From assembly GCA_044892525.1 (NCBI GenBank), contig CM097886.1, forward strand, positions 132,556,001 through 132,620,000: a DNA stretch of 64,000 nt. Direction: 5' to 3'. The translations under genes and the position numbers were made by a program. Origin of the DNA: Schmidtea polychroa (lineage: Eukaryota). This document shows, piece after piece, positions 1 through 64,000 of this stretch. The notes under the pieces are model-generated. The model was not told the DNA's origin. It made no database searches and worked only from the letters and a program-made list of their open reading frames with translations. Positions within the stretch are counted from its first letter, which is position 1. Every line of letters starts with the position of its first letter.

Positions 1-240
1 CCAGCTATCAATAAGAAACTTCATTTTAATGGTGATATTTAGTATTTAATAGAGGAGTATATTGTAGAACTAATTACATGGACTCATATATTTACTCAGT
101 AATGCAAAACATCAAATGAAAAACCGTATTGAATTAATATACATTTACTAGATTCATACCTTTGCGAATTTATGTATCGTCACATGCAGGACGATGAGAT
201 TCTTATTCGTATTTCGGTATTTTTGATTAACAAATGTTTT
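1..240 (+). pseudogene. Merlin/ISXO2-like transposase C-terminal remnant
   Basis: 142-183 translates HLLDSYLCEFMYRH, matching the 'L.SYL.EF.YR' C-terminal motif of ISXO2/Merlin transposases; surrounding frames are broken. Confidence 0.5.
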
Positions 241-1329
241 GAATATGACTGGTATATGGCGTTCTCAAGTATCATTGAATACTTTTTGAGAGTGACAAGA
301 TAAATTAAGCTACATATTGCAAGTAGCTATCGTTGTACTGTGAAATAGATAAAACATAAATTATTTCACTCAATTTCAGTGCTGTAATCTGAAAAAATAA
401 TGATTTAAAATTTAAATGTATAATTAATGATATTGGGATAATGTTAATTTTAATTAAAAAAATTTATGGAAGATTAATAAATCATATTACGAATTTATAG
501 CTTTCAAATAAGCAATATCTAGAAAGAAAATGTGAGGCAACGAGTAATAGATACAATAATGCTACTATCTATCAGCACTTGAATATTTTACTCTTCTGCT
601 TCGTTACAAATTAGTTAAAATGATAAAAATTATAGTTGAACATACATTAGTTAATGAAATTTACCTTGGTTATCAGAGATTGGATAAAGGTACATGACAG
701 ACAAAATAAATCTACAAATGGATAACGACAGCTTTCACTTCTAGATTAAAATAATAACTGTTTGTTGAAATAGTTAGGATTAAAGAATTTGTAAATTTGA
801 AATCTTAAATAGTGATATTACTTAAACAAATTTTATTATTAAAATTATAAGCGTTTAGTTTTATTTAAAATAAATAATTGAAATTTACTAATTTTAATTA
901 TCTCACTATTAACACATCACATCACGAGCCGATTGCAGATCATGCCCAATAAAAAGTTATTTGTATGCCACGAGTCAAAATGAAACATTTATAAGAGTTG
1001 TATAGACTATCAAAAAACCAGGGTCGACTATATCGGTAATCCAAAGGTAGGTACCAAATGTTTTCTTGAGTAAATTAATATACAATGAAATATGTTTTTT
1101 TTAACTTATTGCGTTTTACCTAAATACTTTTGACTTTACTACTTGCTATTCTATATATAGACGCAAGTGTTTCTAACATTTGACACGCCCTTTTATGTTG
1201 TAGTGCTAGGCAGTGGCGGTCTGTGAAATAAGCCATGCTGTGATTGGTAGCAAAATTGGTACAGATACTAAAGCTGTCAACAATCATATATAAAACGATC
1301 CATAGCTCGGTGTTATGATACAACAGCTG

Positions 1330-1900
1330 TCATGAGCAAGGAACAAAATAGACTACAAGTTCATTTTCAAGAAGCAGTTTGCCATCCTTGTATATTATGT
1401 ACATTATTTTGAGCATCATTTACAACTGTGTTTGGAATTAAGCAGCACAGACATTCTAGGTGTTTTCACATTCTTTGAGTTAATAAATGAATTGAGCCAA
1501 GAATGGAATTATGGACTAAAGTCCAAACAGAGAAAGGTTTTCTGGTTATTAAACTTTCAATTGCACCACCGCAAATGGGAATCTAATGATGTCAGCATTT
1601 TTGCTACATCTGATCGGTTTGATTGCATACTTACTCTGTTGGATACCTTATTTCTGTGACATTTACAAGATGGGATGTGGAATGTACATTGGTTGTGAAT
1701 TGTATAATTTGTGGACACAGTTTACAAATTTGTTTTATTTGTGTTTCTTTCATGATATTTTTAGTGTCACATTCTTTGTCTAAATTGTTGCAATCTAAGA
1801 ATTTTGATTTGGCTTCTGCAATCGGCTTAGTTGCAGACACTGCCAATATATTACAGAAGAAGCGAATTTCTGGCGACAACAATCAATTTTAGGAAACTTT
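1330..1900 (+). pseudogene. hAT (ZMYM1-like) transposase remnant
   Basis: Fragments YVHYFEHHLQL (cf. VHC.AH.LNL) and LSKLLQSKNFDLASAIGLVADTANILQKKR in different frames. Confidence 0.55.
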
Positions 1901-4900
1901 CCAGAGTGCTCTGAACCACGTGTTTAATTATCCACTGTGGAGTGTACTACTGGTAGCAGAGTAATTTTTAGTTGAATCCCAAAGATTACTACATATAGCC
2001 TGTAGTTAATCCAGCACTGGACCATGTACTGGAAGAACTATGAAACTGTTTTAATCAAGACAAAAATTCTGTCACTCTGGACATTTTAACTTGTCACGCA
2101 CAAAGTTAGAAAATTAAATGAAAATTTAACAACAAAAATGGCAAATAAAATTGATAAAAAAATTTAAATCGAAATTAAATAGAATTAAAATAATTCAAAT
2201 TTGTTTTACTACCTCAATGCACACAGACAAATTTTCACAGAAAAATTAGACTATAGAAGCAGAAGCATTTGGGTAGACTCTAATTTATTTTGTATTACAT
2301 ATATGGTTTAACATAAATTACAAGTTTTATTGCTGTTTTTGATTTTTGTTTTTCTAGTTTCACTAGATGAGATGATTTCCAATAAATAATAACTTTTTCG
2401 GCCCACAACCACCATCATAAACTGTAAGTCAATGAGAAAGTAATACATTATGACTTACGAGGAGTTGTATGCAGTTTATCTGCACAGTTCACAATGTAGC
2501 TCCTTACACCAATGTGGACGTTAGTTAGTGAAGAAAGGAATGCTGTCGAGCTCGGATGTCTACTAGTGGAAGGACTTCACGACTTCGTGTTATGCTCACA
2601 ATAGGTAAGACGAGTAACCGTGGAACAATAATGTACAAGATCTAAAATTTAAATAAGGAGATCGAGAACTGCGTCAAGCTTTTTAGTTTATTCGTAGCTC
2701 CAAGTTCTCAAATATAACATATAAGGACTTTTCACATTAGTGTCCTGTATGCCATGTGGGGCGACCAACTTTTATTTAAAGGACTCATAGTTCACCACCG
2801 ACACACATATGTAAACTTTACATTAAATTGTGATGAATTTTATAAATAAAACACTACAATATCGTCCCCCTAATGTCCTGTGAGCTGTGGTAGCAAGTAA
2901 TTAAAATCTAACATGACTTAAGTTCTCAACAAAAGAATAAAAATGGTAAAATCTTTTTGTTATGCGAATAGTTATCGTTTATCGATGACGAGGACAACCC
3001 TAATAAAACAGATTTACGATCTATTACACATCGTTCTAGAGTGATTATCTGACTTTAAAATTCGGTAATGCTAGAATGATCAGACTTTCATACATAGATT
3101 ACAACTCATTGACTCTTAACGATGTGGCAGTAAAAGGGAAAGATAAATGCTGAAAGATAAGGGCAGATCCCTGCTCAAAGTTTTTATACTAACATTGAAC
3201 AACATTATTGCAAGAAACTTAAGACAAAACCTTCAAACGGGAAAATAAGGGTGGATCCCTCCGCAAAATGTTTTGAAGCATAGTATAATATCAAGTAATG
3301 AGGGAACTCAGCATGTACTGATCGTCATGAAAAATATAATTCCATTATAAATTTGTGAGTCTCGTAATCGAGTAAATGGATGGTCTTCTAGCGAGTACGG
3401 TAGAATTTCTGTTTAAATCTTGTCATTTGAAAATTTTTGATAGGAAGAACTTTAGTCAAAACGCTAGATATTAGAGTTAAATTAGTGAAAATATTAAATT
3501 AACTTCAATATTCTCGCAATGACCATTAGCACCGAAAATCGTAAATTTGATGACCTAGTCGCTGTGAAGCAAACCAAACATTTCTTTAATTTTCCTGTAA
3601 ATAACATCCGAGAGAGCCACAGATAAAAGGCATGACTATTAAATCTGGGAGCTACTAGAATCTACACGAGTAGGCCATTATGCGCAATTTGAAAAAAGCC
3701 TTTAATTTTGATGTCAAATAAAAAGGTTTATTGAAAAACTGTCAACTTTTACTTTTTATTGAGATTTAAAATAAATTATCATATTTTAAATAAATCAATA
3801 CCGGGATTATAGTACAAAGGTACACTCACTTTTCAGGAGCATTCACCCATCCGACACTATTCAAATGTTTATCATTCAACGAGTGTCGAATTGTACGGTA
3901 AACCATTGTATTCTGGGTTGATCTGGTGATAACACGACAAGGTAAATGTGTTTAGCCATATTAAAATATTAATCTCATCAAAATAGATACTTTCAGTAAT
4001 TATTATCACATTCACGTGTTTTATATAAATTTGTTCATTATTAGTTCACACAAAGCATGTTAACATTAAGATAAAATCTAAAGCGGAGCTTAAATTTTTT
4101 GGAGATTCAAAAAGTATTTAAAATCTAGTTATAATATTATGAAAGCCCAGGCAAACTCTTACAACTTAAAAAAAGAGATTTCTTTTGAAAAGCACCAACT
4201 CAAAGTATTTCTGTCGATCAACACTCCTTTATTTCACTTTAATGATCCAGAATTTTAATCACTTTTCAGTCATTTTGGAGTAAAATTCTACATATTTTGG
4301 CAATAATTTGTTGGCCGAAATCAATAATAAGTAACAAATATTCAGTTCAAATTATTTTTGCAGGATTAATAACATATCATTTGAAAATTTATTTAATTAA
4401 CAAGAGGGAATTGAAATGTGACCAGTCCATGAATTCTTATTTGGTTTTACAATTTGCTTCTGATGCTTTAACAAAGTATAAAATTGGGTTTGATAAGGTG
4501 AGCTTATTACTATCGGGCGCAGCTAAGTATATAATCAAGGCAGGAATAGAATATAAAGAACTCGCAATAAACTCTTTATATAACTTGCTTCGCTCATTAA
4601 ATTCATAATTGTGGAATAAATAAAGTCATATCGTGTTAGCATGAAATTAAACAATTGGTAGTTCATTGTCAGTAATAGTCAATTTTGCTCAAATCAGCCA
4701 TTTGCTACCATAAAAATTTACAAGTAATAGAAATTATAAACGAAATTGACTTTATTGAGATATTTCTATTACTCCTATTGTCATCATCAATGAACCTGGT
4801 AATTTCCCGCGAAGTGCTGAGTAAAAGAATTTTCTTTTATCAATAAAGTACTAACTTAAACTTTCACCAGCTTCCAAATTTAGGGAAGTCATTCTTGATT

Positions 4901-4923
4901 TTCTCTCATTTCTTTAATAGATA

Positions 4924-5275
4924 CCATGCTACCTATGCACGCTCCGATAAAAATTCACAGCTAGCGCTGGTCAAGGAGAATCTTCTGCTTCATGCCAAGA
5001 TCAATCGTCTGGAGAGCACGTGGTTTTCATCTCTCCACAGATGCAAGAAAAGATAAAGGAAATCCACCGTCTTGAGCACTGCAGGAACAGTCTCATTTCG
5101 GAAAATATGGAACTTAGGGCTTTGTACCAGGTGTATACTGCCAGAGTACTGGGTTCTTGGGTATCTGGTTACAAAGCCATGGCCAGTAATACTGTCGACT
5201 AGCAACTAGTGCCCGACGTTCTCGCTCCGTCAGTCTGTGCAGGGTGCTCATAGTCAATATATTCCGCCGCCCCTG
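4924..5275 (+). pseudogene. Degenerate, isolated copy of the EGTWFSP coiled-coil family
   Basis: Frameshifted fragments PCYLC / SDKNSQL...INRLESTWFS / MQEKIKEIHRLEHCRNSLISE align with PCFSCADKN...LYEGTWFSP...KILRLEHCRDSLLEE of ORF 18242. Confidence 0.7.
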
Positions 5276-5634
5276 CTTGATTTATTGAGATATTGTTCTT
5301 GAATTAATTTAGTTTAATTAAATAATTTTCGTACTTTTTCTTTGATTTATCGTCAAATTTCATCAATTGGTGAATCATAGGTAAGTTTTATTAAATTCAA
5401 CTTAATGAACATGTTTTAATCATAATTCGTTACTAAATTAGTATTTCTCGTAAATTCTTCGCGATTAAAATAAGTTTTATACACTTAGAAAGTTATAGCT
5501 AAAGTAATTTCAAAGCTGAAAAATATTTTTCTTCCATTATAAGTTATTTGACAAAATTCTACAATAATATTAACAGTTGATGATTAAATAAATCATAAAT
5601 TTTATTTGGGATTTTTTTTAACGAAGAGAGAATC

Positions 5635-6369
5635 TCATTTATTAATATTAAACAACCCTGGGATCCAATATGAACGCCCACTATAATCATCAATCCACGC
5701 AATTCCTTCCTTAATTAAATATTCAACTGCTTGCTGTGATCTTTCTTCACTCCAATTAAGCTTTTCTGAACACAAAACAATATCGATTCGGCCATTTTGA
5801 TCTTGAGCAAATTTCAACAAATTTGTTTGATCCATATTCAACTCACCAGGTACAGATTGAACTAATTGCCGGTCTCGAGATAATGTGATTAGAGAAAATC
5901 CATTACCCAGAATTTTAATAGATTTGATAGATCTAATAACATCGTCTTTGCAAATAGTTTCTATTTCCATTTTGCTGCGGGTTCTATTCAACCTTGCCAC
6001 TAAATCATCGAGATCCATCAATCCCCCGTTATATTTAGATGTTGCCATTGTAATTTCAATTATCCGAATAGCCAAATGATAATAAAAATCACCAACACCA
6101 AGCATTTCTGCCCAAAAGCCTTTGCTAGACGCTAATGGATCAACCCCTATGGATGAACACATAGATTGAAATTGTGAACGAAATTCGGGATTCCTTTTTA
6201 TTTCGTTCTTATGTTTGACAGCAAACTCTTCTAAATGCGTTTTGAAAGATTCAAACTGTTTAACCAAACTAGCAAAATTTAATTCAGCAATTTCATTGGC
6301 CTTACTTTTGTATCTCGCTGCTGCTGCTTCTTTGTTTTTAATAGCAGCTATACCAACATTTCTACGCAT
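5635..6369 (-). CDS. SNF8: ESCRT-II subunit SNF8/VPS22/EAP30, intronless, 244 aa
   Basis: MRRNVGIAAI N-terminus, FKTHLEEFAVKHKNEIKRNPEFRSQFQSMCSSIGVDPLASSKGFWAEMLGVGDFYY, VQSVPGELNMDQ and GIAWID..YWIPGLF are characteristic; full length. Confidence 0.96.
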   Translation of the reverse strand: MRRNVGIAAIKNKEAAAARYKSKANEIAELNFASLVKQFESFKTHLEEFAVKHKNEIKRNPEFRSQFQSMCSSIGVDPLASSKGFWAEMLGVGDFYYHLAIRIIEITMATSKYNGGLMDLDDLVARLNRTRSKMEIETICKDDVIRSIKSIKILGNGFSLITLSRDRQLVQSVPGELNMDQTNLLKFAQDQNGRIDIVLCSEKLNWSEERSQQAVEYLIKEGIAWIDDYSGRSYWIPGLFNINK

Positions 6370-7138
6370 TTATATGTATATTAAGGTTTAACAAAATATT
6401 ATCAATAGGGGAATCAATTTTAAATTTATTGTTAAAAATAATACAACTTTGTTAATTTAAAACAAATAATATATTTCATATTAATTTCCAGCTTTCATTT
6501 TATACACAAGAATAAAATAAGTATTTTAAAAAATAAAAAGTATTTAATAAAATTTCACTAAGTTTTTTGAGTATTAAAGGGAAAAATAAAGGTAATAAAA
6601 TCCCTATAAATATTATTATTTATTCGTGAATAATATAAAATTTTTTATTCTTTAAACCACGACATCCTCAGTGAAGTTTCATATGTGGTATTGGGATTAC
6701 GAAATTATCATACCTACCGCACTAGACTAGAAACAACCCTCTTCTGGCGGATTTCTTGGCAACTATAAAAAGTTTTGAACCAATGTTTACAAAGAGTGAT
6801 ATAAAATCAACCTTTTGAGAATATTTATTATTGTTGATTTGCAAAAAGCTTTTAGTAGCTAAGTTGAATAGTGTATTGTTATACAGACAAATTTCGTCCA
6901 TCCAACAACTTATTATTCGTAGAAAAAATTGGCTAATATTGCATGTAACCAAAGAAATTTTATTTATTAATAGCATCACAGAGCAAGGGCCCACTTAAAA
7001 TCCATTTATCACCTCACTAAATTGGACATGAGTTAGAAAATAACAGGTTTCAAAAAATAAAAATCATTTAGAACATTTTAACAATCAAAATTAAGCCATA
7101 AAAATTTATTTATTATAATATTCATTTTAATTCAAAAC

Positions 7139-7681
7139 TTAGATTGGCCTGTATAATTTGGGTGACTGGAACTCATCCCCACTGTCAATTTGAGAAAATG
7201 ACCTCTTTTTAAGCAATTCTTCTTTATGCTCAATAACCTTTGGTAAAGAATTACGATTTTTCAATTTCGGTTTTCTTCTAAGCTGAGGCGCTGTTAACGA
7301 AAACTTTCCCATTTGACTAATGTCTAATTTATTTGGAGGAGTCAAATTTATGTTAAATGGTAGAATATCATCAGAAAACTCATTGAGATTTAATTCATTG
7401 GATACCAGAACTAATTTAATTTCTTGAAACGGAATTCTTTTGGAATTCCTTTGTAATTGATATGGAAACTTTGAAACAAAGAAACTGGTACATATAGGAT
7501 TTATACAATCTTTGGGTAAACATAATTTTTCTACATGATCACAAATAGGTGTTAAATTTTCTTTGTTAATTTCATCCTTATCTAAAATTAATTTTGAAAA
7601 TGTAAGAAGTTTAATATCATAATTTTATTACAGAAAAATATTACAAAAAATATTAAAATTATACTATTTACCTAAATTCAT
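7139..7681 (-). CDS. Hypothetical 150-aa protein, two exons (7681-7672, 7581-7139)
   Basis: The listed ORF extends open upstream to 7581; ATG AAT TTA G|GTAAAT...TTTTAG|AT joins in frame (90-nt AT-rich intron) giving MNLDKDEINKENLTPICDHVEKLCLPKDCINPICTSFF...SPKLYRPI. Confidence 0.5.
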
Positions 7682-8513
7682 TTTAAAAATGTAAAATTAC
7701 ATATTAAAACATATAAATTAAAAAATATTAAATTAAATTATTATTTTAAAATGAAATGTAAATTAAATTTTTAGACAGTGTTATCAAAATCTAAAAATTT
7801 TTTAAAATTCAAATGACTTAATTAAAATAAGCTTAATTAGCAGGGTTACAATTCAGTTTGATTTTGTTTGAAAATATTTTTAATTCCAAATAGGTCTAGA
7901 TCGTGGGTGGTCAACAGGCAAACGCATTTATAAATTATTAACATTGCACTCAAATTCAGAGATTACAATGGTGTAAAATTAAACCGGTAAATATAGAGCC
8001 GAGCCGTGGATGCATTGGAAAATGTTTTGAAACCAGAAAGAAGAACAAAATTCATCATGTTCTCACCCGTTTCTACCTCTATGTGAACCTGACTTTGCTA
8101 TGTTGGGGTTCGTTTAGAGTGGCACAAAAGAAATATGTATATGCAAATCGATTAAATGTCAAAACTTATAAAAATTCAAAATTCATTATTTAAAACTTTA
8201 AAAAATGACGTATTTTCAGAAAACAGGAATTGTGGATGGCAATTAATGAGATAAATTCAAATACGATAGTGTAAAATTAATGAGGGTCCCGAGAATAAGA
8301 TATTCAAAAAATACTTATTAATTTAAAATAATTTAGTAGCTATGTGGAAAACCCGAGCCATGTGAAGAGACCGAGTGATAATTTAAAAATTAATGAGATC
8401 AACACATCCTCAAGAAATCAATAAAGAAATTAACTTTTTGAATATTAAATAAGTCGAAATGCAGAAAACTAGATGTTGCTTTCCTAATTGTCTTGTTTTC
8501 AACAAAATATACT

Positions 8514-9029
8514 TTATATAATTATGTTGGTATTTGATAATTGAATTATCGTGTTTGCGAAAATTGGTGTTAATTTTACACTATAAAAAGCATGGATAAT
8601 AGTGGTCAATTGCAGCATTGTCGAAGAGAAAATTCCGTAGAGAATTATTCCAAGAATTTTCAGAGAAAAGAATGAAGTTAGAGCTAGTGAGTCAGCTTTC
8701 CTTTTGAAAATACCTGCCATGAGGCATTTATTTAAAGTACATGTAAAAATTAAAATATTCTTAGCAATCTTGTTAGAAATTGTAATGAAATTAAATAAAG
8801 TCTATTGTATTAGGTGTCATTGTTTTAATTCAACTAAAGATCCTATGGAGTTAGAGTGTATTACCAACTTTACAATGATTACCCAATAAATATTAATGGG
8901 CACATTGCCAAATACGCAAGTGCCTTGCCACCTTGACACTATTTGCTCACAAGATAACATAAAATGGTTTTTATGGTAATTCAAAAGAACAGCTGCAATG
9001 AAAAAATAAAACACAGATCCTATGAACAT
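8514..9029 (-). pseudogene. Hydrophobic multi-TM reading frame broken by two in-frame stops
   Basis: ORFs 8817-9029 and 8514-8720 are in the same frame, separated by TGA and TAG; about four hydrophobic segments and an SCEQ...C loop after the first. Confidence 0.3.
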
Positions 9030-9755
9030 ACAGATTTAAACATATTTTACAAATAGTTACGACAGAGTTGATAATTTTTATTTACGATAATCTTAGCAAT
9101 AGTTAGTTATTAGTCGTTGGTTACATTAGATTTATTACTGTCATACATAATACGACAGAATAACTTTATAAATCATTAATAAATTACGAATATATACTTT
9201 ATATTGTTGGGCCAAACTTCGAGAGTGTTGGAAATCAGGTTAGGGATGAATAAAAGGGATAAAATAAATTGCACGAAAATAGCGGAAAAATATAAGAACA
9301 ACTAAATTGGATAACAATAAAAGAAATAAGAATATAAAGGGAATAAAAATAACTAATAAAATAATAAAATTTATAAGACGAAAAATAAGATGAAAAAAGA
9401 AAATTACCCAACACACATAATAGCAGAAGGAAATAAAATAATAAAATTTAAGGAAAATAAACAAGAAATCAGGAAATAAAATAGAAATAAAACCATTTTC
9501 AAATAGATGTATAGGCTAATTAAAACAAAAAATTATACTATAACCAAATAGCAATAAATTCGCAGGAAAAACAGGAGAAAAATAATAAAAAATAGGAAAA
9601 TAAATAAAATAATAATAAAAATAAGAAAAGTCATTAAAAACTAGCATATTACATAAAAAAAACATAAAAATAATAATAAATAATAACATTACACACAAGT
9701 CGCGTCCTGATTGAACGAAGAATAGTATAAAAGGAATGTGAAAAATCTGTAGAGT

Positions 9756-9870
9756 ATCATTTTTAACCCGAACTCTACAGGTAAGAAATTCTTTGTAATT
9801 ATCATTTTTAACCCGAACTCTACAGGTAAGAAATTCTTTGTAAATATCATTTTTAACCCGAACTCTACAG
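9756..9870 (+). repeat. 45-bp tandem repeat, about 2.5 copies
   Basis: Unit atcatttttaacccgaactctacaggtaagaaattctttgtaa(t/a)t starts at 9756, 9801, 9846; gives the 15-aa repeat CRVRVKND.YKEFLT in minus ORF 9516-9953. Confidence 0.9.
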
Positions 9871-10195
9871 GGACGACATTCCAGAATCACTTCTAACCGA
9901 AACTCTACAGGAACCACTTTACAACCGACCCGAACTAAATAGCAGCGTAACATTTGTACTTACAACTCGACAACAACATTTACCAGGATCCAACTAAGCC
10001 AAGGAAGAAATTCGATTAAAATCTGATACTCGAAAGCCTGATTTTCTATACTCTCGAAGGGAATCTTTAGTAAGTATGTTGACTCATTGAATTTTAGTTG
10101 AATTTTATTATGATGCGACTGCAAATCAAAAGTCAAAAACATTTTAGTTCAATAAAATTTTATTTATGACACGACGACTCTCTTTCTCTATGGTG

Positions 10196-10396
10196 CTGGC
10201 GACGATGTCGTCAGGGAGTCCGATATGATGCGGCGAATTTGGATTACGAAGAGGATATGCAAGCGAATGCCTGAATATGAAAACTTGAATCGAAAATGTT
10301 GCATGAGTGAGGAGTGTTATATGCTCCAAGTGATGGAGGTACAATGATTATTGTCAGGAGGCATCATATCCGACACTCATACGGCGTCGTCGCCAG
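10196..10396 (+). other. Long stem-loop (arms 10196-10231 / 10361-10396)
   Basis: ctggcgacgatgtcgt pairs with acggcgtcgtcgccag (16 bp, two G-U); gatatgatgc pairs with gcatcatatc. Confidence 0.75.
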
Positions 10397-10526
10397 GTAA
10401 TTAATATTTTTCAATTGATAAATATGTTTCCTGAAGTTGTATTATTTATAAGATTATTCCAATTATTTTTCTGAGAGAGTCAGTGATGATAGAGGTATTG
10501 AGTAATGATGGTAGAGATAGATTCGT

Positions 10527-10588
10527 CCCTCCTGACGGTCCAAGAGCGGTGGCAGAAATGTATGCCGTTCTTGGGTGGGTCAGGAGGG
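10527..10588 (+). other. 62-nt hairpin
   Basis: ccctcctgac/gtcaggaggg, ccaagagc/gttcttgg and ggca/tgcc stems. Confidence 0.75.
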
Positions 10589-11498
10589 GTGAGGACATCT
10601 AGCGAACGACAGAAATTGGTTGGGAAAAGTCCTTGCATCGAGTGCGATCAACTACTTTTGTCGTCGAACGGATATTCCAGGAAAATGAGTAGCCACGAAG
10701 ATAAATCCCCAGAGAGCTCCAGAGAGATTTCGAATTGAACCCTCTCAGCACTATATTCCAATCGTCGATTGATTGCGCTTGAAAATTAGTATCCACTTCT
10801 TCTTGCACTCCTCGAAAAATCGTCGACTGAATATCCAATCGCTAGGAGTCGGTAGTTGTATAAAAATTCTAACGAGGCGCGCCGGAGATATCATATAGTC
10901 CGAGATCTTCTAGGATGTACATCGCAGACGGTAGCAACTAGCTCCATTTTTCTTGATGACTATCGGGTTCGAGTGAACGTATCGATAAATCTTGGCAGGT
11001 CGTTATCAGCGCTAGTAAGCCAACCCAGACAACATGATAAATGTTCTTAATAATTAATCAAAGTGATTACTGTAACCTGAGAGAAATTTATCATCGCTAT
11101 CATCGAGTAAACACCGATTCGTTTCCTCGTAGCTTAACACCGAACACTGCAGACGACCAGGAATGCTTCGATAAATTATCCAGCGTGTAGATTGCGAAGG
11201 AAGGCCCTCGAGTGAATGAGAATACAACACTTATCGCAATGTCAATAGAGTAGGGAAAATCCGATTACAAAGGCAAGATTTATCCGATCGTCTAACTGCT
11301 AGTCTACATACTCACAGTCATTGATCTCCTATTATCACAACGACCACTCTTTATGTCTGTCTGCGACAGCCGGCAGTGAGGCTGAACGTCACGATTGATA
11401 AAACTGACGACTCGTACATGCACCCAACAACTTTTCCTCGATGAAATAAAAAGTAGTCTACATCATTAGCATGATAACTGTTTTCTGTAACTTCATCT

Positions 11499-11521
11499 AA
11501 AAAAAAAAAAAAAAAAAAAAA
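11499..11521 (+). repeat. Poly(A) run, possible retroposition tail
   Basis: 23 consecutive A, about 50 nt after AATAAA at 11445. Confidence 0.6.
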
Positions 11522-12187
11522 TCAAATTTTATTTCAATAAATTGGCGGGCCACTTGGCCAAAAAGGGGAGAACTTCTCACCCTTGGAGTTCTGCAGCTTT
11601 TAATCTTTCAACTGCTATTGCTGGAATTGAAACTCCCGCAATTGTACGTGGTTACAGACGGGATAAGCGGAGTTGATCGGATTGGTAGTATTGTCGAAGT
11701 CTGAGTTAGCGTTGACAATTGAGTTAACCGTCTCGATCAATTGATTTAGGGCATCAGGGGTAAGGTTCTGATTGAAGAGATTAGGTTGCAGATGATGATT
11801 TTATCATAAGTATAATTTTCGGAAGTTTCTGGACAAGATTGATATTATTGACGGGTTTTTTCGGTCCGCCAATTGAGAGGAGTACCGGATCGTACGGGAT
11901 AATATCTGAAATAAATAAATGTCGGGGCAGGAAGGCTCCCTTGCAAATCTATATAGCGCTTATTATAATACTTATTATATTATATATTGTAAGGAGTTGG
12001 TGAAGGTTGGGACAAGTATAGATAGTAGTATTAGTTGGTAGTATTAGTGATTATAGTAGCGATAGTATAATAAAGATCATCATAGTATTGATAAGAACAA
12101 CTAAAAAGACCACCAAATAGGCAGAACCCCTACAAGGATTCCTACATAGACCCATTCGGTGATTGGCACACGCAGTACATTATTAAT
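11522..12187 (-). mobile_element. Possible degenerate non-LTR retroelement fragment or 3' region
   Basis: Broken frames (FISDIIPYDPVLLSIG; TPDALNQLIETVNSIVNANS) loosely recall the APE-RT linker of LINEs; ends ...gaaataaaatttga(T)n on minus. Confidence 0.3.
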
Positions 12188-12359
12188 NNNNNNNNNNNNN
12201 NNNNNNNNNNNNNNNNNNNNNNNNNNNNNNNNNNNNNNNNNNNNNNNNNNNNNNNNNNNNNNNNNNNNNNNNNNNNNNNNNNNNNNNNNNNNNNNNNNNN
12301 NNNNNNNNNNNNNNNNNNNNNNNNNNNNNNNNNNNNNNNNNNNNNNNNNNNNNNNNNNN
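12188..12359. other. Assembly gap (others at 28379-28570, 62605-62799, 63478-63622)
   Basis: N runs. Confidence 0.99.
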
Positions 12360-14880
12360 ATAATAATATTACAACATTAGGAATATATGGTCAGAGAGAG
12401 TTTAGATTTTAATTTTTAAAGTATTTTAGTTATTTATTGGATTTATTTACTGGAGGATATTTATATATTTGATTAATAATAGTAAATAATATAGATAATA
12501 GCCATAGTACACAAATAGAATAGGATAATGCTCTGAGTATATATTATATATCAATATCTGGGTTTCAAGATTGGTTTACCAAGAGACAAAGAAAATTGTA
12601 GAGGGGTGATATATAATAACCATAGAATACAAATAAATAAAAGATGCTTTGACTACAAAAAGATAAATATATAAGTATAATTAATTTTTATAAATATGTT
12701 GACGATATATGTGGTAGCTGCTATTGATTGCAGCTACGCAAGCTTTTTTGGCTAGTTCCTTTATTTCATTATTGGATAAGCCGATAATTTTAAGTATCGA
12801 GTCATTATTTTTGTCCCATGAACCAAGGGTGCCAACTACCAGGGCATGTAGAGTGTGTGGGCATTTATGGAGTCTACCTATTTCCTCTCCTAGTTCCTTA
12901 TATTTATTATAGTTATTTCTCCTAGAGTTGTCGTAGTTTTCTCTGGAGTCGAAAGGAACCTTAATGTCTAAGATATGGATAGATTTGTTACGCTTAGATT
13001 TTAGAAGAAGATCGGGCTTAAGGGTGGAATTGGTACCTTCAGGTACTTTCTCTATGTCTACTTCATAGTTAATAGATATAAAGAAGTTTGCCACAGTTTC
13101 TAGGACATTATCATGCTTATTTCGTCTTGCATTAATACGTGCTTGGCAATGATTAAAGATGTGTGCAGGTGTTTCTGGGTGGGCATGGCAGTGCCGGCAG
13201 AGTATAGATTTATTAGTCTTTAGGCGGTGTGGTGAGTAGTTCAGTTTTAGAAGGTTGTTGCGTGCGCGAATAAGAAAGAGGAATTGGGCATCAGGAAGGA
13301 TGTCACTTTTAAAGAAATAGTCGGCGATGTTGCTTTCGCTAATTGCCTTTGCCATATAGCCCTGGCATTTCATCGCACACCAACGTTCAGCATGAATAAG
13401 GCCAATAATAGAGTGTAGTTCAGCTGAGGTTCTATCCACATTACCGAGGGAGAAGTAATTGATACGACTCTTATATTTTATTTCAAGCTGTAGAAGGTCC
13501 TCAAGCATTACAATTTTGGTAGATATACCGTAGTTATGAAGCAGACGACGGGCGGATTTTTTAAATTTTGAGAAGATGGAGAAAGTTGGGTAGCTTTTAG
13601 AGAGTTGGCCATTCAGCCAGGACAGTGCCACATTTAAATCTCCTTGTCCCCTAGCCTCGATAAGTTCAGCAGTAATGAGAGTCTTAAAGTTAAGATCGCT
13701 AGAGTTTAAAGCCCTGATAAGTTGTACGATGCTTTGAATAAGGTATTCGTCAATGGATGATACAAGTCCAAGACCACCAAGCTTGCAAGCTGCATATAAG
13801 AAGTTGTCATTCAGCTGCATTATCTTATCTCCAATGGATCTTTTAATACCCTGTTTTATTTGCAGGTCGAATCCATATTGTTGTATTTCAGAGTTACGAA
13901 GGATGTTGCGCGGAGAGTCAAGGATGTTGTGGTTAATGACACAATTTCTAAAAGTAAAGTTCAAGCGGGAGTGGATGAATACTTTAAAGGCATTAATTTT
14001 TTGCGAAGGATGTAGATGAGAGTTGAGAATTTTGTTTGTGTCTATAATAGCGGAGTCTAGTCTTTCTTTGATACAGTGTTTAGTTTTATGGGAGAAGTCA
14101 ACTCCAAGATATCTGTACATATTAGAATCATCAATTTTTGGAAGGGTTTCGCCATAGAGTAGAATAGGTTGGTAGTTGCAGTCGTGATCAACATGAAAGT
14201 ATCCGGATTTCGAGGGTTTAAAGCGTAGGTTGACCTTTGTTGCAAGGGAGACAGTGAGAGATAGGGCCGACTTGATATTGGAGTAGGAATCAGATATAAG
14301 CACTATATCATCGGCATACGCAAGAATGCTAATGTTGTGATTATGAAAGAGAAACGGGTGAGTTTGTAAGACATTGCGGAGTATGAAGTCAATGGATAGA
14401 CAGAACAGAGTCATGGACAAGGGGCAGCCTTGTTTCACACCTTTATAAATTGGTGTATAATCAGATTTTTCTCCCTCACATTCAAAGTAAGTTTGTACAT
14501 TGTTGTACATGTCCTGAAGAAGAGCAATAGTGGTGTTGTGTTGCCTAGAGAAATCCATTAGTATTACTACATCTACTGATTCATGCACACATTAACCTTA
14601 GGTTTTGGCGGACTCGAATACAGTAAGTAGATTACTGCCACTATTACATACTCATAGAAGGTGAGGAAGCGAGACTACTTGTGTGATCAGACAGTGAGAT
14701 TACGTCACCCTTGAACACTACGAAGTTCTAGATTGTTCAATAGTACCCACTGAGGATTTATCCGGTAACGCACATATTCCATCAGAAATAGAATCGTTCG
14801 CCAACATACATCTACGAGGAAAATAAAACATACTGGCACACAGCTAGGTGTAGTCATGACGATATTGATAGCGCAGGATT
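12360..14880 (-). mobile_element. Extent of the RLE retrotransposon copy
   Basis: Broken RT-like frames continue upstream (CWRTIL, WVLLNNLELRSVQG, LLTVFESAK); the 3' region runs into the N-gap. Confidence 0.55.
12681..14588 (-). CDS. RT-CCHC-RLE ORF of an R2-superfamily non-LTR retrotransposon (NeSL/Utopia-like), 5'-degenerate
   Basis: RT motifs GVKQGCPLS, LAYADD, YRYLG; HPSQKINAFKVF; zinc knuckle CRHCHAHPETPAHIFNHC; RLE core KHDNV...KPDLL...ILDIKVPFD...NKYKEL. Confidence 0.9.
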   Translation of the reverse strand: MHESVDVVILMDFSRQHNTTIALLQDMYNNVQTYFECEGEKSDYTPIYKGVKQGCPLSMTLFCLSIDFILRNVLQTHPFLFHNHNISILAYADDIVLISDSYSNIKSALSLTVSLATKVNLRFKPSKSGYFHVDHDCNYQPILLYGETLPKIDDSNMYRYLGVDFSHKTKHCIKERLDSAIIDTNKILNSHLHPSQKINAFKVFIHSRLNFTFRNCVINHNILDSPRNILRNSEIQQYGFDLQIKQGIKRSIGDKIMQLNDNFLYAACKLGGLGLVSSIDEYLIQSIVQLIRALNSSDLNFKTLITAELIEARGQGDLNVALSWLNGQLSKSYPTFSIFSKFKKSARRLLHNYGISTKIVMLEDLLQLEIKYKSRINYFSLGNVDRTSAELHSIIGLIHAERWCAMKCQGYMAKAISESNIADYFFKSDILPDAQFLFLIRARNNLLKLNYSPHRLKTNKSILCRHCHAHPETPAHIFNHCQARINARRNKHDNVLETVANFFISINYEVDIEKVPEGTNSTLKPDLLLKSKRNKSIHILDIKVPFDSRENYDNSRRNNYNKYKELGEEIGRLHKCPHTLHALVVGTLGSWDKNNDSILKIIGLSNNEIKELAKKACVAAINSSYHIYRQHIYKN

Positions 14881-16192
14881 TGGATAGTTATACTGCAATT
14901 TATAATAATATATTAAACCAATATATTTTTCGATTTTCTTTCTTTTTTATAGATCTGTTCAGACTCAATACAGCGCAAATAGATACCGACAACGTCGAAC
15001 TATTGTCCCGTAGCCCGCGCTCACGTGACTCAACAAAACATAATAATAAACTATAACCATCATCTCATGGGAAATACAGTAGAGAGGATAGAATTTTTAG
15101 AAATGAAGGAGTAAGCGTGTATTAGATGGGGATTTGCCAGTCGAATAATGGACCTAAAGTTGAGTTTATGTTAAACAAAATAATTATTATGAGTGTTTCC
15201 GATTTTTTTTTCTTTCTTCCTAATTTGCATGGATGGAGAGGATCAATTTGAATGCTTGTGAGTGAACGGGTATGGATGGAAACAAAGGGTATAAATGTGT
15301 TGGGCTAAATTTTGAAGTGGAGAAAACTGGATCAAATAGAGAAGCGAACCTCGAAAAAATAAACGAAATACGATAAAAAATAAATTACCATCAAATCTCA
15401 GTAGTAAATAGGGAGAAACAATAAAATACCAATAAAAGAAATAGGAATAAGTAACCAAAATGAATAAAACCCCTAAGATTTGGAAATAAGACAAAAGGGA
15501 AATGATTTAAAGCACACAGCGGATAAAGTAGAAATAGAATAAGCAAAAAAGTGAGAAAAATAAACGAGATATTAAAGAAATAAATAAAAATAAAACCATC
15601 CTTAAGTCTAATTAAAACAAAAAATTATATTACAATAAAGTAGCAATAAATCCGCAGAAAAAATAGGAGAAAAAATAACAAAAATAAGAAAATGAATAAA
15701 ATAATAATAAGAAATAAGTTAAGTCATTAATTATAATAAAAACATAAAAATAATAATAAATAACGAAATTACAAACAAGTCGTGTCCTGATTGGACGAAA
15801 AATAATATATAAGGAACGGAAAATATCTGTAGAGTACCACTTTTAAAAAATACTCTACAGGTAAAATTTTGTTTGTTATTGCACTACTTTTAAAAAATAC
15901 TCTACAGATTTTACAGACTTCGGAATATTTAACTAGATCATCCTACAGCGAACTATTTCAGAGACTACGAAACCAAATCTAGGAAGGAATATATAGTAAT
16001 CAAACGACAAGTCTATTCAGGACAACTTCCAAATTCAATCGATTTAATCCAGTTTTCGAAACCCGAGGTATGTCTCAGCAGTTGGTTTATGTATGGTTGT
16101 TAGTTTAATTTAGTTAATTTTTGTAAATATAATTAAAAAACAATTTCATGCAATAAATTTATTTAAATGAAAAACAGTCTTTCTTCATGGTG

Positions 16193-16428
16193 CCGGCGAC
16201 TGTACCATCTGGGAGCTTCAGGTATGATGTGGACGAGCAAGAGGTATGTCACGGTGGAGAGCACGGCCACGAGGAATTTTCATAATATGCATCCAGAAGA
16301 TGTTGCAAAATTTAGATACTTAGAGAAAACGATAATAGTTTATGAGGTGTTCACCAACGTTGCGATCAAACGTGCGATTGTATGGAAGAGAGACATCATA
16401 CTTGGAGCCCAAATGATATGGTCGCCGG
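16193..16428 (+). other. Long stem-loop, homolog of 10196-10396
   Basis: Arms 16193-16230 / 16393-16428 give about 34 bp (ccggcgac/gtcgccgg, ggtatgatgt/acatcatact). Confidence 0.75.
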
Positions 16429-16527
16429 GTAAATTTTATTTATTCATTTACCCATCATTCATTTTTGATCATTATATAAATTTTGCACAAATTGTTGATC
16501 TAACTGAATGGAAAAGAGTTGATTGGT

Positions 16528-16589
16528 CCCTCATGACGGTGCAAGAGCGGCGGCAGAAATGAATGCCATTCTTGGGTGTGTCATGAGGG
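16528..16589 (+). other. 62-nt hairpin, homolog of 10527-10588
   Basis: ccctcatgac/gtcatgaggg, a compensatory C-G to A-T change relative to copy A. Confidence 0.75.
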
Positions 16590-17929
16590 GTGAAGAAACT
16601 CAGGAGGTCGAAATCCAGTTGAGAAGTGAAATTTCCTTCATCGAGTGCGATCGTTTATGGAGCATCCCATCGTTTCATTCAGTCACACTGAGATCTCTAA
16701 CAGTTGTAAAGAGGATTTAAATTTCAAAGGAGGATAATTCAGATTGAGATTGATATCGATGTTCATACTGATTTGATAAGAATCCACATAAATAGAAGAA
16801 ATTTTTATTATACTCAGCCTGTCAGTCAACGTAGTTAGGAAGAGCACTTGTCGACCATAGTTTGCAAGAAAATCCAACAATTTTTCTGTAAGGTATTGCA
16901 TTCTCGAGGATTCTATCTGATTTGTGTCGCCAGGACGCTAGCGTCTACATCCATCGTCGATGTACGCTTAAAATTGAACTGTTGTCCTTGAATTGCCGAT
17001 ATCAGTGATAAGTAATTTCTCTCTGACGGGGAAGTAAACATCTCGCAACAAAATTATCAAAATACTCACTTTAAGCTCGAAGGAGATAGTTGCCAACGAT
17101 AACAAAATTCGTCGAATTATCTTAGCCAGCTTGGAGTTAGCCGACGTGGATAGCTGATAATGTCTTGGAAGGGGAGATAGTGTATCGGTTTTCTGGTAAG
17201 AATTGTCGATCGAATGAGTCGATAATCGTTGCCCTAAATCAACATCGTAAAAATGAGTTGGATAATAGAATCAAGCTTACGCAGTAACTTCACTGATTTG
17301 TCGCCTATTCATGATGCTTAATCTGATTCTCCCGATCTGTCTACGGCTGCTGCTTAGTTAAGGAAACTATTATGCAATCCATATTATTCTGACTTAGGAA
17401 TGCACATACACACGTACACACCCGTCAATTCTGCACAAGGCAGCATAAAGATAAATCTACGATTAGGGCAGAAAATATTTTGGTGATGTAATGATTGTGT
17501 GATAGCATGAATTGTCACAAGACAGTGAGACGGTAGGCAGGAGTAAGGGAATGGATTTCCTCAACTCAACTTGACATTTAAGAACCTCTCCTAATCGTAC
17601 AAACAATTGTTCGATGTAATAGCCAATACAAAACTGCAGATGCAGCCAGGAGTATCCGCACACCTAAATGTCCATTCATAATGCATGACTACAGGTAAAC
17701 GTCTCCATGACGACGATTACGACACATTATTTAAATTAATTAGATTTTAATTTAGAGCTTAATTTTAACTAATTTTTGATTATTTTTATAATTTTGAGTG
17801 AGTAAAAAACATAAGTAACTATCAGCCGCCGCGAATTAATTTTCTATAATTTTATGTACGCCTACATCGACAGAAGACTGCAACGAGATCGGAAAAATTT
17901 TAATAATAAAGACATAATAAGGGGAACCA

Positions 17930-18130
17930 GGTTGAAGGGAATAGAGGAAAGAACGAGTTTTTTATGGAGATTGTCCAATCCGAAAGTAAATCCTAGGGGT
18001 GAGGCTTAGATAGAGAGAATTATTTGCGTGAATCACCCGTTTTCTTTTCTTAATTTACATGGGTTGGGTGAAGTAATTTGAATGCTTACAACTAAACGAC
18101 TGTGAATAGGGATGGATGATGAGATCTGTG
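17930..18130. repeat. Third partial fragment of family 2
   Basis: ttcttttcttaatttacatgggttgggtgaagtaatttgaatgctt (about 18040-18090) matches ctttcttcctaatttgcatggatggagaggatcaatttgaatgctt (about 15210-15260). Confidence 0.5.
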
Positions 18131-18241
18131 GGCTATCGCTGTATGGAATGTTTGATGAAACTACGAACCCATGTCCCAAAAAATTGACTATATCATACTA
18201 ATAAATGTTTCGAATAAACATAAAAATGATTGACTTTCTAG

Positions 18242-18991
18242 ATGACTACACCGTCCAACAATGCCAAAGAACTTCGCCCGTGTTTTTCTTGCGCTGACAA
18301 GAACGCGGATATCGCCCAACTTCACTTGTATATCGGGGCCCTCAAGAAGCGGATAGACCTCTATGAAGGGACGTGGTTCTCCCCGCTACAGATGAAGGAG
18401 GAGCGAAGTAAGATCCTCAGATTAGAGCACTGTAGAGACAGCCTCCTGGAGGAGAGCCGCTGCCAAAGACTCACAATAAAGGCCCAGTCCGAAGCCCTCC
18501 ACAAGGTCTATACGGAGGCAGAACTAGCCAAACGGGTGCGCGAATTTCCCGTCTTGGATGGAACAAACGTTTTCCCTCTCCACCACCAGTCCTCTACATC
18601 TTCCACCTCAAATTGCCAGGGGCATGGCTCACATCTGCCGCCCATCCCAGGCCCAGTACTGTCGGGTTATCGACTAATGGCAGGCGGTTCTTCTGACCCA
18701 ATTCTTGTGGCACCTACCGCCACTACGGCTGTAGGGGATAATCTGCCGCCCCGCAAACGCAAGCGACCAACCAGAGCTGAGAAGAATCAAAAACGCAGAG
18801 ATGCAATGGCAGCACTCGAGGCGTCATTATCTGCGGCGCAGTCGAAAATAACAGAAATATCGTCCACCCATTCAATCCCCACGAAAGAAGTTTTTCGCAT
18901 TGTCCCGGCCGAAGGTATCAAATTTATATCGGACTGTCGGCTACCTGTCGATATCGATGCGATGATTTCCGAAGGAGAAAGTTTCGCGTAA
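18242..18991 (+). CDS. Novel 249-aa protein (CxxC, coiled coil, EGTWFSP, basic NLS-like PPRKRKRP)
   Basis: Intact ATG-TAA ORF, GC-richer than host DNA; the tandem paralog differs mainly at synonymous sites. Confidence 0.85.
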   Translation: MTTPSNNAKELRPCFSCADKNADIAQLHLYIGALKKRIDLYEGTWFSPLQMKEERSKILRLEHCRDSLLEESRCQRLTIKAQSEALHKVYTEAELAKRVREFPVLDGTNVFPLHHQSSTSSTSNCQGHGSHLPPIPGPVLSGYRLMAGGSSDPILVAPTATTAVGDNLPPRKRKRPTRAEKNQKRRDAMAALEASLSAAQSKITEISSTHSIPTKEVFRIVPAEGIKFISDCRLPVDIDAMISEGESFA

Positions 18992-19164
18992 TCCAGCTTA
19001 CGGTCGATCTCGATTCTTTCTTTCGAATTGTAAATTGATTTTCGATGTCGAAAAACTGACAGCCTTGTGTATTTGCAACTGATGTAGATTCTGTTAATTT
19101 AGTAATAGTTGTGTGTAATTTTGTTATGGCTTTAATATATTTTGTTTAATTCCGTTGTAGTAAC

Positions 19165-19525
19165 TCTTCAAAACGCATGATTGTGTAATCTGAGTGACTA
19201 GGAGGATGATGTGGAATGAAAGTAATTAGGGTGAAGGTCGTTCCCTTGGACCAGGATCGGACCGAGATATATGTATGAATGTGGGTAAGTCCTTCTAAGG
19301 CACCGTGGAACCCGAACCGCGAGTGGGTTAGCAGTAGTCCTAAGGCAGGGGCTCACCTGTTAACCAACTCCAACCCGTGTGGGCAGCACCAACGTGGAAC
19401 ATCGCCACGGGCTCACATGAGGGAATATTCATGAAGTCATTTGGAGTATGATCGGGGAAAAGGCCGAGTCGAATGCACGTAATCATAATTCTGGTAACAA
19501 ATATTGTTTTCTCCCCTCATACTCC
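19165..19525. other. Conserved non-coding module 1 downstream of the EGTWFSP ORF
   Basis: Aligns with 20550-20938; 32-nt identical core gtagtcctaaggcaggggctcacctgttaacc (19334-19365); shared hairpins. Confidence 0.75.
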
Positions 19526-19643
19526 AACAATTGTCTGTAAGTGGAATGAGTAGGGGTAATGCCGGACCCGTAAATTTTTATTGTTTTTATAAATCTCGCG
19601 TAAACAGTTTCACGAATTTGGATAAATACTTCTTGATCTTCAG

Positions 19644-20406
19644 ATATCTGCAAAATCCAATACCAATCAAGAGCATCGTCCGTGTTTTTCTTGCGCAGAC
19701 AAGAATGCGGATATCGCCCAACTACATCTATACATCGGGGCACTCAAGAAGCGGATAGATGTATATGAAGGTACGTGGTTCTCCCCGCCACAGATGAAAG
19801 AAGAACGAAGTAAGATCCTGAGACTGGAGCATTGTCGCGACAGCCTTCTGGAGGAGAGCCGTTGCCAGAGGCTGACAATAAAAGCCCAGTCGGAAGCCCT
19901 CCATAAGGTTTATACGGAGGCCGAGCTAGCCAAACGGGTACGAGAATTCCCCGTCCAGGATGGGGCGAACGTTTTCTCCCTTCATCATGGGCCATCTGAA
20001 TCTTCCACTTCAAGCTGTCAGGGGCATGGTCCCCATCTGCCGCCCATTCCGGCCCCAATACTATCGGCTTATCGGCCAATCGACCCTCTGATCCGATCCT
20101 GGCCCCAATCCTCGTGACCCCCGTTGAAAACCCTTCAACAGGAAACATTCAGCCACCTCGTAAGCGGAAGCGGCCAACCCGATCAGCGAAAAATCAAAAA
20201 CGCAGGGACGCAATGGCCGCCCTCGAAGCGTCATTGTCAGTGGCGCAATCAAAATCAACGAGATATCTTCCACGCATTCAATTCCCACCAAGGAGATCCT
20301 CAAAATAATTCCGGCAGAAGGAATTAAATACGTTTCTGATCATTACCTACCTGTCGACATCGACGAGATGATTGCCGAAGGCGATGGCTTTAGTGAGCAA
20401 CTGTGA
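19644..20406 (+). pseudogene. Tandem paralog of 18242-18991 with lost start and two frameshifts
   Basis: ATA (19644) sits at the ATG position; frameshifts near 20075 and 20250; restored C-terminus EISSTHSIPTKEILKIIPAEGIKYVSDHYLPVDIDEMIAEG matches the intact copy. Confidence 0.85.
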
Positions 20407-20549
20407 TCGGTCCCGATCTTCTCTCGTGAACTGACATTGTAAAAGCTGATGGTGTTGTATATAAATATTGAAGGAATCGATGTGTTGATGTTGTAAATGA
20501 TCCCTCGTAATAAATTAATTTTCAATACAAATTTTTGACTTCTTTTGGT

Positions 20550-20938
20550 TATTCTCAACGTGCATGATTCGTAATCTGTTTGAATGCAAGCGTGTTGTAG
20601 AATGATGGTGATTAGGTTTACGGTCGTCCTTTTGGACCAGGGGCGGACTGAGTTACACGTATAGAAGTGGGTAAGACCTTCTAAGGTAAAACCTTCTAAG
20701 ACCTTCTAAGACACCGTGGAACCCGAACCGAGAAGTGGTTAGGAGTAGTCCTAAGGCAGGGGCTCACCTGTTAACCTCTTCCAACCCGTGTGGGCAGTAC
20801 CAACGTGGAACATCACCACGGGCCCATACGTGGGAATATTAGTAAGATCATTTGGAGTATGTCAGGGAAGGGCCTGAGCGGAACGACGATGATTTGTATG
20901 TTTGGTAACAATGTTAATCTTTTTCCCCCGCATACACC
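20550..20938. other. Conserved non-coding module 2
   Basis: Core at 20745-20776; extra local duplication of accttctaag. Confidence 0.75.
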
Positions 20939-21878
20939 ATTAATATAAAATATAAAAGCATTACCAAAAGAAAATACTAAACTTTATTCTTAACGAAATG
21001 TAAATGTGTATTTGATATAAACTATAAAGCAAAAGTACCAGCAAAGAGTCGTATGACAATCCCTCAAAAGTCAAAATCGGCCATTCCCACCAAACGTACC
21101 TGAAATTGAAAATTTATTGTTAATAAATAAATTACTTCCAAGCTAGCCAAAGAAGATTACACCACTCACGACGCGCACAACCGAGGGAGAAGTAAGTAAA
21201 ACGAGAAACTAAGCTCGTCACTAATACTTATTGCCCCAGTGTACCCGAATTTAGTGGTAAATTACCAAAATGGTCTGATTTCATAAATTCGTAGAAAAAT
21301 TAATGTATTAAATTTTGAATTACCATCTAGTGGTAAACAAGATTCTGAAAATTTAAATGATTAAATTAAACAAAGTTAATTGTTAATCAATTTTAGGGTA
21401 TATTTAGTTAAAGTGTAAGATTTACTAGAAATTTACTCAGGACTATGGAATTTCTCTTTAATTAAAAATTAATTTCGGAAATACAGGTTGTAATTGCAGT
21501 CGTTTCTCTAGTCATACAACTTCATTAAATTTTTTAACTAAGTTACAACTATCGAAAATGATTAACTTTGAATGCAAGGTTTTAATTATGAACTCCGTTG
21601 TCCGAGGCCCTTCTTCCGTACGACCTGATCATTATTTTGTAGATTTCTTAATTAAAATATTTTTCAAATTATGTAAATTTCATTTTATAATTAAAAATTC
21701 TGGCAACTACCCACTATTTCCGTCCATCTACCTATGTCCTCGTTGAGTATTTAGAACACTTAGGGGGAGTGATGGCAGAATGAGTTAGTAGGTTTGGGAA
21801 GTAGTCAGTGAAATTCTTGTGCTAAAAGACTCATATCAGTCTTTGTAAGGTGTCCTGATTTCGATTTGTATTGTAGAA

Positions 21879-22235
21879 ATGTCACACTCTGGCGATTATA
21901 GCGATGATGAAGCCTACAGACAAATGATTACGCGGCTCCGGACCCGGTACCCGATTCATGATTGGAATCGGGGGCTGGACTTGGTTAATTACGGCCCGGT
22001 TATCCGGAGTGGCCCAGAGCCCGACGCTCCGGCGTGGGTGAAGAAGGAGCCCACTAACGACTTGTTACGAGAGGCCCGCGATTGAGTGGTTATCGAAGTG
22101 GAGGCTGCCCAAATGCGGCTGAAGAAAATCGAGCTCCAGCTCCGGGCCGAAAAGGAAGGAGTGCCGCTAGAAGAGCTGGAGGATGTAGAAGCGCCCCCAC
22201 GGAAGCGAGGGAGGCCCCGTAAGAACCCAGCATAA
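21879..22235 (+). CDS. GC-rich ORF ending in an AT-hook (RKRGRPRK), with one internal TGA at 22083
   Basis: MSHSGDYSDD...LLREARD*VVIEVEAAQMRLKKIELQLRAEKEGVPLEELEDVEAPPRKRGRPRKNPA; the frame stays open after the TGA. Confidence 0.6.
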
Positions 22236-22493
22236 TCCATCGACAATTTTCCTGCATTTATGACTTGAATTGAACATTTGACTTGTTTAATTGGTGATAC
22301 TTTCTTTGATTTGGTTGTAGTTCGTGTAATAAATTATTTCTTTGTCAAATTATTGGCTTTATAGATTATGGTGTATTCTTGTGATTTAGGAGACCTTTTT
22401 TTAACATCCAACTAATAATTTACGATGAAATTAAACGAATCACCTTTATGTACATGGAAGTGAGTCATAGAATTTGATTGTTGTCTTCATTCA

Positions 22494-22931
22494 GTGTTCA
22501 AATTACTCGAAAATTTACGCAAGGACCGTGAGCAGGCCCAACAACAAGCCGAAGACCTCCGAGGCCGAGTCGAGAAATTCAAAGTGAGGTGCCGAGAACT
22601 CGAGGGCACTTGGTTCAGTCCGGCCGAGATGAAAAAACGAACGACACACATCTTGCAACTCCAGACCCAGGCGGAGCAGGATCAACTGGAAATACGGGCA
22701 CTGAAGTTACAAGTGCGCACGCTCGAGAGCAAACTGAACGAAAGGTTCATTCAGGACACTCTCCGAGAGCAGATTCGCCCGTTACCCGTGGAGCTGGCCA
22801 AGATATACCCACCGGCCCAGGCAAGCAAGCCGAAATGCAAACGGCTAGGGCGGAATACCCGAGAAAAATTGAAAAGGGCCTGGCTGGCCGAACAGGAAAA
22901 GCTGAGAGTCCGAGGCCGCCCACGATCCTGA
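22494..22931 (+). CDS. Diverged EGTWFSP-family coiled-coil protein (probably a 3' exon)
   Basis: CRELEGTWFSPAEMK matches IDLYEGTWFSPLQMK; heptad pattern; starts at a ttcattcAG acceptor with no ATG; ends RGRPRS. Confidence 0.7.
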   Translation: MFKLLENLRKDREQAQQQAEDLRGRVEKFKVRCRELEGTWFSPAEMKKRTTHILQLQTQAEQDQLEIRALKLQVRTLESKLNERFIQDTLREQIRPLPVELAKIYPPAQASKPKCKRLGRNTREKLKRAWLAEQEKLRVRGRPRS

Positions 22932-23059
22932 AGGGTAATTGAGAGTGCGACCCCTCCTGGGTAAAACGGATATTGTAACATTGTGATGCCTAAATAAATA
23001 ATTTTCACCATCTGATGTGTATGTAGTTGAATCTTATGATTGTTGAAATTCGTCTTTTT

Positions 23060-24158
23060 TTACATGACAAAAAAAATATTTACAGAGCTTACCGATACTA
23101 GATGGTTACTAATGTTAATGTTCTTAACTGATTTTACTATACATTTGAATGAATTAAACAAGAAACTTTTTAGCACTCACCCTTTTGATACAGTATCATC
23201 GTTGATCACTCAACGGGTATCAAGCGGAGAAACATTCGTTTGTATTCTGGGTTACGCTGGATACAGCGCGAATAGGGAAAATGAGTGCTTGCCTGTAACC
23301 CACCAAAAACTTCAAATGGAAAATAATGAAAAACTGAAGGAATAAGGTGTGTGTTTCTTGTTTAGTCTCAACCGGATTGGGACCAAATCCTTTTAATAAA
23401 TTTTGATCATGCATTCCACTCTTTAAAACCGATAGAAACGGCCCTTCTATGTGAATTCTCACTTAGTATTTTATAGGTCTTCGACAATATTCCATTTTTT
23501 GACACAACAAGTGTTGGACAGAAACCTGTCACGCCGAATTTAACGAGATTCTTACTAACTACTTTTAAACTAGTTTCAAGCTCCTGTGATAAATCGGAAA
23601 AGTTATATCTGTATCCACCATTAATCTGAATATCGATGAATCCTGGAGATAAAATTGGACTCTGACTATCTTTAACGACATCAGGAGCTCATTTGTCGAC
23701 ATAAAACTGCTCTGAATCTTGAATAGCGCCATCTCTGATCCATAAATCATCCACAATAATTTTGGAATTCAAACAGAGAGAGCAATTAGTAAATTTAATA
23801 AATTGATTTGAAAAAGAAAATTGATGGAAATCTTCAATTTTGTTAACTATCATTACCAAAGTTATTCAGAGTAGGAAAATATTTTCTAGTAAATTATTTT
23901 ACATATATGTATAGTAAAATACACTCAGTTCCACAAGCAAATTCAAAAACAAATATTTTAGCTAAATTCTATATTTTTAAATTCTACACAACTTCCAATT
24001 CAAAGAAGAAATTAATAAATTTAAACAAATCAAAAAAACATAAAATTTTCGAAAAATCTCAAATCAAAGTAAATTAATTATTATTCTTCAACAGTGTGCA
24101 ATGAAAAATTTCAGATAAGGTCAATGTGCCATGAGCTAAAAAAGGTTGAGAACCACTG
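23060..24158 (+). mobile_element. Fragments of a Buster/Charlie-type hAT element
   Basis: ELTDTRWLLMLMFLTDFTIHLNELNKKL (GTF2IRD2-like) and a terminal ggttgagaaccactg at 24144-24158. Confidence 0.45.
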
Positions 24159-25795
24159 CGCTAGAAGTTGCAACATTATTATTTATGTAAGTGTGATGAA
24201 AATAACCACATAAAAACAAACAAAGGTGATTCCAGATGGATTTCAGTTCGAGTCCTCACTGACAACGACACGCTGCTAGTCAACAAGCAAGTGACCGAGC
24301 CGACGAAGAAGTTTTTACACCCCAATCGTTGCCCGCTCACCTGCCTACTCATAGATTATAACTATACGATTTTACTATTATAAAAGGTTATCAGAGAGTC
24401 ATTACTTATGCTTCAAAATATAAAAATATACAATACTACTATTATAGAAAGTTATTAGAAAATCATTAATTATATAGCAAAATACTCAACAAGGGAGAAC
24501 AAACTATTAAAATTTTAAATGATTTTAATTTTAACATAAAATTACATGGAATTATAGACCAAATATAAAAATTTTAATTTACAAAATTACCAATAATGCT
24601 CCACAGGTTCAAAAATAATATAAATGACTGAATTCGCCACTGGCAATTTAAATTCTCCTCTTGAATAAATGTCGAGATTTGAGGAGCACAAAAAATTTCT
24701 TCTAGAAATAGTCGTGCGATTCAAACTTAACTTGAATAGTCGTAAGATAACTCTGAGAATGGGAAGTAATGGATCTTTGAAAAATGAAACTAAGTCCAGA
24801 GTTTGAAAATAAGTGGTTTAAATTAGTTGCCAAATACTTCGGTTAGCAAAAAATGGTTGATAATATGTAATGAGAAAAGACAGTAAAATTGTTTTTTGAC
24901 TGAAAAAGTGGATAGAAGTGGATAACTGTGGAAAATAAGTGTTTTTGTGGCTTCTGAGAGACCCGTATATATACTTTTTGGTCTTGTTTTTTTCAACCAA
25001 TCACAATCGAGATTGTGTGTTTTTGGTTTTATTCTTTTAAATTAAATTAAATTAAATTATTTTAATTAATCATTTAATTTTTTCTTTTTTTTGCTTGGTT
25101 GACTGATCGCCTTTTTATACTAATTTTATTTGATAAATAAAATAGTATTTTTTGCTATTTTTGTGTCTTTTCCACGATTTTTGTTATTTTCTTGTCTTTA
25201 AAATGTGCTTCCTGTGCAACTGCTAACATTTATTATTTTATTATTCTTGATTTTAATTATTTCTATTTTTGTTTTATTTTATCTTATTTGATGTTTTTAC
25301 TAGATTTTAATTATTCTTCTTGCTTTTTCTTTGCTGTATGGGTTCTCTCCGTTACCTCTTAGTTCATCAAGTAAAAATAAAGAGAAAAGAAATTTTTTTT
25401 AAAAGAGTAGTTTGATTCTCAGCCCAACACAAGTAATTTTTTATATATTATTTAAATAATAATAATATTAATAATATTCAGGTCCGTATGAAAGTAATAG
25501 CTGCTTTTTCAGAATTCTTGGTATTAAAAATTTGCAAAATTCGCTGTTGAAAAAAAAATTTTATTAATATTTTAAAATATAATCAAATATGATCACATTT
25601 TTTTAGACACTTTGTAGCTTTATATATGCAAGGTAGATACAATCTGATTAGAAAATTCCATTCTCATAGATTTACTCGATAAACTGAATATTGTTTCGCA
25701 ATTTGGAGCAAATTTGTTATGTAATACTGACAAACTGTGAAAAAAATTTCTATTTGAACTCATTACAATAATTCCAATACAAAATCTGTCAAAAA

Positions 25796-26206
25796 ATGCT
25801 TATTAGAAATTCATTGATGCGCTCAGTTACAATTTTCCTTCTGCTATCCTCACTCACCGTCAATAGGTGGAAGTGTGAACAAAACATAAAGATTTTGTGT
25901 TTATTGGAATGGAGAAGTTTATTTTCCATATATTCGTCGACCAGTTTAACAATTGCTTCACTTGTACTTCTCGTCATGGAGTTAATCTTTTTGGTGACAA
26001 GCGTCATTGATATTTGCCTCAATTGGGATTTTAAAGGTTCGGGAAATACATTTTTCATTATAGTAGCCGGAATTTTATTGGTATCAGCGATGAGACAGTT
26101 CGAAATGGATCTTCAAGATTGGATGTTCACATTGAGTTTCTCAACAGCCGTTTGCAGCACTCAGTGCTTCATTTCCCAAATCAAATTCAAATTTGTCATA
26201 AAATAG
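25796..26206 (+). CDS. Small four-TM protein, paralog 1
   Basis: 136 aa, four hydrophobic spans, Arg in TM1, CE..C loop, Glu in TM2, DW before TM4. Confidence 0.65.
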   Translation: MLIRNSLMRSVTIFLLLSSLTVNRWKCEQNIKILCLLEWRSLFSIYSSTSLTIASLVLLVMELIFLVTSVIDICLNWDFKGSGNTFFIIVAGILLVSAMRQFEMDLQDWMFTLSFSTAVCSTQCFISQIKFKFVIK

Positions 26207-26554
26207 TCTTTAAATTGGAAAAACTATCAAATAAAAATTTTAGAAATTTTTCCCTGATTCCATCTGTAAATATGTTGAATATAGATTTAAATTTTATGTC
26301 TCATCTTTTGTTTTATTAAACATTTAATTTGTTTTGAATATATTATTAGTTATGATTGGTCGGATATTAAATAAATAAGTATTTATATTATAATTATTTT
26401 TATAATTGATTTCTTAGATTGATTTGTTGAATTAATTAATTTTAATTAAAAATAAAATAAATTTTTTTTACAGTAATTATGAATAAAAACAAACTAGTCT
26501 TGAAAAGATAAATTAAGATGAAGCGCAAAGTGCGGGAAGGGTCAAACAAAAATA

Positions 26555-26767
26555 TACGGCCTAGATACGTTCCAGGAAAGTTGGCCGCAAAGCGAAACGC
26601 CGCATAACGAATCAAATATTTTGATACAATTCCATATAAATTTCACACTTTTTTTGGCCGTATAACGAAACATTTTAGGCCGTAAATCGAAAAAGTGCCG
26701 TAATTAAAGTAGGCCGTTATAGCGAAAAGCCGTATAAAGAGCAGCCGTATAGCGAGGTATGAGTGTA
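26555..26767. mobile_element. 5'-truncated copy of the TA-flanked MITE at 44164
   Basis: Near-identical to 44183-44395. Confidence 0.85.
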
Positions 26768-27804
26768 TTTAAATATTTATTGAAATTGTCAAAAATTTAA
26801 AAATAAAACAAAAATTAATTAATTTCTTATAAAACTTTAAGTAATTTGTACAAAATGTTGAGAAACTGTCATTATGTGACAAATATGAAGGCAAATTTTG
26901 AATAAAATATGATTATTGAAAGGACCATGAAAACACCATAAGAGACCAAAAAATAGAGATAAAACTAAATTACAAAATTGAGATAAATACACAGTAAAAT
27001 TATTGTAATTTTAAAAACCTTGATGCAAAAAAACCCTTCATAAATAAATTATATTCGATGTCTATTGTTTTTCTGGAACACTTCGGATGACTCAATTTTA
27101 AAAATATTATTGAGAGTAATTCCTTAAATATAAGAAGCGTAAGGTACAAAGCCTTTCCAAGGCCATATGGCGCCATAAGGACTTTCTCCAAAAACATTTC
27201 TCCAGAAATATTATTTTATCAGAAAGATTATTGCTTTAAAAGAATTTGTATTTTTGTTTCTAAATTTTGGTGCCCTTAGCAACTGTCTATATTGTTTTTG
27301 CCAGGAACCGACTCTGGTAAGGAATAAAGATCAAATGTAATTTCTACGGTTATTCTTCAAAAATCCAACAAATTTAAAATATTTCTGCAAATTTACAACT
27401 ACTCTATTTATAATACAAGTCTCCTTGATTAGTCAAAATTAAAAATATTCATTATATATTTGTGATCTGATTCCTCCCCCCCCCCCCATTTTTTTAAAAT
27501 CAAAACCTAAAATATAAGGCTAAATTGGTAAAGGTTTTTTTTAATTTAGTTAAGTAATTCCATTGAAATATATTGCAATGCTTTCCAAACTTCTATTGAT
27601 GACTCTATAGGTCCTCGTAGCAGTTCGAACTAAAAGCCTTCATAAAGAGCAGTTAAAATCTCTCATTCAAGGTAGCATCAATTAACAAATATATATTAGC
27701 AATGACAACCTTTCTGCAGCCTCCTTCCCATTATTAAATTATATGTAGAACAAATATTTAAAAAAATAAAATGATGCATGAATGATTTATTAATAAAAAT
27801 TAAT

Positions 27805-28248
27805 CTAAATAATCTCTGAAGGTATTTCTTGGAATTCCACATTTGAATGCTTTATAGAGCAGACTTTTCTAAACTTTATGCTGCTCATTAGGGTCATAGA
27901 AGTCGACACGATGCCCGAGAATGTTAACGCAGGTGCCCAATTTGGTGTTTCATATTGAATAAGAATGGATGCGTACATAACAGAACCAATTCCGCCAACT
28001 ATCAGCAAAGTCCGTCGGAGAATCTGAATCCATTTGAAGTTATTGGTGATTTTCCGAAATTTCAAAATGACCAAAACCGTTTCCCCCAGGAATACCAGCG
28101 CTAGGAATATCAGTGAAAAAATATTCCTATTTATTAATTTCAATTCCTTTGATTGACATAAACTAATAGAAATCGTTGACGTCAAAAGTGACAAAATAGA
28201 TATTCGCATCAATAAACTGTTGATAATCATTTTTTCAATCAATAACAA
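27805..28248 (-). CDS. Small four-TM protein, paralog 2 (likely ATG 28230)
   Basis: LMRISIL..., LGETVLVI, GGIG, NW before TM4; same layout as paralogs 1 and 3. Confidence 0.65.
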   Translation of the reverse strand: MLLIEKMIINSLLMRISILSLLTSTISISLCQSKELKLINRNIFSLIFLALVFLGETVLVILKFRKITNNFKWIQILRRTLLIVGGIGSVMYASILIQYETPNWAPALTFSGIVSTSMTLMSSIKFRKVCSIKHSNVEFQEIPSEII

Positions 28249-28680
28249 TTTTAGAAAAAATTAATGAATTTTTATTCTTGTGCCAATTGATAGAAACAAA
28301 AGATTACGCAATAACAGCACGATAATTCTGAGTTCATTCGTATTCGTTGATACGATGATTGAATTGCGCAATATGATGNNNNNNNNNNNNNNNNNNNNNN
28401 NNNNNNNNNNNNNNNNNNNNNNNNNNNNNNNNNNNNNNNNNNNNNNNNNNNNNNNNNNNNNNNNNNNNNNNNNNNNNNNNNNNNNNNNNNNNNNNNNNNN
28501 NNNNNNNNNNNNNNNNNNNNNNNNNNNNNNNNNNNNNNNNNNNNNNNNNNNNNNNNNNNNNNNNNNNNNNCAATTTATTTAAAATTTACTAAAAATAAAA
28601 AGCGATCTATGAAAAGATAAAATTGCAACAATAATATTATTATATAATTTCAACTCTGTATCATTTTTTCATTATTTCGC

Positions 28681-29091
28681 ATGTTTTGTGGAGCAATTCT
28701 GATCCGCGTGTCCGCATTTCTAGTTTTACTATATTCCTTGATTTTAGTATCGAAATCTTGCGAAGGATCCAAACTTGTTTCATGCTATTTCCGTTCGGAA
28801 AACATCTCAATCCATCAAATAATCATCTGGCTGGTTTTCACATCAGTGAGTCTGCTATTTGTCGAAACGATTCTTGTCATTGTCAATTATTTCATTGTTG
28901 AGGAGAGGCGAAAAATTTCTGGACATATTAATTCGGTAATTTTGTTTATTGGAATGGGATTTTGTCTGGCTGGAGGTTTCATGTTGAAACCGAAAAATTC
29001 TGATTGGGGATTCATTTTACACGCCGGGGCTTTGATTTCAGCCCTCCAATTCGTTCTCTTCTGTACCAGATTGAAAATGACTCGGTTTTGA
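28681..29091 (+). CDS. Small four-TM protein, paralog 3
   Basis: LIRVSAFL, SCEGSKLVSC, FVETILVI, SDWGF; 136 aa. Confidence 0.7.
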   Translation: MFCGAILIRVSAFLVLLYSLILVSKSCEGSKLVSCYFRSENISIHQIIIWLVFTSVSLLFVETILVIVNYFIVEERRKISGHINSVILFIGMGFCLAGGFMLKPKNSDWGFILHAGALISALQFVLFCTRLKMTRF

Positions 29092-29840
29092 GGCCTCAGA
29101 TTTCGAGAAAATAAATTTGCATTTTGATTTGTTTTAATAAACTATAAATTTGTTTTGTGTTAAATTTATTTGTAAATGAATTAGAAGTTTTGTCAAAATA
29201 CCCCTTCCGAAACTTTACATTTTCCCAGTAAAAGAAATGCTAGTTAAATAAATACATAACGAAATTAAATTAAAACAATATTAAATAAAAAATTATCACA
29301 AGGTCACACTTATAGATGGAAAAACCTTTATAAGTTTTAAATGATTATTTGATAATATCTTAATGATTTTATTTATCTTCATTACGACTATAGATAAATG
29401 TTTTTTTTATTTTCTTTAATTAATATAAATTTTCGGCAATGCTTTTTTAAATCCTATTTTGTCTGTTTGGGTTTCCCATAAAAGAATGGACTTTTTCTTT
29501 ATGGATTTCTAACTATTTTGCTATTGTTTCAATTTGATTTCACTATAGATGAGATTGCCATAAACATTTACCTAGAATCATCTAGCATAACTGTCAAATG
29601 TTGTCAAAACCATTCAATTTCATGGATATTTTGAACCGGAAATTAATTTTTATCATTGACTGTAAAATGATCCTTTTAACATTCCAAACGTCGCAAAAAG
29701 CGATTATATTACAAGTCTAACAATTTGCATTAAATTACATTACGTTTCATAAACACAAATGTTTCATTTGACAAATCTCACATCGTAAAATTTTTATATA
29801 ATAAATGAGATTTCGGAACTCTTGAAAATAATTTTGCAAA

Positions 29841-30422
29841 ATGATTTTGGAACTTTTTGTGATATTCATTCTACCCACCCTCAATGGACAATATTATAGG
29901 ATCACCGATAATACTTGTTTCTATAACAAATGCACCATTTATAGTTACAATTTCCACAGATATAAGTTAAATTTTACCTTTACAGGAATCGAGAGAAGAC
30001 CTTGCTTTCGATTGAATTGCAATAAATGTTTTCTGAAAGGCGAATGGAATCTTAGAACCTTCTTGTCAACGGGGAATCTTATACGAGAAGCTGAATACTG
30101 CGAGATAGATAATAAAAGTGGGTTGCACGACTTATTTCCCAACTCAATTTCAACAATATCAGAAATACAATGCCTCAATTACAGTTGCACGATACCCATT
30201 TATAAAACATATAATTCGGTTCTCTATGTGACAGAACTGATAAAATGTGATGATTTCTTCTGTAGGAATTGTCACACTTCCAGCTTATGGCGGCAATATT
30301 TTGGAAAAAGTAATACTATTGAAAGATATGTTCTTAATTGCAATGCTACTACTAGATTTGATCCAACTCATATTACCCATTTGACAGGTATTTATTTCAT
30401 TTATCTTTTAATTATTTTCTAA
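29841..30422 (+). CDS. Cys-rich surface protein with two tandem 6-Cys domains
   Basis: Signal peptide-like N-terminus, two Cx4C...Cx4Cx2C...W...C repeats, hydrophobic C-terminal tail. Confidence 0.8.
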   Translation: MILELFVIFILPTLNGQYYRITDNTCFYNKCTIYSYNFHRYKLNFTFTGIERRPCFRLNCNKCFLKGEWNLRTFLSTGNLIREAEYCEIDNKSGLHDLFPNSISTISEIQCLNYSCTIPIYKTYNSVLYVTELIKCDDFFCRNCHTSSLWRQYFGKSNTIERYVLNCNATTRFDPTHITHLTGIYFIYLLIIF

Positions 30423-30999
30423 GATTTATGGATCACTGTTGATCCCGCACCCTTTGGGTAAAGGGCAAATGTACCCAAATAAACTAATAACTATGCAAGC
30501 TCAACTTTCAAAAAACTTACCTTAACACAGTGACATAGCGATGGAACATTACCCCCTAAACCACATTTATTATATATTTGCTTAAAACTAGATTTATGAG
30601 AGAAATTAACCGTAAAAATAGGTATACTTAATTCAATATGCGAAATGAGGGAGTTGGTAGAGGAGAGTAATTAATATTTACTTATATTTCATGACGTATC
30701 TAAAAACTAACATATATTCAAAAAATAATAAATCAGTGTTATATATATATATATATTTAGCAATAGAATTTTAAATGAGTCAAATTGGCTCAGTCCGTAA
30801 ATCTAGTGTTAATTGCATAACATAGCAAATCCACTACAACAAGTCAACTAAATCTAAAAATTTTGAAATTGCGTTTTAAAGAAAATAATTTTCCTAACAC
30901 CTAACAATTGCAAACTTTCCCTTAGGGATCATTGCATAATTACGTCACGCCAAAAATGACCATTTGAAATATTGATCAACCGATGCGGGACCACAGTGG

Positions 31000-31790
31000 G
31001 TTTTATTGAAAAATAAACCCTACATATTCTTGTTGCTCTAATGTTAAACCGTTATGTTATACCATTCCTGTTGGTCTTCTTTAGCATCCAGAATGAGTAC
31101 TTATTGATATATATCATTTCAATAAATCTTTTGATGATATCAAATTGAATCTGGAAATTCTTACAAAATTTTGATGTAATTTTCTTTTGATGCAATTAAA
31201 TTTATAAGGCTAAAACCTCTTTCAACTTCTGAACTGATAATAGCAATTGTGCTTGCTATTTTTTAGCCCTTAAAATTGAATTAGGTAACTGAACATTTTT
31301 CAGTTGTTTGTTTGCGTTTATAAAGTCACGAAAATCATTCACATCTACTTGAAACTTTAAAATTTCACATAATTTTCTAACCATTTCTTCGCCTTCTAGC
31401 CATGGTGACATAATTTTATCTAATGACCAGGTAGGAGGATCTAAAATCTGGAAGAGCTGCACAAATTTTTCATAGTTATCAGTGTCATTGTTCTCATTCT
31501 TATCCTCATCCATATTTATATGACTAGCCGATAAAAGTCTTACTTTCATATTTTTTGCCACACTATCTAATAATTGGTCTCTCGGAAGAGCTATAAATTT
31601 ATTATTGTAATCAAATGGTATGCATTTGAACTCATTTGATGAAATTAAATTATGAACTATTTTTTCGTAGACACCAAAATTATTATTCTTGTGTAGTGCT
31701 TATTTTTTCTGTTTATTTTTTAGGTTTAAGGGGTAATTTAACAAGCGTCTCGCGCGAGCCTGACCGAGCCGGCTCCAGCCCACCCCTGAT
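31000..31790 (-). mobile_element. hAT (ZNF862-like) remnant with one terminus
   Basis: SSEVERGFS dimerisation motif near 31230; terminal cagggg tgggctggagccggctcgg on minus from about 31790. Confidence 0.55.
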
Positions 31791-33086
31791 TATACAGATA
31801 TTTTTCATTCGATATATAGATTGTAACATTATCAGACGAGATAAAAATTTTATTAAGTTTTTAAAATTTTAAACATTTAAAAAAAGTTTTTTAAATATAT
31901 ATAAAGAAAGAAATTCTAAGACTTAAATTTTTGAACTTTTTACCTTGGAGACTTTCAACCCCTGTACCCTATGGTCCAATATGTTTTCCATAATGGTACC
32001 TATATTTTAAATGAAGTTAGAGAAGAAAATGACATATAAAATTTTTTAAATCATTGAAGGTTTTGACAAGCCATGGTTGAATCCTTAAAAATGAAAAGTG
32101 CACACAAGTTTACACACACAAAATTGTGACCATAAATGTTTACCCTTATATTTCAAGTAATTCAAAAAGTTCTTTGTTAAGTGGATAGATACGTTTTTTT
32201 AATGTTTGTTTTAAAATACTAAAGGAGGTCTTTGTTCTTAGATAGAAAAATTTTTGACAAAAAGTATGAGTCATCAATGATGAGTTAGCCTTTGTAAAAT
32301 GGCCATAGTCAAATTTTTGAAGTCCTATTTTTAAATACTAGAGATTAAAAAGATTTCTGTTATAAATACTTAGAAAATATTTGAATAAAAGTATGACTCA
32401 TATGACGACGCGGTGTCTTTGTAAAATGGACATAACCAAATATTTGACAAAAATATGACTTTTCACTTAACATTCAAACTTCAAGCATGTGTGAGTCGTA
32501 CGATAAGTCATAACAAAAGAGCATCGACATTAATCTTTTAATATTCAACTAATATATAATTTGTACAAAAATATGTGATGATTCTAAAACAAAATCTTTT
32601 CGACATAATCTCAAATCAACTAAATAGTTAAACAGCTATACCAGCAGTAATAACTTCTTACTGTGAGGTATAAAATTCCTTTATAGATTACTACATAGGA
32701 GCATTTAATGTAATATATTGAATTGACAGTCACATTCCAATGACCAATTGATGTACACCACAATAAACCAATTACTTTACCACGAATAGGACCAATTACC
32801 TTGTCCTACAGTGAACCAATTGTTGAATTCCGCACCGGATCAATTGTATGTCCTATAGTAGTACAATTACCTTGTTCAACACAGGAATAATACATACAAA
32901 TAATACATTGGATCATTCACAGTGTCTTCCGTTGGAACATCAATATGAAATTTGCATACACACACTAATTCGATGGACAAAATGTCACATTTCAAAAAAT
33001 ATCAATCAAATATCAATCTACTTTCTCGAACAACAATGAAATTATTACTAACGTATCCAAATTTTTTTCAATTTATGTCATTAGAC

Positions 33087-33349
33087 TAGTGTTTCTCAGA
33101 CTTTTCTCGCTCGCGGCACACGTGCCCAAAAATCAAATATTTTTACAAATTTTTTGACTTTCCAATGTTTATACTAATTAAAAATGATTACGAGAGATTT
33201 TTATAAGGTAATAAAGACAATTCTTTGTAATTTTGATCCGCAGAAGCGACTTTTTCATAGTAAAAAGCTTGATATAGTTTTTGTAATTTTTTCTATTACC
33301 AACTTTTTTGGGAAAAAAAGTCTCACGGCACACTTTTTGAGAAGCACTG
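33087..33349. mobile_element. Buster-type hAT MITE with 8-bp TSD
   Basis: tagtgtttctcaga...tgagaagcactg termini, flanked by cattagac at 33079-33086 and 33350-33357. Confidence 0.85.
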
Positions 33350-33826
33350 CATTAGACAGTTACAATCTATATATAGATTGTAATATTACCACATGAGACT
33401 AAAATTTTATCCAAATTGTTCAATTTATCAAAATCTAAGGATAATCCCAACAACATCATATAGTGGTCCCGCACACTCCGCTTCTTCCGATGGAGGCTAT
33501 TGTAATGTTGAAATGGACTAATTTAAAGAAAATTAATTAAAAATTAAAAAATCACTTTTTATATATGGGTTTTTATTTATATACAATAAATGTTATTATT
33601 TGTTTTGTATTCTTCACAAAATTTGGTTCCACTAACTTTATTATTTCTATGCGAGTCTATGAACCTTTGGCCTTACCACGTATTTTTGATATACCTTTAA
33701 AATGCATTGATCCAATTGAAAGAGGAGTTAACCACGACTTTCTGTGATTCTCAAATTTTATGAATTTTTATTTTTTGGACAAATTATTAGAAAGTCGATT
33801 TTATTTTTTATAATTCAGATAAAGAA

Positions 33827-34333
33827 TTGATAAACGAAAGAAATGATGTCAGCTGTGAATATTGGCAATGCAAAATATTCCGATATCAGCTCTATTTTGA
33901 TGGGATCAGCTACAGTTTACAGAAAAGTTTCTTATCAAACTGTCAGTCATCATCGTGTTATAACTGCAGATATAAAGGAGAATGGACTTTATTAGAATTA
34001 AAGGGATATTACATTTTACAAAGAAAGACTTACTTTTGCTCAATGGAGCCTACAAAATTTATAATTGAAATGTTTCCGGAATCTTACTCAACAGTAACGG
34101 ATATTGAATGCCAACATCACAAGTGTCAAAAAACATTATATAAACAATCTCCTATTTCCATAATAAAAATATACATGGGCGAATGTCAAATGTCAACGAT
34201 CTGTGAAAACTGTAATTATGTCAGTTCCTGGAATCAAACTTTAAACAATATAATTCTTTTAACAAGAGAGTCATATTTATGTCCTGAAATCGAAAATATA
34301 AATATGGCAGATTTTTTCATTGTTCCTGGTTAA
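33827..34333 (+). CDS. Paralog of the 6-Cys two-domain protein (exon probably begins at the ttcAG near 33818)
   Basis: Same Cys/Trp spacing; linker MFPESYSTVTDIEC vs LFPNSISTISEIQC; hydrophobic ORF 33565 may supply the signal exon. Confidence 0.75.
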   Translation: MINERNDVSCEYWQCKIFRYQLYFDGISYSLQKSFLSNCQSSSCYNCRYKGEWTLLELKGYYILQRKTYFCSMEPTKFIIEMFPESYSTVTDIECQHHKCQKTLYKQSPISIIKIYMGECQMSTICENCNYVSSWNQTLNNIILLTRESYLCPEIENINMADFFIVPG

Positions 34334-34837
34334 AATTTTTTATTTTTGGTTGACCTAATTGCCAATTAAGAGTTTCAAAGTCACATCCCTATAACTACTA
34401 CCCCATTGTTCCCACCTAAAGGTAATTTGAATTATATTATTTTAACTACATTTTAGGTTTTATGAAACAAATATTTACAAATCTCTAGCTCGGGTCAGCT
34501 CGGCCTCATATTTTTTATTTTATATTGTTGCCAATATAAATAATCTCAAATCAAAGCCACGTCACAAATTTTCAGAAGAAGCTTTGAGATTTGTCAATCC
34601 TTTAAGGATACAATTAAGAATTTATTTTTAAACATAATTATATTGATAATTGTACGATGACATTTAAACAATCTTGGAATTATGAAAGAGCTAAAAATCA
34701 AATTTAGGGAATTTATTCATTATCCACTTTTGATTGAAAATAATCTTAAATGTGATGATTCGTTTCGGTGTATTCAAAACATATTTCATTCAGATAAATA
34801 CTTAAAAATTACTTTGCAAAACCTTTCCTCAATATTA

Positions 34838-36558
34838 CCGGATAGTCTCTAAAGTAAGACCACTCGAAAGTAAGGCCATGGTCTTACTTTCGAGTGGTCT
34901 TACTTTCGAGACAAATAAAATTGATTTCCATTAAAAAATTATATATCCATATATATATATATATATCCATTATATATCCAAAATTTTTATATCCATATGA
35001 CAAATACAAGACGATCATATACAGTTAAGTTTAAGCTGGATATACTTGAACGCTTGATTGTGAACAAGGGAAACATCAGTAAGACGGCACGTGAAAACAA
35101 TATAACATCCAAAATGTTGCGTGATTGGTTATACCAGAAGGATACTCTTTTGAGCGTAACCAGGAAAAATGTACTAAAGAAAGTGGGATGTGGAAGAAAA
35201 GCCGAATTTCCAGAATTGGAAAAACTTTTGGTTGAATATGTTAAATTCGAAAGGATGGTTTTCAAACGAGCAGTTTCCGTGTACCTTTTGAGACAAAAAG
35301 CAATGGAATATATAACTGCAAACAATTTGTCGCTTGTATTAAGTCAATGTTGGGTTCATAATTTCTTTAGAAGAAACAATCTATCCTATCGTAAAATAAC
35401 AAGCATTGGACAACAGGATAATCGAAGTCATTCCGAGATAAAGGAAATAATTACAAACCATTTAGAAAAAGTGAAAATTTGCCAAATGTATGATGAAAGT
35501 AATATTTATAATATGGATGAAACACCCATTTATATAGATACTATGTCATCAAAGACTATAACTACCAAAGGTGAAAAAAAATGTCGAAGCAAAGGGAACT
35601 GGGCACTGCAAAACACGTTTTTCAGTCGTGCTACTTATTTCAGCCAATGGAAAACTTCATAGAACTCTTGTGATTCTTAAAAAATTGCGTAAAGTTCCCA
35701 AATGCTTTATTCCAAAAAATCTAATGGTAATTACATCTGAATCTGGAACGATGACAACGGAAATAATGAAAACGTGAATCCAAAATTGTTTTCCATGCGA
35801 TAATATTTTTGGGCAAAACAGGAAAGCTGTAATTATTTTTGATAAGTTTAGTGCACATACAAGAAATGAAGTTACAGATCTTTTCACTCGACTTAATGTG
35901 AAAACAATTGAAATTCCGGAAAAAACAACTGCATTTTTACAGCCTCTTGATGTTGTTATTAATTTTATTTTTAAAAACGAATATAGAAAAAGATGGTCGG
36001 AATGGATGGCAAATGGGGATGCAAATTTCACTAAAATGGGATACAGGCAGAAACCCTGTTGGGAAATTATATTCAAATGGGTATCTGAATCGGTTGATCA
36101 AATAAAGACCGAGAGTATACAAAAGGCATTTGTTTGTTGTGGCATTTTTGGGGTTAATCAAGACTATAACGGGGATTTGTTTAATAACAATCTTAAACAA
36201 AAATTGATAGGTGTGGAAGCAGACGATGGTTTTGTTGTGGAAGAAGAATTATCGGAAGAGAAGGAGTATGTTGATTTTGGTGAATAAAAATGAAATCATG
36301 TTTCATTAAAAACACTGTGAATTCATATTCTATGTTTTACCTTTATTTATGTTCTGTTAAAGTGTATTTTGTTTTACAATTTTATTTTTATGTCTTAATT
36401 TCCTCACATTTTTATTGATTTAACGAGGGCATAACAAGGGTTGGGGTATCATTCTCCACTCGAAAGTAAGACCGGTCTTACTTTCGATTTCTTTATTTCG
36501 CGTTGAAATCTATAAAAATTCGAAAGTAAGACCTGGTCTTACTTTTGAGACTATCCGG
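34838..36558 (+). mobile_element. pogo/Tigger-like DNA transposon, full length but disrupted
   Basis: TIRs ccggatagtctc(t/a)aaagtaagacca flanked by TA; BrkDBD-like RRSYTVKFKL, CENP-B HTH, DDE_1 motifs NMDETP, FDKFSAH, LQPLDV; frameshift in the A-run near 35575 and TGA at 35775. Confidence 0.9.
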
Positions 36559-37042
36559 TATATATATTGTTACAATAAGCTGCTACAACCTTTGTTAGTT
36601 CCAATTCCTCACTAATAACTGGAAATTCTTCATATTCCTTTAGGACAGTGACTCCAAAATGGATTCCCACGGAAGCCCAGGGTTCCATGAGAAACTCAAG
36701 GGTTCCACGGGATAATGAGTTCTAATATTAGATATTGCCAATTTTAAAATTTCTTCAATAAATATTTTTGAATGCAATTCAAATTTTTAGTCCATTCGTC
36801 AAGTTTCATCAAATAAATTGCAACGTACGTTATTAATTTCAGTCAAATTCATCTAAAAATCGCGAAAGATTGGCCTTAACCCCTTAACGCGCACTGACGT
36901 ATATATACGTTCGCGCAAAACCGGACAAAATGTGCAGTGACGTGATAGTTTTTGAATAGTTTTAGTTTATTATTTTTCACCTAATAAATATTATTATTTT
37001 ATTGTTACATTATATTGTTATTTATTGAAATTGGTCCAAATA

Positions 37043-38522
37043 TATAGCATTTTCGCGTTAAATTAGACACTTTCCATTTTAAATTAGACACTTTCGAATT
37101 TGAATTGGACACTTTAAAAGTTAAATTGGACATTAGTTATAACACCCCTACTATTTAATATATGTGTTTTTATAGAAATACTTTATATACAGAACATAGC
37201 AACTAAATTCCCGCCCAAAAATATATAATCGTTTGAAATCATTAATCATGTCAAATGGCCGATATTATGAATTTTCAGACGAATCAAACATTGAAGAAAC
37301 TGAAATCGATGGTGCGGATGTGCATGAGAATCGCGAATCTCCTATAAAGAAATCGTATGCCAAATCCACCCGGGACGTTAAAATGGTGCTAATAAGCATG
37401 GTCACAGTGGGCGGGAAAACAATAAGGGAAGCAGCAGCTGCTTGCAGAATTAATGAGAGCACCGCGAGAACGATAATAAACAACTACAAGCGTAAAGGAA
37501 CTTTTATTGTAGGAAAAAGAGGTGGTAACAATAAAACAAAAATTACGGATAATATACTAGACCGAATTGAATTTTTTGTGGAGAGCCATAATCAAACTAC
37601 TTTAAAAATGATAAAAAACAAACTTAAAGCCGAAGGAGTGTCTTTATCAACCACGTCTGTGTCTAAATGTCTTGAGAAGCTTCGTATTACATGTAAAAAG
37701 GCTTCTCGTGAACTTGAACGAGTAAATTTACCAGAAACCATTGAAAAGAGACGACGATACGCATTGGATTTTGCCCGAAATGCTCCCGCGCTGAAAAAGA
37801 AATGCATTTTTATAGACGAATGTGGTTTTAATCTACATATTCGTCGAACTACCGCCCGCTCAAAAATTGGAACAAGTGCAAATATCGTGATGCCAACAGT
37901 GAGAGGTCGAAATGTAACTGTTATTGCAGCAATGAATTCAAACAAAATTATTCATAGCCGCATTGTTGACGACAGTACTTGTACAAGTTCAATATTCGGT
38001 GATTTTTTAATGGAGCTAATTGCGATTATTCAACGCGATGAGATTTACAATGGTACATGGATAGTTTTAGATAATGCTCAAATTCATAAAACTGATTATA
38101 TACGAAACATCTTTACCGATACCGGATTTGTATTGAAATTTCTCTCACCCTATTCATACATGCTGAATTCCATCGAAAATGCATGGAGTAAGTTGAAGAG
38201 TTTCGTCAAGAATATTTTATCATCGAATGTGGATAATGTAAATCTACGGGATATTATCTGTAATGGCTTGAACAATATTAACCCGGGTGATTGTTGTGGA
38301 TATGTTATGCATATGATGAATAACATTTCAAAAGCAGTGGCAGGAGAGCTATTTAAAATTTGAAAGATCATGTTTGATTAAAGTCGTCTTATTTGAAATA
38401 TAAATTCACGTCTTTTACAGTTTTATAACTAGTGTCCAATTTAACTTTTAAAATGTCCAATTCAAATTCGAAAGTGTCTAATTTAAAATGGAAAGTGTTT
38501 AATTTAACGCGAAAATGCTATA
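37043..38522 (+). mobile_element. Tc1/IS630-like transposon with about 100-bp TIRs
   Basis: 37043-37143 is inverted at 38422-38522, with internal aattagacacttt repeats; TA flanks. Confidence 0.9.
37233..38363 (+). CDS. Intact DDE_3 (Tc1/IS630) transposase (likely ATG 37248)
   Basis: FIDECGF, LDNAQIH, LSPYSYMLNSIENAWSKLK motifs; N-terminal HTH region; no stops. Confidence 0.92.
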   Translation: MKSLIMSNGRYYEFSDESNIEETEIDGADVHENRESPIKKSYAKSTRDVKMVLISMVTVGGKTIREAAAACRINESTARTIINNYKRKGTFIVGKRGGNNKTKITDNILDRIEFFVESHNQTTLKMIKNKLKAEGVSLSTTSVSKCLEKLRITCKKASRELERVNLPETIEKRRRYALDFARNAPALKKKCIFIDECGFNLHIRRTTARSKIGTSANIVMPTVRGRNVTVIAAMNSNKIIHSRIVDDSTCTSSIFGDFLMELIAIIQRDEIYNGTWIVLDNAQIHKTDYIRNIFTDTGFVLKFLSPYSYMLNSIENAWSKLKSFVKNILSSNVDNVNLRDIICNGLNNINPGDCCGYVMHMMNNISKAVAGELFKI

Positions 38523-38599
38523 TATTTTCTTAAAGAAAAAAAATTGATTTTTTTTGGTCGTTTTTTTTAAAATTGTGCGTTAAGGGGTTAATAATATTT

Positions 38600-38777
38600 T
38601 TATTAGAACATTTTTTTCCAATTTCACCACTGATTATTTTTTCCATTGAATTTATTAAAAAGAGTGCTTGAAGACTATAAATCAGTAATATAAAGGCAGT
38701 GCCGAAAATTTGTGAGTATCAAAAAAACATCGATATATTACTGATTTATAGTCTACAAGCTCTCTTTTTAATAAATT
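38600..38777 (-). repeat. Palindromic dispersed repeat, copy 1
   Basis: Arms aatttattaaaaagag..cttgaagactataaatcagtaatata; tail is the reverse complement of 40261-40310. Confidence 0.8.
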
Positions 38778-38970
38778 TATTAGAACAATTGAGATATAAC
38801 TGCATTAGGAGGTAAATCAACTTATCCGTAATTAAAGACACAGAAGTTATTTTTAATCTATTTCTCAATTAATCTATTTCCAATTCAATACTAAATTAAT
38901 ATTTATTCCTAGTTGTTTTTAATAAGTTAAAAATTATTTTTTGAATAAAATTTCAACAACAGGCTAAGAT

Positions 38971-39620
38971 GTGTTCCAATTAGCTAACGAAAACTTTAAA
39001 TCAATAAAGCTTCAATGGATGAATTGTGCCAGTGTTTGTACCGATAGAGCTCCCAGCATGTTAGGAAAAAACAAAGGAATCGCTACTCGCGTTATAGGAG
39101 TCAATCCGTTTGCCATGATTGTCCATTGCATGATACACAGAGATGCTTTGATGGTCAAAGTTTTACCTGAAAACCTCCAGTTCGTCATGAATTACGTGAT
39201 CAAAATAGATAATATTATTAAATCTAACGCACTTCTCTCACGAATATTTTTTGTCTTTTGTGAGGTAATGGATTAGAACTACCAGAATTTGCTTTTTTAG
39301 ACAAATGTGCGCTAGGTTTCAAAAAGGAAAGTGTTTCAACGCGTGTGCCACCTAAAGATGGAAATCATTTCATTCCTTGAAACTGAAAATCTGGTTTTAG
39401 AGTTCAATGTTCACAGCGAGCTGTGGTGGCTTAAAGTAGTATTTCTGTTTGACTTATTCGAAAACCTTAACATACTCAATAAAAGCCTTCAAGGACCTAA
39501 CGCGAATATTGTGACAGCAACTGGAAGACTCAAAGCATTCAAGAAAAAACTTGCTTTTTGGAAAACAAATTGGTGATCCACAACTTTGAAACATTCTCAA
39601 TGACTGAAAAACTCGACAAT
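38971..39620 (+). pseudogene. Buster/ZBED5-like hAT transposase remnant
   Basis: CTDRAPSMLG, HCMIHRDAL, LFENLNILNKSLQG; stops between fragments. Confidence 0.8.
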
Positions 39621-40095
39621 AAAAATTTTATTAATTTAACCATTGAACACAAAATGGAGTATTTTTGCTTGTTTTCAATATTTAGATATCTTTTGGTAAA
39701 AAATTACTAATTATTGAGAAAAAAATCTATATCCCTCTAGTTTTTTAGATGGAATTTTTTCAATAATTTTAGTCCTGGAGTTGGAAAATTTTTTTCTTGG
39801 AATAAGATGTTTAAATATTGAAAACAAACAAAAATACCCCATGATGTTCAAAGGTTAACTATATTTTCAAAAACAGGCCTTTCAACTGCTAAATGGTTCA
39901 ATTCTTGTTTCAATAAGCCACGCTTTCCAGAAATTCTAAAAACCCTTGAATTAACGGTTAACATAGTAATTCCTAATAATTTCTAAAACTTGTTCTGATA
40001 AGATGGTTTTCGTTATAACTTTAAAAGATAACCAATTCATGAATATATAAAATCTTAATTAATTGACAAAGTCAAAGTTCACACTTTAAAAATTT

Positions 40096-40312
40096 AATTT
40101 ATTAAAAAGAGAGCTTGAAGACTATAAATCAGTAATATATCGATGTTTGTTGATACTTACGAATTTTCGGCACTGCTTTTTTCAAGTGAAAATTTGTCAG
40201 TATCAAAAAACATCGATATATTACTGATTTATAGTCTTCAAGCTCTCTTTTTAATAAATTAAATGGAAAAAATAATCAGTGGTGAAATTGGAAAAAAAGT
40301 TCTTATAATATT
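40096..40312 (+). repeat. Palindromic dispersed repeat, copy 2
   Basis: Perfect 53-bp inverted arms 40096-40148 / 40208-40260, plus tail ...aatcagtggtgaaattggaaaaaaagttcttataatatt. Confidence 0.9.
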
Positions 40313-40334
40313 TTAAAAATTTACTTATTATCAT

Positions 40335-41009
40335 CAATGTTTCCTCTAAGCTGTGCGCATGTGCGTGCACACAACCTGTAACGCCAGTACACAACAATTT
40401 AGTGTGCGCAAAATAAATTAGGGGAAAATATTTATTATTTTTAAAGCTAAATCAGTTATGTAAGATTTTACAGTATGTCCATAAATTCTAATTATGTATA
40501 ATAAATCTAAATATCATTAATTTCAAATAGAGTATAGGAGAGTTACATAAATATTGTTAATTTGATAGACTACAGCACTTGCATATATCTTTCATTACAA
40601 GCTAACAGATGGTGCTGGACCTATCATGTTTCTTCACTTTTTAAACATTAGATAATATTTCCAGTCACATTAAATTATTTGTCTGTATCCTACAGACATT
40701 TCGTTTGCAATAAAATTTAATGATAAATATAAAGGTTCAGGGTTCAAATCCTGCTCCGGGACAAGTTAATGAAACATATTTATGTATTATTTATAGCAAA
40801 ATTGCCGTATCTTTTCACCAGACTTCAAAGCCCCTATATAAATTTTCTCCTTTTTAACTATCCTTATGCATTGCATGGCATACGCCATTTACTTTGGACT
40901 ATAAACTAATACATAATTTTTGGCTCATTCACTGTAACACAATTTCAAAAATTTTGCACACACAGAATTAGTAGCGCACAAGACAAACGAAAAATTAGAT
41001 AGAACATTG
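40335..41009. mobile_element. hAT-like MITE
   Basis: caatgtttcctcta ... tagatagaacattg imperfect TIRs; no matching TSD. Confidence 0.5.
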
Positions 41010-41043
41010 AAATATTTTATTTAAACAAAAAGTCAAACATTTT

Positions 41044-41752
41044 ATACACCCAATTCCGAAATTTAATAACTTCTATAATTCACGTTGGTGTGCATACCAG
41101 TTGAGGTGAGTCACCATTAACGTGATAATGAAGTTATTAAATTTCATTTATTCAATAATTTATTAGCAACAAAAATGGTTTTCAGGTAATTTTTTTAATT
41201 TCAAGAATATTTTAAGACTTGAATTTTGATTTTATATAATTATGAGATCATGTTCTTAAATATTACTGTTAGTCATCATTTATAATTTATCATTTATAAA
41301 TATATTAATAATTAAATTTCAGGTGTTTTTTAGGAAATTTATGATATTTTATGCATTAATATGGAATTATTTCGCTAAAATGTAAGTTAGATCTCGAAGG
41401 ACCTTCAATATTTGAAATGCTGCTTTCACACATACTATAAAATATTTTAATGTTTTGTAATTTAATGAATAAAACTTACATTGTATTTTCTTCTTTTTCC
41501 CTAAAGCTCAAGGTAGAGCTGTCGGAATCTAAATTAAAAGTATTTTCTTGCATTTTTTATTAATTTTAAAATAATTATATTTTAACAATATATGTTAACA
41601 ATATGTTAACAGTTATTTATTTCGGAACAAAAACCTATATAAGAATTTTGCATGCATTTTTCATTATGTGTTTTGTGTTGGTGTGTTCAGTTATTTTTCT
41701 CTCACCTTCACAAAACCTATAATAAAGTTATTAAATTTCGGAATTAGGTGTA
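41044..41752. mobile_element. Tc1/mariner-type MITE
   Basis: 26-bp TIR tacacc(c/t)aattccgaaatttaataac, 25/26 match, TA ends. Confidence 0.8.
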
Positions 41753-42179
41753 CTTAACAAAAACTGCTTCTCTATTTTTAAATTAAAAATCATTTTGAAC
41801 TTAGTTAAGATTTAGCAGATAAAAATTTATATTATTACACAATTTCGATACTAGGCAAATTATAAATATGTTAAGGCTTTCTACTAACGCAATCAAATAT
41901 CTGCTGCTAGATTTGACTCGTTGGACTGACAATCTTTCAATATATTATACAATTTTTATAATATTTTATACAATTATCTATAATATTAATGATATTTTTA
42001 TTTAGTTAAATTCTGGAACATTTGGGTCATAATATCAGCGATCGTCAGTTTAGTGTCAATTCTGATATTATTTGCATTAGCATTAGTAATCTGGTGCTGT
42101 ACTGACAAATAATACATTTTAGCTATTGTTTATGACAATTTCATTTAATATTCCAATTCACAGAGTCGTCTGTTATCGT

Positions 42180-42500
42180 TACCAAAAAAATCTACAATTT
42201 TGTCCATAAAGTCTTTTTTGTTGCAGTTCACTTTGTCTCTGTGTACGCTTAACGTGCAAAATCCAGACAGATGTTCATCTGACATTGTAGACCTAAGCCA
42301 TGTTTTTATACGACGTTTTAAACGATCGCACCACAGTAGATGTTGTTGCTGGTAATGTTAACAACACTAGTAAGGCATACCTGACACTCGGATAAAACTT
42401 TGTAAAAGGTAACCAGTCGATGAAATCTTGGCTACTTTTGTATTCTCGCGTTTTCCAAAAATCAAACCAACTCAAGCAGCGGTGTATTGCCAAATTCGTA
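42180..42500 (-). pseudogene. hAT dimerisation-domain remnant
   Basis: YPSVRYALLVLLTLPATTSTVVRSF and DEHLSGFCTLSVHRD. Confidence 0.7.
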
Positions 42501-44163
42501 ACAAAGAGCTTGTAGTTAGGAAGTCACCTTATGCCATATCGGTTTCAGATTGTGTGGAGTCATTAGTATTAGTATCATTGGTAGATGTTTTAGCTTGCTT
42601 GATTTTAAAATTAAAATCACTAAGAAAAAGTTGGTTGTTACGCTTCTATTCCTGAGGTTATTGTTTTATTATTATACTAATAAAAATAAAATTGACATTT
42701 TTTAAAATAGTAATTTGTTACTTGTATTAAACTTGTATATTTGAAAGTGTCAATTTTATTTTTATTAGAGCTGAATTTAGCTGTATTTTTGCCGAAAGGC
42801 TAAAGTGAAAAGTAATATTTATGCAATTTATATAAAAATTTGTAGAAACGGACATTTTTTAAAATAAAAAAATTTGATTTTTTTGAAATTAGTACTTGAT
42901 TTTAGCCTAAAATTGTTAGTCATATTTATTATTTTGAACTAATGGTTCGCATGAACCTGACCGAACCGGCTACAAACCCACTGCTGAGTTACTCAAGGCT
43001 TCAGTTTCAAAATTATCTATATGGCATATCTGATTATTTGTAAACATTTTATCCTTAAACTGTTGACGATTCAGTTTGCACAATTTCGATGGATGTAGCA
43101 ACGCTAAGTTAAATTGTGCACTGTTAGCTTCACAAAATCGACTTTGATGAACAATTTAACTGATGTGCAGCCTGTCGTGTATTTCCACTTGCATGCAATG
43201 AAAATTCTTCCAGTTGACAATAAATATCTTCAAATTTACTTGAAAAAATCCTGAAAAAAATGCTTTTATACTTGCTCGCCCATCTTGTTTCACACAGAAG
43301 AGGAATATTTGGAACACAGGACCTCCTGCTTGGGCTTTCACGAATAATGTAATAATTGCATTGATAGTACCAATAATATTGTTGAAGTTATAAAATAATT
43401 AAAAATTAAATTAAATTTGTAATGAAAAAAGTGCAAGACTAGTCAAAGAGATAAGTGACAATGCGAAGAAATAAAATGGGTAGAAAGGCTCGAGAAGGTG
43501 CATCAGTATATGGGAAAAGCACAAAAAGGTGAATTGAGGATAAAAGATTCATAAATTCGAATTAAAGTATAGAAAATTGGTCATGAGGGGAACAAGTAGC
43601 GAGGAATAACATGGTGAGTACTGAATTTTCAGAAAGTGCTAGGAAGAGTGCGAAGATGCGTAAAAGATGAAAAACAAGAAAATGAAATTAATTAATTAGC
43701 TAGTAGAAAGAAATCCCGAGTTGGGTAAACAAAGAGAAAAGTAAACAGAGCGAAATTTTAGGTACATTATCTTGTCACAATGATTAATGGGAGAAGACCA
43801 AGAAAAAGATAATGATTGCAGAAAGACCCGGGCGGGCAATTAATTATCTTTGTTCGTAAGACCATTCTTGGTGACAGCCGAAGCAGATATGTGGAGTCGA
43901 ATGTCAGGAAAGAGATTGGCTCGGCAATAACAATTTCTCATCCCGATTTCGAAGAGTATATAAAGAATGGGATAATCAGGGCAAATCGGCATTCTGCGTC
44001 AGCTAGGGACGCGAAGAAACCGAGCTTAGGCCAATCAGGAAGTTAGGGAAACGAACGGATAGAGTTAGGAGATATTCGAGACGTGAAAAGAAAATTGAAT
44101 TGGAAGCGAACCAAATCAAATAGTAAAAGTTCGATTAATAGGAGGCTAGTGGACAAAAGTGAA

Positions 44164-44395
44164 TACACTCATACCTCGCTTTACGGCCTAGATACGTTCC
44201 AGGAAAGTTGGCCGCAAAGCGAAACGCCGCATAACGAATCAAATATGATTTTGATACAATTTCATAAATTCAATAGGATTTTTGGCCGTATAACGAAACA
44301 TTTTAGGCCGTAAATCGAAAAAGTGCCGTAATTAAAGTAGGCCGTTATAGCGAAAAGCCGTATAAAGAGCAGCCGTATAGCGAGGTATGAGTGTA
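44164..44395. mobile_element. TA-flanked MITE (pogo/Tc1-type)
   Basis: TIR tacactcatacctcgct(t/a)tacggc at both ends; internal gccg.a..cga repeats. Confidence 0.88.
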
Positions 44396-44699
44396 TTAAT
44401 AAAGATTTTGACAAAGCATCAGCGCCGAGCGGAGAACCGATTAAACTTGCAAAACTTTGTCATTAATTGTATCTTTGGATTTTGACATATTTTTGTGATT
44501 CAAATATGACTTGGAGTCAGAGGTTAACGAGCTGAACTAATAAAACCCAACAGTATTTCGTATCACTGCAACATTATTAAGATTATTTACTACAAGATTG
44601 AGTGTATGCGAAGCACGTGAACAAAGGCAGCCTTAGGGTAAATATTTCGAATTTTTGCCTGGACACCATTTCCGGGCATTGTCAAGCACCCATCATAAC

Positions 44700-47370
44700 C
44701 TTGACCCAGCGATTATTAAGAAGAAAACCAAATGTTTTTTGAAAGGGAGAAACGACATTGATGTAGTGTTTTAGAAAGAATTATTGAAATAATAAAATAT
44801 CTGGCCTAATAAAATTTAGCTCTTTGAGGCTCGTCCGATATAATTTTTCAGAAAAACAATGATAATTTTTCAAATTAGTTGAGCTATTTTCTAAATTTCA
44901 AATTGTAATGGAAAACGATCTTGCGAAAATTCAGAACACACAAAAAGACACTTTCCATTATTTGGGAAAAAATATCCAAAATGAAATAATATCTTTAATT
45001 TCAAAAAATTGTGTGAATGATATTGTCCAGAGGGTAAGTAATGCCAAATATTTTTCGATAATATTGGATTGTACTCCTGATATAAGTCTCACTGAACAAA
45101 TAACTGTAATTATCAGATTTGTCCATAAAAATGAAATCAACCAAATTACCGTAGAAGAAAATTTCTTGGGTTTCGTAGATTTAAAAGATTCTAACGGCGA
45201 AGGTTTGTTCAGATGCATAATTGAAAACTAAAAGAATTAAATTTAAATATAAAACATTTACGTTGACAGGGATATGATAATGGTGCTGATATGTGCGGTA
45301 AGCACAGTGGTGTTCAAAGACGTATTTTGAATGAGAATCCACGAGCATTTTTTGTTCCATGTGCGGCTCACACCTTGAATTTAGTGGTCAGTGATGCGGC
45401 GAAAGTTGATACAGAATCTAGAGTTTTTTTGGCATTATACAAGGACTTTATAATTTTTTTAGTGCTTCAACAAAATGTTGGGATGTCTTAAAACAATTTG
45501 TTAAAGTTACTCTCAAACCTTTTAACGGATACTCGATGGGAATCAAGAATTGATGCACTTAACCCATTAAGAAACAATATTATTTCGATAGTTTACTTGC
45601 CATATAATGAGAATAATGACAATACTACAAAATCTGAAGCTAAATCTTTAGCAATGAAGCTTGACTAGGAATATATTTGTTCGCTAATAATATGTACGAG
45701 ATTTTAAGCAGAATTAATGTTGTGAACGAAATGTTTCAATTTTCAAGTACCAACCTAAATGAAACATCAAAATGTTTAAATAATTTAATAATTTTTTTTA
45801 AAGAATTCCGCGTATATGACAATTTTAACAATTTAATAAAAATATTTGGCAGAAGATGTAGATATTACGACGGCGTAAAAATGTATGTTTAATTACGAAT
45901 TACGTGATGTGAGGCCGAGAGACCCGGAACAGAATTATAAAATTTAATTATTTCTTCCAATTGTGGACAGTGCAATTAATTCATTAATAGAGACTCGAAC
46001 TTCTGAATAGCTATGTCGTAAAGTTTCAATTTTTTATGACTATTTTACAATATACCATCTGCGTACCCATGGTAACAACCATGTTGGTGATATAAAAAAT
46101 GGCTGAAAATCAATTAGCAAGTGCGGTTTTTATGCCATGTATTTCCGACTCATTAAAGCAAGCTCTCTGTCTTTGGTTCTAGCCCAACATCTGTTAATTA
46201 CAATTGATAATAAATAAATGTTTAATTTTAAATAATATACAATAATCAATATACTGTCTAATTTGTATTTGAGCTTTTTGATATATTTTTTATAAAGGGC
46301 GCTAAACAGAAACTTGCATCGGGTGCTAGTACCGCTAAAGTCGGTGCTGGTAATTATTTATTTATAATTCTAAATTATTGAACTCTAGCCTCTTCATGAC
46401 TATCTCTCATCCAACTCAACACCAACAATATCGTTGAAACATATTCGTCAGAATCAGGATTTTTTTGTTAGTTTGCCATAACGAGAAAAACCTTCAATAA
46501 CAGCATAAATAATGCTCCTGAAATTTGAATAACAATCACGTCATTTGATGATGAATTTTTAGAATATTAGATAATTTCACTGTAAAATCTTACCAAATAT
46601 GCAATTGTGTGCCGTCTAATTTTAAATACTTTATTTACTTTAATTTAAATATAATACCATAATTTTTCAAAGTCATCGTTTCTTAAAAATAACTTACCAT
46701 AAATTACCGTACAAAATACTTTCTCACTATAGTGATTCACATTGACACAAAATAAGATATCGGACCCTACAGCAAAGTCTTTTTATCTGTATTTTAAAAA
46801 TTAGTTTTTATTGTGAGTTTTTTGATTGAAAATTTTAAGTTTTTTAAAAATTACCTGAACTTTTTCATTTAAAAATAAAATTTAATGTTTTGATCGAGAA
46901 ATAATATTTTTTGTTTTTTCATTGAAAATTAATTTTTATGCTTTTAAAAGAGAAAAAAATTAAAAATTACATTAAAAAATTGAAACCCACCTCCCTTAAA
47001 AATTTAATGGTGAGGGAGATCATAAAAACCTTATTTTCAAGTTAAAAATCCCATTAATCTTTCCCTCTACTGCCATTCTATCGGAAGTGCAACAAGTCCC
47101 ATCGCACCTGGCCCTCAAATATTAAATACGTTAAAAAAATTACTCCAATAGTAAAACACATCATGAATTGAAAGAAAAACCAAGATGAAAATTCAAAAAC
47201 GATCGTTTTCAAAACTAAAATTAATTGAAAATTATCTACGGTCTACAATGTCACAGAAAAGACTTTCTGGATTAACAATACTGTCAATTGAAAATGCGAC
47301 AACCAGAACAATTGATTACAGTGATATAATTGTTGAATTTACCAGCAAGAGCTAGAAAAATTGCTTTATA
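44700..47370 (+). pseudogene. ZMYM1-like hAT transposase, fragmented and interrupted
   Basis: YFSIILDCTPDIS, YDNGADMCGKHSGVQ, CAAHTLNLV, DTRWESRIDAL; C-terminal RLSGLTILSIE near 47260. Confidence 0.8.
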
Positions 47371-48670
47371 ATTTCTTTGTATTATTTTTTTAAATAAATA
47401 TAAATAAAAATGAATGCAATAAAAAAATATTTTTTTCAATGTCTACACAGGGCCCTCAAAAGTTACAGCACAGCACAGTTTATAATGGCATTATGATGAA
47501 GATGGAAAATATTTTTATCGAAAAATATTTTAAAAGAAAAATTGAAATTTGTTTAAATAATAAACAAAAGACAAAGATAAGTTTTGAGTGTATAATTTAT
47601 TAAATAAAATTTATGAAATTATTTAGTGATTTGTAAACAGATATTAATGTTCAAACGGATGAGAATAGGAATAATTTGAAAAAGACTGGAAATGTCATTA
47701 AATTGTTAATTTGAATCTATTAAGGTACTTTCTAATCATGTTGCAGTTCATTTCAAAATTTAAAATCATCTCAAGTAATCGAGGAAACCAATCAACTCCC
47801 AATTAAGTTACACCTAAACCGATTTATTTGTAATTAGTTACGAATCCTAATAATACTGTATTTAAAGCAAAACAATTAATGGGCACCGTTATTAAATATA
47901 ATTATGGTGATATAAAAAATTTGTAGAAATAAAGCAAAATTAGTTTTCTTCGGAGATATTTCATGGACATATTCATGATAATCAGAGACAAACAATCAGC
48001 AATATTGATACAATTATTGGGTAAAAAATATTGAAGTATTAATGAACCAAGTTTTGCTGCACATGTAGATAAAGACGTAGTTAAAACCAAATATACTAAT
48101 ATTTGATTAGAAAAGAGGAGTAATTGATGTATCAGATATAACAACTAAAAATGTCGTTCATAAAATCAAATCCACAACGGATCACACTCATTTGGAACCC
48201 AGGAGAAAGAGCAATAAGAAAAAAATGATGTCAATAGTGATAATTATAATAGGCTTCACTGATAATCAAAAAATGTTAAAAATTCACAATATTTTTCATT
48301 TTGTCATATTTTAAATGGCAATTATAAACGTTTATTTCATTCTATTATTTCTCACTGGATATAATTTAATTGATCATTATAATTGATCAAGCTGCTTTTG
48401 TTCTGAATTGCTGATGTTAGCGCTAATGTATGTTAAACAGATGTTAAATATTTTATGTTTATTAACGCATATATGTTATATGTGGCTCAAAATCACATTC
48501 ACTCATTTTGTTTTCATTTGGCCTCTCGCATGCATCATAAAAAGATTTTACGTAATGATTACTGAACTCTTTATGATTCATGCGAGAAGCCAAATGAAGA
48601 CATTGAGACATCTTTCATTACGCCATGTACAGTCTTGTACTGATTTTGACCCACATATGACATATGCGCT

Positions 48671-49340
48671 CGTATTCCGACAATCCAGCAAGTACGACAA
48701 TTCGCCAAACGACAATCCGCCAAATGACAATCCGCCAACAGACAATCTGCCAACACTAAAAAATTGGCCAACGCTGAAATTTATAAAAAAAATATTTGTA
48801 GGTCATCATATTAAAATTAATTCACATGTACTTGTACAACAAATTTGCCTAAATAATCATTCAAATAAAAGCATTAAAATCAAATACCAGTACCTTTATG
48901 ATCAGTATCATTGCGACATGTTGAATGTCAGTAGTACTCCTGTGAGCAATACCCATAGGGGGTCAAAACATCTGGTCGGATAAACTCAGATTATATATAA
49001 TAAAACGAATTAACTCATTCAAATTTATCATTGAATCAGTCAAATTATCACAAATTTTGATAAAAAATCTTGTTTACCTCTCAGCCAGTTAAATTGTTTA
49101 AATATTTAATTAAAATTTTATATTAAACAATTACTAGTTGATTCTTATCTTTCAGCGGATAATTTATTATTAAAATTTTAAAAATATAATAAATTTAAAA
49201 TGTATGTATGTTAAAACAAAAATTTATCGACTTTTTGGCAGATTGTCGTTTGGCGGATTGTCGCTTTGAACTATTTGACGGATTGTCGTTTGGCGGATTG
49301 TCGCCAGCCTATTAATGATTTGGCGGATTGTCGTACAACC
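48671..49340. mobile_element. MULE-like MITE with 15-bp subterminal repeats and 9-10 bp TSD
   Basis: Arrays of acgacaatccgccaa (left) and ttggcggattgtcgt (right); (c)atatgcgct flanks at 48662-70 and 49341-49. Confidence 0.75.
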
Positions 49341-50592
49341 ATATGCGCTAATAAACATTTTGCCGTTGATAATTCTAATAGATTTACAAATATTTAATAT
49401 AAAATTTTATCATAATTATCTAATCTTATTCCAGATTTACAAGTTTATAATTATTTTGACATTAAAAATGATTTCAAGATAATTATACATTAGTGCAAAC
49501 GTCAGCAATTCAGAACAAAAGTAACTTGATCAATTAAATTATATCCAGTGAGAAATAATTGAATGTCAATGGAAAAAAAGTTCTTATTATATTTAAAATA
49601 CTTTTTAAAATAAAATTTAAAGAACGAATGAAATTCAAACTTGATAAAGGCCGAGCCGAAACATTGTGTCATTCTACAAAGTACAAAATCTATGTTCCTT
49701 AAAATTTCAAGATTTACAATTTTTGAATATGCTTCTTTAAGATAGGAATTTGATGAGTCTAAAATTGGAAGGAACGTTTCCACCTTTCTGTTAGGCTTAT
49801 ATTTAACAAAATCTATATAGGATTTTTTTCTGATTCAACTCATTCCCCAGTATCAAATCAACAAACTCCCATCAAAATATAGATTTATTAATATCAATTA
49901 AGGTTCTGCAAATATAGTAATTTTCAATTTTCTGTTTCTTTATACATCTTTCGTTTATTCATTGTCAATTTATTCTCTAAATTTTGAATTATAATTACTG
50001 TTAATTGATCTTTAGTTCCAATCTCTTTATGCTGATCTTCACTAATTGTCATTCAACCCAATCCCTGTTTTTAATATTTTATGACTTTCAATTTAAATTA
50101 TAAAAAATCATTCAACGCGTATGCGTAGGCTTAAGTTAAACTGTTGTAAAGTAAAATATAATCAATAGCTTAAAATAATTTCATTAAAAGTTGCTTATCA
50201 CTCATCATTCACATTCTTTAAATAGAAGAAAATGAAATCAATTCTTGTTATTAACATAATTCAAAACTGTTAGCTTGTAAAACGCATTTCAGTTGATGGC
50301 TGCTTATAAATCATCATTTACATTAGCAAAATCAAAAACAGTCTGGTTCAATATCGATTAAGATAAAACCAGCAGATAATTTCTTATATAATCACCAAAT
50401 ATATCTCAATTTATTAGAACTGATAAATAATTATCATACAATTAATTAAAATGGCTGACAAAATTTCCTAATTAATGTCAATATTTTAATCAATTAATAA
50501 TTCGACTAAACAAAAAGATTTAATAAAAATCTAAATAAATAAATAACAAAATAAGGATGTTAATGTTAATTAGAAAGTTGGAAAAGGATGTT

Positions 50593-51161
50593 TTAATTAC
50601 AATGCAACGAATGGATTTGGCTGATATCAACAGTGGGCTTACCAGCAATCGGTTTGCCTTGCTTATCAGAACAGAAGCAAACTAATCGCTTGCATTGAAC
50701 GGAATTATAACTTCCATTGGATTTGCAATAAAACATTTTCCCCATCAACCCAGTCAAAAAGTAATCATTTTGATCTCTGGCGCATTCTATAAAATTATAA
50801 AAATATTAGCATAAGGTTAAAAATGTGATTAAAAAAATGTACTGCAATCCATATTTACAAATTCATTAATATGTGCTGCATAATTTCGAATATTTATTCC
50901 TTCTCTATCAACGCAAAAGCATTTGGAACCGGTACACTGAACTGGTAGAAAATCACCATTTAAATCACACCTAGGAATCGGTGTACCTACAAGTCGATGT
51001 TTTCGAGCTTTATCTAATTTCTGAAGCAAATGTCACAACTATAAATTATGAAAACACAATTACAATAAAACATTGTGTGTTTAACGGATTTTCCACGCAT
51101 TTATTTCCTATACATACCAAGTCATTATTACAATAAGACGAATCCTGGCAAGCATCATAAA
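50593..51161 (-). CDS. Protein with two thyroglobulin type-1 repeats (exons 51161-51064, 51020-50843, 50786-50593; 5' exons unresolved)
   Basis: In-frame GT-AG introns of 43 and 56 nt; ..NTQCF..IPRCDLNGDFLPVQCTGSKCFCVDREG..DCKCARDQ..CKSNGSYNSVQCKRLVCFCSDKQG..LHCN*. Confidence 0.85.
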
Positions 51162-52159
51162 CTTTAATAATTAACAAAAAAGTTAGAATTGTAATTAAAC
51201 CAAACATTGTTTCTTTCATTATTTTTGTTATTGATAAACACTAAAGAAATAACTGCAATTACTAAACTCAGTTAGTATTGTAAATTATTGCCAAATTTTT
51301 GAATTAAAAGTAAAATAAGATATATTATTTTTGAATAATTAAAACACAATGCTATATGAAAAATTAAATATTTGTTAAAAGAAAATTTACACTTTGAATT
51401 AATTAACTTTTTCGAACTTTTCGACATCATGTAAACCATATGCTTAGATTGCACATTCCTGTCATAAAAATAAATTATTTACATTCTAAGAAGTTAGACT
51501 ACGTTGAATCTTTCATGGTAAACTTTAGAAATGTTTTCTACTTTTATTTTCGCGTCATCATTATTTTCATCCTAACTTGAGACCGCTCATACTGGACTAT
51601 CGAAGGACACTGCTAGCCTATGTCACATTATTTAACAGCGCTCACACATCACATCCAAACCTCACTCCTCGTCGTCGATTCAAACGATCCTTTTTACCAG
51701 ACAAAAATTGGAAATAAACTGTTCATCACACAACCTATTTGAAATACACTCACTTCCATCTCACGGGTTTCTGATCCTTCACTGAAAGAACAGATATCTT
51801 TCTTGACAAAGCTGTGGTCGCTATAATATTTTTTTTCACAAAAAATTCATCTGAAGCTAGAACATGTCACAACATTATACTTCACTACCTTGTCAAGTCA
51901 AATCAGGAAAAAAATTAATTTTCACTGTTAATGTCACGGAAAAAGATTTTATAGTGATTACGGAACCAGGTATGAAAATGACAGAAAACTTGGCATTAAC
52001 TTGGAAATCAAGTAAAATGAATTTATTAAACAGGAAATAACGAAGTAGATTAAAAATTAATTAATTAATATACAAATCAATTTAATTAATACTTCATTGA
52101 ATCATTGAATTTTCTTTTATTATTTTATTATCTTAGATAATTTATTATAAATTTGTTTT

Positions 52160-52915
52160 AAATCTTCCTAAGGGTGCCAAATTCCCACCCGGAGTTATTG
52201 TTCAAGCACATCCTAAAGGATGGATGGATAAGAAAGGAACAATTTTGGATAAGAAACGTCTGGAACAAAAGGCCGGGAGGGATGCTCAATAAGAGATCAA
52301 TGTTGGTGTGGGGCATGTTCCGTGCTCATCTTACAGATGGTTGTAAGAAAAGAGCAGCTGACCTTAAAACCGACCTTGCTGTTATTACAGGAGGCCTAAT
52401 ATCTGTTCTCCAGCGATTGGATGTCTGTCTCAACAAACCTTTTAAAGATCGAATGGATGAGTTACTGTTCAACAACTCTCACTAAAAGTGTCAATTTACA
52501 GAAACCCGGCATAACTCTTGTAGCTGATTAGGTTGATGAGGCTTGGAAATCGATCCCAGAAGAAATGACCAAATATTCATTATTCAATGCTATGGATGGA
52601 ACTGGAGATGATGCTTTGTTCGTAGACGATTCTGATGATCAGGCAGATGTCGAAGTTTACTCTGAAGATAATGATCACACAGATATTTCAGAAGAGGTCT
52701 ACAATGAACTTTTTGACGACTAATCAAACAATCACAATTTATTCATCCTATTAAAAATATTTTATGTCATTATTTTTCAATAAAATTTTTCAATGTTTTT
52801 GTTTAATTTTTTACTTCGACTTATACCCGGGTTTCCAATTTAGGACTTAAGAACCTCTTAAAATTTCCACTTCGACTTATACGCGGGGTCGACTTATACG
52901 CGAGTATTTACGTAA
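52160..52915 (+). mobile_element. pogo (POGK-like) 3' remnant with terminus
   Basis: WNKRPGG, FRAHLTD, LQRLDVCLNKPFKDRM; terminal cgacttatacgcg repeats. Confidence 0.8.
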
Positions 52916-54511
52916 TCTTATTGCAGATTTATATTAAATTGCAAATACATTATTAAATTAATTAAATTAAAATACCCTCAGTCTGCTATAGATTTCCCTA
53001 TAAAATTAGTGTGTAATTTTATGAATTGTTATTCCGTCTTCAGCAGCTAATCTTGAAACAATTTCACTTAATGAAATTCATCAAAGTTTTTCTTTGATTT
53101 TTTTGGAGCTTGCATCACCAAAAAGAGATTCATAATTATCTCGTTTACAATTGATTTTTTGTACCAGTTTCAGATGGTTTAATATTGCACTCGAGCTTCC
53201 ATCACTATTTGAAATAAAAACCATACACTTTAAACACTGAGCCTTTTTTATTTCAATATTTTTATTGGTAGACGGAATTTATTTTAAATATTCCCAAACA
53301 GGAAGTACCCTTGCCATCCCAAAGGGCCCCAACCTCTCGGACATGTATCTATTATATTCTATATCAAGCACGGCTTATAAGAGAAAAGATCGAAACATAA
53401 AAAAATTTAAAACACAAATTTACTAATATTTATTAAAAATCAACAAAAAAAATATAACATTAAAACGTGATTAATTTTCATCACTTAATCACTTAATTGA
53501 CATTTTACATTTTTTTGCTGAATACACATAGAGTCTGAGACGATTTTCATTTTTGTGAGATAAGTCTAACTATATATTCATCGTTAATTTAAATTTGTAT
53601 GCTATATTTATAATAAATTGTTAAACATACATGGCAATGATTTAATCATAAGAAAACGCCACACAAACATCCTTTTCACGATATATTTCGACAGTTTCCT
53701 TGTCATCACCAGGTAGGATATAATAACTATATAAATTAATGATTTTAAAAAATTTATAAATTTTATTAATTATATAATTATAGAAATTTTTTTTAATAAA
53801 AACATTTCATTCTTTTTAAAAATGAATGAACTTAAAAGAAAAGAACTAGACATTTGTTTTCTTGAGACTTTTCTAAAAGAAAAGGTAATTCCTTCGTTCA
53901 TTTTTAAAATGAAACTTAGTCATTGTCTTTCAAGTAAAATAGAATAAAAAAAACAAGAATTAATGCACAAAAACCAACTAAAATATAACAGACACAAAAT
54001 AGATGTAAGCAAATTTGAATTAATGGTGATAAGAGAAAGTAGAGATGAAAATTATAAAGATTTCCACAAAATATCATCAGAAAACGAATTATGGATAAAA
54101 CTATAATAGAAATGATCAGAAAAGATAGAATATTCTATAAAAATAGCGAAATCCATCATGGCCACCGAGTAGCTAGTGGAAATTAATGAAAAGATGAAAA
54201 TTTAAGAATTAAATTATCACAAGGCTAAAATAAAATAACAAGAATTAAAATAAATATGAATTATTTAATAAAATCATTAGGCAGCATAGAATATTCTAGA
54301 AAAGGACTTAATTCATCATGACAGTGAAATTAATCAGAAATAAATGAAACATGAAGATTATAAAATAAAATTAATCATAATTTATAAAAACTCGCCATCA
54401 AAATCGACAAAAATTAGAATTCAAAATTAAGTAGAATTTAATTAATTCAAATTTTCTTTACTGAATCAATGCACACACTAAAACTCACACACCAAAATAC
54501 GACTATATATA

Positions 54512-54710
54512 CAAGGGTAATCAAATTTTTCCGTACACTTGATTTACTTAAATCCGTTGCAATAAATTAAAGTTTTATTATTTAATTAAGCAATATGGTA
54601 TAAGTGTGTTTGTTTTAATATACAATTTTAGTATAAAGTAAAGTAGTTTCTTTAATTTCATAAATTTACTTTTTATAAAATCATATTTTTCCATACAAAT
54701 TCAACTTTAG

Positions 54711-54773
<63 letters not shown>

Positions 54774-55819
54774 ACATGTAAATGGTTAGCTGTTTTATAC
54801 ATATTATATACTTTTTAATTGTATTATCTTAAATAGCTTAAAATAACATTAAGAAAGTACATTTATGAGGATTATGAAGGTGGTGTGTCATACGGAGGTG
54901 TTTCAAATAAATACCATGTTGCAAGATCATCCGTACAATATTTTATCCAAAATTGGACAAAAATAAAAAGGAAAAGAGGACCAAAGCCGAAGATTTCAAA
55001 GTGTGAAGTAAGGCATATGAAAACCGAGTTAGAACACTTTTTTAAGTTAAATTAGAAATACACTGCTCGAGATTTAAAGCAGAAATTAACTATTCTGGAT
55101 TCTTTATCAGCAGTTCATAGAACTTTGAAGGTACTTTAAGTATGCATATACAGATATACTACGAAAATTTAATCTAAATAAAAAGGTCAAAGAAAAGAGA
55201 GTCAATGCAAGCAATGGTTAATAAATGGAGTTAACTGGCAAATTAACAGACGAAAAGATATTTACCTTGAATGGTTGTGATAGTTATAAATGTTGAATAG
55301 AAAAAGGAAGATCTCCAAAAATAATAAAGAAAGTATTAAAATCTCCTGGTCTTATGGTTTGGGGTATAGTCTTTGCAAACGGATTAGTGTCTTCTAAAAT
55401 CATGAAAGGTCGTCAATCATCATTGAAATATATAGAAATTCTTAAAAAATTTGCAATTCCATTAATTAAACTTAATTTTGAAAATGAAATGACTTTTCAA
55501 CAAGACAACGCCCCAATTTATGTGTCTAAAGAGTCGATAAAATTTATCCAAAGTAGAAATATCAATTGATTGTCATGGCCACCGTACAGTCCTGATTTAA
55601 ACTTAATCGAAAATATTTGGTATCTTTTGTCGATTAAGGCCCAACCATTAAATCAATTATGGAGTTAAATGATCGCATCAAATGCGTCGTACATGAATTT
55701 AATGAAGAAAATAGAGAAGTCATCAAGAATTTATATAAATCCATGCCTTCTAGACTGGTTTCAGTAATTGTTAAAAGAGGAGAACGCATAAACTATTAAA
55801 TGTACGGAAAAATTTGATT
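54512..55819 (+). mobile_element. Degenerate Tc1 transposon
   Basis: Inverted aatcaaatttttccgtaca at 54519-37 and 55801-19; MVWG, FQQDNAPIY, WPPYSPDLNLIENIW; many stops. Confidence 0.85.
54715..54772. repeat. (TA)n(TG)n microsatellite
   Basis: Directly visible. Confidence 0.95.
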
Positions 55820-57689
55820 TTATATAAATATGCATTATTGTATCGTATTTGATTAATAATTGGGTTTGCCTCATTGTGTGGAGTACTTTAAGTTTAGAAT
55901 TAGAGAGATAAAATTATAAAATAAAAACTTATGGAAGTCTTATTTTTAAATATTTTTTAGGTGTAAGTAAAAATATGATTATTCCTGTATACCAACGCAT
56001 TTCAGTCACAATTTTATCGTTTTGTGAGTGATTTTGTGAATTACATTTGTGAACCAAATTTGTGGATCAATTTTTGTTAGTCAAATTTACTATCTGTACC
56101 CATTTGTAAGAATTTGATTGACTTGAAGTAAGGATTTTTGTTTATTGTGTAATCATATTATGATTGAATTACGTCATTGAATAGAGTTTGGTTCTAATAA
56201 AATGTTTTTTACTCTTCTTAGAACGAATTGTTTTCAACTATGTATGATACAAACCTTTTTTGGTCTACAGCCACTTTGTATGAAACGTGGTAGTTGCACT
56301 ACTCCATTTATTTGGAGTAGTTTTATTACGTTTTTTATCGGTAATCTTCCTGTAGCCTGTGTGGACGACGGCTAGAGACTGGCGTTGTCTACATGGGGTA
56401 CACCCATACGGATCCGCACTATGCTTGCAAATGGTAAGCCACGTATCGTAGGATACTACGGGTTGGGGGTAAAATCAATATACGGAGATCGGGAACTGCG
56501 ACAAGCTTTTGGTTTGTTCGCCGTTCCAAAGCTCAATAACATTAAGAGCTCGTCACACTAGAATTAAGTGGGCCTATGGGCGAGTAATTTTTCATTTTGT
56601 AATTTAACAGCATGTAGACAAAAGAACTAATTTTATATCTCATCTACATTTTTTCATTTTTATAGGACACTAAGAGCTCGTTCCTCTAATGCCCAGTGGC
56701 CTAAGAGTAACGAAGAATTAAATTACTTTAGACTCAAATTCCTAATAGAATGCAATAAAAACAAAAGAGTGGTACCGATACTGTAAATCGAAGTCACAGG
56801 TCAGATCATCGTGCTTAAATGAATAAAATAAGGTCAAAATTTTCAAAACATCAATTTTTACTTTAACTTTAAAGAAATATATGAATAAAATAAGTCCGGA
56901 TTCATGCCAAAATTTCAAAACTCAATTTTAACTTTACTTTCAAGGATGCCAATATCTCAATGGGTTCAACTTGTTCATGACTCACATTACTGATAGTCAC
57001 TTTAACACTTTGTCGATATAGTAAAAACTTGGGTATTGTGTGCTCGTGTTTTAAATTTGAGTGCATTTGTGAAAGATTTCCAGTGGGTTAACATCAACTC
57101 ACACCATAGCAGGAGGAATAAGTCATTTGGAAGCAGATTTTCCAAGGTTCGCGTCATTGAATCATAGAGTAAAGGGACCTAAATGAAGTCGGGCACAGGC
57201 CTTCTATCGATAGCCCTTGAACCCATTCGAATGCTTGACGAGTATTTTCCATGTAATACATTATCAAAGTTGATCACTGAATAAGTGTCGGATGGTTAAA
57301 CAAGTCATTGTATCTTGGGTTGTGTCAGAAATGACACAAACGGTTAAAATATTGATTATCTGCGACCCACCAATAGTATTTGTATCATTGTTCAATGTTG
57401 ACATCACACAGAATATGAAATTACGATTTCTAATTCTCCAAGTTTTAATGTTTTTTGGCAGTATGTTTTAATAATAAATTTTGGAAAATCTTTTGAATAT
57501 TTTAAACTAATAATTATAAATATATATAAGAATTTCAATAATCTTAATAAGTTACTTGCTCACAAATCAAATTATTTGTGAATAAAGGATTTTGAGCGAA
57601 ATTGTAATTATTTTTATTGAAATTTGCTGACTATAAACATTTTTGTGTTGGGTATTGTTCTTTGCTAGCTGAGACAACGGGCTTTAATT

Positions 57690-60600
57690 TTACTTCATCT
57701 GCCATGCAAACCAACACAACGGTAAAATGTGTTCTTTCATGTCCTGTTGTTTTGATCATTATTGTTTTTGCTCCAACTGAGTCAACTGTTTAATTTCCAG
57801 GCAAATCAAAGGTCATTGGAGTTTCATCCATATTTCCAATTTGTGAAAGATTATATCCATGTTTTTTCTTAGATTAATGACAAAAGAATGAAAGGCAAAC
57901 AATTTGTCTTCCAACACAGTTGGAAGTTTCTGTGCAATCTTTGTTCTCTGCCTGTGTTAATGAATTCCGATTCATAAACCTTGTACACCATCCAGGTGAT
58001 GCTTTGAATGTTGTAATATTAGAGTGGTCTTGATACTTATCACTTTTTTTTAATTGAAGGGCACGAAACCGAATGGATCCTCTTGTGACTATAAATCCAT
58101 TTTGGCGTTGCTCTAAAACCCATTCGTTGATTTCTGTTTCTAAACCCAAAAATGATGGGATACCTCCTCGTCTTGCACGTTTTGTTTTTGGTATTTCAGT
58201 AAGATAACTTTTATTTTTTCTCCAATCTAGCACAAACTTCTTAATATATGGAATATAAATCCCGACGTTTTTGAAATCCCGGGATCCCGAAATTTAATTA
58301 ACCTTTTCTGATATCTGACCACATATTGTATCCCGCCTATGACATTTTGTGGATGGTTCGCTCTTTCTTCACTTTTATTATTTTTGAGTAAATATTATGA
58401 AGACAATGCCACTATATCAGTCTACTTATAAATAAAATAGTACATGAATAAGGTTTCTAACAAATCTTATAATGAAAATTTATAAAGGATTTTGACAAGG
58501 TATGTAATTTTATTATGTTAAAAATGAAACATTTTAATTAATTTTAATAAAATAAGCCTTCAATAAACACAGTTTTGATAATGTATCATCTTCGAGACGT
58601 GATCTGATTTTTCTGAGGAATGAACCTCCAGTAGAAAACGTTCTCTCGGCCTCTACACTGGTGGGAGGAACATCTCATCAATGCTTTGTGAAGAATTTCG
58701 AAAACTTTTCCACGTTGGCCAACAGTTCTAAGTAACTAGAGCTCCCTTTGAATTGTTAAATTCATAAGATTCGCACTGGTTGATGACATCTTTTGATGAA
58801 CAACATGGTTATCTGTGCTCTTTTTCAAAGCAATGCGCAGACGTTCTACCATGCTGTTTTGGATTGTTGATGGTGGCGAATTCAGAGGCACTATAGGTGA
58901 CAAAAAATCGGTTTCAGCTCCAACTACTGTGACATTAAGTCATTGCGCCAAGTTGAGCAATGTTACTTTCATCATTTTGACTTCGTTAACCGAATCCATA
59001 TTGCCACCATTGGAAAGGCATATAGCCGCAGAGGAAAGCAAACTATGTCTCTCCTTCTTGCTTCCTTCAAACTCAATTCAAGTTGGAACCCCAGGGTACT
59101 GTTTTGCGATTGAAGCTTTTCGATTGCAAACTTCACAGCAGTTTCGGCCATAACTAAGGTACATCTCTGTCCAGAAAGGGTTTTCACAACCAGCTCCAGT
59201 GGTTTCAGGGCAGTCGTGATTTCCTGCACCGTTCGAATTTCATCGTTTGTAAGTTGAATCTCCAGGCATAAGTAGGCCAACGTCTTTTTCACTGGCTCTT
59301 TAATCTCTAGAAATCTCCTAGCATTGCAATTAAGGAATTCAATCTTGTTTTGACGTCTAAAACAAGGCATAGCTCTTTCCCAAGTTCTTCTTTGACAAAT
59401 CTTTACAACAAATCATTCTTCACAGGACTTCTACGAATCAGCTTCACGATGTTACGTACTTTTTTGATGACAGAATTTAAAGAGCCAATATCAAATTCAT
59501 TGGTGACTTCAACATCACTGCACACATCAAAACCGGCATCTTCAACGTCGTCGATAGAATTCCAGTCGTCATTAGATTGGCTACTTTCACTCTGCTCTGG
59601 TTCTAGTGTTTTTTGATGATGTTTTTTTGAGGTATAGAACATCGCAAACTGCTAAATGGACTCCATGGGCATAACAAAGCTGGTGTTCGCAGTTCATCAA
59701 CTTTCCAAATTTTGCCATGACTGAAGCAGCATCAGTTGTACAGCAGATAACATCTATTTTAATGTCCAGACCAAATACAGATGCTCTTTGAACAACCATT
59801 TCTTTGCATAATTCAGCAGTCATCGATCCTTTGATACAAGTGAGCCCTAGATGATGGACTGTTCTGTCCGACATATGAACATTGATGTTTGCATATCGCT
59901 TGTTGTTGACACCAGTCCATTCATCTACTGTAAAAGAGAATTTTTTACCTTGCTGACGTCGTCGATGCAAATCCTCCTTTATTTGCAGTTCAATTTTCGA
60001 AGCGTAGTCCTTTACCTTCTGTCTAATCGTCACAGCCGATAGGAGAACGTCCAATCCTCTTACTGCTAGTCCGGCCCGAATATCCTTCGAGGTTATGAAA
60101 ACCTTGAATGGGAGTCCGTCTTTAGCTGTCATGCGTGCTAGAATTTCATCAAGGGATGGCTTGGAAACTGAAAAATATTCAGTGATTACTGATAGTTTTC
60201 GCTTCTTGCAGTCGGGCTCCTCCGAAACCTCGCGTTGAGAATGTGTGCCTACATTCGTTTTCAAGTCAATTTGGTGAATGGTTCTAAGATGAGTTAAGAG
60301 GCCTTTGGTGGATCCACCTTTCGTGTTAATCTTTTTGAAGCACTTCGTCCCTGTTTTCTTTGACAATGTATTGTCAAGTTTTTGACATGGAGGGCTGATA
60401 TAGAATTTAAAATGTTAAAAATTACGTAAAATGAAATTATAAAATTCTTGGTAATTTACTTGGTAAAAATAAAAATCGAAGCGAAAAACCAAGGAAAGTG
60501 TTAAATAAAACAACCCCACACTTAAAATTTCAATGAAACCAAACCTTTATATAAATTAAGATGAGGTGTAGGGTGATTTTCGGTATAATAAAAGTCTTTG

Positions 60601-61283
60601 ATTATTCAATGATTAACAATATATTTAAATTATATTGTTAAAGCTTGTTTATTAAATCCCATATAAAATAACGAAATATAATTATTTATTTCAAACTAAA
60701 TTATGTATATTATTTTAATTAAACAATATTAAATTCGATCCCGGGATTAAATGTTTTAAATCCCGGGATTGGAATGGCATGAGAAATAACTGAATCCCGG
60801 GATTGTAAACCCTACATCTCACTAATGTTGTTTTCTCTGGCAGCTTTTGAGTTACCGTTTTTCTCAGCCAGCTCCACAACTCGTAATTTAAATCTAGCTT
60901 CGTATGAATCACGATTTTGTTTCACTTTTTAACAACTGAGGGTTTTCTTTTTCAACTTAAGAATTCAAATGAATTGATAAAATGAATTGTTAATCAATTG
61001 AATAATTGTATATTACTGTTTTGAACTGTTGCAAACCTATCGGTTTTTAAATAACATTTCTTAATAAATGCTTTTTGGCTTAATACGTTAATTCAAAATT
61101 AATTTAATTATAATGAAATAATCCATTTTCAATTACTGGTATATAATTTTATATAAATAAATCTGATTAAAAAAAACATGAAAAATTAATTTAATTTTTT
61201 ATTGATCCGCGTATAAGTCGAAGTGGCTATTTTGACTTGAAAATTTGACGTAAATTTCTCGACTTAAACTCGAGTATATACGG
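57690..61283 (-). mobile_element. pogo 5' half (57690-58245 plus 60815-61283) split by a hAT insertion
   Basis: Terminus at 61283 (TA flank); SYEARFKLRVVELAEKNGNSKAAREN resumes as LDWRK...FKASPGWCTRFM and NMDETPMTFD, TTGHE beyond the insert. Confidence 0.8.
58258..60814 (-). mobile_element. hAT (ZBED1/4-like) element with frameshifted transposase
   Basis: TIR tagggtttacaatcccgggatt at 60814 and aatcccggga repeats at both ends; BED finger remnant (STKGLLTHL), TVDEWT, TDAASVM, CYAHGVHLAV, PPTSVEAERTFS. Confidence 0.88.
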
Positions 61284-61839
61284 TATATAATTATGATAAT
61301 ATTTTATATCAATTTTATATTAAAAATTTGTAAATCTATTCGAATTATTATTTAACGCATATCAGAAATGATCACTTAATATATCGCAATTTTATATGTG
61401 GAGCAAAATCATGACAACTCCGGTATATGACATAATGAAAGATGTCGCAGTGTCTTCATTTGCCTTCTCGCATGCATCATAAAAGATTTGAGCAACTATT
61501 ACGTAAAATCATTCACTTTTATATTCAATTTTATATTCAAGGGTCTATAGATAGATCAAGGGATAAATTATTAAATTAATTAAATTAGAATAAATTCATA
61601 AAATAAAATAAAAATTTAAAAATTTAAAATTATTTTTAGCCATTAAAACCACTTGAAAATATAATATTTTAAATTTTACTTACTATTTAAAATAAAATTT
61701 AATTAATTATTAAAATACAAACTTGATAAAGGCTGGGCCAAAACATTGCACTTTTTAAATTGTTGATCTATATTACAATGAAAATTATTGAATTAAAAAA
61801 AATATCCAAGATGAAATCAGAATCAAAAAAATATGTCAA

Positions 61840-63030
61840 ATTCATATTCAATTATATATTCAGTTATATATTTAATTATATATTTAATTATATATCCAAT
61901 TATATATTCAGTTATATATTTAATTATATGTTAAATTATAAATTCAGTTATATATTTAATTATATGTTAAATTATAAATTCAGTTATATATTTAATTATA
62001 TGTTAAATTATATATTCAGTTATATATTTAATTATATGTTAAATTATATATTCAGTTATATATTTAATTATATGTTAAATTATAAATTCAGTTATATATT
62101 TAATTATGAGTTAAATTATATATTCAGTTATATATTTAATTATATTTTAAATTATATATTCAGTTATATATTTAATTATATTTTAAATTATATATTCAGT
62201 TATATATTTAATTATATGTTAAATTATATATTCAGTTATATCTTTAATTATATGTTAAATTATAAATTTAGTTATATATTTAATTATGAGTTAAATGACA
62301 CATTCAGTTATATATTTAATTATATGTTAAATTATATATTCAGCTATATATTAAATTGTATATTCAATAATATATTCAATATTATATTCAATTATACATT
62401 CAATTATATATTCAGTTATAATTTAAATTGTATATTCAATAATATATTCAATTATTATATATTATATGTTAAATTATAAATTCAGTTATATATTTAATTA
62501 TGAGTTAAATTATATATTCAGTTATATATTTAATTATATGTTAAATTATATATTCAGTTATATATTTAATTATGAGTTAAATTATAAATTCAGTTATATA
62601 TTTANNNNNNNNNNNNNNNNNNNNNNNNNNNNNNNNNNNNNNNNNNNNNNNNNNNNNNNNNNNNNNNNNNNNNNNNNNNNNNNNNNNNNNNNNNNNNNNN
62701 NNNNNNNNNNNNNNNNNNNNNNNNNNNNNNNNNNNNNNNNNNNNNNNNNNNNNNNNNNNNNNNNNNNNNNNNNNNNNNNNNNNNNNNNNNNNNNNNNNNA
62801 ATATTATATTCAATTATACATTCAATTATATATTCAGTTATAATTTAAATTGTATATTCAATAATATATTCAATTATACATTCAATTATATATTCAGTTA
62901 TATATTAAATTGTATATTCAATTAATTAATATAAATTAATTGTATATTTAATAATATATTCAATTACATATTCGATGGTATATTCAATTATATATTCAAT
63001 TATATATTAACTTATATATTCAATGATATA
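61840..63030. repeat. AT-rich 12-bp minisatellite with 36-bp higher-order unit
   Basis: Cyclic tatattcagtta / tatatttaatta / tatgttaaatta; spans an assembly gap. Confidence 0.92.
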
Positions 63031-63622
63031 TTTAAATTAAATTATTTATTTAAAAAACTGGCATTAAATAAAATAAAATTCTAATTGTGATGATTTTGAA
63101 GAAATTGGGCGGTAAGTTAAAGAATATCCTTATCCTTATCCGATATCCGCGAATATCCAGACTCATAGGTATACTGGTAATAGAATAGTAATAGAAGCTC
63201 GGGTACAATGTTAAACCATCTGAAACTGGTACACAAAATCAATTGTAAACGGGATAATTTTTAATCTCCTTTTGAGGAGGCAAGCTCCAAAAAAATCAAA
63301 GGAAAAACTTTGAATGAAATTGTTTCAAGATTAGCTGCTGAAGATACAATAACAATTCGTACAATTACGCACTAATGTTATAGGGAAATCTATCGTGAGG
63401 GTATTTTAATTTAATAATGTATTTGCAATTTAATATAAATCTGCAATAAGATTATTTATTATAATATATAAAACATCNNNNNNNNNNNNNNNNNNNNNNN
63501 NNNNNNNNNNNNNNNNNNNNNNNNNNNNNNNNNNNNNNNNNNNNNNNNNNNNNNNNNNNNNNNNNNNNNNNNNNNNNNNNNNNNNNNNNNNNNNNNNNNN
63601 NNNNNNNNNNNNNNNNNNNNNN

Positions 63623-63720
63623 ATGTATTACTGATTTATAGTCTTCAAACTCTCTTTTTAATTCAATGGATAAAATAATCAGTGGTGAAATTGGAAGAAA
63701 TAAAAGTTCTTATAATATTA
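63623..63720 (+). repeat. Palindromic dispersed repeat, copy 3 (right arm and tail)
   Basis: tattactgatttatagtcttcaa..ctcttttta...aataatcagtggtgaaattggaa matches 40219-40312. Confidence 0.8.
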
Positions 63721-63781
63721 TTATTATTATTATTATTGTTTTAAATAATAAATGCTGCTACCAAGAAATCATCATTTTATA

Positions 63782-63845
<64 letters not shown>
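63714..63845. repeat. (ATT)n microsatellite tracts
   Basis: Directly visible. Confidence 0.9.
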
Positions 63846-64000
63846 ATTATATTAAAAATAAAATCATAATAAAAGTAACGTCTTATTTGTGAGGTGTTTT
63901 CAGCTGAGAATTAAATATTTCAATGATTTATTAAAATAATTTTAAATGATAAATAATTGATTATTTAAAAAAAATTTTAAAATAATTTTTAAATTAAAAA

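Follow-up and report, generated by a model that had tools for sequence, protein, structure and literature searches.

A covarying long-range stem between the likely primer-binding site and a predicted splice donor of a repeated, probably LTR-type retroelement

Two diverged copies of a repeat unit of about 3 kb were found in the window (the whole stretch of 64 000 nt analysed here), and both hold, at the same place, a long-range stem whose pairing is kept by compensatory changes on both arms. The stem occupies a fixed position between AATAAA and (C/T)A-TGG on one side and GTAA on the other, its loop is freely replaced and the unit has a fixed TGTTGGG left end. The unit is probably the 5' LTR and leader of an LTR retrotransposon. 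Our preferred reading, to which we assign a probability of about 40%, is that the stem is a retrovirus-like leader domain whose looping-out would seat a U1-bound splice donor beside the 5'-LTR poly(A) signal and so suppress premature cleavage. The parts of the stem are

10196-10231 (+), 5' arm of the stem in copy 1 (fold and alignment)
10232-10360 (+), variable loop of copy 1, 129 nt, C-poor and ATG-rich (sequence comparison)
10361-10396 (+), 3' arm of the stem in copy 1 (fold and alignment)
16193-16230 (+), 5' arm of the stem in copy 2 (fold and alignment)
16231-16392 (+), variable loop of copy 2, 162 nt (sequence comparison)
16393-16428 (+), 3' arm of the stem in copy 2 (fold and alignment)

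The two stems comprise 32 and 33 pairs across 36 homologous columns, and their arm sequences are 58-68% conserved between the copies. Identical pairs account for 19 columns, double changes for seven and single, pair-preserving changes for five; three columns are paired in one copy only and two are unpaired in both. The changed pairs include T-A to C-G at pair 2 and C-G to T-A at the inner pair. With the 2-nt indel placed by MAFFT, six double changes were counted among 34 pairs. The original prediction had named these two changes, and had described diverged but still paired arms, a poorly conserved loop closed by a long stem and GTAA directly 3' of both stems; each of these was recovered. When substitutions were placed at random, a null that assumes independent sites and by itself does not separate RNA selection from two DNA inverted-repeat subfamilies, the mean was 23.4-23.7 pairs, compared with 32-33 observed (p 2-3e-5), and seven double changes had a p of about 1e-4. 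Slid registers were 29-49% paired versus 94% in the true register. In a letter-shuffle control on the MAFFT alignment, which is weak with two sequences, the observed values were reached by 18 of 500 and 37 of 500 shuffles. The arm duplex energies are -52.1 and -49.6, compared with a best value of -35.7 and a median of -7.6 for 3090 36-nt pairs sampled at like distance in the window.

Folding of the plus strand gave -75.6 kcal/mol for copy 1 and -79.5 kcal/mol for copy 2 (z -3.54 and -3.62), with 0 of 200 and 1 of 200 shuffles as good as the native sequence. The minus strand gave -60.3 and -62.1 (z -4.15 and -3.05); because these z values are similar to those of the plus strand, z alone does not settle the choice of strand. 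In folds of up to 1.4 kb, beginning at the predicted start, the stems remain, at a mean pair probability of 0.92-0.94. No homology above shuffles was detected between the two loops or between the two post-stem spacers, and a six-frame comparison of the two units gave no common coding frame across the stem or leader. A search of positions 8000-24000 with the Rfam covariance models returned two matches (E 4.1 and 7.9), neither on the stems. Downstream of each stem lies a predicted splice donor, followed by a second conserved hairpin.

10397-10402 (+), predicted splice donor CAG/GTAATT, 8 of 9 consensus letters (sequence)
16429-16434 (+), predicted splice donor CGG/GTAAAT, 7 of 9 consensus letters (sequence)
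10526-10589 (+), second hairpin of copy 1, GAAA loop, a candidate packaging or dimerisation signal (fold and alignment)
16527-16590 (+), second hairpin of copy 2, GAAA loop (fold and alignment)

The second hairpin lies about 100-130 nt after the donor and is the best-conserved part of the unit (88% identical, 26 pairs, one double change). GNRA loops are an RNA motif, and the loop of this hairpin is GNRA in all five variants (GAAA in both window copies, GCAA twice and GAGA in other copies), reading as GNRA on the plus strand only. An excess of G-U over C-A pairs in the stem had also been claimed; the excess stands, at 7 versus 2 rather than the 6 versus 2 first counted, although it is not significant alone (p 0.09). 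For the stem and second hairpin together the numbers are 15 versus 3 cells, or 12 versus 3 by distinct column, and the p of 0.004 is overstated. Covariation, the G-U excess including the second hairpin, the GNRA loops and the absence of a target-site duplication support selection on pairing in plus-strand RNA. Where the original prediction had left the choice between RNA and single-stranded DNA, the former is supported and the latter disfavoured.

Copy 1 of the unit extends over 9204-11500 and resumes at 14591-15297, and copy 2 starts at 15298 and reaches at least 18110. Both are cut off by other insertions.

10590-11500 (+), rest of the leader of copy 1, first piece, weakly homologous to 16686-17491 (z 6.1)
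11501-14590 (-), inserted non-LTR retrotransposon splitting copy 1, reverse transcriptase with zinc-binding domain, ORF 12681-14591; not the element's own
14591-15297 (+), leader of copy 1, second piece, homologous to 17451-18109 (z 9.8) and cut off by copy 2
16591-18241 (+), rest of the leader of copy 2, to the predicted splice acceptor before the first ORF (sequence)

The non-LTR insertion (11500-14590) has a plus-strand poly(A) run at 11499-11521, located at its left junction rather than on the expected side, and contains an assembly gap. Other copies of the unit were sought among assembled contigs of four sequencing runs, aligned to positions 9000-17700 at 80% likeness; the contig evidence comes from those listed, namely 40 of 1862 letter differences, 15 of 103 joints, 24 of 1520 loose ends and 32 of 5414 pieces. 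One X7 contig joins 14541-15018 to 10576-11194 without the non-LTR insertion. The unit belongs to a multi-copy family. Summed depth, which gives no copy number, peaks over promoter, stem and second hairpin. Three of the 15 joints listed among 103 (10243-10358, 16229-16389 and 16309-16392) keep both arms, with the loop absent or replaced. At 10213, where copy 1 is mismatched, most other copies have T (2399 of 2600 in X1 depth), which pairs with A10379. In copy 2, two G-U pairs would become Watson-Crick pairs with an X1 variant found behind 16217.

The likely LTRs, with their promoter motifs and poly(A) signals, and the likely primer-binding sites (PBS) were placed as follows.

9204-10190 (+), likely LTR of copy 1, starting TGTTGGG, its tentative right end TA rather than CA; contigs begin or cease to match at 9204-9205
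15298-16187 (+), likely LTR of copy 2, TGTTGGG to CA; eight X7 contigs are unlike it before 15298 (agreement 0.49)
9710-9763 (+), promoter motifs of copy 1: ATTGA at 9710, TATAAAA at 9726, initiator-like at 9757; 79% identical to copy 2
15790-15843 (+), promoter motifs of copy 2: ATTGG at 15790, TATA at 15806, initiator-like at 15837; predicted start at about 15838
10151-10156 (+), AATAAA poly(A) signal of copy 1; the pyrimidine tract after it lacks AG (sequence)
16152-16157 (+), AATAAA poly(A) signal of copy 2; here too the pyrimidine tract after it lacks AG (sequence)
10191-10203 (+), likely PBS of copy 1, TGGTGCTGGCGAC, first five bases unpaired and the remainder in the stem (sequence and fold)
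16188-16200 (+), likely PBS of copy 2, TGGTGCCGGCGAC, directly after CA (sequence and fold)

At both left ends (9204 and 15298) TGTTGGG fits TGTTRNR and the flanks are variable; the A-rich stretch that follows is 81% identical between the copies. The TATA-initiator spacing is 30-33 nt in both copies, and the 310-390 nt between initiator and AATAAA contain several predicted donors. Promoter motifs and AATAAA sit inside the repeat at homologous places in both copies, as they do in an LTR, and animal LTRs are described with a TGTTRNR start and AATAAA near the 3' end, in the same order (PMC3601003). The LTR class and the right end are both inferred. The right ends, TTCTTCA and TTCTCTA, do not fit YNYAACA and there is no longer inverted repeat; no flank switch at 16187 was seen among the 24 of 1520 loose ends listed, and X1 summed depth shows no clear fall after 16187, falling instead after the second hairpin. 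A run search listed 15 rows; nine contain part of the stretch and none is on record as RNA. In X9, 15 of 30 bins show depth, most of it over the LTR, with little beyond 16275; that X9 is RNA is a guess, and its gaps in coverage carry no weight. No gag, pol or second LTR linked to the unit was found in the window. A gag-pol of the order PR-RT-RH-IN linked to the LTR, as would mark Gypsy/Burro (Metaviridae), is likewise missing from the window, which truncation may explain.

An AATAAA upstream of the promoter is also conserved (15645-15663 and 9553), and four X9 contigs are A-tailed 13 nt after it, behind 15663; these tails may reflect an alternative poly(A) site or oligo-dT internal priming on A-rich sequence and, lying upstream of the predicted start, are unexplained by the leader model. 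Among tandem units of 45 nt (9755-9923 and 15835-15907), every unit contains ACTCTACAG together with an initiator-like motif, and GTAAG comes after the first two, so that the repeat can be read as GT-AG mini-introns placed back to back without an intervening exon. The 3-kb unit was also considered, and rejected, as one LTR ending in CCCAACA at 11423, which is not conserved in copy 2 and has no TGG after it.

At the end of the likely LTR, both copies read (C/T)A, and TGGTGCYGGCGAC comes directly after it. Exact matches to TGGTGCYGGCGAC occur in these two places only, and with two mismatches three were found versus 0.18 expected. Its first eight bases match His/Phe-type PBS motifs (PMC4724089), and retrotransposon PBSs are usually 8-18 nt (PMC7773854). 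The window holds no tRNA genes. TGGTGCYGGCGAC is likely to be the PBS. The stem starts at PBS base 6, and PBS base 7 changes together with the 3' arm. The five PBS bases left unpaired exceed the single-stranded tRNA tail by one base.

In an LTR element the poly(A) signal is present twice, once at each end, and the 5' copy must be silenced. In our preferred reading, the closed stem would loop out the 200-236 nt from PBS base 6 to the predicted donor, so that the AATAAA-to-donor distance, 240 and 271 nt in linear sequence, would become 39 and 35 nt. U1 on the donor, about 35-40 nt from the 5'-LTR AATAAA, would suppress cleavage there. The stem and donor lie outside the LTR as placed and would be missing at the 3' LTR, where cleavage must occur. 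The same stem would mask most of the PBS until primer loading, and the five unpaired PBS bases could serve as a toehold for the single-stranded tRNA tail. A distance-bridging role would account for the start of the stem, for its end and for the freedom of the loop to change. The original suggestion of a splicing-control stem comes close to this reading, although it missed the setting, that is, the likely LTR retrotransposon leader with its PBS and donor.

Known systems bear on this proposal in both directions. In HIV-1 the poly(A) site of the 5' LTR is suppressed, in a distance-dependent manner, by U1 at a donor 195 nt downstream and outside the LTR; a large RNA fold in HTLV-1 bridges a similar gap, and a foamy-virus study concluded that folded, not linear, distance matters (PMC3694450). 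Against the need for a bridge, HIV-1 works at 195 nt without one and suppression in MoMLV is donor-independent (PMC3694450). The HIV-1 leader is arranged in the same order: AATAAA, LTR end, PBS, then a donor that lies outside the LTR, some 200-270 nt downstream, and a hairpin (PMC3694450). It differs in that here one long stem closes the interval from PBS to donor and covers most of the PBS, the host element is an invertebrate retrotransposon and the U1 effect is putative. In R, upstream of the poly(A) signal, there are predicted donors of equal or greater strength (9781, 9826, 15861 and 16068), so the one downstream may be dispensable. A local 8-bp hairpin predicted for copy 2 would cover the post-stem donor and use up the two outer stem pairs. 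No GT-AG joint from the post-stem donor was seen among the 15 of 103 joints listed.

A possible alternative, which we hold to be rather unlikely as the main explanation, is primer gating or packaging. The stem would mask the PBS from base 6 onward against tRNA fragments or premature priming; with the second hairpin it would form a packaging or dimerisation domain, and use of the donor would make spliced RNAs lose that hairpin. The stem does start exactly where the single-stranded tRNA tail would end, 3' tRNA fragments are known to target the PBS (PMC7773854) and the 5' PBS of Ty3 is paired intramolecularly (PMC11381356). On the packaging side, MMTV uses the PBS and a hairpin whose fold is destroyed by splicing (PMC8096270), and here the best-conserved element, the second hairpin, lies downstream of the donor. 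Gating, however, needs neither a stem of 36 columns, nor a free loop of 130-160 nt, nor an end exactly at the donor. The Ty3 5' PBS is comparable in being short (8 nt) and strongly inclined to intramolecular pairing (PMC11381356), but it has a short partner helix, no splice donor and a bipartite PBS, and the description drawn on contains no covarying stem of 36 columns. Gating or packaging and poly(A) suppression are not mutually exclusive.

The stem could instead lie inside a longer LTR, as a fold resembling the Rex response element (RxRE) of HTLV-1 that would bridge AATAAA to a U-rich downstream element, bind an arginine-rich protein encoded downstream (Rev/Rex-like export), or both; we judge this unlikely. 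It would suit the U-rich character of the 30 nt that follow the stem (14 and 15 T, versus 7 of 30 after CA), the depth that stays high through the second hairpin, the second conserved CA-TGG at 15228/18058 and the arginine-rich motif in relatives of the downstream ORF, one of which has a sub-threshold Pfam REV match. The HTLV-1 fold also cancels about 200 nt for 3'-end processing and has an arginine-rich accessory protein nearby (PMC3694450). Yet the AATAAA of HTLV-1 is upstream of the start site, whereas here it is 310-390 nt downstream, and the 35-39 nt before the stem are already enough room for cleavage. This reading leaves the conserved unpaired TGGTG after CA without an explanation, conservation is lacking in the loop, to which a protein would bind, and in the ORFs of the window itself the basic motif is weaker and a REV match is absent. 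As that source describes it, the RxRE lies inside R and activates cleavage, whereas the present stem is most likely outside the LTR.

Ribosome shunting, in which the stem would hide an upstream AUG cluster from scanning ribosomes as in pararetrovirus and foamy-virus leaders, seems improbable. The stem-loops hold 11 and 9 ATG, compared with 4.3 and 4.9 expected (Poisson p 0.001), an A/U-rich stretch follows the stem, and shunt leaders likewise have a large AUG-holding stem-loop near the poly(A) signal, donor and PBS (PMC5902531). The six-frame translations, however, show no conserved short ORF with its end close upstream of the stem, such as shunt leaders have, and in copy 2 a further 1.8 kb with 33 more ATG precede the first, main ORF.

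Priming without tRNA is similarly improbable. A cut at the donor (splicing step one) would leave a 3'-OH paired on the PBS as primer, a route unlike that of Tf1, and the arms would co-vary because the primer is encoded in cis. LTR elements that self-prime exist, the 3' arm stops right at the donor and is paired with the PBS, and the joint change at PBS base 7 would follow. Synthesis would nevertheless start five bases past the CA end, and the canonical CA-TGG is retained. The persistence of G-U pairs means that the arms are not merely copied from each other, which counts against self-priming, and orientation and composition stay the same in the loops, similarity to the reverse complement being absent (z 0.3-0.4). 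In Tf1-type self-priming the 5' end of the transcript is complementary to the PBS; such a complement is missing near the predicted start, the best match being 8 of 12 in both copies. If self-priming were true, this would be an animal LTR retroelement family that dropped its tRNA primer.

A DNA-level inverted repeat is very improbable. The stem would then be a MITE or TIR remnant, the arms of differing TIR subfamilies co-varying in the absence of selection on RNA; TIR elements are abundant in the window and the minus strand folds well too. As the original prediction had held, the stem does not behave as an independent MITE, and it is no free-standing hairpin gene either: a target-site duplication was looked for and none was found (GGTG is on the left and GTAA on the right in both copies), the two subfamilies share one position and have homologous flanks, no empty-site joint is present among the 15 of 103 joints listed, and the G-U excess and GNRA loops are strand-specific. 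Retention as a dsRNA substrate (a source of siRNA or miRNA, or an ADAR editing site), earlier offered as a possible function, is as improbable and finds no support as the selected function: a long-range duplex in a transposon transcript could yield dsRNA as a by-product and planarian ADAR2 edits mRNAs (PMC8797187), but the arms, 58-68% conserved, are unlike guide RNA, the longest unbroken run is 16 bp with G-U pairs included, there is no Rfam match, a transposon gains little from its own siRNA, and the ADAR2 study reports one edited site only in a transposon-like transcript (PMC8797187).

Several further candidates were rejected. The second hairpin is not a SECIS element, its ATGA being Watson-Crick paired, and a hammerhead/Penelope repeat is contradicted by the TG end and the absence of an Rfam match. 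The stem as a stand-alone exon fails on the pyrimidine tract before it, which has no conserved AG, and a start-site hairpin considered as a TAR analogue has its 5' arm upstream of the predicted start. A pattern search with the motif of the second hairpin matched 0 viral contigs. The PBS-to-donor pattern gave one metagenome match, a GC-rich bacterial locus without a long stem that was judged to be chance, and the short PBS motif gave at least 120 phage matches, none similar to the units; three of these had a short partner arm, which is to be expected where DNA is GC-rich.

In invertebrate LTR retrotransposons, silencing of the 5' poly(A) signal, primer gating and the sorting of genomic from spliced RNA are known mostly via retroviruses and yeast Ty elements. 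In the family described here, which has very many diverged copies, one covarying stem ties together the PBS, the donor and the poly(A) signal. That number of diverged copies makes the structure provable by covariation alone, and the 3'-end model is testable on existing RNA data. The literature consulted describes no covarying PBS-to-donor stem for flatworm retroelements; the original description of Burro may cover the LTR and PBS of the present family. The Burro/GYPSM1 giant gypsy-like planarian elements share with this unit a likely planarian host, a long leader, tandem repeats and accessory ORFs (PMC6431247). They differ from it as described there, since the LTR here is about 0.9-1.0 kb as placed, no polyprotein is linked and the ORF family matches no named Burro domain. 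The unit is at most a candidate member of Gypsy/Burro.

The first ORF after the leader of copy 2 is probably the accessory gene of the element.

18242-18991 (+), small coiled-coil ORF with a basic motif, 249 codons

Its relatives in the window are at 19647-20117 (or to 20400) and 22464-22931 (+). A profile of these three found 14 proteins among 1.84 billion; ten are fused to unrelated cellular-gene domains, three have no Pfam domain and one has a repeat-protein match taken as chance. The joining to unrelated gene domains suggests a transposon-borne ORF pulled into gene models. No Gag or Pol domain was found in any of the 14. An arginine-rich motif is present in most aligned relatives, and the REV match noted above has E 0.0013 and 19.1 bits versus a cut-off of 22. 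For this ORF, none of 2217 candidates was a longer homologue, viral contigs contained no relative, and there was no Atlas match of 0.9 or more and no PDB match under E 0.35; its exact sequence is absent from the protein collection. The family is unnamed and is marked by a GTWFSP motif and a basic or arginine-rich tail.

After each small ORF copy, at 19300-19440 and 20712-20850 (+), lies a third conserved multi-helix RNA fold with 41 predicted pairs, two double and three single pair-preserving changes and no Rfam match; it is a candidate export or processing element. A small acidic ORF with one in-frame TGA is located at 21879-22234 (+), and its end carries an AT-hook-like RGRP motif. An intron-free SNF8/Vps22 gene at 5635-6369 (-) shows at most 56% identity among the 120 matches listed, the best (53-56%) being from molluscs, annelids and flatworms, and the window is AT-rich animal DNA. 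A Tc1/mariner-like element, assigned to this family by the look of its protein, occupies 37038-38527 with inverted repeats of 108 nt (96% complementary) and an open frame of 387 codons. An AT-rich satellite array of 12/36-nt units, with an assembly gap, spans 61700-63000.

What the first reader, a model, noticed from the sequence alone, without database searches (positions are those of the whole stretch)
18242..20938. Unassigned 'EGTWFSP' protein family under strong purifying selection, in ~1.4-kb ORF + structured-module units
Seen: two head-to-tail units (ORFs start 18242 and 19644), each an ORF followed by the same ~350-nt non-coding module. Across 93 aligned codons (RPCFSC...REFPV) I count 2 amino-acid changes against about 31 synonymous codon changes, so the protein was constrained. 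Layout: CxxC, coiled coil, EGTWFSP, second coil, S/P-rich linker, PPRKRKRP, conserved C-terminus. Further relatives occur at 4924 and 22494. The ORFs are visibly GC-richer than host genes such as SNF8. I recognise no transposase, RT, gag or capsid motif. Inference: a non-host mobile or virus-like unit, or a young lineage-specific nuclear protein family, possibly undescribed.
Basis: partly seen in the sequence, partly recalled or inferred. Interest (0 to 1): 0.82.

Follow-up and report, generated by a model that had tools for sequence, protein, structure and literature searches.

The report
Orphan coiled-coil gene plus RNA hairpin
A small, GC-rich, intron-less gene for an unannotated nuclear-type coiled-coil protein sits here in several same-strand copies, each followed by a conserved RNA hairpin module, and the evidence cannot yet say whether it is a lineage-specific host gene family or a low-copy selfish element.

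Summary
Two head-to-tail units (18242-19527 and 19644-20939) share a 249-codon ORF and a roughly 350-nt non-coding module. In the 93-codon core I count 2 amino-acid changes against 31 synonymous codon changes (dN/dS 0.014). Copy A is intact; copy B is broken.

New here:
- The protein has no Pfam, PDB or fold match.
- It has about 15 relatives. All are UniParc-only gene models, each fused to a different host gene.
- A covariance model built from modules A and B alone finds a third module just downstream of the divergent third ORF (22494-22931), with compensatory stem changes. ORF and hairpin are therefore an old linked pair.
- Two ORF-less module relics lie at 3.8 kb and 57.3 kb.
- Every copy is on the + strand.
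- Four of five ORF starts are directly preceded by splice-acceptor-like sites.
- GC3 is about twice that of the host SNF8 gene.

No ribozyme, rod-like fold, RT, transposase, terminal repeat or CRESS-type origin was found.

Best reading (0.45): a lineage-restricted, probably flatworm, multigene cluster encoding a nuclear Arg-rich coiled-coil protein, with a 3'UTR hairpin the protein may bind. Rivals are an ORF1-only retroposon-like element (0.3) and a virus-derived insert (0.08). The family is undescribed and of moderate interest.

The parts
18242..18991 (+). ORF A: intact 249-codon member of the 'GTW-x-x-P' family. It has a helical hairpin with EGTWFSP at the turn, an S/P-rich disordered linker, the basic cluster PPRKRKRP followed by a basic helix, and an acidic LPVDID tail.
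   Evidence: AG at 18240-18241 lies directly before the ATG.
18992..19175 (+). AT-rich first part of the 3' non-coding region of unit A. It is not detectably conserved with unit B.
19176..19527 (+). Module A, a conserved non-coding element. Its core is 19286-19470. The hairpin with an asymmetric internal loop is at 19374-19423. A long-range terminal stem runs about 19441-19525 and ends in ...CCA.
   Evidence: No open frame is shared by A and B.
19528..19643 (+). Spacer between the units. It has no detectable similarity to either outer flank. It ends in a pyrimidine tract plus CAG directly before unit B's coding region.
19644..20406 (+). ORF B: a broken copy of ORF A. It has 2 frameshifts (read in three frames), no stop inside the frame-wise matches, and no ATG at the aligned start. 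The first 144 codons are 85% identical to A in protein.
20563..20939 (+). Module B. Its core is 20697-20880 and its hairpin 20785-20834. It carries a 25-nt internal duplication of a CCTTCTAAG motif.
21879..22238 (+). GC-rich ORF fragment (GC3 0.67) upstream of ORF C. It has one in-frame stop, an AT-hook-like PPRKRGRPRK and an acceptor-like site 2 nt before its ATG. It is not a family member by sequence.
22494..22931 (+). ORF C: a divergent 145-codon family member, about 26% identical to A, with an exact ELEGTWFSP motif. There is no ATG before the motif. An acceptor-like CAG ends at 22494.
23137..23434 (+). Module C. 23137-23318 matches the A/B module model, with the hairpin at 23180-23227 and a terminal stem followed by ACCCACCAA. 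The repeat shared with relic E continues to an AATAAA near 23393.
4847..5199 (+). Decayed family copy. It matches in two frames (at least one frameshift), and only the N-terminal part, roughly 110 codons' worth, is recognisable. GC has fallen to 44%.
3831..3982 (+). Module relic D. It is related to module C, has no recognisable family ORF upstream, and its hairpin stems are partly degraded.
   Evidence: (nhmmer E 4e-7)
57235..57512 (+). Module relic E. It is related to module C, including the stretch down to the AATAAA. It has no family ORF upstream, and its stems are partly degraded.
   Evidence: nhmmer E 4e-8

Best explanation
The locus is a cluster of an undescribed, lineage-restricted, intron-less gene unit. 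The lineage is a spiralian, most probably a flatworm.

**The unit**
Each unit looks like a small mRNA cassette:
- a splice-acceptor-like site;
- an ORF for a coiled-coil protein of about 250 residues with an Arg/Lys-rich nuclear-type basic helix and an acidic tail;
- a 3' untranslated region carrying a conserved hairpin module.

**How the copies arose**
The copies arose by DNA-level duplication in place and evolve by birth and death. A is functional. B was recently disabled, or is mis-assembled. C is divergent. The copy at 4.9 kb and the modules at 3.8 kb and 57.3 kb are decaying relics.

**Shown**
- The units themselves.
- Long purifying selection on the ORF.
- Conservation and covariation of the module on the coding strand.
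- The same-strand clustering.
- The acceptor-like sites.
- The absence of any known domain.

**Inferred**
- The protein oligomerises through its helical hairpin, enters the nucleus and binds nucleic acid through its Arg-rich helix.
- Its most likely ligand is the hairpin in its own transcript's 3'UTR, serving autoregulation, export or stability of an intron-less mRNA.
- The acceptor sites take a spliced leader. In flatworms the leader ends in AUG, which would supply copy B's missing start in frame.
- The high GC3 comes either from GC-biased gene conversion in a multigene cluster or from a foreign (selfish-element or viral) origin of the founder gene.
For: **Clustering.** All 4 ORF copies and all 5 module copies are on the + strand, and 4 units lie within 18 kb.

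**Acceptor-like sites.** A YAG with a pyrimidine tract lies within 7 nt upstream of 4 of 5 GC-rich ORF starts. The background is 4.4% per 7-nt window.

**No mobile-element hallmark.** I found no RT, transposase, LTR or TIR, and no tRNA-like or Rfam feature.

**Selection.** Both adjacent copies show dN/dS of 0.014-0.08 at K4 of about 0.68. This is simplest if both were maintained in place.

**The module as a transcript feature.**
- It is conserved beyond silent sites.
- It folds better on the + strand: z -2.1 against +0.2.
- A model built from A and B only recovers module C, 205 nt after ORF C's stop, as the best foreign hit in the window (16.4 bits, E 0.004).
- Fourteen pairs are changed on both sides, and 99% of cells pair against 30-47% in slid controls.
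- Independent MFE folds give the same architecture.
- An AATAAA follows modules C and E.

**Protein features.** AF2 gives the helical hairpin and the basic helix. There is a weak REV (Arg-rich motif) match in 2 relatives.

**Spliced leader.** The 3'-terminal AUG of flatworm spliced leaders is documented in PMC12582326, which cites Cheng et al. 2006.
Against: - GC3 is 0.51-0.63 against 0.27 for the one certain host gene, and 0.32-0.40 for transposon ORFs in the window.
- Relatives in other gene sets are each fused to a different host gene. One pair is 90% identical yet sits next to different host domains. The family has therefore dispersed, at least elsewhere.
- Two ORF-less module relics resemble 5'-truncated copies.
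- Apart from the UniParc-only models, the protein searches returned no family member; none of the hits comes from a transcriptome-derived source. Expression is therefore unproven.
- No transcript data were available, so the splice-acceptor, 3'UTR and protein-RNA binding steps are all inference.
- With only 3 to 5 module sequences, the covariation evidence is limited, and part of it rests on an alignment fitted to the model.
Confidence: 0.45

Rival explanations
1. A low-copy, non-autonomous, retroposon-like selfish unit of the 'ORF1-only' or gag-only kind. The coiled-coil, Arg-rich protein coats its own RNA. The 3' hairpin module is the cis signal read by a reverse transcriptase supplied in trans. 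Head-to-tail pairs and 3' fragments arise from that copying.
For: - Relatives have dispersed next to at least 14 unrelated host genes, including a 90%-identical pair at different loci.
- There are ORF-less 3' relics D and E.
- ORF and 3' module are co-inherited across very divergent units.
- The ORFs are intron-less and GC-rich, unlike the host.
- The dN/dS pattern is typical of divergence along active lineages, with few recent breaks in B.
- Two relatives carry a PPPY motif.
- A non-LTR RT fragment lies in the window.
Against: - No partner RT carries the module: searches with all three models on both strands found nothing near the RT ORF.
- There is no poly(A) or microsatellite tail, and no recognisable target duplication.
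- All copies share one orientation and are clustered.
- The 4.9-kb copy keeps its 5' part and lacks its 3' part, the opposite of what target-primed copying produces.
- Acceptor-like sites sit in the flank of each copy.
- There is no match to any known ORF1 or gag family.
Confidence: 0.3
2. Endogenised copies of an unknown small exogenous replicon (RNA or DNA virus, or satellite) with one protein gene and a structured terminal region. Integration was repeated at this locus, possibly as multimers.
For: - The composition is foreign to the host and the coding sequence is strongly constrained.
- The conserved non-coding module ends in ...CCA.
- The arrangement is head to tail.
- No cellular homologues exist outside a few gene sets.
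Against: - The two tandem copies differ at 45% of 4-fold sites under selection, which a single integrated multimer cannot give.
- The whole-unit circular fold is no more stable or rod-like than shuffles.
- No ribozyme or other Rfam family matches.
- A Rep-type nonanucleotide occurs only at chance level and is not shared by the units.
- No relative turned up in IMG/VR, JGI metagenome or GTDB contigs.
- There is no viral fold match.
- Acceptor-like sites flank the ORFs.
Confidence: 0.08
3. The module is an independent short interspersed repeat that happened to land in, or was recruited to, the 3' regions of these genes. It is not an integral partner of the ORF.
For: - Module-type sequences occur without an ORF at 3831-3982 and 57235-57512.
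- A/B-type and C-type modules are alike only at the structure level.
Against: - Three of the three readable ORF copies carry a module at a similar offset (about 185-295 nt after the stop) on the same strand.
- Modules beside live ORFs keep perfect stems while the solo copies are degraded.
- There is no tRNA-like or other Pol III signature.
Confidence: 0.1

Closest known systems
LINE ORF1p / gag-only non-LTR elements (mammalian L1 ORF1p and HAL1; Drosophila HeT-A) - from my own knowledge
   Same: Both have a small coiled-coil protein with a basic nucleic-acid-binding region, encoded next to a long 3' non-coding region. Both occur as head-to-tail, same-orientation arrays, and the unit itself encodes no enzyme.
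   Different: There is no sequence or fold match to any ORF1 or gag family. There is no poly(A) tail, no target duplication, and no partner RT sharing the 3' end. Acceptor-like sites lie in the flanks. The copy number appears low.
Stringent-type LINE/SINE 3' stem-loop recognition (R2 3'UTR; eel UnaL2/UnaSINE1) - from my own knowledge
   Same: A conserved 3'-terminal hairpin keeps its shape through compensatory changes while the primary sequence drifts. Short copies consist of the 3' end only.
   Different: No RT element carrying this hairpin was found in the window. In the C-type copies the homology runs past the hairpin to an ordinary AATAAA, as in a normal mRNA.
Lentiviral Rev / RRE pair (Pfam PF00424 REV)
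   Same: An Arg-rich motif combined with an oligomerising helical hairpin, paired with a structured RNA element on an RNA that lacks introns. Two relatives give a weak REV match (E 1.3e-3).
   Different: The match is confined to the low-complexity Arg run and falls below any curated threshold. The window's own ORF gives no match. There is no retroviral context. This is an analogy of mechanism only.
Deltavirus-like agents / hepatitis delta antigen (the comparison I had in mind for a 1.4-kb head-to-tail unit with one coiled-coil basic protein)
   Same: The unit length is 1.4-1.7 kb, there is a single small coiled-coil, Arg-rich nuclear protein, and the repeats are head to tail.
   Different: Nothing returned HDAg or an HDV-type ribozyme. 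The unit does not fold as a rod. The copies are divergent and separated by a spacer.
Lineage-specific tandem multigene families with a conserved 3'UTR hairpin (for example replication-dependent histone genes and their stem-loop) - from my own knowledge
   Same: Intron-less, clustered, same-family genes with raised GC, as expected under GC-biased gene conversion, and a conserved 3' RNA hairpin tied to the gene family.
   Different: The protein is an orphan with no known function. The hairpin is far larger and branched. Family members in other species are dispersed.

Membership tests
Non-LTR retrotransposon (autonomous or non-autonomous) | A reverse transcriptase ORF in the unit, or a partner element sharing the unit's 3' end | tested here: not met
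   The units contain no RT. The only RT ORF (12681-14588, minus strand) gives no module match with models R1-R3 on either strand. Part of its 3' region lies in an N run and was not examined.
Non-LTR retrotransposon (autonomous or non-autonomous) | A 3' poly(A) or simple-repeat tail, target-site duplications, and graded 5' truncation | tested here: inconclusive
   There is no tail after the ...CCA ends. Neutral flanks are saturated, so duplications cannot be read. Two 3'-only relics exist, but both start at about the same point.
L1-type ORF1p / retroviral-type gag | Sequence or fold homology (Transposase_22, RRM+CTD, CCHC knuckle, capsid fold) | tested here: not met
   Pfam gave 0 families at E<=1 and a profile search of PDB found nothing. 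Foldseek against PDB and BFVD found nothing below E 0.1.
Deltavirus-like / viroid-like / obelisk-like circular RNA | A rod-like, highly self-complementary unit-length RNA | tested here: not met
   In circular MFE folds of both units on both strands, z lies between -1.4 and +1.1, pairing is 58-62%, and the rod index equals that of shuffles.
Deltavirus-like / retrozyme / Penelope-like | A self-cleaving ribozyme (HDV-like, hammerhead, twister and others) | tested here: not met
   Rfam 15 gave no match at gathering scores across the window, and no ribozyme at E<=5 in 17500-23500.
CRESS-DNA / nanovirus- or satellite-like circle | A Rep gene, or a conserved stem-loop with a NANTATTAC origin | tested here: not met
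   There is no Rep. The motif occurs at chance frequency (21 observed against 20.6 expected), once in unit A and not in unit B.
LTR / TIR / Helitron-type DNA elements | Terminal direct or inverted repeats bounding the unit | tested here: not met
   Only the unit-to-unit repeats were found, and no inverted pair in 16000-25000.
tRNA-derived SINE (for the module) | A tRNA-like 5' part with Pol III boxes | tested here: not met
   ARAGORN found no tRNA-like gene in the window. There is no Rfam match.
Structured cis-acting RNA element (generic) | Base pairs kept through compensatory changes in independent copies, on one strand | tested here: met
   Fourteen pairs are changed on both sides and 99% of cells pair, against 30-47% when slid. 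Six of the 11 pairs of the main stem are compensated in copy C. Independent MFE folds agree. The caveat is that there are only 3 sequences and the alignment was fitted to the model.
Host protein-coding gene family | Purifying selection, expression signals and transcripts | tested here: inconclusive
   Selection is met. Acceptor-like sites and an AATAAA are present. No transcript evidence was available, and apart from the UniParc-only models the protein searches returned no family member from any other source.

The most novel reading that the evidence does not exclude
The ORF-plus-hairpin cassette is a minimal selfish ribonucleoprotein unit of a kind not yet described. It would be a capsid-less, enzyme-less element of flatworms, consisting only of an Arg-rich coiled-coil protein and its cognate RNA hairpin, in the manner of a Rev/RRE pair. 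It would spread by borrowing host or transposon machinery, and it would capture host transcription through its own splice acceptor. That capture would make the many host-gene fusions seen in other assemblies real chimeric transcripts rather than annotation errors.
Probability: 0.12. Interest if true: 0.8.

Novelty: new member of a known kind. Interest (0 to 1): 0.45.

Why it matters
The protein family has no name, no domain assignment and no structure, yet it has been held under very strong constraint for a long time. It travels with a co-evolving RNA hairpin. That pairing gives a concrete, testable protein-RNA hypothesis in a group of animals where orphan genes are poorly understood.

If the units are resident genes, they offer a clean case of a gene-family-specific 3'UTR element and of GC enrichment in an AT-rich genome. 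If they are selfish, they would be an unusually small protein-plus-RNA mobile unit.

Either way, the finding flags about 15 chimeric gene models in public helminth-type protein sets that probably need re-annotation.

Tried and rejected
**Known RNA families.** The Rfam gathering search over the whole window found nothing. The permissive search of 17500-23500 gave only two chance-level matches, mir-44 and sR17.

**Known protein families.** Pfam, NCBIfam and PHROGs on ORF A, ORF C and a relative gave only generic coiled-coil noise. PDB searches by sequence and by profile found nothing. AF2 followed by Foldseek against BFVD and PDB gave no match below E 0.1.

**Relatives elsewhere.**
- The word-indexed search of 5.8 billion proteins found no hit with the single sequence.
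- The exhaustive phmmer search gave 10 true relatives and 1 spurious low-complexity hit, P0001.
- Exact look-ups of ORF A, SNF8, the mariner ORF, a Cys-rich ORF, P0003 and P0004 found nothing on record, so neither the host nor the context of the relatives could be fetched.
- Scans of viral, metagenome and GTDB contigs with peptide and DNA patterns found nothing.

**Circular-replicon ideas.** I tested for a rod-like fold, a Rep-type nonanucleotide and a tRNA-like end. All were negative.

**A coding module.** There are stops in all six frames in both copies.

**Homology of the spacer with the outer flanks.** Undetectable, but uninformative, because even the positionally homologous first part of the 3' region is saturated.

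**Primary-sequence similarity of A-type and C-type modules.** Not significant; only the structure-aware model links them. The reciprocal model built from C, D and E hits module B's hairpin in register, but only at E 0.37. The model built from A, B and C did not recover relic D.

**The GC-rich fragment at 21879-22238.** It is not a family member.

**Bacterial promoter/terminator scan.** Irrelevant for a eukaryote.

**Literature.** Searches found no description of the family.
Full report
**1. What is there**

The window is AT-rich eukaryotic DNA of about 30% GC. Two GC-rich islands stand out, at 18-21 kb and 22-23 kb. The first island holds two head-to-tail units.
- The units align 18267-19526 with 19669-20939 at 72% identity over 1300 nt. 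Start-to-start spacing is 1402-1411 nt.
- Unit A carries an intact 249-codon ORF at 18242-18991.
- Unit B's coding region (19644-20406) is a broken copy. It reads in three frames (two frameshifts), has no stop within the frame-wise matches, and has no ATG at the aligned start.
- Detectable homology is confined to the ORF and to a roughly 350-nt non-coding module (19176-19527 and 20563-20939).
- The first 180 nt after the stop, the 116-nt spacer and the outer flanks are saturated.

**2.

- Over the 93 codons from RPCFSC to REFPV there are 2 amino-acid and 31 synonymous codon differences. This gives dS 0.97, dN 0.014 and dN/dS 0.014.
- The remaining stretches, each analysed in its own frame, give dN/dS of about 0.08.
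- At 4-fold sites 41 of 92 differ, so K4 is about 0.68.
- The module core is 87% identical, and 92% over its first 130 nt. It has stops in all six frames in both copies, so it is a constrained non-coding element.
- ORF GC3 is 0.51-0.63. SNF8 has 0.27 and the transposon ORFs of the window 0.32-0.40.

**3. The protein**

AF2, run with a 13-sequence alignment, gives mean pLDDT 67.6.
- It predicts a confident helical hairpin (helices 17-41 and 48-89, then 92-101) with the invariant GTW..P at the turn.
- A disordered S/P-rich linker spans residues 105-175.
- A confident basic helix (178-209) follows PPRKRKRP.
- A short acidic tail carries LPVDID.

No database recognises it: Pfam, NCBIfam, PHROGs, PDB by sequence or profile, and Foldseek against PDB and BFVD all drew blanks.

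An exhaustive phmmer search of 1.84 billion representatives gave ten true relatives at about 35% identity. A profile search added four more.
- All are UniParc-only gene models.
- Each is fused to a different host domain: SLC6, PTP, furin, actin, MCM, TRAPP, CRAL-TRIO, GLDC, ABC, L21, ankyrin or LSM14.
- They share the core GTW[FT][SA]PE ... R.QR..I..QS ... N.IP..H, then a proline-rich stretch, then an Arg run (RRRRERRR type), and a terminal [FL]PV[DN]ID or PIYIDLE.
- Two of them have PPPY.
- Two give a weak REV (Arg-rich motif) match.
- P0010 and P0013 are 90% identical over 192 residues but sit next to different host domains.

The family is thus old, multicopy and dispersed in at least one other genome. 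SNF8 of the window is at most 56% identical to anything on record. Molluscs, annelids and cestodes rank highest. The host is therefore an unsampled spiralian, and a flatworm is my inference.

**4. The module is a conserved RNA structure linked to the ORF**

With A and B alone the support was weak: plus-strand z -2.1 against +0.2 for the minus strand, and a substitution test at P 0.03.

A covariance model built only from A and B gave more.
- Searched without filters over both strands of the window, its best foreign hit was 23137-23270 (+), at 16.4 bits and E 0.004.
- That hit lies 205 nt downstream of the stop of the third, very divergent family ORF (22494-22931).
- In the main hairpin (A 19374-19423, B 20785-20834, C 23180-23227), six of the eleven outer-stem pairs are compensated in C.
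- The 5' internal loop AG[CU]A[CU]CA[AU] and the inner stem are retained.
- Independent MFE folds give the same architecture.
- On the three-sequence alignment 99% of cells pair, with 14 pairs changed on both sides. Slid controls give 30-47% pairing. The caveat is that this alignment was fitted to the model.
- A long-range terminal stem followed by ...CCA recurs with different stem sequences in A, C and E (and the alignments).
- The reciprocal model, built from C-type copies only, places its best foreign plus-strand hit on module B's hairpin in register, but only at E 0.37.

**5. More copies**

- A profile scan of the six-frame translation finds exactly four ORF copies, all on the + strand: 4847-5199 (decayed), A, B and C.
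- Module C has two ORF-less relatives, also on the + strand, at 3831-3982 and 57235-57512. nhmmer gives E 4e-7 and 4e-8. Their stems are partly degraded.
- The C/E homology continues past the CCA to an AATAAA.

**6. Signals at the 5' side**

Four of the five GC-rich ORF starts have a YAG preceded by a pyrimidine tract within 7 nt upstream. The five starts are A, B, C, the 4.9-kb copy and the unrelated fragment at 21879. The background is 4.4% per 7-nt window. A has TAG directly before its ATG but misses the tract threshold.

In flatworms the spliced leader ends in AUG, which can act as the initiator (PMC12582326, citing Cheng et al. 2006). If the leader were spliced at 19643/19644, it would be in frame with copy B. 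That is inference.

**7. What it is not**

- No Rfam family or ribozyme matches.
- The fold is neither rod-like nor unusually stable as a circle.
- There is no shared Rep-type origin motif.
- There is no tRNA-like gene.
- There are no terminal repeats.
- No relative turned up in viral, metagenome or prokaryotic contigs.

**8. Weighing**

A resident multigene cluster best fits four things:
- the same-strand clustering;
- the acceptor-like sites in each copy's flank;
- the mRNA-like anatomy;
- the lack of any transposon hallmark.

A retroposon-like, ORF1-only selfish unit best fits four others:
- the dispersal of relatives;
- the 3'-only relics;
- the ORF-hairpin co-inheritance;
- the composition.

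An endogenised small replicon explains the composition. It fails on the divergence under selection between the tandem copies, and on every structural test.

I put these at 0.45, 0.30 and 0.08. The remainder covers the idea that the module is an independent repeat, plus unknowns.

The mechanism I commit to is this. An oligomeric, nuclear, Arg-rich coiled-coil protein has as its preferred ligand the hairpin in its own 3'UTR. That mechanism is common to the first two readings and is inferred, not shown.

Noticed in passing
window 12681-14588 (-), with 9430-9825/15531-15907 and 10508-10649/16508-16652: A 5'-truncated non-LTR reverse-transcriptase ORF (RVT_1 plus zf-RVT). It is bracketed by two pairs of direct repeats about 6.1 kb apart (76-78% identical), as if the RT element were itself a partial tandem.
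   Followed up: partly
window 9755-9889: Three tandem copies of a 45-nt unit, with a diverged fourth copy at 15835-15879 inside the 6.1-kb repeat.
   Followed up: no
window 5635-6369 (-): SNF8/EAP30 is encoded as a single uninterrupted 244-codon ORF lying between family copies. Its best database identity is only 56%, so the host lineage is not represented in the protein collections.
   Followed up: partly
window 21879-22238 (+): The most GC-rich ORF fragment of the window (GC3 0.67). It has one in-frame stop, an AT-hook-like PPRKRGRPRK and an acceptor-like site just upstream. It is unique in the window and is not a family member.
   Followed up: partly
window 37233-38363 (+): An apparently intact Tc1/mariner-type transposase ORF (HTH plus DDE_3).
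   Followed up: no
window 34997-36287 (+) and 57874-58233 (-): Pieces of pogo/Tc5-type transposase (Brinker/CENP-B/HTH_Tnp_Tc5 and DDE_1). The second piece lies 360 nt from module relic E.
   Followed up: no
window 59587-60366 (-): A 259-codon ORF with a weak DUF659 (hAT-associated) match.
   Followed up: no
window 25796-26206 (+), 27805-28248 (-), 28681-29091 (+); 29841-30422 and 33827-34333 (+): Two small local families of orphan ORFs, one of hydrophobic 136-147-residue proteins and one of Cys-rich proteins. Three of the five ORFs (one hydrophobic, two Cys-rich) were scanned against Pfam and gave no match.
   Followed up: no
window 61760-62843: A very AT-rich low-complexity repeat that reads as YIFNY...-type ORFs, around an N run.
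   Followed up: no
proteins P0002-P0015 (UniParc-only gene models): About 15 public gene models fuse a family ORF to unrelated host domains. In three of them the in-frame residues just upstream of the unit's own Met are also conserved (IFDN), which suggests a shared acceptor site or 5'UTR.
   Followed up: partly

Follow-up and report, generated by a model that had tools for sequence, protein, structure and literature searches.

HIV-1 intron-containing RNA carries the RRE, a multi-stem RNA of 234 nt that lies in env, far from rev, and on which Rev, made from spliced RNA, oligomerises (PMC7551171). The CTE of MPMV/SRV-1 has a core of ~150 nt with two AAGACA-type hexamers in loops (PMC4330393, PMC4174252, PMC7551171), AAGACA being a reported NXF1-binding motif (PMC4174252), and the gamma-CTE of MLV is described as a stem capped by an AAGACA loop. 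Among invertebrates, the C. elegans LTR element Cer1 makes CERV, a lineage-restricted nuclear protein with a leucine zipper and a KRKK signal, which is produced from spliced RNA and needed for export of the unspliced genomic RNA (PMC10309623); the spliced RNA of an invertebrate LTR element can thus give rise to a protein dedicated to export, and the accessible text of that source names no cis RNA element for CERV. A role resembling that of retroviral accessory proteins has been proposed for the accessory ORFs of plant LTR elements (PMC7264820), and planarians host the giant gypsy-like LTR elements Burro and GYPSM1, with internal regions of up to 25 kb and total lengths above 30 kb (PMC6431247). 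The export of unspliced RNA from invertebrate LTR elements is little described in the literature.

Here we describe a non-coding module that occurs twice in a 64-kb window of Schmidtea polychroa DNA (the whole stretch analysed, 64,000 nucleotides), each time behind an ORF of one protein family, here called EGTW (Table 1). That it represents a selected plus-strand RNA structure within a mobile element is very probable; our leading proposal for its function, to which we assign a probability of about one in three, is that of an intron-located cis RNA element for the export of unspliced retroelement RNA, similar in kind to RRE/Rev or to a CTE. Neither the module RNA nor the EGTW protein was found described in the literature searched, although the repeat may already be catalogued, Repbase and the Burro maps being outside the search. 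The cassette pairs a protein of 249 aa with an RNA of 240 nt and comes in very many natural variants, so that the question lends itself to direct testing. Should the export proposal prove wrong, the RNA would still be a strongly selected structure unmatched in Rfam, and the protein would still belong to a family that contaminates the gene models of hosts and has no counterpart in Pfam, PDB or BFVD.

Table 1. Features of the modules, the associated ORFs and the LTR-like blocks (positions within the window)
Feature	Position	Strand	Remarks
Whole module, copy 1	19165-19525	+	361 nt
Whole module, copy 2	20550-20939	+	389 nt; from sequence comparison
5' part of module	19165-19284	+	72% identical between copies; small GGTC/GACC hairpin; possible leader exon
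Donor-like GG/GTAAG	19285-19289; copy 2 20671-20675	+	5' edge of core; putative splice donor, judged by its motif
First AAG(G/A)CA hexamer	19297-19302; copy 2 20708-20713	+	exact AAGACA in copy 2
Invariant 19-nt stretch	19301-19319	+	includes CCGTGG 19303-19308; between-copy comparison
Stem A	19321-19370; copy 2 20732-20781	+	AAGGCA hexaloop 19342-19347; folding and pair changes
Stem B	19374-19422; copy 2 20785-20833	+	8x1 internal loop; folding and pair changes
3' domain	19442-19526	+	closing stem TGG.GTATG/CATAC.CCA; weaker support
Small covarying hairpin	19452-19467	+	inside 3' domain
Invariant TGGTAACAA	19492-19500	+	branch-point-like; with pyrimidine tract, inside 3' stem
ORF1	18242-18991	+	249 aa; directly behind acceptor-like AG 18240-18241; long helices and basic patch PPRKRKRP...KRR predicted
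ORF2	19644-20400	+	ORF1 paralogue behind AG 19642-19643; broken in this copy
ORF D	21879-22235	+	behind acceptor-like AG; one in-frame stop midway; basic C-terminus
ORF C	22494-22931	+	third EGTWFSP paralogue; 26-28% identical to ORF1 and ORF2
Fourth EGTW member	4964-5196		decayed, frame-broken; outside main element, no module
Block U2 (putative LTR)	15298-16200	+	TGTTGGG start after purine-rich tract
Block U2, promoter-like landmarks	15786; 15806; 15827-15860	+	CCAAT-like box; TATA; 10-bp hairpin ending at donor-like CAG/GTAA
Block U2, 3' landmarks	16152; 16188	+	AATAAA; then CA/TGG primer-site-like stretch
Block U1, same landmarks in same order	9205, 9706, 9726, 9747, 10151, 10191	+	
Long hairpin a	~16193-16428; U1 10196-10396	+	z -4.6; U1 z -4.0
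Long hairpin b	~16525-16590; U1 10522-10597	+	z -5.8; U1 z -7.0

The module is a real feature and is under selection. Its core (19286-19435 in copy 1, 20697-20846 in copy 2) is identical between copies at 130 of 150 positions (87%), the 5' part at 86 of 120 and the 3' domain at 53 of 92 (58%), compared with 76 of 140 (54%) in the spacer 3' of the ORF stop codon and 44 of 103 (43%) in the sequence 3' of the module, as a previous reading made from the sequence alone (hereafter, the sequence-only reading) had proposed for module and spacer. Homology between the copies stops at 19526 and 20939. Both modules are part of a direct repeat (18267-19526 and 19669-20939, 72% identical), whose ungapped match opens at an AG dinucleotide in each copy (18240, 19642). 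ORF1 and ORF2 have diverged at synonymous sites (pS 0.542, dS 0.96; pN 0.053; dN/dS 0.057 over 131 codons and 0.023 across the first 95), of which only 46% are identical; since the ORF paralogues stand at dS ~1, the copies must be old, and the core, at 87%, has been kept far above synonymous sites rather than at the level of a neutral flank. A neutral tandem duplication or local gene conversion without function is therefore extremely improbable: the two copies do lie side by side, where conversion could make them locally more alike, but the 20 substitutions in the 150 core sites follow a pair-preserving pattern, contig depth peaks at the core and dN/dS is 0.06.

Some details of the sequence-only reading needed adjustment. 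The identical stretch it had noted in the core is present (at 19333 and 20744) but measures 33 nt instead of 32, and a module follows two of the four family ORFs, not each of them, being absent behind the third (22494-22931) and the decayed fourth (~4964-5196). The recurrence of short motifs in copy 1 was found as reported (CTAAGGCA at 19295 and 19340, CGTGGAAC at 19304 and 19393, GGGCTCAC at 19349 and 19409), as was GTGG/GTAAG in both copies (GGGTAAG at 19283 and 20669). Overall, 8-mer recurrence in the module is marginal (4 observed, 1.1 expected, P 0.063); two occurrences of CTAAG(A/G)CA are rare in shuffles (P 5e-5), for a motif picked post hoc. Copy 2 has a 25-nt internal duplication ahead of AAGACA, and one of the short motifs is duplicated in tandem in that copy. 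Within the window, nhmmer found no module copies beyond the two, and the core has no exact match in viral or metagenome contig collections; a 19-mer seed did recur in the metagenome, but at 20 of 20 loci there was neither similarity outside the seed nor a relative of the ORF, and these matches were set aside as chance.

The core is predicted to fold as a plus-strand RNA. Compared with shuffled sequences, its folding energy reaches z -3.0 (copy 1) and -3.5 (copy 2) on the plus strand but only -0.7 and -0.2 on the minus strand, and the consensus fold of the two copies z -3.1 and -0.8, respectively. The foldability previously ascribed to the whole module thus belongs to the core, as the complete 361- and 389-nt modules fold no better than shuffles (z -1.32 and -0.59 on the plus strand, +0.25 and -0.09 on the minus strand). 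Imposing the plus-strand fold of either copy on its counterpart breaks 1 of 35 and 0 of 34 pairs, where 6.4 and 6.5 are expected (P 0.0006 and 0 of 5000, substitutions permuted), and the same test gives no effect in control regions of the ORFs (P 0.42, 0.92). The alignment behind these tests consists of the two full copies, and a shuffle among sequences is uninformative at n=2 (120 of 500). With the 3' domain included, 8 of 51 and 14 of 60 pairs are broken; that domain by itself folds well in copy 1 and less so in copy 2 (z -3.8 and -1.0), and the 5' part is weakly structured (z +0.5 and -1.1).

Two stems carry the pattern. In stem A, two adjacent pairs have changed in a compensatory manner (19323:19368 from GC to AU and 19324:19367 from UA to GC) below an invariant AAGGCA hexaloop with an unpaired probability of 1.00 and 0.97 in the two copies, while stem B shows three one-sided G-C/G-U changes, every one of which keeps its pair on the plus strand. 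CCGTGG (19303-19308) could in addition pair with CCACGG (19405-19410) in a predicted pseudoknot with stem B, a helix that never varies. Structure prediction recovers all three hairpins proposed from the sequence (ggtc/gacc, cgtgg/ccacg and ggtt/aacc) in each copy, but not the minus-strand helix gagcccg/cgggttc, whose pair probability does not exceed 0.10 in copy 1 and is 0 in copy 2. In folds of the minus strand, 3 of 32 and 3 of 27 pairs are broken, and 4 and 2 changes are both-sided; of the four in copy 1 (P 0.0002), two mirror stem A and two belong to a small hairpin with two broken pairs. The plus polarity is therefore assigned from energy and G-U pairs, since the minus strand also has both-sided changes, partly mirror images. 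Taken together, the conservation far above synonymous sites and the structure-preserving plus-strand changes uphold the earlier suggestion of a cis-acting RNA.

The same changes bear on a DNA-level element, be it an internal promoter or enhancer or an iteron-like protein-binding array. The short motifs do recur, one of them in tandem in copy 2, and the 5' part is 72% conserved despite its weak structure; on the other hand, the compensatory and G-U-keeping changes are those of a single strand, which disfavours the iteron-like origin that had been put forward, and there is no TATA-like match within either module. We consider this explanation quite improbable for the module, although the 5' part, taken by itself, may be such an element.

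The module matched no RNA family. The Rfam comparison proposed earlier was run over 9000-16000, 16000-24000 and 19150-19560 and gave chance hits only, far under the gathering scores. Group I/II introns, RNase P/MRP, SRP RNA, telomerase RNA, spliced-leader RNA and tRNA were dropped by eye on their characteristic features; Rfam supports none of them, and ARAGORN found no tRNA. A new self-cleaving ribozyme, with the 1.4-kb unit as an integrated circular-RNA agent of the deltavirus, retrozyme or Terminon kind, is very unlikely. The size of the unit, its single basic coiled-coil ORF, the possible pseudoknot and the many invariant unpaired bases would suit such an agent, and delta antigen is a weak Atlas neighbour (0.78, a lead only); against it, circular folding of both units on both strands gives no rod (58-62% pairing, 21-25 hairpin loops), a dS of ~1 between the copies is not what a rolling-circle concatemer would show, and HDV_ag matches none of nine family members. 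Descriptors built as simple patterns found no hammerhead core in the modules and no HDV-like fold over 9000-23500, in agreement with the sequence-only reading. Terminons and Penelope-like elements also have head-to-tail units, coiled-coil ORFs and a repeated terminal RNA fold (PMC6431247), but the Terminon fold is a hammerhead, and none was found in the module. This candidate was rejected because, in addition, the nearby reverse transcriptase is antisense and R2/NeSL-like (RVT_1 and zf-RVT).

The EGTW proteins, two of which are encoded next to the modules, measure 145-250 aa and are predicted to be all-helical. The monomer model of ORF1 (pTM 0.41) predicts helices at residues 17-41, 48-89 and 178-201, the last being a C-terminal helix behind the basic patch. 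ORF2 has no start codon at the homologous place, and its frame breaks near 20075-20105 and 20251-20260. ORF1 matched nothing in Pfam or PDB, and a fold comparison with BFVD and PDB gave no hit reaching E 0.001; the PDB sequence search returned Med9 only (E 0.22), a word-index protein search gave no relative, no relative was found in viral contigs, and the Atlas hits of ORF1 and ORF C were generic coiled coils. ORF D has no Pfam family over its cut-off. A HMMER search with ORF1 against 1.84 billion representatives gave 11 hits, of which 10 were kept (P0002-P0011), P0001 being discarded as a low-complexity match outside the domain. The ten share ORF1 residues ~30-120 at 33-41% identity, and profile searches added no further proteins (3 and 1 hits, all already known); as 8000 candidates were scored in the second, a fusion to a polyprotein may still exist. 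An arginine run of the N(R/S)RRRERR type follows the helices in six of the ten; ORF1 itself has an NLS-like K/R patch and no arginine run. Pfam REV is matched by one of nine members, at 19.1 bits where the cut-off is 22, a score that reflects composition rather than homology.

Nine of the ten relatives are longer models with additional sequence beside the domain, and eight match unrelated Pfam families (SNF, GDC-P, CRAL-TRIO, Peptidase_S8, Actin, ABC_tran, L21p and Y_phosphatase), so that the EGTW domain appears built into predicted host proteins of eight unrelated families. These database entries are likely chimeric gene models, and a dispersed exon preceded by a strong acceptor would be expected to yield such fusions. 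ORF1, ORF2, ORF D and ORF C each start at or just behind an AG with pyrimidine-rich sequence upstream, which places their putative acceptors at 18242, 19644, 21877 and 22495. A 35-nt GTGAGT...TTCAG segment before ORF C (22460-22494) resembles a micro-intron whose removal would create a start codon. On the minus strand, local folding excess reaches z -4.9 inside ORF C (22600-22839) and -3.0 to -3.5 at 21140-21290, in scans of many windows with 25-60 shuffles.

The sequence-only reading had treated the cassette by itself and missed that it belongs to a far larger, high-copy LTR-like element spanning at least 15400-22970. Block U2 lies ~2 kb upstream of the ORF1/module cassette and recurs as block U1, the regions 15298-17700 and 9205-11500 being two diverged copies that are 76% alike across their best stretch, with compensatory changes between them in hairpins a and b. 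A TGG-starting 13-nt stretch after AATAAA is common to both blocks, and in U1 the hairpin at the presumed start, with its donor-like end, is triplicated. An LTR followed by a primer site is the layout that matches this order. The element is probably of the LTR type, although several points fall short of a textbook case: the local match at the TG start of U1 and U2 is not significant against shuffles (15 of 500), the purine tract 5' of 15298 has 11 purines in 12 positions yet stands 8 nt from the TG, U1 ends in TA and not CA, neither a near-identical LTR pair nor a target-site duplication was seen in this copy, and none of the 24 ORFs scanned is a gag or pol gene, nor does an env adjoin the cassette. 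This copy of the element breaks off near 23000, so gag and pol may still exist in the family. The end of the module was rejected as an LTR end, as CCAACA occurs in copy 1 only and no primer site follows it. Like the present element, Burro has accessory ORFs, one of them upstream of the polyprotein, and tandem repeats (PMC6431247); it differs, in a comparison by description only, in the longer LTRs implied by its size (the LTR-like block here measures ~0.9-1.0 kb) and in its polyprotein, which is absent from the 64-kb window.

The element is abundant. Contigs aligning to 15400-23200 at ≥80% likeness number 8,544, 4,649, 4,652 and 1,127 in four of the 15 public contig sets listed, each of which covers all 30 bins of the interval. 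Depth peaks at the promoter-like block, the N-termini of the ORFs, both module cores, ORF D and ORF C, and dips in the spacers; in set X5 it amounts to 16,532 and 29,460 at the cores and 21,613 and 18,303 at the ORFs, but 1,079 and 1,785 in the spacers. Contig depth is not a copy number, and shows that the core is recognisable in very many copies. Among the contig pieces listed, none spans the whole element; several overlap across 16528-18390 (X3 record 9, X7 record 26, X1 records 2-4, X3 record 12), and the order from hairpin b to ORF1 is therefore not peculiar to this copy. The 1810-nt contig X3 record 12 matches 18112-18390 only, which indicates that the upstream context differs in some copies.

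These observations lead to the export proposal. Core and ORF are under purifying selection and were duplicated together as a single 1.4-kb cassette, and stems A and B, according to the computations above, retain plus-strand pairing across the two copies. Transcription would start in the upstream LTR-like block, whose donor would be spliced to the AG before each small ORF; the core would lie just behind its own donor-like site, such that only RNA keeping the intron would carry it; and an oligomerising basic protein in the manner of Rev, or NXF1 via the AAG(G/A)CA loop, would bind the core and carry the RNA out. GG/GTAAG is kept not only in both copies but also in four variants with other upstream letters (runs X3, X5 and X7; three loose ends and one joint), in line with the leader exon suggested by the sequence-only reading; no spliced GT..AG joint appears at the module among the joints listed (15 of 126), and none of the contig sets is on record as RNA. 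The leader of copy 1 was rejected as a source of the start codon because the variants do not keep phase.

The likeness to Rev/RRE consists in a 240-nt multi-stem domain behind a donor-like site, paired with a basic protein, predicted to be helical, behind an acceptor-like site; the module has no sequence or Rfam similarity to the RRE and, unlike the latter, is adjacent to its ORF and was duplicated jointly with it. CERV, at 517 aa, with gag-shared exons and M and G domains (PMC10309623), differs in size and make-up from the predicted all-helical EGTW protein. With the CTE the module has in common two hexamers per element and the size of the core, and it may also share a hexamer in a loop, but three of the four sites read AAGGCA and only one (20708) is an exact AAGACA. 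Of these sites, only that of stem A is clearly unpaired; the first hexamer has a mean unpaired probability of only 0.22 in copy 1 and 0.52 in copy 2. The CTE architecture as such, in which a single long stem-loop bears two internal loops related by two-fold symmetry, was rejected, as the module is predicted to form separate hairpins and the hexamer caps one of them, a placement also described for the gamma-CTE. CCTAAGGCAGG agrees with a CTE strand at 10 of 11 positions (primer in PMC4330393) and, on both strands of the 64 kb, occurs only at the two modules (P 0.0023 in 20,000 shuffles), the CTE comparison having been chosen post hoc from many RNA motifs. The wider idea, that a flatworm retroelement lineage evolved its own Rev/RRE-like cassette plus a CTE-like NXF1 loop, and with them both export strategies outside retroviruses, is doubtful.

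The position of the module also invites explanations that involve no export step. In a splicing/polyadenylation switch, the donor would bind the splicing component U1 and silence a poly(A) signal behind the ORF, and with branch point and pyrimidine tract masked by the 3' stem, the intron would often be retained. There is an AATAAA at 20509, ~160 nt before the copy-2 donor, with others after ORF D and ORF C (22328, 22993), but none between the ORF1 stop and the module. Invariant TGGTAACAA and the pyrimidine tract do lie inside the 3' stem, with AG-free runs of 73 and 80 nt there; runs of at least 70 nt, however, make up 6 of 174 in nearby non-coding DNA, these two excluded, and are thus uncommon without being exceptional. 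This scheme also leaves the invariant loops of stems A and B unexplained, and we consider it unlikely. Retroviral psi sits behind the splice donor. A psi-like packaging or dimerisation signal that selects unspliced genomic RNA for the particle would accordingly fit the position of the module behind its donor-like site, as well as the invariant GTTAAC palindrome in stem A, but a distance of ~3 kb separates the module from the primer-site-like stretch, where the leader position is already taken by hairpins a and b, two copies per element would be unusual and gag is not at hand, which leaves this reading rather unlikely too.

A stable small RNA released from the intron, of H/ACA-like kind, or a VA-RNA-like gene of a Polinton-type DNA element is a poor prospect. 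Copy 2 does have an ANANNA box (ATATTA) after stem B, with an invariant ACA 67 nt further on, and the A at 19430 carries most depth in three of the four contig sets. Between the boxes, however, there is no common 3' hairpin (z +0.48 and -2.00, with a consensus stem of 4 bp only), stem B lacks a two-sided pocket, the 3' stem contains T4/T5 runs, and no Polinton core gene is present among the 24 ORFs scanned; a box H/ACA RNA was rejected, as the boxes are present but the second hairpin is not common to the copies.

As a whole, the window is animal DNA rich in AT, in which host genes are found along with numerous remnants of transposons. A 5'-truncated R2/NeSL-like non-LTR retrotransposon (RVT_1, zf-RVT) occupies 12681-14591 on the minus strand, between U1 and U2, with an N gap at ~12188-12359 and, on the plus strand, an A run at ~11500-11522 in its vicinity; ~55 nt before the A run, a CTGACGA...GAAA hammerhead-like core with a mismatched stem II (11404-11446, plus strand) is found that is absent from U2. 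An intronless host gene of the EAP30/Vps36 family (E 2e-56) lies at 5635-6369 on the minus strand. A DDE_3 transposase ORF of 376 aa (37038-38527) is flanked by 108-nt inverted repeats that are 96% complementary, and further DNA transposon remnants at 34997-35662, 57874-58233, 59587-60366, 44908-45231, 52174-52485 and 23040-24160 are, by Pfam, Tc5/CENP-B-like, BED-finger/DUF659, DUF4371 and DDE_1, some of them below the cut-off. The piece following the element at ~23040 looks hAT/Buster-like. At 61700-62840 lies an array of 12-nt units with a higher-order period of 36 nt.
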